A stretch of DNA of 38,675 bases from Dehalococcoidales bacterium (GCA_036481135.1 JAZGHN010000045.1:1-38675); one strand, 5' to 3'. Counted from the stretch's first letter, positions 1-38,675 are shown. Program-made: numbers and translations. Notes: generated by a model from the letters alone, not told the origin.

Positions 1-2
1 TA

Positions 3-542
3 CTTGTCAATAATGCCGGGGTATTGAAATTGGTTCCTCTTGTCGACATGCCAGATGAAGTTCGGGATAGGATGATTGATGTCAATATCAAGGGGACATT
101 CGTGGTTACCAAGGCGGTATTGCCAGGCATGATAAAACACAAATATGGGAGGATAATAAATCTATCCTCTGTTACCGGACCACTGGTTGCTGATATTGGT
201 GAAACTGCCTATGCAACTACTAAAGCAGCGATTTGGGGTTTTACCAGAGCACTGGCTATTGAAGTCGCCAAATATGGCATAACGGTAAATGCCATATGTC
301 CCGGTATGATTGATACTGACATGGTAAGGGATTTGGCTGTGGAAACCAACCCTAATGACCCTCAAAGTGTTCTTAAAGCTTTGGCGAGGGGGATACCTAT
401 GGGGAGGCTTGGAACCATAGAAGAGTTGGGGGAGCTGGTAGCATTTTTAGCCTCAGACGAGGCAAGATATATAACAGGGACACCTATTCTTATTGATGGC
501 GGAAGCACTTTGCCTGAATCTGGTCTATTTACCATTGGTTGA
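3..542 (+). CDS. short-chain dehydrogenase/reductase (SDR), 5' end cut by window edge
   Basis: The frame is open from base 3 and reads LVNNAGV (the SDR NNAG motif) ahead of the track's internal start at 24. It also has catalytic YATTK (YxxxK), PGMIDTDM, and a C-terminal ITG..ILIDGG typical of classical SDRs. Confidence 0.85.
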   Translation, partial: LVNNAGVLKLVPLVDMPDEVRDRMIDVNIKGTFVVTKAVLPGMIKHKYGRIINLSSVTGPLVADIGETAYATTKAAIWGFTRALAIEVAKYGITVNAICPGMIDTDMVRDLAVETNPNDPQSVLKALARGIPMGRLGTIEELGELVAFLASDEARYITGTPILIDGGSTLPESGLFTIG

Positions 543-589
543 GGCCATATATATTGAAAGGTAATAAAAGTAAGGAGGTATTATAAAAG

Positions 590-1369
590 ATGGGGAGATT
601 AGACGGGAAGGTTGCCTTGATAACCGGAGGTGCTTGTGGTATCGGGAGGGGGCATTCAGAGTTGTTTGCTAAGGAGGGGGCTAAGGTTGTAGTCACTACC
701 AGGAAGAAGGTAGATGTGGGAACAGCATTGGCGGAAAGTATCAAAAAACAAGGTGGAGAGGCTATCTTTCTTAGGCTTGATACCACCATTGAGGATGACT
801 GGAAAAGGGTGCTCGACGAGGTCATCAAAAAGTATGGCAAGCTGAACATTCTGGTGAATAATGCCGGCGTTTCCTTGGCGAAAAGTATCGAAGAGACCTC
901 ACTTGATGAATGGAATTGGTTAATGAATATAAACGCCACCGGCGTCTTTTTGGGTTGCAAATATGGCATTGAGGCTATGAAGAAAAATGGAGAGCCGTGC
1001 TCCATAGTAAATATATCGTCTATTGACGCTATGGTAGGTGAAGCCGGGTTACCTGCCTATTGTGCCTCTAAAGGGGCGGTAAGGTCTTTTACTAAATCGG
1101 TAGCGTTATCCTGTTCCGAAGCTGGATATAATATTCGGGTCAATTCTGTGCACCCCGGTTATATTCATACCCAGATGACAGAGCAAGAGGCCGAGGATTA
1201 TGGCCTTAAACCTGAGCAGTATTTTGAAAAGGTAGGCAAGATGCACCCCCGCGGCCGTATCGGCAAACCGATTGATATCGCTTATGTCAGCCTGTATCTT
1301 GCCTCTGACGAATCCGACTGGGTTACCGGGGGAGAGTTTGTCGTCGATGGCGGTTATATATCGCAATAA
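590..1369 (+). CDS. short-chain dehydrogenase/reductase (classical SDR, 3-oxoacyl-ACP reductase/glucose dehydrogenase-like)
   Basis: 259 aa with TGGACGIG (TGxxxGIG cofactor loop), NNAG and YCASK (YxxxK). A TAAGGAGGT Shine-Dalgarno lies upstream of the ATG. It is a tandem paralog of the preceding gene. Confidence 0.9.
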   Translation: MGRLDGKVALITGGACGIGRGHSELFAKEGAKVVVTTRKKVDVGTALAESIKKQGGEAIFLRLDTTIEDDWKRVLDEVIKKYGKLNILVNNAGVSLAKSIEETSLDEWNWLMNINATGVFLGCKYGIEAMKKNGEPCSIVNISSIDAMVGEAGLPAYCASKGAVRSFTKSVALSCSEAGYNIRVNSVHPGYIHTQMTEQEAEDYGLKPEQYFEKVGKMHPRGRIGKPIDIAYVSLYLASDESDWVTGGEFVVDGGYISQ

Positions 1370-1400
1370 AGAATAGCACAAAAGGGGTTAGAAATGATTA

Positions 1401-1441
1401 AGAGATGTGGAACAGCTAGTTTCACATCTCTTTGTTTATTT
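1401..1441 (+). terminator. Rho-independent terminator between convergent SDR and livF-like genes
   Basis: AGAGATGTGGAA (1401-1412) pairs with TTTCACATCTCT (1420-1431) around a 7-nt loop and is followed by TTGTTTATTT. It sits 32 nt after the SDR stop codon. Confidence 0.7.
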
Positions 1442-1464
1442 GCCAATGCTGGAGAGGGTTGTCA

Positions 1465-2166
1465 TTAAACGCCGAAGTATGTTTTCCTGACGTATTCGTC
1501 CCCCTTCATCTCTTCGGCGGTGCGTCCCTTGCTTAATTTTCCTCTCTCCAGGAGGTGGAGCCTCTCTGCATGCGCCGCAGTGAAACTCACATTCTGCTCA
1601 GCGATGATAATGGTAGCCCCTCTTTTCTTCAAATCCTCTATGGTAACCGCTAGTTTAGAAATTACAATGGGGGCAAGACCTAGGGTTGGCTCATCCAGCA
1701 ATAGCAGTCTGGGGTCGGACATCCAGGCTCTCCCCAAGGAGAGCATTTGCCGTTCTCCCCCACTTAGTGTGTCAGCTTGCTGCTTCTGGCGTTCTTCAAG
1801 AAGTGGAACCATTTCATATACCGCTTCAAGGCTCTCGTCTAGTTTTTCCCGCGCCAGGTAAGCCCCAACCAGCAGATTGTCCTTCACATTCATCACAGAG
1901 AAGAGGTTCCCCCTCTCCGGGGCATAGCCAATTCCCAATTTGATTATCTTTCTTGGGGGTAATCCATGCAGGTCTACGCCGTCAAAGATAATTTGACCTC
2001 GCCAATCCGTCAGCCCGATGATGGAATCTAGCAGTGATGACTTCCCCGCGCCATTGGGGCCAATTACGCCTATACATTCTCCCTTTTCCACATTAAATGA
2101 GACACCCTTTAAGGCCTGAGCCTTTCCATAAAAAACTTCAAGATTTTCAACTTCCAGAAAAGCCAT
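1465..2166 (-). CDS. livF: branched-chain/hydrophobic amino acid (HAAT family) ABC transporter ATP-binding protein, LivF-type
   Basis: 233 aa with Walker A GPNGAGKSS, signature LSGGERQ and Walker B LLLLDEP. It is the last gene of a five-gene Liv-type operon. Confidence 0.85.
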   Translation of the reverse strand: MAFLEVENLEVFYGKAQALKGVSFNVEKGECIGVIGPNGAGKSSLLDSIIGLTDWRGQIIFDGVDLHGLPPRKIIKLGIGYAPERGNLFSVMNVKDNLLVGAYLAREKLDESLEAVYEMVPLLEERQKQQADTLSGGERQMLSLGRAWMSDPRLLLLDEPTLGLAPIVISKLAVTIEDLKKRGATIIIAEQNVSFTAAHAERLHLLERGKLSKGRTAEEMKGDEYVRKTYFGV

Positions 2167-2193
2167 GGCTACACCTCCCCTCCTATTATCCTA

Positions 2194-2916
2194 TTATCCG
2201 AAATATGCCGCTTTAACCTTTTCGTTGTCAACGATTTTGTCAAAAGGTCCCTCAGCAATAAACTGACCAAAATGAATAACCACCACTCTATCCACTAAAG
2301 GAGCTAAAGCCTTTAAATCATGGCTAACGACTATGAAGTCTAAGCCTTCCTCCATTTTCCTTCTAAGTAGTTTATCTATTTCCTCAATTTCTGCCACCGT
2401 CAACCCAGCGAATATCTCATCGAGCAAAACGATTTTGGGTTTAGTAGCTAGTGCCTTGGCTAGCTCCACCCGGCGAAGGTCTCCCATAGTTAATTCGTGA
2501 GGATACATTGAGAAGCGCCCCTTAAGCCCGACATCCTCTGCGATTCTCTCTACTTCTTCAAGGTGTGTTCCTCCCCTGAAACTCCCCATTATAGAATCAG
2601 GTATGGTACTTACCCGAATGTCTTCAATGATTGGTAGTTCCCTGAACGGTCTTGGTACCTGATATGTGCGGGCAATACCCATCTTTACCCTTTCAAAGGT
2701 GGGGTAATGGGTAATGTCTTCCCTCTTAAGGAGGACTTTCCCTGAATCAGGGGGGAAGTCTCCCATAATTATGTTAAAAATTGTGGTCTTGCCCGAGCCG
2801 TTCGGTCCCATAAGACCAAGAACCTCTCCCTCATCTATATGAAAACTCAGGTCGTTAATGGCAACAAGCCCACCGAACCTCTTGGTAATCCCCTGTACCT
2901 CAAGTAACTTAGCCAT
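2194..2916 (-). CDS. livG: HAAT-family ABC transporter ATP-binding protein, LivG-type
   Basis: Walker A GPNGSGKTT, Walker B VLLDEIFAG and a LivG-like C-terminus. The track start at 2925 is a GTG with no spacing to the GGAGGG Shine-Dalgarno. The ATG at 2916 sits about 9 nt after it and 1 nt past the livM stop, so I prefer it. Confidence 0.85.
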   Translation of the reverse strand: MAKLLEVQGITKRFGGLVAINDLSFHIDEGEVLGLMGPNGSGKTTIFNIIMGDFPPDSGKVLLKREDITHYPTFERVKMGIARTYQVPRPFRELPIIEDIRVSTIPDSIMGSFRGGTHLEEVERIAEDVGLKGRFSMYPHELTMGDLRRVELAKALATKPKIVLLDEIFAGLTVAEIEEIDKLLRRKMEEGLDFIVVSHDLKALAPLVDRVVVIHFGQFIAEGPFDKIVDNEKVKAAYFG

Positions 2917-2917
2917 A

Positions 2918-3916
2918 TTACGCACCCTCCCTCGTTCTTGCCCGGAACCAATTTCTTACATCCTGGGCTATACCGTAAAACCCCCTTGGTCTATAAATAA
3001 CCATAAATATTGCCACCAGGGCATAAGCAAGCAGCCTCCACTGCCCGAAGAGATAGGGGCGCAGGTACTCCAGGATAAAGGTCAGGAAGTAGCCGCCAAA
3101 CATCGGCCCGACAATGGTGCCCATGCCGCCAATCACTGCTGAGATTATTATATCAAGGAGGAAGATAGTACTGAAAGCCCGTCGCGGCGATATAGATTGC
3201 AAATAGTGGGTGTAGAAAACTCCTCCGAGTCCTGCCGTCAGTGCGCTCAGAAGGAAGGCGAACCTCTTAAACCTGTAGGTGCTGATGCCACTGGCTTCTA
3301 CTACATCCTCATCCATGCGTATCGCCTTTAGAACATTCCCCACATTAGACCTTGACACATACCACAAGCCGATGGCGGTGGCAAACATGAGGCCAAGGGC
3401 AAGATAATAGTTGGGAATTGCTCCTATAACCACCGCTGGTTGGTTAGGCAGCCCTCTATCCCCACCGGTGAACTCCGGGCGTATGGCTATTACCAAGCGA
3501 TGCAATATCTCCATGAAGGCGAGGCTGACCAGGGCAAAGTAAGGGCCTCTTACCCTCATGCTGGGGAGGAAGAAGAGCATTCCCCCTCCCACTGCCGCTG
3601 CTACACCTAGAGGTAAAGTTACATAAAGTGGCAGTATGATATGTGGCGGCTGGAAGCCTTCCTGGTGAGATAAAAACGCGGTAACATAGCCGGCTAAGCC
3701 AATTAAGGCGGGATGCCCGAAGCTGATGTAGCCGGTATGCCCTGACATCATATCCCAGCTCATGGCAAAAATCGCCAGGTAGCTAGCCATGACAAGAAGC
3801 CTAGTAACGCTAAGGGGGACGAAGAGCGGTAGGACACACATCACCGCTATAGCAATTAGCCACCAGCGTAACGATTTAATCGAAGTTATACCCACTTTAG
3901 AGTATTTTTCTATCAT
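2918..3916 (-). CDS. livM: HAAT-family ABC transporter permease, LivM-type
   Basis: 332 aa, polytopic and hydrophobic, and lies between the LivH-type and LivG-type genes. The sequence pattern is typical of LivM (SFGHPALIGLGAY). Confidence 0.8.
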   Translation of the reverse strand: MIEKYSKVGITSIKSLRWWLIAIAVMCVLPLFVPLSVTRLLVMASYLAIFAMSWDMMSGHTGYISFGHPALIGLAGYVTAFLSHQEGFQPPHIILPLYVTLPLGVAAAVGGGMLFFLPSMRVRGPYFALVSLAFMEILHRLVIAIRPEFTGGDRGLPNQPAVVIGAIPNYYLALGLMFATAIGLWYVSRSNVGNVLKAIRMDEDVVEASGISTYRFKRFAFLLSALTAGLGGVFYTHYLQSISPRRAFSTIFLLDIIISAVIGGMGTIVGPMFGGYFLTFILEYLRPYLFGQWRLLAYALVAIFMVIYRPRGFYGIAQDVRNWFRARTREGA

Positions 3917-3919
3917 TAT

Positions 3920-4762
3920 TTACCTGCCAAACAAACCCTTTGGCCGGACGATTAGCACAATAATCATAATCACCAAACCGGGCACACTCCTTAACTTCTC
4001 GTGAATCGCCAGGACAGTGGCAGTCTCCATAAAGCCGACTATGTGAGCTCCGATGATAGTGCCCTCAATACTGCCCAGCCCTCCTATTACCACTATGGCA
4101 AAGGACATTATCAGTGGAAACACCCACGCAGTGGGTGTTAGAAAAGTATAGCTACTATAGAATATGCCGGCAACTCCAGCTAGTGCCCCTGATATAGCCC
4201 AGGTGATTAGATTCACCCTATCAGGGTTTATCCCCGAGATTATAGCCCCCTTCCTGTCCATAGCCAGAGCACGCATAGCCCTCCCTATGTGAGTCGTTCT
4301 CATAAAGAGTAACACAGCTCCTATGCATGTCCAGCTTGCAATCAGGGCGGCAACAAGATTGTTGGAAACAGTATAACCAAGAACCTCGGTAGTTCCTACC
4401 ACGATGGGCGGGACGTTTATGTTTTCCCTGAAGAAGGCAAGGGTCATGATATGCTCCAATGTTAAAGCTAAGATGATGGTGGAGACAAAAACGATAGTGG
4501 GATCGTACAGGAACCGTCTCACCCAAGCCATATAGGTGCCGACGGCGAGTCCAGCGCCGGTGGCGATGGCGATTGCGAAACTTACACCCATCGGTAGTCC
4601 CACCATGTACGATGCCCAGAAGTACATATAACCGGCAACCATAACATATCCGGCATGAGCCAGGTTAAGCACTCTCCCCACACCGAATATCATGGTGAAG
4701 CCCAGTGCTATTAGGGCATATAGTCCACTGAGGAGAGCGCCTTGAATGAGTATTTGCTCCAT
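3920..4762 (-). CDS. livH: HAAT-family ABC transporter permease, LivH-type
   Basis: 280 aa, polytopic. The N-terminus QGALLSGLYALIALGFTMIFGV.. is typical of LivH. A 3-nt gap separates it from the livM-like gene. Confidence 0.8.
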   Translation of the reverse strand: MEQILIQGALLSGLYALIALGFTMIFGVGRVLNLAHAGYVMVAGYMYFWASYMVGLPMGVSFAIAIATGAGLAVGTYMAWVRRFLYDPTIVFVSTIILALTLEHIMTLAFFRENINVPPIVVGTTEVLGYTVSNNLVAALIASWTCIGAVLLFMRTTHIGRAMRALAMDRKGAIISGINPDRVNLITWAISGALAGVAGIFYSSYTFLTPTAWVFPLIMSFAIVVIGGLGSIEGTIIGAHIVGFMETATVLAIHEKLRSVPGLVIMIIVLIVRPKGLFGR

Positions 4763-4801
4763 GCTGCTAATTCGTCCTTACTTACAAAAATTCTCTCTCT
4801 T

Positions 4802-4857
4802 AAAGGGGGGTGGAAACTTCCACCCCCCTTTAAAACCTCCCCTCTAAGGGAGAGGTT
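4802..4857 (-). terminator. two intra-operon stem-loops between binding-protein gene and permease genes (partial terminator / mRNA-stabilising hairpins)
   Basis: 4802-4831 is a perfect 13-bp GC-rich stem, AAAGGGGGGTGGA / TCCACCCCCCTTT, with a 4-nt loop. 4834-4857 is a second imperfect hairpin, AACCTCCCCT..AGGGAGAGGTT. Both lie in the 135-nt gap after the SBP stop codon. Confidence 0.55.
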
Positions 4858-4897
4858 GTCTCAAGCTTTTGCCGACTGCTGAGAATCAGGGCGTTAC

Positions 4898-6292
4898 TTA
4901 GCGGCCCCTCTTCTCCTCTGGGATCCAGGGCACGAAGATATAGTCCGTGTTGCGCCATCTCGGTGGATGGATGATGCCGACCGTCGCCTCTATCGGATCC
5001 TGCTTCTCCAGCTTCCACTGCATGACACAACCGCCGGGGCGTCCATTCTCACCGGTCTGGTCTAACACGGAGGAGTGGGTGTAGGGATGCTCCGGTCCGT
5101 AGAACTTGTAGTACTGCCACTTTATATCCGCATCCTCTCCGGCAGCTTGCGCCGCTGCATCATCCCTTTCATATCCACCGTATCGCCAAAGGATGAGGTC
5201 TGTCTTCTCCATCTCTTCGACCCATCTATCAAGGTACTCGCCCTTAAATCCACCGGCGCGCTCGGCCGCCTCCACCATCATGTACACGCCATGGTAGGCG
5301 TTGAACCCGTTAAAGTGGGAGAAGATCGGGCGCTGGGTGTACCTTGCCCTATACTTGTCGATGAAGCCCTGGCTGACCGGATCCCAGTCCATACCTATGG
5401 TTGGTGGTGGCATGGTGGCACAGAAACCCCCTGCCAAACCTCCCATGTCATCCCAGAACTCGGCACTGCAAGCTGCTACGTTTACTCCCAGGATAGGTAT
5501 CGGTACCTGCAGCTCTATATAGGCAGCGCTGGGAGGAATGCAGTTAACCGAGCTGATGTGGAAGATGAAATCAGGGTCATACTCTATTATCTTGGCATAC
5601 ACCGGAGCAAAGTCAAAGGTACCTATATCGTATACAACCTCTCCGATCACCTCTATGCCAGCGCCGGGGGCTATCTCATCTCTGACGTATTCAGCCACCC
5701 CACCACCATAGGCGGTATCCTCAAAGTAGAGGACGCAGGTCTCCCAGCCCATCTCGGCGGCGAGGATGTCGTTGGCAAAGGCGACATACTCGGCACCCTG
5801 GTCGTAGTCGTTCATGTGGGGCATGAAGTAGGCTTTGCCGCCGGCTTCATAGTCATCATGAGCGATCTCGATACACCTGATTGCCGAGGTCCAGGTATCC
5901 AGCATGGGGATCTTGAATTCTAGTAAGCGGGGCATCCAGCCCAGGCTGACATCATCTATACACCCGGAGACCATGAAGTCGACTTTTTGTGACTCCGCAA
6001 GGTATTCGTATGCTTTTACCCCCTCTGTAGGATCTTCTGTGGCATCAGCCTTTACCAGCACTATCTGGCGTCCTAAGAGCCCGCCTGCTGCGTTTATTTC
6101 GTCAACAGCGATTTCGGTTCCCCTCTCGGCACTCCGACCAACATCGGTAGCAAGGGCTCCGATATATCCGGCTTTCCACACTTCTGCCTCTGCTGCTGGT
6201 TTGCCTATGCATCCACTCATCAGGGGCAAACCTATTGCCAGCACTACTATCAGCGCGATAGGGACAACTATTTTTAGCAATCCTTTACTCAT
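4898..6292 (-). CDS. ABC transporter substrate-binding lipoprotein (Leu/Ile/Val-binding-protein family, periplasmic binding protein type I)
   Basis: 464 aa. It has a signal peptide with lipobox LMSGC, and AGGLLGRQIVLV plus overall similarity to the LivK/LivJ-type fold. GGAGG lies upstream of the ATG. It is the first gene of the operon. The substrate cannot be determined from sequence. Confidence 0.8.
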   Translation of the reverse strand: MSKGLLKIVVPIALIVVLAIGLPLMSGCIGKPAAEAEVWKAGYIGALATDVGRSAERGTEIAVDEINAAGGLLGRQIVLVKADATEDPTEGVKAYEYLAESQKVDFMVSGCIDDVSLGWMPRLLEFKIPMLDTWTSAIRCIEIAHDDYEAGGKAYFMPHMNDYDQGAEYVAFANDILAAEMGWETCVLYFEDTAYGGGVAEYVRDEIAPGAGIEVIGEVVYDIGTFDFAPVYAKIIEYDPDFIFHISSVNCIPPSAAYIELQVPIPILGVNVAACSAEFWDDMGGLAGGFCATMPPPTIGMDWDPVSQGFIDKYRARYTQRPIFSHFNGFNAYHGVYMMVEAAERAGGFKGEYLDRWVEEMEKTDLILWRYGGYERDDAAAQAAGEDADIKWQYYKFYGPEHPYTHSSVLDQTGENGRPGGCVMQWKLEKQDPIEATVGIIHPPRWRNTDYIFVPWIPEEKRGR

Positions 6293-6384
6293 TTTAACTC
6301 CTCCTTCCTAAATAGGTTCCGGTCCATCTGAGGTTAGAATACATCATTACATTTCTCACCTCCTTATACAGGGTTATAATATAT

Positions 6385-6420
6385 TAAACCACCTATAAAG
6401 AATTTACTATAGGTGGTTTA
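6385..6420 (-). promoter_or_regulatory. 13-bp perfect stem-loop inside the long leader of the Liv-type operon
   Basis: TAAACCACCTATA (6385-6397) pairs with TATAGGTGGTTTA (6408-6420) around a 10-nt loop. No clear U-tract follows on the minus strand. Confidence 0.5.
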
Positions 6421-6534
6421 GGTTTACGTCTTATCCAGGTTCCACATAGGTATCATTAATCTCCCAAATGGTAGATACAGTGGGTGTAAGAGCATATCAG
6501 ACAGTGTGCATATATGTCAAACTCCTCCAAATTC

Positions 6535-6563
6535 AGTATAATCACAGAATATGCCTCTGTCAA
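6535..6563 (-). promoter_or_regulatory. sigma70-type promoter, probable driver of the Liv-type operon
   Basis: The minus strand reads TTGACA (6563-6558), a 17-nt spacer, then TATACT (6540-6535). The predicted leader to the SBP ATG at 6292 is about 235 nt. Confidence 0.55.
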
Positions 6564-6650
6564 TACTTAATTTTTGTTAGGAGATCATAGCGACTTTTGT
6601 AATTTTGTCCAGAGGTTGGGCTTGCGGTTGACCACTGAAGGGGGTACACT

Positions 6651-6726
6651 TGGTGGAGCTGAGGGGACTCGAACCCCTGACCTCCTCCGTGCAAAGGAGG
6701 CGCTCTCCCAGCTGAGCTACAGCCCC
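6651..6726 (-). tRNA. tRNA-Ala (anticodon UGC), CCA encoded
   Basis: The reverse complement folds as a cloverleaf: GGGGCTG TA GCTC AGCTGGGA GAGC G CCTCC TTTGCAC GGAGG AGGTC AGGGG TTCGAGT CCCCT CAGCTCC ACCA. The anticodon loop is TT-TGC-AC. The G3:U70 alanine identity pair is present. Length is 76 nt. Confidence 0.95.
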
Positions 6727-6739
6727 GTTTACTCAAAGT

Positions 6740-6768
6740 ATTATAGCAATTAAGGGTCTTATTGGCAA
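6740..6768 (-). promoter_or_regulatory. sigma70-type promoter of tRNA-Ala
   Basis: The minus strand reads TTGCCA (6768-6763), a 17-nt spacer, then TATAAT (6745-6740). The -10 ends 13 nt before the mature tRNA 5' end. Confidence 0.65.
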
Positions 6769-6776
6769 TTTGCGCT

Positions 6777-7583
6777 ATGACAATAACTCACATTGCCACT
6801 TTGTTGGCTACCGGTATAGGTGCTGGCTTCGCCAGCGGTTTTCTCGGTGTGGGTGGTGCCTTCATCACGACACCGGTTCAGTATGAGGTATTTACCGCTA
6901 TGGGTATCCCCACAGATATGGCGGTAAAGCTGGCTTTCGGCACCAGTTTGCTGGTGGTGTTACCCACAGCTGCCAGCGGTGCCTGGAGACATCACAAGGA
7001 GGGGGTGGTGTGGTGGAAGGCAGCTTTTATCATGGGCGGCTGTGGTCTGGGTGTCAGTTTTGGTGGGGCTACCTTGGCTGCTCGCCTGCCTGGGGCAGGG
7101 CTAAAGATAGCTTTTGGCGCCGTAGTCTTAGCTGCTGCCATCAGAATGCTCATCAGCACACCATTAAAAGTTGAGGGGGAGCCTAAGGATAACCCTTGGC
7201 TGTGGGCAGCCTGGGCGATTCCGATAGGCATGGCTACCGGCATCCTCGGCATTGGTGGCGGTGTCTTGATGGTTCCAATAATGGTGCTGGCGCTCAACTT
7301 CAACATGCATCGTGCCGTGGCGACATCGTTGGCTGTGATAATATTTACCAGCATCGGTGGCGTTATCGGCTATATCGTGAATGGCCTCGATGTTCCTCAT
7401 CTGCCCCCTTATTCTATAGGCTATGTTAATCTCCTCTCAGGGTCTCTGTTAGCAGCTACCAGTGTTGGTATGGCACAGGTGGGGGCGGTAGCTGCCCATC
7501 GGCTTCCAGCCAAACAGCTAAGGTATGTATTTATTGGGGTAATGTTCTATATAGGGCTCAGGATGCTCGGTGTCTTTGATTAG
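6777..7583 (+). CDS. TauE/SafE (DUF81) family sulfite/anion exporter-type membrane protein
   Basis: Polytopic protein with two internally similar halves, each with G-rich helices (GFLGVGGAFI and GILGIGGGVLMVP), typical of TauE/SafE. The track start at 6762 is a TTG overlapping the tRNA promoter -35, so I prefer the ATG at 6777. Confidence 0.75.
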   Translation: MTITHIATLLATGIGAGFASGFLGVGGAFITTPVQYEVFTAMGIPTDMAVKLAFGTSLLVVLPTAASGAWRHHKEGVVWWKAAFIMGGCGLGVSFGGATLAARLPGAGLKIAFGAVVLAAAIRMLISTPLKVEGEPKDNPWLWAAWAIPIGMATGILGIGGGVLMVPIMVLALNFNMHRAVATSLAVIIFTSIGGVIGYIVNGLDVPHLPPYSIGYVNLLSGSLLAATSVGMAQVGAVAAHRLPAKQLRYVFIGVMFYIGLRMLGVFD

Positions 7584-7618
7584 CTGAGCTGGGCAATATA
7601 AGCAGCGCTGGAAGAGTG

Positions 7619-9325
7619 TTATAAGACCAGGTTCAATATCCCGCCTACTATCAAAGCAGCTGTAATCATTATTCCTACCGACTTGAGCATATTTGTAACC
7701 TTAAGCTCCCTGAGCAGAACAACAAAAGTAGCAATACAGGGGAAAAACGTAGATAAAACCACGCTGCCAATGATTAGTTGCTTGGTGGTTAGTGCTAGCG
7801 GGGCCAGCATACCCAGGGCTACATCCTTACGCAGGAAACCAATAGCTATAGCCGTTACTGCTTCCTTGGGTAGTCCCAGAATGCTGGTCACTACTGGCGC
7901 GGCAAAATTGACAACAGCATTGAATATACCAAAGGCGTAAAGGATATTTATTACCGCCACAGCGCCCAGAATTATAGGAATAGCCTCCCTTAAGAAGCCA
8001 CGGATTCTCATCCACAGTTTTCTTAAGACTGCTCGCCGTGATGGCAGGCGGTATGGCGGTATTTCTATGAGCAGCTCTGGACTGAATCCCTTGACAACGC
8101 GATTAAGTATAACGCCTAGGGTGAGCCAGACGGCGAATAGTGTTCCGTAGACAATAGCCACATACTGCCCCCCGCGTGCCCCGACTAATCCGAAAATCAT
8201 CGCCTGCGAGGCGGCGCAGGGTATGGCAATGGATATCAGTGTCGCTGCGATAAACCGCTCCCTTTTGCTTTCCAGAATGCGGGTAGCTAGAATAGCGGGC
8301 ACATTGCAGCCAAGCCCCAGCATGGTAGGGATGATGGCATAGCCGTGCAAGCCCAGGCGGTGCATAATGGTGTCCATCAGGACTGCCAGCCGTGGCAGGT
8401 AGCCTGTGTCCTCCAACAGCCCCAGTACTAGGTAGAAGGGGATGATGTAAGGTAGGACTACGGCGAAAGGGATATAGAGTCCGGTGGTCAGTAGCCCAAA
8501 TGATTCAATAAAATTTACCTCCCCGCTGGTTACCTTGCCTATCAGGATGTGGTGGGGAAGGCTGCCCTCTCCCAGAGAACCGCTTAGTCTCAGTATGATC
8601 GGTGCCCACAGTCTGTTAAACAGGGGGTCGAGCACGTAGTTAATCAAGCCTTCACCGATGGCACGAATTGCCAGAAAGGAGCCAGCCAGAACCCCTATAG
8701 CCAGAGCTGTGCCGCCCAGCGGCTTGGCGCTGGCATCCGCTATACGTTCCAGCCGGGTATGATGGCGGTGGGTAATATGCTGAACCTGGTCTGTGATATT
8801 GCCAATAGCGGCCCAGCGCTCCTCACGACTATGGGGAGGAATATCAGGCGAGGTTGCCTGGGAGATACTTTCTACCAGCTCTTTTATCCCCTGGCCGGTT
8901 GTAGCTACAGTAGGAATGATCGGCACTCCCAGGAGTTGCCTTAGTTTGTCCACATCAATATGTATTCCGCGATGTTTGGTATCATCCCACATATTTAGGG
9001 CGACTACTACCGGGATTTTTCTTTCCAATAGCTGCAGGGTTAAATAAAGGTTTCTCTCCAGGTTGGTGGCATTCACCACATTTATGACTATATCTCCGCT
9101 GTCGAGCATCCGTAGAGCTACTTCCTCAGCTTCAGTGGTTGGTTCCAGGGTATAGGTGCCGGGGACATCGATAACCTCAACCCTCTTATCTCCCAGTTTC
9201 ATAGAACCCTGAGTGTAGCCCACTGTGGTCCCTGGATAGTTGGAGACAATCACATGGACCTCGGTGAGACGGGAGAAAACGACGCTCTTCCCCACATTGG
9301 GGTTGCCCATCAACAGTATCTTCAT
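7619..9325 (-). CDS. feoB: ferrous iron transporter FeoB (N-terminal GTPase plus permease)
   Basis: 568 aa with G1 GNPNVGKS, G3 DVPGTY, NMWD (G4-like), then a polytopic gate-domain region. It directly follows feoA. Confidence 0.9.
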   Translation of the reverse strand: MKILLMGNPNVGKSVVFSRLTEVHVIVSNYPGTTVGYTQGSMKLGDKRVEVIDVPGTYTLEPTTEAEEVALRMLDSGDIVINVVNATNLERNLYLTLQLLERKIPVVVALNMWDDTKHRGIHIDVDKLRQLLGVPIIPTVATTGQGIKELVESISQATSPDIPPHSREERWAAIGNITDQVQHITHRHHTRLERIADASAKPLGGTALAIGVLAGSFLAIRAIGEGLINYVLDPLFNRLWAPIILRLSGSLGEGSLPHHILIGKVTSGEVNFIESFGLLTTGLYIPFAVVLPYIIPFYLVLGLLEDTGYLPRLAVLMDTIMHRLGLHGYAIIPTMLGLGCNVPAILATRILESKRERFIAATLISIAIPCAASQAMIFGLVGARGGQYVAIVYGTLFAVWLTLGVILNRVVKGFSPELLIEIPPYRLPSRRAVLRKLWMRIRGFLREAIPIILGAVAVINILYAFGIFNAVVNFAAPVVTSILGLPKEAVTAIAIGFLRKDVALGMLAPLALTTKQLIIGSVVLSTFFPCIATFVVLLRELKVTNMLKSVGIMITAALIVGGILNLVL

Positions 9326-9332
9326 CTGCTAC

Positions 9333-9575
9333 CTAAACCAGCTCAACTATTATCTTGTTAGCCATGCCAAAGCCGATGGCTACCTGAGCATTACCTACTT
9401 TGATGGTGACCGGTCCTCGCATAAGTGTAGAGCCGGTCTTAATTATCTTCTGCCCAGGTCTGATTCCTAAAGCATTAAGGCGATTAATCAGGCCATGCCC
9501 CCCTTGAATTTGAAACACTATGCCGCTCTGTCCAGGCTGCATTTGGCGCAGAGTTATTTGCTTTCGCTTAGGCAT
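9333..9575 (-). CDS. feoA: FeoA family iron transport protein
   Basis: 80 aa small SH3-like protein (LRQMQPGQSG.I..I..G......L.ALGIRPGQKI), positioned 7 nt upstream of feoB. Confidence 0.85.
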   Translation of the reverse strand: MPKRKQITLRQMQPGQSGIVFQIQGGHGLINRLNALGIRPGQKIIKTGSTLMRGPVTIKVGNAQVAIGFGMANKIIVELV

Positions 9576-9612
9576 AAATCACCCCTTTTAGTCCTTTCAA
9601 TAAGAGCACTCC

Positions 9613-9641
9613 ATATAAGTACAAATGCTTGTCATTTGTAA
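9613..9641 (-). promoter_or_regulatory. putative feoAB promoter with embedded 19-bp palindrome (Fur-box-like operator)
   Basis: The minus strand reads TTACAA (9641-9636), a 17-nt spacer, then TTATAT (9618-9613). The palindrome ACAAATG-cttgt-CATTTGT at 9621-9639 fills the spacer and part of the -35. Confidence 0.45.
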
Positions 9642-9656
9642 TGAAGAGCTGAAAAA

Positions 9657-10088
9657 TCACTTCTTCTTTTGGCGGCACTCGGAGCAATAGCCGGTCATCC
9701 GAACCTCAGCGCCAGTGACTTCAAAGCCCTTCTCGCGGCCGATATTCTCTTTCATCTTCGGACTCACCAAACACTCAAACTCGACAACTTTACCGCACCC
9801 CAGGCATACCAGGTGATGATGCTCGGCGGATGTTTTCACCTCATAGTGATGGTGGGTCTCATCAAAGTGAAGCTCCTCTATTAGACCTAGCTCCTTAAGC
9901 CTCCGCAGCGTTCGATAAACAGTGGATAAGCTAAGGCGAGCTTGCTTCTTCTTGGCTTGGCGATAGATTTCATCGGCATCTAGGTGTCTCCGGCGAATGA
10001 TTTCCAGAATTAAAGCCCGCTGGCGGGTCATTCTTGCCCCGGCCAAATTTAGCCCTTTGTGGTTAGTGTCTAAAGTTTGTCCTTTCAT
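9657..10088 (-). CDS. fur: Fur family transcriptional regulator
   Basis: N-terminal winged helix (LSLSTVYRTLRRLKELGLI), metal sites HHHYEV..HHHLVCLGCGKVVEF and CSECRQ (two CxxC pairs). The ATG at 10088 has an AAGGA Shine-Dalgarno, whereas the track start at 10124 is a TTG inside the promoter/operator. The choice between Fur, Zur and PerR rests only on feoAB linkage. Confidence 0.8.
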   Translation of the reverse strand: MKGQTLDTNHKGLNLAGARMTRQRALILEIIRRRHLDADEIYRQAKKKQARLSLSTVYRTLRRLKELGLIEELHFDETHHHYEVKTSAEHHHLVCLGCGKVVEFECLVSPKMKENIGREKGFEVTGAEVRMTGYCSECRQKKK

Positions 10089-10100
10089 CGCCCTGTCCTT

Positions 10101-10125
10101 ATTGCTAATGCTAATTAGTAGCAAT
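10101..10125. promoter_or_regulatory. Fur-box-like operator at the fur transcription start region
   Basis: GCTAAT GCTAAT T AGTAGC at 10104-10122 has the 6-6-1-6 (F-F-x-R) layout of the classical Fur box GATAATGATAATCATTATC, with 14/19 matches by hand count. It is flanked by 7-bp inverted arms ATTGCTA and TAGCAAT. Confidence 0.5.
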
Positions 10126-10127
10126 AA

Positions 10128-10157
10128 ATTCTAGCACGTTTGATGTCTCGCTGTCAA
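10128..10157 (-). promoter_or_regulatory. sigma70-type promoter of fur
   Basis: The minus strand reads TTGACA (10157-10152), an 18-nt spacer, then TAGAAT (10133-10128). The operator above begins 2-3 nt downstream of the -10. Confidence 0.6.
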
Positions 10158-10286
10158 TGCCTAGTGTGGGGGTTTTTGGAGGGGGAATCGAGGTATTCTG
10201 TGGGCTAGAAGTTTGAGACTTCCAATTGCTTTTTTATTTCAGGAATAGCACGCCGGGCGACTCGTTGACCCCTGAGGATGCACTCC

Positions 10287-11888
10287 TTACTCCCACAGCT
10301 CTTCGATATCCTTTTCCGCCTGTTCGCTGGGGATAAAGTCCTTGTAGGACGCAGCCGAGCCGTATTCCCGAGGCTGGAATGCCACTGGCATGGGCACAGC
10401 GTGGCCAAAGATGAGTGCCTGTTGTTTTGATGCCAGCTTGGCTAACACAGATTTGAGTTCATTCTTACCCGATATACCAGCCAGCACACTATCAATATCA
10501 CGGTTGTTGTCTAAGAAAAAGGTTGTCTTGGTTCCGATTTGGGACATAACCTCGTCATCAATGCCGCTGGGTCTCTGGTCAATTACCAGCAGGGTAACAT
10601 TATATTTGCGCATCTCACGAGCAATAACGCCGAAGATGGTCTGGGTGGCCACCTCCGGATTAAGGAATTTATGTGCTTCCTCAATAGTTATCACCAGAGG
10701 ACGTGGTGGAGCTGTATCCTCCCCCTGCGCTTTCTCCGTTCTCTCCCGATATTGGTTGTGGATACGCCGGGTAAGCAGGTTGGCTACCAGAATATAAGCG
10801 GTAATATCAGTATATCTACCAAATTCCAGGACTACATTTATCCCCTGGTCAAGGTATTCCAGAATGTGCCTTACCGGATTATCAGGGACATGGGGTTCGA
10901 GGAAGGGGAGTCGCCTGATAGTGGCTAGTCCTCGTTGTAGGTTTTGGAAGGTGCTTTCATGTATATTCAGTTCTTTTAATAGTTCCCTAGTCTCATCCGA
11001 ATCCTTGAGTTCTGACACTTCCTGCAACCAATTTCTGCCAAACCTGCGGCGCATCTGATAGACAGCTTCAACGGCGGGCTCAGTAAGGTTTAATGTCTGG
11101 CGAAGTAATACCATATCTTCAGCCTCTATCTCGTCATAGCCAATCCTGACCACAAAATCGGTGCTTACCCGCCGGCGCCTTGAGTTTTCTTCATCAAGGG
11201 TAAACACCGCTACCTTTGATGAGAAAAGCTGCTTTAGGGCTTTAACCTTCTGACCTTCTTCGTTCCTAGCTTCCCAGCCATACTCACTGTGCATATCAAA
11301 GATTAGGTTTACTGCTTTACTCTTCTGTAGCATGCCAATAAGCAGCAGCCTGGTGAAAAAGGTCTTCCCTGTGCCACTCTTGCCAAATATGCCGTTTGAC
11401 CGTTTGACCAATTCTGGCAGGTCAAGGCAAAGCTTGGTCTCCATATCTAGCGGTGTTCCAATATAGAACCGTTTTTCATCTTCGCTGCCAAAGACCAACT
11501 CTATGTCTTGGTCTGAGGCCAGATTTACTGGGGAGAAGTGGGTAGGCACTGTCTTGACTGGCTGTGGCCCCTCAATCAGGCTGGTAGCATCACCGCCGAT
11601 AGTGAGATATGGGGAGACATGAAGTGTTCCGTAGGTACTGGTTCCGGCTAATACCTCAGCGGTAAAAGGGTCGGAGACATCAGGCGGAGTAACAGTGAGC
11701 TTCTGGTCTACCACCCCCAGGTTGACATCGCTTATCATGCCGAAGAAGCGCCGCTTTTCCCCTTCAATGGTTACATAGCGCCCCACCGCCATATCCTCGA
11801 CTGAAGCCGAGCTATCCAGCCTCACCTCTACCCCTTTGTTTAATGAACCCGAGGTAACAATACCCAGCCTTTTGGTCTCTTCGGTCAT
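10287..11888 (-). CDS. HerA/FtsK-superfamily (DUF87-type) hexameric ATPase with N-terminal HAS-barrel
   Basis: 533 aa. The N-terminal barrel pattern is RLGIV...VGRYVTIEG...FFGMISDV. Walker A is GKSGTGKTFF and Walker B is LVITIEEAHKF. The downstream LLVIDQRPSGIDDEVMSQIGT is typical of HerA-type ATPases. It shares an ATGA start/stop overlap with the upstream gene. Confidence 0.8.
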   Translation of the reverse strand: MTEETKRLGIVTSGSLNKGVEVRLDSSASVEDMAVGRYVTIEGEKRRFFGMISDVNLGVVDQKLTVTPPDVSDPFTAEVLAGTSTYGTLHVSPYLTIGGDATSLIEGPQPVKTVPTHFSPVNLASDQDIELVFGSEDEKRFYIGTPLDMETKLCLDLPELVKRSNGIFGKSGTGKTFFTRLLLIGMLQKSKAVNLIFDMHSEYGWEARNEEGQKVKALKQLFSSKVAVFTLDEENSRRRRVSTDFVVRIGYDEIEAEDMVLLRQTLNLTEPAVEAVYQMRRRFGRNWLQEVSELKDSDETRELLKELNIHESTFQNLQRGLATIRRLPFLEPHVPDNPVRHILEYLDQGINVVLEFGRYTDITAYILVANLLTRRIHNQYRERTEKAQGEDTAPPRPLVITIEEAHKFLNPEVATQTIFGVIAREMRKYNVTLLVIDQRPSGIDDEVMSQIGTKTTFFLDNNRDIDSVLAGISGKNELKSVLAKLASKQQALIFGHAVPMPVAFQPREYGSAASYKDFIPSEQAEKDIEELWE

Positions 11889-12478
11889 GTTTTAATCCTT
11901 TCCAGAATGGCTTTGAGCTGATTGAAATTGCCACTGAGCGATATGGCTAACTCCTTGCCCGCGGTCACTAAAAAAGCGCGGTGGTCTTCATATACCTCGC
12001 TCATCTGGCGCAGCGAGGCAGCAATAAGCTCCTCGGGAGAGACAGGCAGGCGAGTGTTAATCAATATATTGAGGAAGCTGAAAGACTGGCTGAACTCTTT
12101 CACTTCTTGGGGGGAGCAGAGGTAAACAAAGCCGTGGATTCGGGCTGGCTTGGGTGGTAGATAGTGATGCAATGTATCACCCTGCCTGTGCCCCACCACC
12201 ACCGCCCCGAATTCGCTTTTAAGCAGCTTCAAAAGCTGTGGGCTTGCCTGATAGATGCCTTCCTCAGTGGTCTCATCCTTGCCTCTGGCAATGGGGCGCC
12301 GACCAGGCTCAAGACTGGTGGTAGTGGCGTTATAGACGATGCCATATAACTCCACATCCGAATCTCTGGTCTTTACCAGGCTGCCTAAAGGCGGCGACTG
12401 ATAAAGCTCATAGCACTGCGCCACGAAGTCGGTGGTGCTGGCTTCAATAACCTCGCCTACTCTCTGTGTTTCGCCCAT
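11885..12478 (-). CDS. stand-alone HAS-barrel-like protein (resembles a detached HerA N-terminal domain) with helical tail
   Basis: 197 aa. RVGEVIEASTTDFVAQ...LGSLVKT....ELYGIVYN and later PPKPARIHGFVYLCSPQEVKEF align by eye with the N-terminal about 130 aa of the adjacent ATPase (RLGIVTSGS...VGRYVTIEG..FFGMISDV ... PTHFSPVNLASDQDIELVF). It has no Walker motifs. Confidence 0.55.
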   Translation of the reverse strand: MGETQRVGEVIEASTTDFVAQCYELYQSPPLGSLVKTRDSDVELYGIVYNATTTSLEPGRRPIARGKDETTEEGIYQASPQLLKLLKSEFGAVVVGHRQGDTLHHYLPPKPARIHGFVYLCSPQEVKEFSQSFSFLNILINTRLPVSPEELIAASLRQMSEVYEDHRAFLVTAGKELAISLSGNFNQLKAILERIKT

Positions 12479-12496
12479 CCTTTATGCCTCCCGGTG

Positions 12497-13315
12497 TCAA
12501 AATTCAATGAACCAGCCTTCAATCTCATCATAAAATTTCCATCCCTCCTCGCTGGAACAGTCAATAAACATCCTCCATTCCTCATCTTCATCCTCAACCG
12601 CAACTATAACATGATTGGGGTACTGAGGGTCAGTAGGGTTGTCAATATCTATATAAACGAAGCTGAGCTTGTAGGGATATGGTGTCGCCTTAAGTAGAGT
12701 GGCGAGAAGTATGGTTAAATCTTCACAATCACCCTCGCCCTCGGTAAGCGTCTCTATCGGCCAGCGGGGAACTTCCCCGATATCTTTGGAGTATACTGTT
12801 AGCTGACTCACCATATTGAATGCTTCTTGAACAAATTCTCGCCCACCACTGGACTGCTGGTAAAAGCTGGGAATAACCTCGGTAAATTCGTCCGGGTGGA
12901 CATAGGGCCTGTAGTCAAACACGGTGCAAATACCGTCGTTACACTGGAGTGAGACGGTCTTATTAGGCTTGGGGGTATTGCTCCAGCTGCGGTAGCTCTC
13001 CAGGGGCAGCACCCACTTGCGCAAATTGCCGTCCATATCCTTCCATACCCATGCTATATTCCCCTCTGAAATAGAAGTATAGGGCACTGTCAGGGATTGC
13101 TCCGATTCAGCCGAAGTAGCGGGCTGCTCAGTCCATACCTTACCGTATCTGCTTTCCAGTTCACTATAGTTATCTAGGAGACGACCATATTGCTCTGTTA
13201 GGGAGGCAAGCGCATGCTCTAACTGGCTAACCTTGTTGTATTGCCATCCCAGAAGAGCCAGTGCAACCGAAAGCAGAATTATTGTAATCAGAAGTGTTCT
13301 GTTCCACCTAACCAT
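12497..13315 (-). CDS. membrane-anchored transglutaminase-like (papain-fold Cys-His-Asp) domain protein
   Basis: 272 aa. It has an N-terminal basic stretch plus one TM helix (RTLLITIILLSVALALLGW), then a heptad-like segment. The C-terminal GEGDCEDLTILLATLLKA ... NHVIVAV ... FIDCS matches the transglutaminase-core pattern G.GvCeDfa.L...LLRa / H.w.ev / D. An 18-nt gap separates it from the next gene. Confidence 0.6.
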   Translation of the reverse strand: MVRWNRTLLITIILLSVALALLGWQYNKVSQLEHALASLTEQYGRLLDNYSELESRYGKVWTEQPATSAESEQSLTVPYTSISEGNIAWVWKDMDGNLRKWVLPLESYRSWSNTPKPNKTVSLQCNDGICTVFDYRPYVHPDEFTEVIPSFYQQSSGGREFVQEAFNMVSQLTVYSKDIGEVPRWPIETLTEGEGDCEDLTILLATLLKATPYPYKLSFVYIDIDNPTDPQYPNHVIVAVEDEDEEWRMFIDCSSEEGWKFYDEIEGWFIEF

Positions 13316-13334
13316 GCTTTACCTATTCGGTTTT

Positions 13335-13403
13335 CTATTTCTTCTTCTTTTTATCCTTGCTCTGCTTGGGCTTCTTTATGTTCTTCCTTCCTTTAGTTCC
13401 CAT
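13335..13403 (-). CDS. candidate 22-aa poly-lysine micro-ORF (MGTKGRKNIKKPKQSKDKKKKK)
   Basis: Not in the ORF track because it is too short. GGAGG lies at 13414-13410, 6 nt before the ATG at 13403, and TAG is at 13337-13335. The ORF ends 19 nt before the transglutaminase-like gene's ATG. 13 of 22 residues are K or R. I have no homology evidence. Confidence 0.35.
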   Translation of the reverse strand: MGTKGRKNIKKPKQSKDKKKKK

Positions 13404-13498
13404 CTCTTTCCTCCTTTAAATAAACTACTTTGCTCTTTCTATCCTTACTTAACCTCTCTAAGTTATACATTATATATAATAAGGAAGCTTGAAGGGGT

Positions 13499-14695
13499 TT
13501 ATATCCACCTTGTTCTTTTGCTCCTGCTCTTGGCTGAGCCGATACTGGGCAGGTGTTCCTCCACCATAGACGACTCCACTAATTGCCAGAAGTTCTCCCT
13601 ATCGGCTCCAGTTACCACCGCCTGTTCATGGGCTTCGCTTAGGGCTACCGGGTATCCCTGTCCCCGCTGGCACTGGTCTAAAACCAGGGTGTGGACCAGA
13701 TTGAGCAGGCTATCATCGGTTGCCACCCACTGGGGAATCTCAACCCTGGCTACCTCATCATCAACCCTCAGGTAGAAGAAATAGACCCGATGCCCTCCGT
13801 AGCGCTTCTGGATTTTAGACTGGCTGATAAACAGGGCTGATCTTTCCCTCTCGCTTAGTAGATTGAGGAACAGCTCCCTGTCCTGAACACCGGCTACCGC
13901 ATCGCAGTCGCTTTTCCCGCAGGTTTTGCAATGGAGGTCGGTATCAACAATATCTTGGGGGCAGAGGGCTACCCGCAGGGCATTAATTACATCGGTGCTG
14001 CGGGGGAAGCTGATATAGCTGGCAAGGGCGAGCTTCTTATCGCTATTAACCTTTCTCATATTATCAAGACAGCTGAGAAAGCCTTTATTCAGCAGGGCTT
14101 CAGCGACAAATTCGGGGTAAGCCTCTAGACCCCAGAGAATAAGTGAACCGTCAAGCAGGGCCACACTTGAGCCGCCCGGCGGCAGCTCCGAGGCTAGTTT
14201 GGCTAACTGGCAGCACTCGTCTACGCTGCGCTTTACTCCCAGAAGGGTGCCCTCTATGGGTTGCTCACGACCTTTAGCCTCAGTTGAGGCGATAACCAGC
14301 TCTTCATCTTCGGAATAGAGACAGGGGAAACTATCCAGGGTGGCACTGGGGGAGTCACCGTAGTGGAGAACGACCGAGCCTATATTTATGAGATAGCACC
14401 TTGTTGACCGATGTCGGTCGACGTCGATGTGAGAGCCATCGGTAGCCAGGACGGTGAACTCTGCGGGGGCGGGCGGTGGTTTGTGATGCTGGTCAAGCCC
14501 ATCCACCAAACCAGCCACCAGCCAGGTGGTCCTGCTGGTGGCAATCTTCTTTTGTAAGTCTTTGAAGTTGGAAGCCTGACTGTGAATGACATCCAGAGCA
14601 GTCTGGAGGCGTTTCTGCCTCTCCTCGCTGCCAGCCTTCAGTCTGGCTAGCATATTTCCCACCTGTGCCACAACCCTGGTTAAATTTAACGACAT
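13499..14695 (-). CDS. NurA-domain nuclease-like protein
   Basis: The motifs VLATDGSHIDVDRH and VALLDGSLILWGLE match the acidic catalytic motifs of the NurA (RNase H-like) fold. The N-terminal about 70 aa is helical. The ATG at 14695 is preceded by TATAAT (14719-14714) and AAGAGGG, whereas the track start at 14743 is a TTG. Confidence 0.7.
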   Translation of the reverse strand: MSLNLTRVVAQVGNMLARLKAGSEERQKRLQTALDVIHSQASNFKDLQKKIATSRTTWLVAGLVDGLDQHHKPPPAPAEFTVLATDGSHIDVDRHRSTRCYLINIGSVVLHYGDSPSATLDSFPCLYSEDEELVIASTEAKGREQPIEGTLLGVKRSVDECCQLAKLASELPPGGSSVALLDGSLILWGLEAYPEFVAEALLNKGFLSCLDNMRKVNSDKKLALASYISFPRSTDVINALRVALCPQDIVDTDLHCKTCGKSDCDAVAGVQDRELFLNLLSERERSALFISQSKIQKRYGGHRVYFFYLRVDDEVARVEIPQWVATDDSLLNLVHTLVLDQCQRGQGYPVALSEAHEQAVVTGADRENFWQLVESSMVEEHLPSIGSAKSRSKRTRWI

Positions 14696-14806
14696 CCCTC
14701 TTACTCTTGCTTCATTATAATTAATTAAAACCGATGAACACAAGCGGTGCTCTGCTTGGTAAACAACCTTGGTCGGGTTAGAGATAGCGAGGTCAGATGT
14801 GCTACA

Positions 14807-15436
14807 ATGACCAAGGTTGTTTTTATGTTCCTATTTTTAGGCTCTGTGGCAGTAATTTCGTTGTCAGGGGTGATGATGCCTGGCCCTGTATTTGCTGTCA
14901 CCCTGGCTAGAAGTTATAAGTCCCAGTTTGCCGGCATGCGGGTAGCTTTGGGGCATGCCTTGGTAGAAATCCCGTTAATGCTGCTGATATACTTTGGCTT
15001 TGCCTCGTTCTTTCAGGAGGCGCTGGTTCAAAAGGTTCTGTATTTAGTGGGTGGGGCTGTCCTGGTGTGGTTGGGCATAGGGACATTAAGAGCCAGGGGC
15101 AGGGTGGTGGAGGAGGGTAGGGACTCGCCTCATAAATCGGTTGTTGCCGGTGCGGTTACCAGTGCCCTCAACCCATTCTTTGTTCTGTGGTGGGCAACCA
15201 TAGGCAGCATGCTTATCATGAAGTCCCTAATCTTTGGCTTAATCGGATTTATTCTGTTTGCTGTGGTTCATCTGCTCTGTGATTTTGGCTGGCTGTCCTT
15301 TGTTTCCGTTCTTGGCCATCGGACTAAATTCCTGTGGGGGGGAAGATTTCGGGATGGGTTATTCATTGCCTCCGGCGCGCTGCTTATCGGATTTGGGAGC
15401 TGGTTCCTCAGTTCAGGATTCCAGGTAACAGTTTAA
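14807..15436 (+). CDS. LysE/RhtB family amino-acid exporter
   Basis: About 209 aa from the ATG at 14807 (MTKVVFMFLF..), with six hydrophobic segments. PGPVFAVT near the N-terminus and NPFFVLWW are typical of LysE-type translocators. The track start at 14747 is a GTG adding a non-hydrophobic 20 aa. Confidence 0.7.
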   Translation: MTKVVFMFLFLGSVAVISLSGVMMPGPVFAVTLARSYKSQFAGMRVALGHALVEIPLMLLIYFGFASFFQEALVQKVLYLVGGAVLVWLGIGTLRARGRVVEEGRDSPHKSVVAGAVTSALNPFFVLWWATIGSMLIMKSLIFGLIGFILFAVVHLLCDFGWLSFVSVLGHRTKFLWGGRFRDGLFIASGALLIGFGSWFLSSGFQVTV

Positions 15437-15466
15437 CTCCTTTATTATAATGGTAGGGGATATGCT

Positions 15467-16498
15467 ATGAAAGTAGGTTATGTCTATCATCCCATATATC
15501 TCAAACATGACACCGGACAGCATGTGGAGGGGGCGAGGAGGCTGGAGGCGATTATTTCCCATCTGGAGGAGACCGGGCTTAACCAGCGACTGGTATCCAT
15601 CCCCCCTCGCGCTGCCACCATTGAGGAGATATCATTGGTGCACCATAAGCAGTATATAGAGCATATTGGGGAGGTAGCGCGGAAGGGTGGGGGGTGGCTG
15701 GATGCCGATACCGTAATGTCGTCTCATTCCTATGAGGCAGCTTGCTATGCTGCTGGTGGCGTCATTAGTGCCACTGGAGCGGTTATAGATGGAGAGGCAA
15801 ACAGTGCCTTTGCCTTGGTCAGACCCCCAGGGCATCATGCCACCGCTGCCCAAGCTATGGGCTTCTGTCTATTTAATAATGTAGCTATTGCCGCTAAATA
15901 TGCTCGGAATAAATATAAGCTGGAGCGCATTGTTATTATTGATTTTGATGTGCATCATGGCAATGGCACTCAGGAAGCTTTCTATGATGACCCTCAAGTG
16001 CTTTACATATCAACCCACCAGTCTCCATTTTACCCGGGGACGGGTGGTATGGAGGAAACTGGTGGTGGAGTGGCTGGGGGAACCACGGTTAATATACCGC
16101 TGCCGGCTGGCTGTGGTGATGCTGAATATCTCTCTGTCTTTAGAGAGGTTGTCGTTCCAGCGGCTAAACGGTTCGACCCCCAGCTCATTTTGGTGTCGTC
16201 GGGCTACGACCCTCACTGGGTTGACCATTTAGCCATGATGCAGGTAAGCACTGCCGGTTTTGCTGAGATGGTGAAAATCGTTAAGGGGCTGGCTGATGCG
16301 CTATGTGGCGGTCGAGCGGTCTTTTGCTTGGAGGGGGGCTACCATCCCAGGGCGCTTTCCTGTTCAGTAAAAGCGACCTTTGATGTGCTTCTGGGCGATG
16401 CTGATATTGAAGACCCGCTGGGTCCATCAACTGGCTCAGAGGCTCCTGATATTGCCCCCCTGGTTAAGGCGATAAAGGAAGTACACGGTCTGCCTTAG
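15467..16498 (+). CDS. histone deacetylase-family (class II-like) acetyl-lysine/acetylpolyamine amidohydrolase
   Basis: 343 aa with RPPGHHA, DFDVHHGNGTQ and EGGYH, which are the zinc-binding and catalytic motifs of the arginase/deacetylase fold. Confidence 0.85.
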   Translation: MKVGYVYHPIYLKHDTGQHVEGARRLEAIISHLEETGLNQRLVSIPPRAATIEEISLVHHKQYIEHIGEVARKGGGWLDADTVMSSHSYEAACYAAGGVISATGAVIDGEANSAFALVRPPGHHATAAQAMGFCLFNNVAIAAKYARNKYKLERIVIIDFDVHHGNGTQEAFYDDPQVLYISTHQSPFYPGTGGMEETGGGVAGGTTVNIPLPAGCGDAEYLSVFREVVVPAAKRFDPQLILVSSGYDPHWVDHLAMMQVSTAGFAEMVKIVKGLADALCGGRAVFCLEGGYHPRALSCSVKATFDVLLGDADIEDPLGPSTGSEAPDIAPLVKAIKEVHGLP

Positions 16499-17410
16499 TC
16501 ATTTCCTGTCCCGCAAAGTGCAGGAAGCAGTGCACTCTTTACACTCCCCGCTACATGGTTCAACGTGAGTGGTTACGCTGGTGTTAGGCAGCCTGGCCTT
16601 AATACATTGCTCTATGCGGTCACACATTTGGTGTGCCTCTTCCACATTAACATCTTTGGGCACGGTCAAATGTAGCTCAACATAGCGCTGAGCTCCTGCT
16701 TTACGGGTGCGCAGGTCGTGGAAATCGACTAGCTGGTAACCTTGCTCCGTAATGCAAGACCTTATGGCATCCTCTTCTGCTTTGGGCAACTTGGTGTCAA
16801 TTAGTGGACCGAATGACTTCCTTAGGACGCCATAAGCTGCTTTTATGATGATTGCAGATATGCCCAGGGCAATAATAGGGTCAAGAATGTTGAGTCCGGT
16901 AAAGCGTATGGCTATTAGCCCGGCCAGTACTGCAGCAGCAGAGTAGACATCAGCGGCAATGTTGTGGGCGTTTGCCTCCAGTGCTATGGAATCGGTGGCT
17001 CGTGCTACCTTAAGCAAGTGGCGTGAGAGCAAGATGCTAGCTATTATGGAGGCTACCATCACCCCGATACCGGCGCCGGTTAGCTCTACTGTTGCCCCTA
17101 CTATTATCTTGTGTATTGCCGCATAGATTATACAGCCACCAGCAGCAAAAATAAGCGCTGCCTGTCCTACTGCCGCGATATTCTCCACCTTGCCATGACC
17201 GAAGGGGTGTTCCTTATCAGCTGGCTTGGCAGCTATTTTAATTGCGTAGAAGGTGATGGCGACGGCAAGTAGATCGAGGAGGCTATCTATTCCTTGGGCG
17301 AGAATACTGATGCTCTCTGTTATCACTGCCACCACTAACTTGGCCGCAACTAACCCGATGATAACTATAAGGGAAAGTCTAATCGCACCTCTTATAGTGG
17401 AAAACATCAC
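16499..17410 (-). CDS. cation diffusion facilitator (CDF) family metal efflux transporter
   Basis: 303 aa with six TM helices. It has DSLLDLL in TM2, HNIAADVYS in TM5 and a cytoplasmic C-terminal domain, plus a Cys-rich tail CSGECKECTASC. Its start overlaps the secF stop. Confidence 0.8.
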   Translation of the reverse strand: MMFSTIRGAIRLSLIVIIGLVAAKLVVAVITESISILAQGIDSLLDLLAVAITFYAIKIAAKPADKEHPFGHGKVENIAAVGQAALIFAAGGCIIYAAIHKIIVGATVELTGAGIGVMVASIIASILLSRHLLKVARATDSIALEANAHNIAADVYSAAAVLAGLIAIRFTGLNILDPIIALGISAIIIKAAYGVLRKSFGPLIDTKLPKAEEDAIRSCITEQGYQLVDFHDLRTRKAGAQRYVELHLTVPKDVNVEEAHQMCDRIEQCIKARLPNTSVTTHVEPCSGECKECTASCTLRDRK

Positions 17411-18324
17411 CCACCACCTGCTTTAGCGAAAACTCTGCGGAAGAGCCTGCCCCATTCCCTCCTCTCCCAGACTATCAGTAGATTGGGGGCAATACAGATA
17501 GAGCTGAAGGTTCCGGCAACGATGCCGATTAACAACACCACAGCAAAGTTCTGAATTGATGCCCCAACAAAGAGTAGCAGCGCCAATACCACAAATAGGG
17601 TGGTTAGGCTGGTATTCAGGGAGCGGCTGAGGGTCTCAACTAGGCTATTATTAACTACAACCTTAAAGTCGGGGCTTACCCCTCTTTTTAAATTCTCTCT
17701 TATTCTATCAAAAACGACAACGGTATTATTCACACTATAGCCAACAACAGCCAGGATGCCGGTGATAAACATTAGATTGATTTCCCAGCCAAGTACACCA
17801 CCGAGAATAGAGAAAATGCCCAGTGCCACCAGGGAATCGTGGCCCAGGGCTATTATGGCGCAGGTACCATAGCGGAAGGGCTTTGGCATCTTACGAAATG
17901 CCCAGGTGATATAGAGCAGTATGCCAACGGCAGCTACACCTATGGCGATGCCTGCGTTGCGTGCCGTCTCAGCAGCTACCATTGGTGATACTGAATAGAA
18001 TTCCGATTCAGAGGTGGGCCCAAACCTAGCTGTTAGGGCATTCGTCAGCTCTGCCTTATCTTCACTGGTTAACTCCCCGGTGCGGATAAGGAAATCGCCC
18101 TCCCCGGTTTGTTGAATAATAGCATTGGGGTAATCTAGGCCGGTCAGTTCCTGTTTCAGGGCATTCTCATCTATCTCTTGCTCAAAATGAACGGTCATCA
18201 TAGAACCGCTGCTGAACTCAATCCCGGGCTTGAGGCCAAAGTTTGCCAGCGAAATAATACTAACCAGGATGATTATTCCCGAGATGATGAAGAACCGAAA
18301 CCTTTTGCCTACAATATCAGTCAT
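17407..18324 (-). CDS. secF: protein translocase subunit SecF
   Basis: 305 aa and follows secD with a 4-nt overlap. It has the typical GIEFSSG periplasmic-domain start and a six-TM pattern (FDRIREN motif). Confidence 0.9.
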   Translation of the reverse strand: MTDIVGKRFRFFIISGIIILVSIISLANFGLKPGIEFSSGSMMTVHFEQEIDENALKQELTGLDYPNAIIQQTGEGDFLIRTGELTSEDKAELTNALTARFGPTSESEFYSVSPMVAAETARNAGIAIGVAAVGILLYITWAFRKMPKPFRYGTCAIIALGHDSLVALGIFSILGGVLGWEINLMFITGILAVVGYSVNNTVVVFDRIRENLKRGVSPDFKVVVNNSLVETLSRSLNTSLTTLFVVLALLLFVGASIQNFAVVLLIGIVAGTFSSICIAPNLLIVWERREWGRLFRRVFAKAGGG

Positions 18325-19898
18325 TGTCCTTTCCCTGAATAGGTACTAAATAGCGAGGTTCTCTGTGCCCAGCGGGTGCCGGCAAATATACGAAGGAGGG
18401 TGCGGGTAACCACAATGGCGGTAAACATGCTCATGCCTACACCAATGGCTAAAGTTAGGGCAAAGCCCATAACCGGCGCACTCTCCACAATCCTGCTTCC
18501 TAATATATAGAGGATGCCGCAGATAATTAAGGTGGTTATATTACTATCCCTGATAGCTGGCCAGGCTCGGCCAAAGCCAGCCTCAACAGCTGCCCCTAAT
18601 GTCCGACCTAGCCTCAATTCCTCTTTCATTCGCTCAAATATAAGTATATTGGCATCTACTGCCATACCTATAGACAGGACAAAGCCGCCAATACCAGCTA
18701 GAGTTAGGGTCACCGGTACCAATTTGAAGATGGCTAGGACGAATGCCACGTAGAAGGTTAAAGCCAGACTGGCTAGACCCCCGGGCAGGCGATAATAGAT
18801 ACCCATAAATAGCATAACCAGTACTATCCCGATTAGTCCCGCCATGAGACTCATGTCGATGAAGTCAGCTCCCAGGGTGGCTGACACCTTTTGCTGATAA
18901 AGGGGCGGTTTCTCCAGGGGCATGGGCAGGGAACCAGATTCAAGCAGGATTGCCAAATGGGTTACCTCATCAGGGGTAAACTGGCCGGTGATAGACGCTG
19001 TACCGCCATACGCTGGCTGCAAAATCTGGGGCGACGAAATGAGTGTATTGTCCAAGAAAATACCCAGCGCCCGCTGTGGAGAGCCATAAAGTCCTGAATT
19101 ATAAATACTCAGGGCAATCTGGTCGAAGATTATTCCCCCTTCTTCATTCCAGATGATATTGACCCCGGTTTCGGTGCCGGTGATTCCGGCGGTGGCATAA
19201 GCCGTGGCTTCATCGAGAAAGCTGCCGGTAAGCTGAGTCCCATCATCACCCCGGGCTGGAACCCAGGATAACAGTGCCGGTGAAAATGGGGCTAGCTCCC
19301 CTATTATCCCGGCCACAGCTTGCCTCGCTTCCCCGGTGCTTATGGGGTTGCCTTCCTTATCTATATATTGCAGTTCACCCTGTTCATCCTTTACCAGGAA
19401 GACTGCAGGGCTGCCCTCGTTGTCGACGAATATGCGGGAGCCCTCCTCCTCACCATTATAGAAATCGGTGCGCCCCTCATCCAGATAGGAGGTCAGATAA
19501 ACCGGTTCCCCTTCCTCATTCAGCTCTACCTCTCTGAACTCCAGAAAACCGGTTTGTTCTACCAGTCTCTTCGCTTCGTCGATATCGGTGAATCCGGGGA
19601 GCTGCACCAGGATGCGCCCGCCCTCCTGGCTCTGGATGATAGGCTCGGCGACGCCGTATTTATCAATGCGGTGTCGAATAGTCTCCAGCGCCCTATCTAC
19701 ATCTCTTGCTTTGTCCGCTCTGGTAGCTCCCTCAGGGAATTGAGCTTGATACACTAAATGGCTACCACCAACAAGGTCAAGCCCCAGTCGTATTCCCTTC
19801 TTGCCCAAAATCCCCTCATTGAGGGGAAAGACTACAAGCAAGGCAATGGTGAAAATAATACTTATTATAATAAGAGTTATTCTATTTCCTTTACTCAT
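18321..19898 (-). CDS. secD: protein translocase subunit SecD
   Basis: 525 aa with GLDLVGG, a large periplasmic domain, and a C-terminal six-TM bundle containing AVDANILIFERMKEE. Confidence 0.9.
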   Translation of the reverse strand: MSKGNRITLIIISIIFTIALLVVFPLNEGILGKKGIRLGLDLVGGSHLVYQAQFPEGATRADKARDVDRALETIRHRIDKYGVAEPIIQSQEGGRILVQLPGFTDIDEAKRLVEQTGFLEFREVELNEEGEPVYLTSYLDEGRTDFYNGEEEGSRIFVDNEGSPAVFLVKDEQGELQYIDKEGNPISTGEARQAVAGIIGELAPFSPALLSWVPARGDDGTQLTGSFLDEATAYATAGITGTETGVNIIWNEEGGIIFDQIALSIYNSGLYGSPQRALGIFLDNTLISSPQILQPAYGGTASITGQFTPDEVTHLAILLESGSLPMPLEKPPLYQQKVSATLGADFIDMSLMAGLIGIVLVMLFMGIYYRLPGGLASLALTFYVAFVLAIFKLVPVTLTLAGIGGFVLSIGMAVDANILIFERMKEELRLGRTLGAAVEAGFGRAWPAIRDSNITTLIICGILYILGSRIVESAPVMGFALTLAIGVGMSMFTAIVVTRTLLRIFAGTRWAQRTSLFSTYSGKGQ

Positions 19899-19905
19899 CT
19901 TTTGC

Positions 19906-21477
19906 TTAACTGGGATTATTTATTGGCTTCGCCTTCCTTTTTGAGGAGTGGGTATCGGGATATGAAGCTAATAAGCGTTTGATGTAGGATATTGCCTCCT
20001 CCTTTGTAGTTAGCTCTCCCGAAGCCTGTGCTTCACGCACTGTCTCCAGAAGTTCTCCAATTTTAGGCCCTGGGCTGATACCAAAGATATTCATTATATC
20101 ATGCCCATCAATCAACTTGGGTGGAGCAACCAAACTCTCCTGGTCAAAGTGCTGGTCCAACACATAGTTTGTCCTTTGAGCATGCTCCCGCCATTGAGCC
20201 AGATTTAGATGGGGGCCTCTGGTGGCTAAATGGTCAGCCAGACTTAAGAATAGTATATCAATGCCCGCCTCTCCGGCATCACGAAAGTAGCGGTAAATAG
20301 CCCGACTGGAGGGAAGCTCATCATGGCTCATCTGCCCCGGCCTAAGGTGATATCTTACCATAATTTCCACTAACTTTGTCTCTTTAGTAGTGAACCTTAG
20401 CCTTTCCAGGATACCTGCTGCTGTAGCTGCTCCTTCTTTGGCATGCCCTAAAAAGCGCATTCGACCGTTAGCATCCATGGCTTTAGTTTGGGGTTTGGCA
20501 ATATCATGAAGAAGCGCTGCCAACTTGAGTAGTGACCTTCTGGTGCTACCGCTGCTAACCTTAAGCTCAAAGTGCTGGCTTAGCGTTGCTGACCACGGGG
20601 CAACAGCCAGGACTTCCTCATTGCCATATTCCCAGGTTCCCTGCCTGAGTAGAAAATCAACGGTAGCAACTGTCTTAAGGGAGTGGTCAAAAACATCCCA
20701 GGCGTGCTCTTTGGGCTGTTTCACTCCCTTCATCTGGGCTAGCTCCGGAATCGTGGCGGTTAATAAACCCAGCTGCTCAAGATAGGGCGCGAGTTGCTCA
20801 GCTTGAGGAATAGCCAGAAGCCGAAGTAGCTCTTCCCTTACTCGTTCACCAGCTACACTGGCGACGAGGTGGGAATAACGCTGGATTAGAGCCTCGGTCC
20901 CGGCATCAATAGTGAAGCCAAGCTCAGCAGCTAAACGCACTGCTCGGAGCAGACGTGCTGCGTCTGAGGTGAAAGCTGTCTCAGCTACAGCTCGAATCAC
21001 CTGCTGGTGAAGGTCATTCCAACCATGGAAAGGGTCTATGAGTACAGGTGGTTTGGGAGTAACTTCCTCACCCTTCCTCAGAGGGGGAAGGGTGGGGAGA
21101 TGAGGTTGGTTGGCCATCTTCCTGAGGTCAACTGCCATGGCATCAATAGTGAAATCACGTCGTGCCAGGTCCTGCTCGATGTTCCCCTCAACTGTGGAGA
21201 GGTCAAGCACCCATTGCCCCTTGGTCGAGGGTGCTTCCTTATTAGCCAGAACCACTCTGCTCACCCTATTTACCTCATCCAGCAGGACGGATTTACCACT
21301 GAGGGCAGTGGCTACCTTGGGGGCAATACTCACCGCGTCTGCCTCCATGGCGATGTCGATATCAACCGTATCTCTCCCCAAGAGCACATCGCGCACAAAC
21401 CCACCAACAACATATGATTGAATACCCTGTTTGGTGAGGAAGTCGCTTACCTTGGTCAATAGCGATGAGGCCTTCAT
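19906..21477 (-). CDS. cca: CCA-adding tRNA nucleotidyltransferase / poly(A) polymerase family protein with C-terminal HD domain
   Basis: 523 aa. The N-terminal head domain has GGFVRDVLLGR..DIDI and the RRDFTINA-like RRDFTIDA. An HD region follows (LLHDIAKP, GHAKEG). The choice between CCA, CC and A-adding specificity cannot be determined from sequence. Confidence 0.8.
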   Translation of the reverse strand: MKASSLLTKVSDFLTKQGIQSYVVGGFVRDVLLGRDTVDIDIAMEADAVSIAPKVATALSGKSVLLDEVNRVSRVVLANKEAPSTKGQWVLDLSTVEGNIEQDLARRDFTIDAMAVDLRKMANQPHLPTLPPLRKGEEVTPKPPVLIDPFHGWNDLHQQVIRAVAETAFTSDAARLLRAVRLAAELGFTIDAGTEALIQRYSHLVASVAGERVREELLRLLAIPQAEQLAPYLEQLGLLTATIPELAQMKGVKQPKEHAWDVFDHSLKTVATVDFLLRQGTWEYGNEEVLAVAPWSATLSQHFELKVSSGSTRRSLLKLAALLHDIAKPQTKAMDANGRMRFLGHAKEGAATAAGILERLRFTTKETKLVEIMVRYHLRPGQMSHDELPSSRAIYRYFRDAGEAGIDILFLSLADHLATRGPHLNLAQWREHAQRTNYVLDQHFDQESLVAPPKLIDGHDIMNIFGISPGPKIGELLETVREAQASGELTTKEEAISYIKRLLASYPDTHSSKRKAKPINNPS

Positions 21478-21581
21478 ATCATCTAGAGTTAAACTATACT
21501 ACCAAAGGCATACATATATCAAGAAATAAAAAGGATTGCGGGGCAAATAGTGCCAAGATACCATTCCCATTGAGTAGGGAC

Positions 21582-21623
21582 TTGACAACTGGCATATTAA
21601 CAGCTTTAATATAGCCAATTGGC
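21582..21623 (+). promoter_or_regulatory. sigma70-type promoter plus 10-bp palindrome upstream of the HTH gene
   Basis: TTGACA (21582-21587), a 17-nt spacer, then TTTAAT (21605-21610). The perfect palindrome GCCAATTGGC at 21614-21623 ends 3 nt before the ATG. The leader would be about 10 nt with no Shine-Dalgarno. Confidence 0.5.
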
Positions 21624-21626
21624 ACA

Positions 21627-21887
21627 ATGAAAGACATGATAGTAAAGACAAGAATCTTTGAGCTATGCAATGAGCGCTACCGGAACCTATCTGAGCTAGC
21701 CCGTTCTATGGGGGTATCGATAAGCCAGATTTATCGGGTGCGTGAAGGCAGTCGCAGCATCAACCAAAAATTCATTGTTGGGGCAATAAGAGCCTTTCCT
21801 GATCACGGACTGGAGGAACTCTTTTACCTTGTCCCTGACTTGGGGGATGAGCGATTAGCAAAAGAGAGGGTGGGGAGTTCAAACTAG
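21627..21887 (+). CDS. small XRE/Cro-like helix-turn-helix DNA-binding protein
   Basis: 86 aa with an HTH signature LSELARSMGVSISQIYRVREG. Its 3' end overlaps the 3' end of the convergent priA by 9 nt. Confidence 0.65.
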   Translation: MKDMIVKTRIFELCNERYRNLSELARSMGVSISQIYRVREGSRSINQKFIVGAIRAFPDHGLEELFYLVPDLGDERLAKERVGSSN

Positions 21888-24323
21888 ACCTACGGGGTCA
21901 ATATCTACTGTCCAACCCCGGGGAATAGGTATCTGTGATAGGAAAACAGAAGGCTCCGCCCCGCGAAGTATGAGCTGCCAACGAAATCTCCCTCGTAGCC
22001 GGTGAATAAATGCTGGTGCTGGTCCAATTATACTGAGTTCATCTATTCCTTTTGCCTCTATCTCCCCCCTGAGCAGACGCTTCATTCTTTCTGCCTCTCG
22101 CTGGCAACGAGCATCGTTGGTGTGGCTATAGACCAGGCGAGCCAGCCGACTGAAGGGGGGATTGTGGAGCTGACGCCGGTAATCGATTTCTTTTTCATAA
22201 AAGGAGGCATAGTCGTGTTCAGCTGCCATCTGGATGGCGTAGTGCCCTGGGGAGTAGGTCTGAATAATAACCTGTCCCTTAGGTCCACCCCGTCCTGCTC
22301 TCCCCAGCACCTGAGATAGTAGTTGGAAGGTTCTCTCCCCAGCCCGGAAATCAGGGAAGTTTAGACTGGTATCAGCGCTGATTACCCCCACCAGGGTCAC
22401 CAGGGGTAAATCCAGTCCCTTGGCTACCATCTGTGTGCCGATAAGAATATCAGCATTGTGGGCACGGAACTTGTTTAATATCTCCTGATGAGAGTATCTT
22501 CCTCTGGTAACATCACTGTCCCACCGTAGCAACCTAGCTCTGGGGAAGGTATGACCGGCTTCCTTCTCCAATTTCTCGGTGCCAATGCCCAAAAACTTTA
22601 TCCGTTGACTTGAGCATTGAGGGCAGGTCTGAGGGACCGGCATTTTGTAGTTGCACTGGTGGCAGAGCAGAACATCCTCGGCGAAGTGGCAGGTAAGGGG
22701 AACCTCGCAGCGCCGGCAGCGGAGGACAAAGCCACAATTACGGCATTGAATAAAGGTAGCCCCTCCCCTCCGATTAAGAAATAGAATCACCTGTTCCTTA
22801 TTGTCCACCGCTTTATCTGTAGCTTGTGATAAAGAGCGACTAAAAATGCTTACATTCCCTGCCTTAAGCTCGTCTCTTAAGTCTATTACCTCGACTTGGG
22901 GTAGGGGAGAGCCTTCCTTGGGGACAACCCGTTCTGGAAGTTGAAGTAAGCGGTAGTATCCTCTTTGAGCATGATAGAAGGTCTCTACATCGGGGGTAGC
23001 ACTGCCCAGGACAACCACCGCCCCGGTTAGCTTAGCCAGCTTTATAGCGACATCACGGGTATGGTAGCGGGGTGATTTGTCCTGCTGCTTGTAAGTCCAT
23101 TCATGTTCCTCATCAATAACGATGAGGCCCAGCTCAGGTTGGGGGGCAAAAACGGCGCTTCTGGGGCCGATAACCACATCGACCCCTCCATTTCTTATTC
23201 GCTGCCACTCATCAAATTGTTCCCCCAGGGAGAGTTTGCTGTGAATGACAGCCACCTTGTGGGGAAGGCGTGAGGCAAATCGCTCTATAGTCTGGGGAGT
23301 GAGGGCAATCTCTGGAACCAGAACAATGCCTCGCTTGCCCAGCTTCACCGTCTCAGCTAGAGCCTGCAGATAGAGCTCTGTCTTGCCGCTTCCAGTAACC
23401 CCATGGAGCAAAAAAATTGCTGGCGGAGCTTGTCCTGTTGCCACCTGGAGTAGGCTTGACCTGATAGCTTTTAGAGCCGACTTTTGGGCGACGGTGAGTT
23501 TCGGTGGCGCTGATGGGGCGATGCCCTGGTAGGAAATCGGCTCGCGTTTTACCTCAATCTGTTGAAACTCGATTAAACCTTTACTGACTAGGGCATCAGC
23601 CACCGCTTTATCACAGTCGACTCTCTTCCTGGCTTCTGTCCAGGATACGGGTTCAGCCTGCCCAGCTAGGAAGTCGATGAGGGCAGCCTGTTTAATAGCT
23701 CCTTTTTGGCGCAGCTTGGCTGCTTCCTGTCGGGCTTCACCGGCCTTCACCACCAGGCGCAGGTAAGGCACTCTCTTCGGTTTTACCTTAACCCGCTCTA
23801 ATTCATAGCTCTTTGCCAGCAATCCTTGACCGATCAGTTGAGCGGTGATCAGCCTAGCTTGCCTAGCCCCTAGCACCTTTTCTAGCTCTCTGAGCTTGAC
23901 TTTGCCTTGTTGCCAAACCGATTCCAGAACATGCCTCTGTTCTCGAGTGAGAGAAGATATGTCCTGCTCATGAGGGGGTATGGGACTATAAATAAAGGTG
24001 ACCACCTTTCGCTCAAATCCCGGTGGTAGCATTAAAGCCACAGCGTTGAAAAGGGGTGATAGATAGTGCTCGCTTATCCAGCGAGCCAACGATATCTGGG
24101 GTGGTGATAGCACAGGACGAGGTTCAATAATGTCGGCTATTTCTCTGGTTTCCTCTACAGCAGGGTAGTCGGTTAATTCTAAAACGATCCCTTGGAGTGT
24201 CTTGTCGCCAAAGGGAACCCATACTGCCTGCCCCACCTCAATGCTCAGACCAGAGGGTATAGTGTAGCTAAATGTGTTACGTTGTGCTATTGGTGAGTTA
24301 ACACTAACTTCAGCATACCTCAT
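21879..24323 (-). CDS. priA: primosomal protein N' (replication restart helicase PriA)
   Basis: 814 aa with Walker A GVTGSGKTE, DEEH, and a double zinc-finger insertion CRNCG..CRRCE..CHQCN..CPQCS. The C-terminal domain is typical of PriA. Confidence 0.92.
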   Translation of the reverse strand: MRYAEVSVNSPIAQRNTFSYTIPSGLSIEVGQAVWVPFGDKTLQGIVLELTDYPAVEETREIADIIEPRPVLSPPQISLARWISEHYLSPLFNAVALMLPPGFERKVVTFIYSPIPPHEQDISSLTREQRHVLESVWQQGKVKLRELEKVLGARQARLITAQLIGQGLLAKSYELERVKVKPKRVPYLRLVVKAGEARQEAAKLRQKGAIKQAALIDFLAGQAEPVSWTEARKRVDCDKAVADALVSKGLIEFQQIEVKREPISYQGIAPSAPPKLTVAQKSALKAIRSSLLQVATGQAPPAIFLLHGVTGSGKTELYLQALAETVKLGKRGIVLVPEIALTPQTIERFASRLPHKVAVIHSKLSLGEQFDEWQRIRNGGVDVVIGPRSAVFAPQPELGLIVIDEEHEWTYKQQDKSPRYHTRDVAIKLAKLTGAVVVLGSATPDVETFYHAQRGYYRLLQLPERVVPKEGSPLPQVEVIDLRDELKAGNVSIFSRSLSQATDKAVDNKEQVILFLNRRGGATFIQCRNCGFVLRCRRCEVPLTCHFAEDVLLCHQCNYKMPVPQTCPQCSSQRIKFLGIGTEKLEKEAGHTFPRARLLRWDSDVTRGRYSHQEILNKFRAHNADILIGTQMVAKGLDLPLVTLVGVISADTSLNFPDFRAGERTFQLLSQVLGRAGRGGPKGQVIIQTYSPGHYAIQMAAEHDYASFYEKEIDYRRQLHNPPFSRLARLVYSHTNDARCQREAERMKRLLRGEIEAKGIDELSIIGPAPAFIHRLRGRFRWQLILRGAEPSVFLSQIPIPRGWTVDIDPVGLV

Positions 24324-24350
24324 CCCATGCTCCAGCGAGGTAGCTCTGAT

Positions 24351-24761
24351 TTAATCCGCTTGGCTATTCTCTTCCTGGCTATCCGCTTCTTTGATACTCT
24401 CTTTTTGGGCAGTCTCTTTGTCTACCCGCTTCTCCTTGATGCGAGCTGCCTTGGCACTGAGCCCGCGGAGATAATAGAGCTTAGCTCGGCGTACTTTTCC
24501 ATGCCGTACCACTTCCACCTTCTCGATGAGTGGCGATTGGAATAGGAAGGTGCGCTCGACGCCGACGCCATAGGCGACACGCCTCACGGTAAAACTTCCA
24601 CCGTCTGCGCTATGTCGAACCCTGATTACCACACCCTGAAATGTCTGGGTGCGTTCCTTTTCTCCCTCAGCAACCTTAACCTTGAGCTTCACCGTGTCGC
24701 CGGAAGCCAAAGCTGGGATTTTAGGGTTTGGTTTAACTTCAGTTAGTGATGCCATATTCAT
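24351..24761 (-). CDS. rplS: 50S ribosomal protein L19 (bL19) with charged C-terminal extension
   Basis: The core [22 protein letters not shown].....G....FTVRR...GVGVER.F...[18 protein letters not shown] is diagnostic. It lies downstream of trmD as in most bacteria. Confidence 0.93.
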
Positions 24762-24815
24762 TGAATAGAATTCCTCCTAGTATCCTATAAACTATACTCC
24801 CAACGGAGTGATTTA

Positions 24816-25568
24816 TCAAGAAGATGATTCTTCTTTAAGCTTTTCTATTAACTGCCTTTCCTCCAAACTCAGGTCGGCTTTGCCCAACAGCTCAGGACGG
24901 CGCTTCAGGGTGCGTAGAATAGACTGGTGGCGGCGCCACTTATCAATTTGGGCGTGATTTCCTGAAAGTAAAACATCGGGTACTGCCCAGCCCCTATATA
25001 CATCGGGGCGGGTGTATTGGGGGTATTCCAGTAGTCCGGTAGTATGAGAATCGTCCAGTGCTGAAGCCTCAGAGCCAAGAACCCCTGGCAGTAGCCTGAC
25101 CACAGCCTCTACTACCACCATAGCTGCCAGCTCACCGCCACTGAGGACGTAATCGCCGATGCTAATCTCCTCGGTAACCAGGTGTTCACGCACCCGCTCA
25201 TCGACTCCCTCATAGCGACCGCAGATAAGGATTAGATGGCTATATCCTGATAGCTCTTGAGCAATTTGTTGGTGGAAAAGGCGACCCTGTGGAGTGAGCA
25301 GAATAATAGGCAATGCCTTTGCCTCTTCGAGGGATATATCCGATTTTACCGACTCCACTGCTTCAAAGATGGGCTCGGGCTTAAGGACCATACCGGCTCC
25401 ACCACCATAGGCATAGTCATCAACGGTGTGATGTTTATCATGGGTATAGTCTCGAATATTGTGAATATTAACCTGAATCAGCTTCTGGTCGATAGCCCGC
25501 TTGAGAATGCCTACACTGAATGGGTCTTGGAACATCTGGGGGAACAGGGTTAAAATATCAATTCGCAC
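24816..25568 (-). CDS. trmD: tRNA (guanine37-N1)-methyltransferase TrmD
   Basis: 250 aa with [36 protein letters not shown] and a GNHA..WR C-terminal motif. Confidence 0.93.
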
Positions 25569-25584
25569 TTTTTAGGTCCCCTCA

Positions 25585-26076
25585 CTACCTGGGAGTATGC
25601 TCGGTTACCTCCCCCCTGATAATTTCTATAGCGTGAGGAATGACAGGTAGTACCACCTCGAGACACTCCCGAACCGCCCTGGGGCTACCTGGCAGGTTGA
25701 TAATAAGACACCTTCCTCTAATCCCAGCCACAGCTCGACTCAGTATAGCGTGTGGCACCATCTTAAAGGTTTTAGCTCTCATCGCTTCGGTGAAACCGGG
25801 CGTAATCTTATCCATGACAGAAAGGGTTGCCTCAGGGGTGGTATCACGTGGTCCTAACCCGGTGCCGCCGGTGGTCAGGATAAGGTCGATACCGCCTTCA
25901 TCAGCCCACTCGGTCAGTTTTTCAGCAATAACATCCGCTTCATCAGGAACAACCTCATACTTGACTACACGGTTATCCAGTGAAGACAGGCCGTCCCTGA
26001 TGGCATTGCCACTTTCATCGTGACGCTGTCCGCGCCAGCCCTTATCACTAATAGTAAGTATGCCGATGTTAACCAT
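25585..26076 (-). CDS. MogA/MoaB family molybdopterin adenylyltransferase-like protein
   Basis: 163 aa with ILTISD, TTGGTGLGPRDTTPEA and LPGSPRAV, which are MoCF-biosynthesis (MogA/MoaB) domain motifs. Confidence 0.8.
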   Translation of the reverse strand: MVNIGILTISDKGWRGQRHDESGNAIRDGLSSLDNRVVKYEVVPDEADVIAEKLTEWADEGGIDLILTTGGTGLGPRDTTPEATLSVMDKITPGFTEAMRAKTFKMVPHAILSRAVAGIRGRCLIINLPGSPRAVRECLEVVLPVIPHAIEIIRGEVTEHTPR

Positions 26077-26166
26077 AAAGCTGCCTTTCTTGAGGCATTT
26101 ATTTTACCACACATAGGGGAATATAACCAAAATCAGAGAATTTCCCGAAAATTTTATGCTAGGGGG

Positions 26167-26230
26167 TTGACAAATGGGGTCGGTTGTGGTTTAAAATGGA
26201 TAATAGTGGTAAATAGTGGTAAATTAGGGT
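26167..26230 (+). promoter_or_regulatory. mraZ (Pmra-type) promoter overlapped by six 10-bp-phased GG-core direct repeats (MraZ-box-like array)
   Basis: TTGACA (26167-26172), a 17-nt spacer, then TTTAAAAT. The decamers from 26171 read caaatGGGGt / cggttGTGGt / ttaaaATGGa / taataGTGGt / aaataGTGGt / aaattAGGGt, with the xxGG core at the same phase in every 10 bp. Confidence 0.6.
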
Positions 26231-26267
26231 TCTGGCTCCTTTCACCTGATAGGAGGAAGAGCTAAAA

Positions 26268-26702
26268 ATGTTTTTTGGTGAATTCGAATATAGGATTGAT
26301 GAGAAAGGGAGGGTCCCCATCCCTCCAAAGTTCAGAGGTGTATTAAAAGGGGGAGTGGTATTAACGCCGGGGGCAGAACAGTGCGTTAATGTTTATCCAC
26401 TACCTGAGTGGAAGAATATAGCTACTACTCTTACCACCGGCGTCATTACCCCCAGCAAGTTGAGAAGACTAAATCGGGCTATTTTTGCCACTGCTTTTAG
26501 CATTGAGGTTGATGGGCAGGGCAGGATAGTCTTGCCTATTTCATTACGGGAGTATGCCGGGATTAAAGATGCGGTAGTTATCACTGGAGTTAACAATTAC
26601 CTCGAGCTGTGGAATAAAGAGCAGTGGGAGGCGGAGAAGGCTATTAGCCAGGAACAGGCCTGGCAAATTATAGAAAGCTTAGAGAGGCATCGGGAGAGTT
26701 AA
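26268..26702 (+). CDS. mraZ: division/cell wall cluster transcriptional regulator MraZ
   Basis: 144 aa with [21 protein letters not shown] and a second repeat [16 protein letters not shown], the two SpoVT/AbrB-like halves with DxxxR. Confidence 0.92.
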
Positions 26703-26704
26703 AG

Positions 26705-27706
26705 ATGATAACTCATATCCCGGTTTTAGTCAAAGAGACCGTTGAGGCACTGGCGGTGCAGCCCGGGGGCCGCTATATTGATTGCACCCTGGGGGGTGGG
26801 GGTCATGCTGCTGCCATTTTGGAGCGGAGTTCACCCGGTGGACAATTACTGGGCATAGACGCTGACCCTGAAGCGATAAAGATAGCCGGGACAAAGCTCC
26901 GGGCTTATAGTGGCTCTACCCTTCTAATTAATGAAAACTTCATCAATCTACGGGCTATTTGTGTCAGGCATGCTTTCTACCCGGTGCACGGTATTTTGTT
27001 CGACCTGGGGCTTTCCTCCCTTCAGCTCAATGGCAATAATCGTGGCTTCAGCTTCCTGCGCGATGCGCCCTTAGATATGCGCTTGAATCCTGGCCAGGAT
27101 ATTACCGCTGCTGATATCATTAACACTTCCTCTGAGACCGAACTAGCTCGCATTATAAGAGTATATGGTGAGGAAGCCCATAGCCGTCAGATTGCCCATC
27201 GCATTGTGCAGGAACGCTCCATAGCAACTACCCTTCAACTGGTTGAGACGGTAGAGCGAGCCGTCGGGGGTTGGAGGGGTAGAATCCATCCCGCCACCAA
27301 GACCTTTCAAGCATTGCGAATAGCGGTTAACCACGAATTGGAGCATCTGGAGGCTGCTCTCAAGCAGGCGATCGACCTTCTTGGGTTTGAGGGTAGGTTG
27401 GTGGTCATTAGCTATCACTCCCTCGAAGACCGCATTGTGAAACAGCTTATGCAGCGGGAATCGAGGGATTGTATTTGCCCTCCGGGTACACCGACTTGCA
27501 TTTGTGGACATACCGCTTGCCTCAAGTTAATTACCAAGAGGGTTATTACCCCCTCTCCTACAGAGGTTCAACTTAACCCGCGTAGTCGTAGCGCTAAATT
27601 AAGAGTTGCTGAGCGCATTATTACTTGGGATAAACGCCGTAATATGGCTGGAAAGGCTGGTTCTTCAGCCAAGGTGAAGGTAACGGCTGGAGAGAACGCC
27701 CGGTAA
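26705..27706 (+). CDS. rsmH: 16S rRNA (cytosine1402-N4)-methyltransferase RsmH
   Basis: 333 aa with [29 protein letters not shown] and [14 protein letters not shown]. The C-terminal extension of about 25 aa is basic. Confidence 0.92.
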
Positions 27707-27815
27707 CTTTTCGTTCCCTAGATTACATAAAGTTTTGGAGACAACAGATAAGGAGGTTTTGAAGATGTGAAATGATGCAAACGAGAATCAAAATCTTAAT
27801 GAAAGGAGGATGTGG

Positions 27816-29024
27816 ATGAGAAAGCCATCTATTTTGTCTGCTGTTGATGTTGGCACCACTAAGGTATGTACCATTATAGCTGAGATCTATAATGGGAATG
27901 CTATCCAGGTTGCCGGCGTGGGTATTAGTCCATCCAAGGGATTGCATAAGGGGTTAGTGGTCAGCATGAATGAGGCCAAGGAATCAATACGGGACTCGGT
28001 GAGGAAGGCAGAGCAAAGCAGTGGTTACAGAGTGGAATCTGCTTATGTCGGTGTGACTGGCAGGCATGTCAGCTCGATGAACAACCGAGGGGTGGTGGCC
28101 ATTACCCGTAATGACCGGCTGGTACGCCCAGAAGACCTGAGGCGGGTACTTACTTGTGCCCAGGATTTCAAGGTCCCTAGCGATAGAAAGCTGCTCCATG
28201 TTATTTCTCGGGGTTATGCTGTTGATGGTCAGGTAGGAGTCAAGAACCCAGTAGGGATGCATGGCTTCAGGCTGGATGTGGAGACGCATATCATTACTGC
28301 TGGGGTAGCTTCCGTCCAGAACCTGATAAGGTGTATTCGCAGTGTTGGTGTAGATGTTGAGGACCTCGTCCTTGAACCCTTAGCCAGCAGCGAGGCGGTA
28401 TTGACTGAGGATGAGAGGCAAGTAGGCGTGGTACTAGCTGATATCGGTGGTGGAACCACAGATATTGCTATATTTAAGGATGGAAGTATCTGGCATACCT
28501 CTATTCTGCCTGTAGCTGGTTATCAGGTCACCAGAGATGTAGCTATTGGTTTGGGACTGCCCTTTGATGTTGCCGAGGAAATGAAGAAGAAGTATGGCAG
28601 TGTTATGCCGGTTTATGAAGGCAAGGCGGAAAACACCAACCCACTATCCGAAAATGGACATGGCATTTCCTACAAGGACCTATGCGACATCATCAAGGCC
28701 CGAATTGATGAAATAATAAGGCTTATTCTGCTTGAGTTACCGCGCACTGAGCATGAATCATTGGTTCCCGCTGGAGTGGTCCTTACTGGTGGTAGCTCTA
28801 ACCTTTCTGGCATAGAGATATTGGGGCGCGATATATCGCGACTTCCGGTGAGGGTAGGCCTTCCTACCGAAATGCATGGCATCACCGATGTCCTTCGTGA
28901 CCCAGCGTATGCCACTAGTGTTGGCCTTCTGCTTTGGGGGGCAAAGCGTGAAAGCAAGCAGACTTGGAGATCTCGTGGATTCTTACGAAGGTTGGTTTCC
29001 CGAGTTAAGAACTTGTTCCGTTGA
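27816..29024 (+). CDS. ftsA: cell division protein FtsA (actin-like ATPase)
   Basis: AVDVGTTKV, ADIGGGTTDIAIF and VLTGGSSNLSGI are actin-fold phosphate and adenosine motifs. GGAGG at 27805-27809 abuts the track ATG at 27810 but lies 6 nt from the ATG at 27816, so I prefer 27816. Confidence 0.9.
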   Translation: MRKPSILSAVDVGTTKVCTIIAEIYNGNAIQVAGVGISPSKGLHKGLVVSMNEAKESIRDSVRKAEQSSGYRVESAYVGVTGRHVSSMNNRGVVAITRNDRLVRPEDLRRVLTCAQDFKVPSDRKLLHVISRGYAVDGQVGVKNPVGMHGFRLDVETHIITAGVASVQNLIRCIRSVGVDVEDLVLEPLASSEAVLTEDERQVGVVLADIGGGTTDIAIFKDGSIWHTSILPVAGYQVTRDVAIGLGLPFDVAEEMKKKYGSVMPVYEGKAENTNPLSENGHGISYKDLCDIIKARIDEIIRLILLELPRTEHESLVPAGVVLTGGSSNLSGIEILGRDISRLPVRVGLPTEMHGITDVLRDPAYATSVGLLLWGAKRESKQTWRSRGFLRRLVSRVKNLFR

Positions 29025-29058
29025 AAGTTACCAATAATGGTAGAGAAAGGAGGAAACG

Positions 29059-30198
29059 ATGGCAAAAGCAAGTTTTGTCCCTAACCCAGCCAAGATTAAG
29101 GTTATCGGCCTAGGTGGTGGTGGCTGTAATGCTATAACTCGTATGGCTCAAGAGGGGATTCAAGGCGTGGAGCTCATCGCCATGAATACCGATGCTCAAG
29201 CCCTAGCCATCACTGAAGCCCCAACCCGTATCCAGCTTGGAGAGAAGCTTACCAAAGGGTTGGGTGTAGGTGGTGACCATATGCAGGGTCAGAAGGCAGC
29301 CGAGGAGAGCCGTGATAAACTAGAGGGGCTTGTCTCTGGAGCCGATATGGTGTTTATCACCTGCGGTATGGGCGGTGGCACCGGCACCGGGGCTGCTTCC
29401 GTTATTGCCGAATTGTCCAAGCAAGGTGGAGCCCTTACTATCGCTGTAGTCACCAAACCATTTGGCTTTGAGGGTATCCACCGCAGTGACGTGGCACAGG
29501 AGGGGATTGCTCGCCTGCTAGGCAAGGTTGATACTCTTATTATTATCCCTAATGACCGCTTGCTCGATATCTGTGACCAGAAGGCGGCAGTGGATAATGC
29601 CTTTAAGCTAGCCGATGATGTGTTAAGACACGGAGTTCAGGCTATCTCTGAAGTTATCACTGTCCCTGGGATGATTAACCTTGACTTTGCTGATGTCAAG
29701 GCGGTGATGAAGGATGCTGGTCCAGCTTGGATGTCTATAGGCACCGGTTCAGGTAAGAACCGAGCTGTAGAAGCAGCTAAGGAAGCCTTGGCCAGCCCCT
29801 TGTTAGACGTTTCTATTGATGGGTCAAGAGGGGTGTTGTTCAATGTTGTTGGCGGTAGTAGCCTTACCCTGTTTGAGGTTAATGAAGCAGCAGAGGTAGT
29901 CAAGCAGGCGGTAGACCATGAGGCTAATATCATCTTCGGAGTGGCTCATGACCTTAGTATGGATGAGGACATAAGGATTACCCTAGTTGCCACTGGATTC
30001 ACTTCTAGGACGGGGCTGCCTGAAGGTGTAAAGGAGGATGAACTTACCCAACTCCTTAGGGGCTTAAAGACCGAAGAGGAAATGGATATTCCCTCTTTCA
30101 TCCGTCGCCCTATGTTTAACCGTCGACGTCAGGCAATGATTCCGCCTACCGAGCCTATTGAGGCACCGGTACCCACGCCACAATCTCTAACCCATTGA
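29059..30198 (+). CDS. ftsZ: cell division GTPase FtsZ
   Basis: 379 aa with GLGGGGCNA, NTDAQAL, tubulin signature GGGTGTGA, and a C-terminal DIPSFIRR peptide. Confidence 0.95.
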   Translation: MAKASFVPNPAKIKVIGLGGGGCNAITRMAQEGIQGVELIAMNTDAQALAITEAPTRIQLGEKLTKGLGVGGDHMQGQKAAEESRDKLEGLVSGADMVFITCGMGGGTGTGAASVIAELSKQGGALTIAVVTKPFGFEGIHRSDVAQEGIARLLGKVDTLIIIPNDRLLDICDQKAAVDNAFKLADDVLRHGVQAISEVITVPGMINLDFADVKAVMKDAGPAWMSIGTGSGKNRAVEAAKEALASPLLDVSIDGSRGVLFNVVGGSSLTLFEVNEAAEVVKQAVDHEANIIFGVAHDLSMDEDIRITLVATGFTSRTGLPEGVKEDELTQLLRGLKTEEEMDIPSFIRRPMFNRRRQAMIPPTEPIEAPVPTPQSLTH

Positions 30199-30302
30199 GG
30201 TTCTGGGGGGAAGTTTATTAATTAAATAGAGGGCCTTGAGCAAAGGCTCTTGGTACTTTGTTGCTGGGGGCCTTTGTGGCTTCATGGAGTTGCTTGTGCT
30301 CT

Positions 30303-31040
30303 TCAAACCCTTCCCGTTTCCAGATAACTGTGCAGGGTCATGGCGTTTTTCACTGCAAACGCTTCAGCGTCGTTATTGAAGTAAATGTAGATTGCTTTCA
30401 GGTTCTGGGCTAGATGGGCTAGCCTCTTTGCCCAATCAGCCAGCTCTTCATCAGAGTAACAGCTATAGTAAAGCCCGGTGCTGCCATGAAACCTGACATA
30501 GGCAAAATCAGCCGTTGCTACCAGAGGGCAACTAACAGAGGGCATATCAAAGATACACAATCCCGCATTGTGCTTATGTAGGATTTGAAAAACCTTGTCT
30601 TCCAGCCAGGACTGGTGGCGAAATTCAAATACATGCTTTATTCCCCGAGGCAAAGCAGATAGGAATGACTCTAATACTTCATCATTGCGGTGCATATTGG
30701 GGGGAAGTTGATACAGAAGCGGACCTAATTTCTCACCTAGAATTTTGGCTCTACCAACAAACTTCTCTACCGCCTCTTCACTATTTTTTAGTCGCTTAAT
30801 GTGAGTGATAAAACGGCTTACCTTTACCGCAAAGGTGAAATTGGCTGGTGATGAGTTATACCAGGTGGCAAAGGCGTTCTCTGAAGGCAGCCGGTAAAAA
30901 CTATTGTTGAGTTCAACTGTGGTGAAGTGATGGGCATAGAATTCAAGCCACTTGGCTTTAGTCAGCTCCTTCGGGTAGAACCTGTCCCGCCAATGGTCAT
31001 AGTGCCAGCCTGAGGTGCCAATATAATAGCGTAATGCCAT
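30303..31040 (-). CDS. DUF72 (YecE-like) family protein
   Basis: 245 aa. YIGTSGWHYDHWRDRFYP ... TVELNNSFYRLP ... LGPLLYQLPP is the characteristic DUF72 pattern. Confidence 0.8.
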   Translation of the reverse strand: MALRYYIGTSGWHYDHWRDRFYPKELTKAKWLEFYAHHFTTVELNNSFYRLPSENAFATWYNSSPANFTFAVKVSRFITHIKRLKNSEEAVEKFVGRAKILGEKLGPLLYQLPPNMHRNDEVLESFLSALPRGIKHVFEFRHQSWLEDKVFQILHKHNAGLCIFDMPSVSCPLVATADFAYVRFHGSTGLYYSCYSDEELADWAKRLAHLAQNLKAIYIYFNNDAEAFAVKNAMTLHSYLETGRV

Positions 31041-31074
31041 TACATCCCATATGGAACCTGAAAGGTCTTTTATC

Positions 31075-31986
31075 TTATGTAGACCTTATTTCTTCACGCA
31101 TGAATTTGACATATGAGATGGCAAAGAGGGCAGTTGTTACTCCTCCAATGATGGCCATGTGGGGCCATATAGTTAGCAAAGTCTGACCCAGTGAAAGAGG
31201 TCCAGGTATAAACCTAGCAGGAGCAACGGAAAGTTGGAGGTATTCTGATATCGTCCTTGCTCCAGGGACAAGGATAACGTTCATTGACTCCTGAAAGAGG
31301 AAGAGGGGTGAAGCACGCATAGCTAGGATGGTAGCTTCAGGATTCTGAGTCTGCCCAGCAATAAAGCCGGTGATGGTATAAAAGAGAAAAAATACCCAAA
31401 TTGCTATCGAGGTTAGAGCTGAGGTAGCCACCCGCTCAAAGCATACGGAGAATAGCATGGATAAGCCCAGCCAAAAGGCTCCGTAAAGAATACTTGCCCC
31501 CCAGAATAATAGTATCCTGGCCGTCTCTTCTGAGGTTGGAGGAACTCCAAGCTCAGCCAGTCCTATTCCAGAGACAACCAGCATGGTGGTCGTCAGCATA
31601 ATGGCTAGGGTAACTGTGCCAGCCAGGAACTTACCATTGATAACGGCATCCCGGTAGATAGGTTGAGATAGGAGCCGGCTCAGCGTCCCGCTGCTTTTCT
31701 CGCTATTTATAGCATCAAGGCCAAGGATTATGCCTACTATGGGTATAACAATCATAGCAAAGAACCAAAGGAAGGAGGGCGAAGCTTCGCCAGAAGCAGT
31801 AAAAATCTTAAGGAAGATAAATTGAGTGGGAGCAACTAGTGTCGCTCTTATATTATCCAAAGCCCCGGAGGGGGCAAGGACAACAAGTACACCAACCAGC
31901 AATACCATGATAAACAGGATTATGCCTTTCCAGCTGGTGAAATTATCAGCTAATTCTTTGTGGAATACTGTCATCAATGCTTGCAT
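31075..31986 (-). CDS. ABC-2 type exporter permease
   Basis: 303 aa with six hydrophobic segments. It lies 1 nt downstream of the ATPase gene. The large first loop and overall layout are typical of ABC-2 (NosY/YhaP-like) permeases. Confidence 0.7.
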   Translation of the reverse strand: MQALMTVFHKELADNFTSWKGIILFIMVLLVGVLVVLAPSGALDNIRATLVAPTQFIFLKIFTASGEASPSFLWFFAMIVIPIVGIILGLDAINSEKSSGTLSRLLSQPIYRDAVINGKFLAGTVTLAIMLTTTMLVVSGIGLAELGVPPTSEETARILLFWGASILYGAFWLGLSMLFSVCFERVATSALTSIAIWVFFLFYTITGFIAGQTQNPEATILAMRASPLFLFQESMNVILVPGARTISEYLQLSVAPARFIPGPLSLGQTLLTIWPHMAIIGGVTTALFAISYVKFMREEIRST

Positions 31987-31987
31987 A

Positions 31988-32935
31988 TTAGGCCTCTTTA
32001 AGATGTTTCAGGTAGATGTCCTCTAAAGTAAAGCTCTGAATTTTCATCTCTACCAGTAAACCATTGGCTTCTACAATTGCTTTAGCTATCTGAGCTCTTA
32101 AGTCCTCTGAGCAGCTAACAAGCAGTGAATCTTCACGCCTTTCTACGCTGGTTACACCCTTGATTCGCTTGATACAATCGATAAGTGCTGAAGTAATTTC
32201 GACTAGCTTAATCTCAATCCTAAATCGGCCACCGCCTGGAGCCTCCCTTTCCATTTGGTCTAATGAGCCTTCAGTCACCAGTTTCCCCTGCGATAGTATC
32301 CCCACGTGCTTGCAAATTCGCTGAACTTGATATAGTTGATGTGAGGACATGATAACGGTCATCTTCTTCTCTTTGGATATCTTGGCTATCAGGTCAAGCA
32401 TGTGAACGATACCCTGAGGGTCTATACCGGATGTGGGTTCATCCAAGATGGCTACCTTGGGCATTTTAACCAATATGTCGGCAATTGCCAGGCGTTGCTT
32501 CATCCCTCTGGAGAACTCTCCCACCATCTGGTCGGCTGACTCTGACAGACCAACTATGTCCAGTGCCTCACTTACCCTCTTTCTAACAACCTTATCAGGA
32601 AAACCATTTAGCCTGCCGGTGTAGATTAAGTTATAGCCCGCGGTTAAATCCTCATAGAACCCCACCTTTTCCGGGATATAGCCAGTGAGGCGCTTAACCT
32701 TGAGTGGTTCCCTGGTGGAGTTATACCCGCATATGCGCGCTGTGCCAGAGGTTGGCTCGGTGAGGCCAAGCAGCATTAGTATGGTTGTAGTTTTCCCAGC
32801 TCCATTGGGGCCAAGGAAACCAAAGATGTCCCCCTCTTCTATACGCAGGTTTAACCTATCAACAACCGTAGTGTTAGCATAGGTTTTGGTCAGGTCTATT
32901 GTCTCCACTACTGGTTGCTTGGCCAAATCATTCAT
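31988..32935 (-). CDS. ABC transporter ATP-binding protein (ABC-2/DRA-type exporter)
   Basis: 315 aa with Walker A GPNGAGKTT, signature FSRGMKQR and Walker B AILDEPTSGID, plus a C-terminal regulatory-type domain. It shares an ATGA overlap with the upstream surface-protein gene. Confidence 0.85.
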   Translation of the reverse strand: MNDLAKQPVVETIDLTKTYANTTVVDRLNLRIEEGDIFGFLGPNGAGKTTTILMLLGLTEPTSGTARICGYNSTREPLKVKRLTGYIPEKVGFYEDLTAGYNLIYTGRLNGFPDKVVRKRVSEALDIVGLSESADQMVGEFSRGMKQRLAIADILVKMPKVAILDEPTSGIDPQGIVHMLDLIAKISKEKKMTVIMSSHQLYQVQRICKHVGILSQGKLVTEGSLDQMEREAPGGGRFRIEIKLVEITSALIDCIKRIKGVTSVERREDSLLVSCSEDLRAQIAKAIVEANGLLVEMKIQSFTLEDIYLKHLKEA

Positions 32936-33855
32936 CTCCTTCCTAATCGCCTAAACAATACTACTAAGCCGGCGATAACACCCGCTGCGATGCCAATGCC
33001 AGCCCATCCCCAAATCGTGGATGTTAGCACAGTTATCCTCATCTCCAGGCTATCAGAGCCGCGTTCACTGTCAGATGTCAGGGTGGCAACGTAGTCACCA
33101 GCTATTGCTTTTTTCGGCGGCTTTATTACTACATCCACTTCTCGCCTAAGGAAGGGTTCTAAAGTGTCAATTTTCTCAGGGTTAAAGGTTATATCCCAAC
33201 CCTCGGGTTTATCTGATGAGAGGGTGAGGTCTTCAATGGTTCCCGTGCCTGTGTTTATCAGCAGGATTGTGATATGATTATCCTCTCCAGCCGTTACCTG
33301 AGCACTAAGCCGCCCCGTCTCGGTATACATCCCGAACTCATAGCTGTAGGTCACCACTGCCGTCAGGTCGATACTGGCTTTAAACTCAGGCTCAGCTGAG
33401 GTCATTTCAAGGGTTATCACATAGTCGCCTGGCTCTGGGTTTTCACCTGGTAGCGAGACAGCTTTAACTTCGATTGTTTCACTGTGGACACGTTCTCCAC
33501 TGAAGTCAATGGATGACACCCGTTTTTTCGGGTAGTCGCCCCAAACCCCTGCCTCCCATCCAGGAGGGGCTGTAACATTAAAGTCGTACTTCACAGCATA
33601 CTCGTCGGTACTAGGTGTGACCATAATCTCGAAGTCAAATGTGTCGCCAGCTACACCCTCTATAGTAGGAAATTTGGAAAAAAACTCGATAGGTTCCCCT
33701 TCCGACTGGGGTTCTTCCTGGCTCGGCGGCGACAAGATAGGGCCGCTACTGCTTTCCTCGGCTGCGAGTACGATTGGGCTTCCCAGTAAAGTGGTGAGCG
33801 CTGCGAAGAGTAAGATAAAACAAGCAAGGCAACGAGCTATTCTGGACCTCTTCAT
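32932..33855 (-). CDS. secreted, C-terminally membrane-anchored two-domain beta-sandwich protein (NEW3/CARDB-like, COG1470-type), paralog A
   Basis: 307 aa. It has a signal peptide (MKRSRIARCLACFILLFAALTTLLGSPIVLAAE) and two repeats of the pattern ..GW.. / ..PG.Y.. (APPGWEA...PEPGDYVITL and NTGTGTIEDL..S.DKPEGWDITF...IAGDYVATL). The C-terminal TM is followed by an RRLGRR stop-transfer sequence. Confidence 0.65.
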   Translation of the reverse strand: MKRSRIARCLACFILLFAALTTLLGSPIVLAAEESSSGPILSPPSQEEPQSEGEPIEFFSKFPTIEGVAGDTFDFEIMVTPSTDEYAVKYDFNVTAPPGWEAGVWGDYPKKRVSSIDFSGERVHSETIEVKAVSLPGENPEPGDYVITLEMTSAEPEFKASIDLTAVVTYSYEFGMYTETGRLSAQVTAGEDNHITILLINTGTGTIEDLTLSSDKPEGWDITFNPEKIDTLEPFLRREVDVVIKPPKKAIAGDYVATLTSDSERGSDSLEMRITVLTSTIWGWAGIGIAAGVIAGLVVLFRRLGRR

Positions 33856-33967
33856 AAATTAATTCCTCCTCCTTGTTCTTAACACGCCTTCTACTTTTAT
33901 CATTATCTCAAATTCGGCAGTATAGTTCTACCCCTAACTAGGGATTAAATCAATTACCATTCCGTTT

Positions 33968-34030
33968 GACAAAGCGGGTTTTGGGCAGGTCTACTATCTC
34001 CACTGTCAGCCATTTAGCCAGCTCACTCAT
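33968..34030 (-). pseudogene. fossil 5' fragment of the ABC ATPase gene left by a tandem duplication
   Basis: The minus strand reads ATGAGTGAGCTGGCTAAATGGCTGACAGTGGAGATAGTAGACCTGCCCAAAACC.. (MSELAKWLTVEIVDLPKT). This aligns with the intact gene start (MNDLAKQPVVETIDLTKT, 32935 downward) and keeps the same ATGA overlap with the preceding stop. Homology is lost after about 18 codons, and a stop follows at codon 27. Confidence 0.7.
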
Positions 34031-34941
34031 CTCGTGCTCAGTCGCCTAAATAAAACTATCAAGCCGGCGATAACAGCTACTGCTATGCCAATGCCACCAC
34101 CTCCCCAAATCCTGGGTGTTAGCACAGTTACCCTCAGTTGCATACTGCCAGAGGCGTTTTCACTTTCAGCCTTCAAGGTAGCGAAATAGTCACGAGCTAT
34201 CGTTCTCTTCGGTGACTTTATTACTACTTCCACCTCCTGCTTAAGGTCGGGTTCTAAAGTGTCTATTTTCTCGGGGCTGAAGGTTACGCTCCAGCCTTCA
34301 GGCTTATTTGATGAGAAGGCGAGGCCTTCAATAGCCGCCGTGCCTGTGTTTTCCAGCAGAATGGATATGTGTTTCTCCTCGCCACCCTTTATCTCGGTAT
34401 TGAACCTACCTGTGGTTGTATCTATATTAAGCTCATACCTCGCAGTCACCACTGCCGTCAGGTCGATACTGATTTTAGTATCAGCTGACTCCATTTCAAA
34501 GGTTATCACATACTCGCCTGGCTCCGGTGCTTTCCCCGGTAGCGGGGCAGCTCTTACCGTGATCGTCTCACTAGGGGCGATTACCCCCTCGAGATCAATA
34601 CCTCCTACCCGTTGGTCTGAGTAGGAGTGCCAAATTGTTGCCTCCCATCCAGGAGGGGCTATAACGCTAAAGTCATACGCAACAGCATACTCTTTGACAG
34701 TAGGCGCGAGATAAAACTCAAAGTCGAAAGTGTCGCCAGCCACACCCTTCACAATGGGAAATTTGCAAACAATTCCGATAGGTTCGTAGTCCTTCTCAGG
34801 TTCCCCCTGGCTCGGTGGTGGGGCAGGGCTATCATTACCTTCCTCAGCTGCGACTACGATTGGGCTTCCCAGTAAAGTGGTGAGCGCTGCGGAGAGTAAG
34901 ATAAAACAAGCAAGGCAACGAGCTATTCTTGACTTATTCAT
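34027..34941 (-). CDS. secreted, C-terminally membrane-anchored NEW3/CARDB-like two-domain protein, paralog B
   Basis: 304 aa with the same architecture as paralog A, at roughly 60% amino-acid identity by eye. The signal peptide and TM anchor are nearly identical. Confidence 0.65.
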   Translation of the reverse strand: MNKSRIARCLACFILLSAALTTLLGSPIVVAAEEGNDSPAPPPSQGEPEKDYEPIGIVCKFPIVKGVAGDTFDFEFYLAPTVKEYAVAYDFSVIAPPGWEATIWHSYSDQRVGGIDLEGVIAPSETITVRAAPLPGKAPEPGEYVITFEMESADTKISIDLTAVVTARYELNIDTTTGRFNTEIKGGEEKHISILLENTGTAAIEGLAFSSNKPEGWSVTFSPEKIDTLEPDLKQEVEVVIKSPKRTIARDYFATLKAESENASGSMQLRVTVLTPRIWGGGGIGIAVAVIAGLIVLFRRLSTR

Positions 34942-34988
34942 AAACTATGGCGATTCCTCTCCTCGTTTTTGATGCGCTTGCTACTCTG

Positions 34989-35116
34989 GCATTATTACAA
35001 ATTTAACAATATAGTATATCCATAACTAAGGATTAAATCAAGTAGCATTATCGCACATTTAACAGTATAGTATATCCATAATTAAGGATTAAATCAAGTA
35101 GCATTATTATAAATTG
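34989..35116 (-). repeat. 56-bp tandem repeat (2 full copies plus a partial one), each unit carrying a sigma70-like promoter facing paralog B
   Basis: 35001-35050 and 35057-35106 differ at 2 of 50 positions. Each unit reads TTGATT-N17-TATACT on the minus strand (-35 at 35041-35036 and 35097-35092, -10 at 35018-35013 and 35074-35069). GCATTATTAcAAATT at 34989 recurs as GCATTATTAtAAATT at 35101. Confidence 0.7.
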
Positions 35117-35142
35117 AGCGCCTGTGTAAAATAGGCTATAAT
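35114..35142 (+). promoter_or_regulatory. sigma70-type promoter of acpS
   Basis: TTGAGC (35114-35119), a 17-nt spacer, then TATAAT (35137-35142). The track's ATG at 35141 lies inside the -10. Confidence 0.55.
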
Positions 35143-35155
35143 GCTGGCAACCAGG

Positions 35156-35521
35156 ATGCGCTATATTGGTGTGGATATAATAGAGGTAACCCGTATTGAA
35201 AAGGCTATAGCCTGCTGGGGGGAGCGGTTCCTTCAGCGGGTGTATACTGATTCTGAGCTTAAGCTGTGCTGCAACAACTCCTCGTCTTTGGCTGTCCGTT
35301 TTGCTGGTAAGGAGGCAGTAATAAAGGCATTAGGTGGTTTAAGCCCGGGTTTCAGCTGGAGGGAGATTGAGATATTGTCTGACCCTAGAGGCAAGCCTTT
35401 AGTTCAACTTCATGGTAGTATGCAAAGTCAGGCCGAGGGCTTGGGTTTAGACGGTTTCGCTATCAGTCTCTCCGATTGCGAAGAATATGCTATCGCCTTT
35501 GTCGTTGGGGAAACAAAATGA
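35156..35521 (+). CDS. acpS: holo-[acyl-carrier-protein] synthase (4'-phosphopantetheinyl transferase)
   Basis: MRYIGVDIIEVTRIEKA, FAGKEAVIKALG and EILSDPRGKP are AcpS family motifs. I chose the ATG at 35156 because 35141 overlaps the -10 element and AcpS proteins normally begin directly at the IG.D.. strand. Confidence 0.85.
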   Translation: MRYIGVDIIEVTRIEKAIACWGERFLQRVYTDSELKLCCNNSSSLAVRFAGKEAVIKALGGLSPGFSWREIEILSDPRGKPLVQLHGSMQSQAEGLGLDGFAISLSDCEEYAIAFVVGETK

Positions 35522-35572
35522 CAGTCCCGGTTTTCAAAAGGGTTGAACCGGTGGCAAAAGGAGGCAACAAAG

Positions 35573-36364
35573 GTGGTTAAGAAAGCAGCTATAGGTTTTT
35601 TGAGCTTCCTCCTCTTTTGTTCCTTATCTGTTTTTGGTGCTACATTTGTCATGAATCGTACTATCCTCAATCCGGACTTCGTTATCGCTCAGATAGATAG
35701 GCTGGATGTGTCCTCACTGGTGGAAGAGGTGGCAGGGGGAGAGTTTCCCTTAGAGCAAATCCCTGCTGACCTTGAGCCCTGGATAAGAGAGCAGACGCAT
35801 ACTGTTGTCTATGCTGGCTATGACTATCTTCTGGGGAAGAGCGAGAGGTTGAGCATGGTAATTGACCTGGAACCGGTGAGGGAAAGCTTGGAAGAGAGTG
35901 TGGGGGTTGCTGGGCTAATACCACCGACTATTGAAATCAATGCAACCATGATACGCATGATGAGCCCGGAGACGATGGACATGCTTGAGGAGGCGAGGCG
36001 ATATATCGGCTATGAGCAATTGGCCTACCGGATTTCCATTGGTGCCATGATTGGTATAATCGTGGGGCTTGTTTTCCTGCATCGGCGGGTGAAGGGCGCC
36101 GCCCGTTCTATAGGGATACCCTGCTTAAGCTGCGGAATTCCTGCCTTTGTGGGCACTTTATTTGCTGCTGGTTTCGCCACTATGCTGTTGGCACAGCTTC
36201 CGCCTTCTCCTCAACTTCAAGGATGGCTAATGCAGTCCATTAATGACCTCTTAGCTCCGTTGAGGATGTATAGTATTGGTCTTATGGCGACAGGGATAGC
36301 TCTGCTTGTGGTCTCGTTTGTCTATAAAGAGCGCCGACCTCCGGCTGAGACAGAACTAGGTTGA
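35573..36364 (+). CDS. hypothetical integral membrane protein
   Basis: It has an N-terminal TM, a soluble segment of about 130 aa, then 3-4 C-terminal TM helices. I recognised no family. I prefer the GTG at 35573, which lies 8 nt after GGAGG at 35560-35564, over the track's TTG at 35543. Confidence 0.55.
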   Translation: MVKKAAIGFLSFLLFCSLSVFGATFVMNRTILNPDFVIAQIDRLDVSSLVEEVAGGEFPLEQIPADLEPWIREQTHTVVYAGYDYLLGKSERLSMVIDLEPVRESLEESVGVAGLIPPTIEINATMIRMMSPETMDMLEEARRYIGYEQLAYRISIGAMIGIIVGLVFLHRRVKGAARSIGIPCLSCGIPAFVGTLFAAGFATMLLAQLPPSPQLQGWLMQSINDLLAPLRMYSIGLMATGIALLVVSFVYKERRPPAETELG

Positions 36365-36428
36365 GCTTTTGACCGTCGGTAGGCGGGGTGATAAAATTAA
36401 GTTAAGTAGCGGCTGAGGAGAACCGAAA

Positions 36429-37190
36429 ATGTCAGGGCATTCTAAGTGGTCTTCAATTAAGCATCAGAAAGGGGTAACCGATGCCAGGCGGGGTCAGCTT
36501 TTTACCAAGTTGACCAGAGAGATTATAGTGGTGGTGCGTGATGGGGGTAGCAACCCGGATATGAATGCTCGACTGCGCCTGGCCATCCAGAAGGCTCGTG
36601 ATAACAGTATGCCCGTAGATAATATCGAGCGGGCAATCAAGCGGGGCAGCGGCACTCTGGAAGGGGCTGCTCTGGAAGAGATGGTTCTTGAGGGCTACGG
36701 TCTTAGTGGGGCTGCTATCTTAGTCAAGGCTTTAACTGATAACCGCAATCGGACCATCCAGGACGTTCGCCATCTATTTTCCCGTTATGGCGGCAGTCTC
36801 GGGGAGAGTGGTTGTGTCGCCTGGCTCTTCGATTCCAAGGGATTGATTATGATAAAGAGTAGCGATATGGATACTGAGGAGCTAGCCCTGGAGGCTATTG
36901 ACGTCGGTGCCGATGATGTCAAGGTGGAGAGTGCTTTTGTGGAGATTTATACCAGACCGGATGAGCTTGAGATGGTCAGGGCGGCGCTGGAGGAGAAAAA
37001 TATACCTGTCGCCTCTGCTGAGTTATCTCTGGTGCCCAAGACTATGGTTGAGCTTGAGGAAAAGCCGGCATTGCAAACTCTGAAGCTGCTGGACAAACTG
37101 GAAGAGCTGGATGAGGTGCAGCAGGTATCCAGTAACGTGGACTTTCCTGATTCTGTTCTAGAAAAGTATCAGAGCGAAGCTAAAGTATGA
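36429..37190 (+). CDS. yebC: YebC/PmpR family DNA-binding transcriptional regulator
   Basis: 253 aa with MSGHSKWSSIKHQKG.. and FTKL.REI..A.R.GG.NPD.N.RLR.AI, which are diagnostic. It lies upstream of ruvC, as is commonly seen. Confidence 0.92.
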   Translation: MSGHSKWSSIKHQKGVTDARRGQLFTKLTREIIVVVRDGGSNPDMNARLRLAIQKARDNSMPVDNIERAIKRGSGTLEGAALEEMVLEGYGLSGAAILVKALTDNRNRTIQDVRHLFSRYGGSLGESGCVAWLFDSKGLIMIKSSDMDTEELALEAIDVGADDVKVESAFVEIYTRPDELEMVRAALEEKNIPVASAELSLVPKTMVELEEKPALQTLKLLDKLEELDEVQQVSSNVDFPDSVLEKYQSEAKV

Positions 37191-37681
37191 GAATTTTAGG
37201 CATTGACCCGGGCACAGTTGCTATGGGTTACGGGGTGATAGACAGTGGTGACGATGAAACAACTCTGGTTGATTGTGGTGTTTTAGATTGCCCGAAGCGC
37301 TCCCCGATAGGGGAGCGCTTGAGCTTTTTATATGGGGAGCTGGAGAAGATTATCTCACGCTATCAGCCTGAGGCGGTGGCTATAGAGCAACCCTTCGTGG
37401 CCAAGAATGTAAGGTCGACGCTGGCTATAGGTAAGGCGCAGGCAGTGGCTATTCTGGCAGCAGCCAACAGGGGAATCCCATCCTATGAATACACCCCAAC
37501 CCAGGTGAAGCAGAGGGTAGCCGATTACGGAGGCAGTTCCAAGGAGCAGGTTCAGGAGATGGTCAAGCTCCAGCTTGGATTAGCTGAAGTGCCCCAGCCA
37601 GCCGACGCCGCCGATGCCCTGGCGGTGGCTATCTGCCACCTGCGTGAGACATATCTGAGTAATCTGTTGGCAAAGCAGTGA
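37187..37681 (+). CDS. ruvC: crossover junction endodeoxyribonuclease RuvC
   Basis: 164 aa with ILGIDPG, VAIEQPF and a DAADALAVAICH C-terminal catalytic Asp/His region. It shares an ATGA overlap with yebC. Confidence 0.92.
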   Translation: MRILGIDPGTVAMGYGVIDSGDDETTLVDCGVLDCPKRSPIGERLSFLYGELEKIISRYQPEAVAIEQPFVAKNVRSTLAIGKAQAVAILAAANRGIPSYEYTPTQVKQRVADYGGSSKEQVQEMVKLQLGLAEVPQPADAADALAVAICHLRETYLSNLLAKQ

Positions 37682-37685
37682 GGAA

Positions 37686-38270
37686 ATGATAGCAGGTCTT
37701 CAAGGGAAACTGGAGTCGCTGGGCAGCGATTACGCCATTATCAATGTTAATGGCATAGCCTTTCTGGTATATATGCCCACCTCCGGCCTGAGTTCGCTGG
37801 GCAAAATCGGCGAGGAGGTCAAGATACATACCTACCTTCACCTCAGGGAAGACAATGCCGCCCTCTATGGCTTCACCTCGGCTGATGAGCTGAGGCTGTT
37901 TCAGACCCTGCTCGGTGTATCGGGATTGGGCCCCAAGCTGGCACTGGCTATGCTTTCCGCAATGAGCCCGGATAAGCTGGTGTTGGCTATTGCCGGTGGC
38001 AGCGCCGACCTATTGACGGCGGTTCCCGGCGTAGGGAAGAAGGTGGCTCAGCGGATTATTCTTGAGCTTAGAGACAAGATAGGTGTGGGCTGGATGACCA
38101 CGGCGGGGGTTCAGGTAGCCGAGGAAAATGCCGAGGTATTAGCTGCCTTAGTCTCTCTGGGCTACTCCGTTACCGAAGCCAGCCGCGCCGTAGCCACCCT
38201 GCCCCCCGACCCGGAATTAAGCCTTGAGGAGAAGGTCAAGCTGGCGCTGCAGTATTTGGGGGGCAAGTAA
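37686..38270 (+). CDS. ruvA: Holliday junction branch migration complex subunit RuvA
   Basis: 194 aa with MIAGLQGKL, helix-hairpin-helix motifs GVSGLGPKLA and VPGVGKKVAQRI, and a C-terminal domain III LGYS..EA. Confidence 0.92.
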   Translation: MIAGLQGKLESLGSDYAIINVNGIAFLVYMPTSGLSSLGKIGEEVKIHTYLHLREDNAALYGFTSADELRLFQTLLGVSGLGPKLALAMLSAMSPDKLVLAIAGGSADLLTAVPGVGKKVAQRIILELRDKIGVGWMTTAGVQVAEENAEVLAALVSLGYSVTEASRAVATLPPDPELSLEEKVKLALQYLGGK

Positions 38271-38283
38271 ATAGGAGACTCCG

Positions 38284-38675
38284 ATGAAAGCAAGTGAAGG
38301 AAAGACGGGACGGGTTTTCATCATCCGGATTGAGGATGGCGATGTATTACCTGACTGTATCGAACGCTTTGCCGAGGAGAACGGGGTATCTGCCGGATAC
38401 GCCCTGCTGGTAGGTGGGATAGGGAAGGGCGAGATAGTTGTCGGCCCCCGAGGTTCCGAGGAAATGCCCCCCGAACCGATGTTCCTCCCCATTGACGGCG
38501 TCCACGAGGTGGTGGGGGTGGGTGTACTCGCCCCCGATGAAGACGGCAAGCCGATTCTGCATATCCACGGTGCCTTGGGACGCAAGGATAAAACGGTGAC
38601 CGGCTGTCTCCGCCCCGGCGTCACCACCTGGCTGGTGGGGGAGGTCGTTCTCCTTGAAATCACCGGTGCAGCTGC
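38284..38675 (+). CDS. PPC/DUF296 domain protein, 3' end cut by window edge (absent from the ORF track)
   Basis: My own translation from the ATG at 38284 is open to the window end: MKASEGKTGRVFIIRIEDGDVLPDCIERFAEENGVSAGYALLVGGIGKGEIVVGP...FLPIDGVHEVVGVGVLAP...PILHIHGALGRKDKTVTGCLRPGVTTWLVGEVVLLEI. The pattern G....l.l..G.d....i..f....gi..a.v.g.iG.l / H.H..l.......GGHL-like is typical of DUF296. The overlapping minus-strand track ORF at 38217-38663 is its shadow. Confidence 0.7.
   Translation, partial: MKASEGKTGRVFIIRIEDGDVLPDCIERFAEENGVSAGYALLVGGIGKGEIVVGPRGSEEMPPEPMFLPIDGVHEVVGVGVLAPDEDGKPILHIHGALGRKDKTVTGCLRPGVTTWLVGEVVLLEITGAA

What the first reader, a model, noticed from the sequence alone, without database searches (positions are those of the whole stretch)
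10287..14743. HerA-NurA cluster with three extra parts: poly-Lys micro-ORF, membrane transglutaminase-fold protein and detached HAS-barrel protein
Seen in sequence: the co-directional minus-strand genes run NurA-like nuclease (13499-14695), then a 95-nt gap, then a GGAGG-preceded 22-codon micro-ORF (13335-13403). Next comes a 19-nt gap, the TM-anchored transglutaminase-core protein (12497-13315), an 18-nt gap, and a 197-aa HAS-barrel-like protein (11885-12478). That protein shares an ATGA overlap with the HerA/DUF87 ATPase (10287-11888). The spacing implies co-transcription and translational coupling of at least the last three genes.
Established knowledge: archaeal HerA-NurA works with Mre11-Rad50 in DNA end resection, and the NurA dimer docks on the HAS-barrel face of the HerA hexamer. 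HerA-family ATPases are also the scaffold of recently described anti-phage systems, where they pair with Sir2 or DUF4297 effectors.
No mre11 or rad50 is present here. I do not recognise a five-part arrangement of nuclease, peptide, protease-fold protein, free barrel and ATPase as a described system.
Inference: this is either a variant end-processing machine or a HerA-scaffolded defence or stress module. The flanks are housekeeping genes (fur-feoAB and lysE/HDAC) with no integrase, which argues against a mobile island.
Basis: partly seen in the sequence, partly recalled or inferred. Interest (0 to 1): 0.75.

Follow-up and report, generated by a model that had tools for sequence, protein, structure and literature searches.

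The report
NurA–HerA repair module with extra subunit
This is a bacterial NurA–HerA DNA-end-processing gene cluster whose conserved core has an undescribed third protein, a free copy of HerA's N-terminal barrel; a conserved tiny lysine-rich gene usually lies upstream, and the transglutaminase-like gene is unrelated inserted cargo.

Summary
All five ORFs exist at the stated coordinates, with the stated spacings and folds. These are NurA (Pfam 6e-29), HerA (DUF87 1e-31 plus its own HAS barrel), a membrane-anchored transglutaminase-fold protein, a 197-aa protein ("P197") and a 22-codon Lys-rich ORF. P197's AlphaFold model (pLDDT 96.5) matches only HerA N-terminal regions in the PDB.

The five-part system is not supported. 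In 80 Dehalococcoidales species loci, HerA follows P197 in 78, and in 66 of those the genes overlap or nearly abut. NurA lies upstream in 37 of the 41 loci with at least 6 kb of upstream sequence, across a gap of 24 nt to 5.3 kb that holds unrelated cargo. The transglutaminase gene is in 1 of 80.

The order NurA–P197–HerA recurs in distant lineages (P197 30–50% identical), usually with 4-nt overlaps. Once it is followed by SbcD/SbcC (Mre11/Rad50), which points to DNA end resection rather than defence. P197 has no relatives on plasmid or viral contigs.

The micro-ORF (MG[ST]KGRKN[VI]KKPK…) is a real conserved coding gene. It sits between NurA and P197 in 39 of 46 loci but also occurs in other contexts.

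Verdict: a new three-component variant of NurA–HerA, of moderate interest.

The parts
13499..14695 (-). NurA-family nuclease, 398 aa from the ATG at 14695. It is a divergent subtype with an N-terminal extension of about 80 aa and an invariant Cys cluster.
   Evidence: Pfam NurA 6.2e-29 over residues 81-361, covering the full model. D86-G87-S88, E160, D182-G183, G347-Y348-P349 and H356-E357 are invariant across relatives down to 35% identity. No PDB hit by sequence or profile.
13410..13414 (-). Shine-Dalgarno GGAGG, 6 nt upstream of the micro-ORF ATG.
   Evidence: Sequence. An SD-like motif is present upstream of 60 of 60 micro-ORF copies in species loci.
13335..13403 (-). Conserved 22-codon Lys-rich micro-ORF, MGTKGRKNIKKPKQSKDKKKKK, net charge +11.
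   Evidence: The same peptide motif lies between NurA and P197 in 39 of 46 loci. It occurs nowhere else in about 1 Mb of locus DNA. Third-codon-position entropy is 0.91 bits against 0.35 and 0.21 at positions 1 and 2, and the flanks are not conserved. It has no Pfam or NCBIfam family. It also occurs in other gene contexts.
12497..13315 (-). Membrane-anchored transglutaminase-fold (putative cysteine protease) protein of 272 aa. It is judged to be cargo inserted in the variable NurA-P197 slot, not a system component.
   Evidence: Fold. Distribution: 92 homologues against 3491 for P197. It is present in 1 of 80 species loci. The slot holds unrelated genes elsewhere.
11885..12478 (-). P197, a free-standing HAS-barrel protein with a helical C-terminal domain. 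It resembles the N-terminal region of HerA and is the conserved third gene of the triad.
   Evidence: AF2 pLDDT 96.5, pTM 0.90. All 50 Foldseek PDB hits listed are HerA-family ATPase chains, best E 1.5e-6, with 122-168 aligned columns. The family has 777 clusters at 50% identity. HerA follows it in 78 of 80 loci. Triads occur in distant lineages. One NurA-P197 fused ORF exists.
11885..11888 (-). ATGA stop/start overlap of P197 and HerA.
   Evidence: Sequence. In 66 of 78 species loci the P197-HerA junction is an overlap or a gap of at most 30 nt.
10287..11888 (-). HerA/DUF87 hexameric ATPase-translocase, 533 aa, with its own N-terminal HAS barrel and the Walker A motif GKSGTGKT.
   Evidence: Pfam DUF87 1.3e-31 and HAS-barrel 2.5e-8. 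PDB HerA hits reach E 1.2e-20. Scores against the curated antiphage and archaeal HerA equivalogs are 84 bits or less, far below their 800-970 bit cut-offs.

Best explanation
The locus encodes a chromosomal, vertically inherited NurA-HerA DNA-end-processing machine of a three-component type.

Shown here:
- The conserved unit is NurA, a roughly 200-aa free HAS-barrel protein (P197) and HerA.
- P197 is translationally coupled to herA here and in most relatives.
- In distant lineages P197 is coupled to nurA as well.

Inferred mechanism:
- HerA forms the hexameric dsDNA translocase and the NurA dimer is the nuclease, as in the solved archaeal and Deinococcus complexes.
- P197 mimics the N-terminal collar domain of HerA. 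I infer that it is a stoichiometric structural subunit.
- It could form an extra barrel ring, or an adaptor on the HAS face where NurA docks.
- In that position it would either mediate docking of this divergent, larger NurA or gate it.

Other parts:
- The 22-codon Lys-rich ORF is a real, conserved small gene of Dehalococcoidales that usually sits just upstream of P197. Its role is open. It may be a polycationic micro-protein that binds DNA or the acidic HerA/P197 surface, or a leader ORF.
- The transglutaminase-fold membrane protein is unrelated cargo. It landed in the variable slot between nurA and the micro-ORF/P197.
For: 1. Identities of NurA, HerA and P197 are established.
2. In 80 Dehalococcoidales species loci, P197 is followed by HerA in 78. 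The other two run off the contig.
3. In 66 of those 78 the junction is an overlap or a gap of at most 30 nt. NurA is upstream on the same strand in 37 of the 41 loci that have at least 6 kb of upstream sequence.
4. The order NurA-P197-HerA recurs in four distant contexts. These have different flanks and 31-58% GC. P197 is 30-50% identical, NurA 34-48% and HerA 44-61%.
5. In L089 and L219 both junctions of the triad overlap (4 nt, or 23 nt at P197-HerA in L219).
6. L219 and L220 continue directly into Metallophos (SbcD/Mre11) and SbcC/Rad50 genes. This mirrors the archaeal herA-mre11-rad50-nurA operon, as established in PMC5448004.
7. A NurA-P197 pair occurs without an adjacent HerA. One ORF fuses the NurA C-terminal part to P197.
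8. P197 has no relatives in plasmid or viral collections.
9. NurA and P197 have no PADLOC hits.
10. The transglutaminase gene is in 1 of 80 loci, and the slot content is otherwise heterogeneous.
11. The micro-ORF is conserved as a coding sequence.
Against:
- P197 also occurs alone in Armatimonadota. In a cyanobacterium-like contig it sits next to a GTPase instead of HerA and NurA, so it is not strictly tied to HerA.
- The characterised Deinococcus and Thermus nurA-herA pairs work without any such third gene. In Thermus the nurA stop overlaps the herA start.
- No mre11 or rad50 lies within the 38.7-kb window.
- The slot next to the module collects restriction-modification and toxin-antitoxin genes, and a Type ISP enzyme flanks L089. 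This is the sort of neighbourhood defence genes keep.
- The sample of distant contexts is small: eight contexts in all.
- The micro-ORF is not exclusive to the locus. Of 24 copies with at least 2.5 kb of downstream sequence, 9 have no P197 there.
Confidence: 0.65

Rival explanations
1. HerA-scaffolded anti-phage or anti-plasmid system. HerA captures invading DNA and feeds it to NurA as the nuclease effector. P197 acts as a sensor or adaptor.
For: - HerA hexamers scaffold the Sir2-HerA and DUF4297-HerA defence systems. These are also among P197's structural matches.
- The window HerA matches PADLOC HerA models at up to 1.5e-31.
- The slot inside the cluster collects restriction-modification-type and HicAB genes.
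- A Type ISP restriction enzyme flanks L089.
- A patatin gene follows HerA in L001.
Against: - The module sits at the same chromosomal position, with the same housekeeping flanks, across dozens of species. This is not the patchy distribution typical of defence genes.
- NurA and P197 have no PADLOC hits.
- The curated antiphage HerA models score 84 and 51 bits against cut-offs of 800 and 850.
- No Sir2 or DUF4297 partner is present.
- P197 has no plasmid or viral copies.
- One distant triad is linked to SbcD/SbcC.
Confidence: 0.17
2. One reading: an integrated five-part machine in which nuclease, peptide, transglutaminase-fold protein, free barrel and ATPase all act together.
For: - Spacing in the window is tight, at 19 nt, 18 nt and a 4-nt overlap.
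- Wherever close homologues of the transglutaminase protein were looked up in Dehalococcoidales, they lie in this same slot, down to 56% identity.
- A different Transglut_core protein lies between P197 and HerA in L086.
Against: - The transglutaminase gene is absent from 79 of 80 species loci that keep P197-HerA.
- Its family has 92 members against 3491 for P197. Its more distant members are archaeal pentapeptide-repeat fusions.
- It has an N-terminal membrane anchor, so the catalytic domain is probably outside the cytoplasm (inference).
- In L044 NurA and P197 are 24 nt apart with nothing between them.
- Distant triads lack both the transglutaminase gene and the micro-ORF.
Confidence: 0.04
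3. P197 is only a syntenic neighbour. It would be a decaying duplicate of the 5' end of herA, or an unrelated barrel protein, with no role in NurA-HerA function.
For: - The profile comparison of P197 with the window HerA is not significant.
- P197 stands alone in Armatimonadota and pairs with a GTPase in a cyanobacterium-like contig.
- The characterised bacterial NurA-HerA systems lack it.
Against: - The family has 777 clusters at 50% identity, all about 200 aa long.
- Columns are strongly conserved, including the DPGRRP loop.
- The model has pLDDT 96.5. None of this fits a decaying fragment.
- Gene order and overlaps are kept at 30-50% identity in unrelated genomic contexts.
- One ORF fuses NurA to P197.
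Confidence: 0.1
4. Sub-claim on the micro-ORF. It is a translated leader whose Lys-codon run tunes translation of the downstream P197-herA genes, rather than a functional peptide.
For: - Its stop lies about 1-15 nt before the P197 start in at least a dozen species loci.
- All copies carry their own SD.
- The tail is a variable K/E-rich run.
Against: - The first 14 residues are conserved as amino acids, with synonymous changes in the DNA.
- It also occurs upstream of unrelated genes, at folP-folK/queD-like and ligT/comF/hpf-like contexts.
- It is often separated from P197 by cargo, as in this window. These points fit an independent small protein better.
Confidence: 0.2

Closest known systems
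Bacterial NurA-HerA complex of Deinococcus radiodurans (PDB 7wrw/7wrx; PMC9960219) and the nurA-hepA pair of Thermus
   Same: Both have a NurA-family nuclease gene co-directional with a HerA ATPase that carries a HAS barrel and a RecA-like core. Both are chromosomal and lack an adjacent mre11 or rad50. The expected mode of action is a HerA hexamer pushing dsDNA into a NurA dimer docked on the HAS face.
   Different: Those systems are two-gene units. In Thermus the nurA stop overlaps the herA start. Here a conserved 197-aa free HAS-barrel gene lies between them and overlaps herA. The NurA is about 400 aa, carries a Cys cluster and has no sequence-level PDB match. D. radiodurans HerA is not among the sequence hits of the window HerA at E 1e-5.
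Archaeal herA-mre11-rad50-nurA operon (Sulfolobus, Pyrococcus, Thermococcus; PDB 4d2i, 9x1m)
   Same: It has the same two enzyme families. A distant relative of the triad (L219/L220) is followed directly by SbcD/Mre11 and SbcC/Rad50 genes. P197's best structural matches are the N-terminal regions of these HerAs.
   Different: The archaeal operons as described in the papers read here have no free HAS-barrel subunit. The window itself has no mre11 or rad50. The gene order differs.
HerA-scaffolded anti-phage systems (Sir2-HerA/Nezha, DUF4297-HerA)
   Same: They share the HerA-family hexameric ATPase with an N-terminal HAS barrel on which a partner docks. These structures are among the Foldseek hits of P197.
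   Different: The window has no Sir2 or DUF4297 effector. The curated antiphage HerA models score far below their cut-offs. The module is conserved at a syntenic position rather than patchily distributed.
N-terminal beta-barrel collar of F1/V1-ATPase and HerA rings (HAS-barrel domain, PF09378)
   Same: P197 residues 1 to about 120 form this barrel. 28 of 84 family members hit PF09378.
   Different: In every solved structure matched here the barrel is the N-terminal domain of the HerA-family ATPase chain. In P197 it is a separate polypeptide with its own helical C-terminal domain of about 75 aa.

Membership tests
NurA-HerA DNA end-resection module | A NurA-domain nuclease is present | tested here: met
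   PF09376, E 6.2e-29, 101.7 bits against a cut-off of 21, covering the full model.
NurA-HerA DNA end-resection module | NurA catalytic acidic and His motifs are intact | tested here: inconclusive
   DGS (86-88), E160, DG (182-183), GYP (347-349) and HE (356-357) are invariant in 9 relatives. No alignment to a solved NurA could be obtained. Equating these residues with the published catalytic residues therefore rests on memory.
NurA-HerA DNA end-resection module | HerA has an N-terminal HAS barrel plus a DUF87/RecA-like ATPase with Walker motifs | tested here: met
   DUF87 1.3e-31 and HAS-barrel 2.5e-8 (34.3 bits against a cut-off of 25.2). GKSGTGKT is present in the sequence. PDB HerA hits.
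NurA-HerA DNA end-resection module | nurA and herA are linked on one strand | tested here: met
   They are co-directional in the window. NurA is upstream of P197-HerA in 37 of the 41 loci with enough upstream sequence. Tight triads occur in distant lineages.
NurA-HerA DNA end-resection module | Linkage to mre11/rad50 (sbcD/sbcC) | tested here: not met
   Neither gene is in the 38.7-kb window. Linkage is present only in the distant relatives L219/L220. This linkage is not obligatory for the bacterial systems.
NurA-HerA DNA end-resection module | A 6:2 HerA:NurA complex with DNA-stimulated ATPase and nuclease activity | not testable with these tools
   This needs biochemistry or multimer modelling.
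HerA-scaffolded anti-phage systems (Sir2-HerA, DUF4297-HerA) | An adjacent Sir2 or DUF4297 effector | tested here: not met
   None of the cluster proteins has such a Pfam or PADLOC hit.
HerA-scaffolded anti-phage systems (Sir2-HerA, DUF4297-HerA) | HerA reaches the curated antiphage HerA model cut-off | tested here: not met
   NF042943 scores 84.3 bits against a cut-off of 800. NF042944 scores 51.5 bits against 850.
HerA-scaffolded anti-phage systems (Sir2-HerA, DUF4297-HerA) | Patchy, island-like or mobile distribution | tested here: not met
   The position and flanks are the same across most of 80 species loci. P197 has no plasmid or viral relatives. The internal slot does collect restriction-modification and toxin-antitoxin cargo.
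HAS-barrel domain (PF09378), for the 197-aa protein | Pfam model at or above the gathering score | tested here: not met
   The window protein scores 18.9 bits against 25.2. At family level, 28 of 84 members hit at E <= 0.01, best 2e-9.
HAS-barrel domain (PF09378), for the 197-aa protein | Barrel fold like the N-terminal domain of HerA | tested here: met
   AF2 pLDDT 96.5. All 50 Foldseek PDB hits listed are HerA-family ATPase chains, with E from 1.5e-6 to 2e-4 and probability 1.00.
Transglutaminase-like cysteine protease (PF01841), for the 272-aa protein | Transglutaminase-core fold with a Cys-His catalytic pair | tested here: met
   22.0 bits against a cut-off of 23. Most homologues carry PF01841. 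GDCEDL Cys197 and His235 are invariant in 48 sequences. Foldseek top hits are 3isr, 3kd4, TglA, LapG and TG2.

The most novel reading that the evidence does not exclude
A widespread class of bacterial NurA-HerA machines is really a three-subunit complex. A free HAS-barrel protein forms an extra collar or adaptor ring between the HerA hexamer and a divergent NurA, or links HerA to SbcCD. In Dehalococcoidales a +11-charged peptide of 20-29 aa, encoded just upstream, would be a fourth, regulatory or DNA-binding partner. Its gene would also mark a recombination hot spot where cargo genes enter the operon.
Probability: 0.3. Interest if true: 0.7.

Novelty: new variant of a known kind. Interest (0 to 1): 0.55.

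Why it matters
NurA-HerA is the model for translocase-coupled DNA end resection. HerA rings are also now studied as scaffolds of anti-phage systems.

All structural and biochemical work I could find treats NurA-HerA as a two-protein machine. A conserved third subunit that copies the very surface on which NurA docks would change how bacterial versions are reconstituted and interpreted. The P197 family has 777 clusters at 50% identity, and every source name seen for it is 'hypothetical protein'.

This would also give a concrete, testable function to a large family of unannotated proteins.

The micro-ORF is a clean example of a conserved 20-29 codon gene. The two annotated relatives that carry it near P197 (L001, L004) have no such gene called there, or only a longer overlapping ORF. 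Its duplicated copies around inserted genes hint at a recombination mechanism that builds variable slots inside an otherwise conserved operon.

The result also warns against reading tight spacing in one genome as evidence of a functional system.

Tried and rejected
- The search for related loci with the 84- and 19-sequence P197 alignments failed because no stretch was conserved enough. A 6-sequence alignment worked but returned only Dehalococcoidales loci.
- Distant contexts therefore rest on eight protein look-ups.
- Sequence or profile searches of the PDB gave nothing useful for P197, the transglutaminase-fold protein and NurA.
- hhalign of the P197 profile against the window HerA was not significant. 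Homology of P197 to the HerA N-terminus rests on Pfam hits of family members and on the fold.
- The promoter and terminator scan was at shuffle level. Rfam found only a tRNA elsewhere in the window.
- The micro-ORF has no Pfam or NCBIfam family. I considered a resemblance to small basic ribosomal peptides, but this came from memory only and was dropped for lack of any hit.
- I considered that the micro-ORF conservation might reflect a DNA or RNA element. I rejected this because variation sits at third codon positions and the flanks are unconserved.
- I considered the transglutaminase gene as a system part because its close homologues always lie in this slot. I rejected this on its 1-in-80 distribution.
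- Literature searches found no description of a third gene in nurA-herA operons. The 2004 FtsK-HerA comparative-genomics paper (PMC521647) is not held, so prior mention there cannot be excluded.

Full report
**Observation**

- NurA is at 13499-14695.
- The 22-codon ORF is at 13335-13403.
- The 272-aa ORF is at 12497-13315.
- The 197-aa ORF, called P197 here, is at 11885-12478.
- HerA is at 10287-11888.

The gaps are 95, 19 and 18 nt, and P197 and HerA share an ATGA overlap. The micro-ORF is preceded by GGAGG. The longest ORF for NurA starts at a TTG at 14743, but homologues align from residue 1 of the ATG-14695 form. Promoter-like and terminator-like sites in 10000-15000 are no more frequent than in shuffled sequence. 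Rfam finds nothing in the cluster. Co-transcription is therefore plausible from spacing but not shown.

**Identities**

- NurA matches PF09376 at 6.2e-29.
- HerA matches DUF87 at 1.3e-31 and has its own HAS barrel at 2.5e-8.
- The 272-aa protein is just under the Transglut_core cut-off, at 22.0 against 23 bits.
  - Most of its homologues carry PF01841.
  - Cys197 (in GDCEDL) and His235 are invariant in 48 sequences.
  - Its model has pLDDT 83.5 and a long N-terminal helix over residues 2-56.
  - The model's best PDB matches are transglutaminase-like cysteine proteases and transglutaminases.
- P197 is under the HAS-barrel cut-off, at 18.9 against 25.2 bits.
  - 28 of 84 family members hit that model, best E 2e-9.
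  - Its AlphaFold model is very confident, with pLDDT 96.5 and pTM 0.90.
  - All 50 Foldseek PDB hits listed are HerA-family ATPase chains, including 4d2i, 9x1m and 7wrw and those of the Sir2-HerA and DUF4297-HerA complexes. E-values run from 1.5e-6 and alignments span 122-168 columns.
  - The model shows a barrel in residues 1 to about 120 and a helical domain in 121-197.

**Which parts belong together: close relatives**

P197 belongs to a large family. It has 3491 hits in the 90%-identity database. It forms 777 clusters at 50% identity; most of those listed are stand-alone proteins of about 190-220 aa. Every source name seen for it is 'hypothetical protein'. The transglutaminase-fold protein has only 92 homologues, and the distant ones are archaeal pentapeptide-repeat fusions.

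I fetched 80 loci from species-representative genomes, all Dehalococcoidales or Chloroflexota MAGs with 67-90% P197 identity. I located the window's proteins in them by tblastn.
- HerA follows P197 on the same strand in 78 of 80. The other two run off the contig.
- The P197-HerA junction is an overlap or a gap of at most 30 nt in 66 of those 78.
- NurA is upstream on the same strand in 37 of the 41 loci that have at least 6 kb of upstream sequence.
- The transglutaminase gene is present in 1 of 80.
- The flanks recur in many loci: HDAC and LysE on one side, Fur and FeoB on the other. The module is thus at a fixed, vertically inherited position.

**The variable slot**

The distance between NurA and P197 ranges from 24 nt (L044) to 5.3 kb (L038). 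The slot holds 65 different ORF clusters in 49 loci. These include:
- LOG-like proteins;
- flavodoxin;
- an HSDR_N_2 protein;
- a 657-aa N6_Mtase/Eco57I enzyme;
- an N6_N4_Mtase-Mrr fusion;
- DUF2130;
- HicA- and HicB-like pairs;
- membrane proteins and lipoproteins.

The transglutaminase gene is one such insert. Its close homologues that were looked up all sit in this slot, which fits one old insertion inherited within a subclade. Its membrane anchor makes an extracytoplasmic catalytic domain likely; this is inference.

**Which parts belong together: distant relatives**

I looked up eight distant P197 homologues, giving eight contexts.
- L089 has NurA-P197-HerA with 4-nt overlaps at both junctions.
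- L213/L214 and L215/L216 have the same order.
- L219/L220 have NurA-P197-HerA followed directly by a Metallophos (SbcD/Mre11) gene and an SbcC/Rad50 gene.
- L090/L091 have NurA-P197 with a 4-nt overlap and no adjacent HerA.
- L092 has P197-HerA only.
- Armatimonadota contigs have P197 alone.
- A cyanobacterium-like contig has a P197 homologue overlapping a dynamin-like GTPase gene.

In the four full triads P197 is 30-50% identical to the window protein, NurA 34-48% and HerA 44-61%. GC content ranges from 31 to 58% and the flanks are unrelated. One database protein, P0324, is a single ORF joining the C-terminal part of NurA to P197. This could be a true fusion or a sequencing artefact at the overlap. 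P197 has no relatives in viral contigs or plasmids.

**The micro-ORF**

- The peptide MG[ST]KGRKN[VI]KKPK[QK], followed by a K/E-rich tail of 20-29 aa in total, is found in about 60 of the 86 Dehalococcoidales loci.
- It is always on the P197 strand, 63-1863 nt upstream of P197. It occurs nowhere else in about 1 Mb of locus sequence.
- It lies between NurA and P197 in 39 of the 46 loci that have a full NurA.
- DNA alignment shows synonymous changes within the ORF, unconserved flanks and an SD before each copy.
- Entropy at codon positions 1, 2 and 3 is 0.35, 0.21 and 0.91 bits. 60 of 60 copies have an SD. The regex used to find copies fixes several residues, so positions 1 and 2 are partly constrained by selection. 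Residues not fixed by the regex are still nearly invariant: N8, V/I9, P12 and K13.

For an unbiased reverse test I scanned metagenome contigs with a degenerate DNA pattern for the first 13 codons.
- 63 of 125 copies have P197 downstream in the sequence available.
- Of the 24 copies with at least 2.5 kb of downstream sequence, 15 have P197 and 9 do not.
- The other contexts recur. One is folP-folK / micro-ORF / queD-like. Another is amidohydrolase / micro-ORF / ligT-like, Zn-ribbon, comF-like, hpf-like. These gene names are by eye.

The micro-ORF is therefore a real small gene of this order. It is preferentially but not exclusively linked to P197-herA, and it is absent from the distant triads. 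It has no Pfam or NCBIfam family.

**Mechanism**

Established knowledge:
- HerA hexamers translocate dsDNA.
- A NurA dimer docks on the ring of HAS barrels.
- In Deinococcus the interface pairs an acidic HerA surface with a basic NurA surface (PMC9960219).

Shown here:
- P197 copies the fold of that docking domain.
- P197 is encoded between, and translationally coupled to, the two enzymes across deep divergence.

Inferred:
- P197 is a stoichiometric subunit. It could form an additional collar or an adaptor on the HAS face.
- It would mediate or gate docking of this divergent NurA. This NurA is about 400 aa, has an N-terminal extension of about 80 aa, has three invariant cysteines and has no PDB sequence match.

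The SbcD/SbcC linkage in L219/L220 parallels the archaeal operon and the Oceanithermus arrangement described in PMC5448004. It favours double-strand-break end resection.

A defence role is the main rival. It draws on the HerA defence scaffolds, the restriction-modification and toxin-antitoxin cargo in the slot, and the Type ISP and patatin neighbours. Against it stand:
- the fixed syntenic position;
- the absence of PADLOC hits for NurA and P197;
- curated antiphage HerA models scoring far below cut-off;
- the absence of mobile copies.

**Comparison with known systems and novelty**

The Thermus nurA-hepA pair has no third gene, because the nurA stop overlaps the hepA start. The Deinococcus work treats nurA-herA as a two-gene operon. 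Full-text searches found no description of a free HAS-barrel partner. The 2004 FtsK-HerA survey is not held, so an earlier mention there cannot be ruled out.

I class the finding as a new variant of a known kind: NurA-HerA with a conserved third component and, in one order, a conserved micro-gene. The five-part system as proposed is not real.

**Scores**

Interest is 0.55. The third subunit would interest DNA-repair and HerA structural biologists and is directly testable. But the function remains inferred, and the headline claim of a five-part machine with a protease-fold member is refuted.

Noticed in passing
L219:5814-13159 and L220:5814-13184: NurA, P197 and HerA are followed by a Metallophos (SbcD/Mre11-like) gene and an SbcC/Rad50-like gene as one co-directional block; the first four genes overlap. 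This is a bacterial counterpart of the archaeal herA-mre11-rad50-nurA operon, with the extra P197 gene inside it.
   Followed up: partly
L217:5839-7597 and L218:1070-2828: A cyanobacterium-like contig has psaA/psaB next door. A 389-aa MMR_HSR1/dynamin-like GTPase gene overlaps a P197 homologue (36% identity) by 8 nt. No NurA or HerA is nearby, so the free barrel may also partner another NTPase.
   Followed up: partly
L005:1342-2341, L006:5116-6112, L117, L033:6713-7513, L055, L106, L131, L142, L200: Two copies of the micro-ORF flank inserted cargo. One case is micro-ORF, transglutaminase gene, micro-ORF, P197. Another is a membrane protein that begins with a micro-ORF-like N-terminus and ends in frame with a full copy. 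This suggests duplication or recombination at this sequence when cargo enters the slot.
   Followed up: partly
L005:1342-1410, L006:5116-5184, L159; compare window 13499-13525: The upstream micro-ORF copy is a chimera, MGTKGRKNIKKPKQ + SKRTRW[IV]*. That tail is identical to the C-terminal tail of the window NurA (…SAKSRSKRTRWI*).
   Followed up: no
L120, L140, L208 (folP-folK / micro-ORF / queD-like); L134, L202, L207 (amidohydrolase / micro-ORF / ligT-like, Zn-ribbon, comF-like, hpf-like): The same Lys-rich micro-ORF occurs in recurrent housekeeping contexts without P197 or HerA downstream. It therefore behaves as an independent small gene, possibly with several copies per genome. Neighbour identities are by eye only.
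   Followed up: partly
L084:8576-14951 and L086:8587-15063: A block of about 6.4 kb separates P197 from HerA. In L086 it holds seven same-strand genes. They are AraC/GyrI-like, dienelactone hydrolase, radical SAM-SPASM, a different Transglut_core protein, GNAT, PNP_UDP and DUF6886. The P197-herA coupling is thus broken in these two genomes.
   Followed up: partly
L001:9340-12772 (CP070810.1): This close relative has 88% P197 identity. NurA is reduced to a fragment of about 50 aa upstream of the micro-ORF, and a 186-aa patatin-like phospholipase gene directly follows HerA.
   Followed up: partly
L038:2762-6952, L062:6457-7719, L010:6190-7005 and L058:7090-7893, L020/L022/L080: The NurA-P197 slot repeatedly holds restriction-modification-type genes (N6_Mtase/Eco57I, N6_N4_Mtase+Mrr_cat, HSDR_N_2) and HicA- and HicB-like pairs. 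It behaves like a small integration hot spot inside a conserved operon.
   Followed up: partly
window 13790-14010 (NurA residues about 229-300): This NurA subtype has an invariant Cys cluster (C245, C256, C264, plus a further conserved Cys in LCP..D..DCD.HC…R.CD). It may be a zinc-binding insertion. The alignment contains only triad-type NurAs, so whether NurAs outside the triad share it was not tested.
   Followed up: no
P0324 (372 aa, from the 50%-identity representative library): A single ORF carries the C-terminal part of a NurA domain (residues 13-105) followed by a P197-type HAS barrel (residues 187-265). It is either a natural NurA-P197 fusion or a frameshift artefact at the overlap.
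   Followed up: no
window 21879-24323, 37187-38270, 26268-30198, 6654-6726: The rest of the window is core housekeeping, named by eye from the translations: a PriA-like helicase, RuvC and RuvA, and mraZ-rsmH-ftsA-ftsZ. There is one tRNA (Rfam, 69 bits). No integrase or transposase was seen.
   Followed up: no
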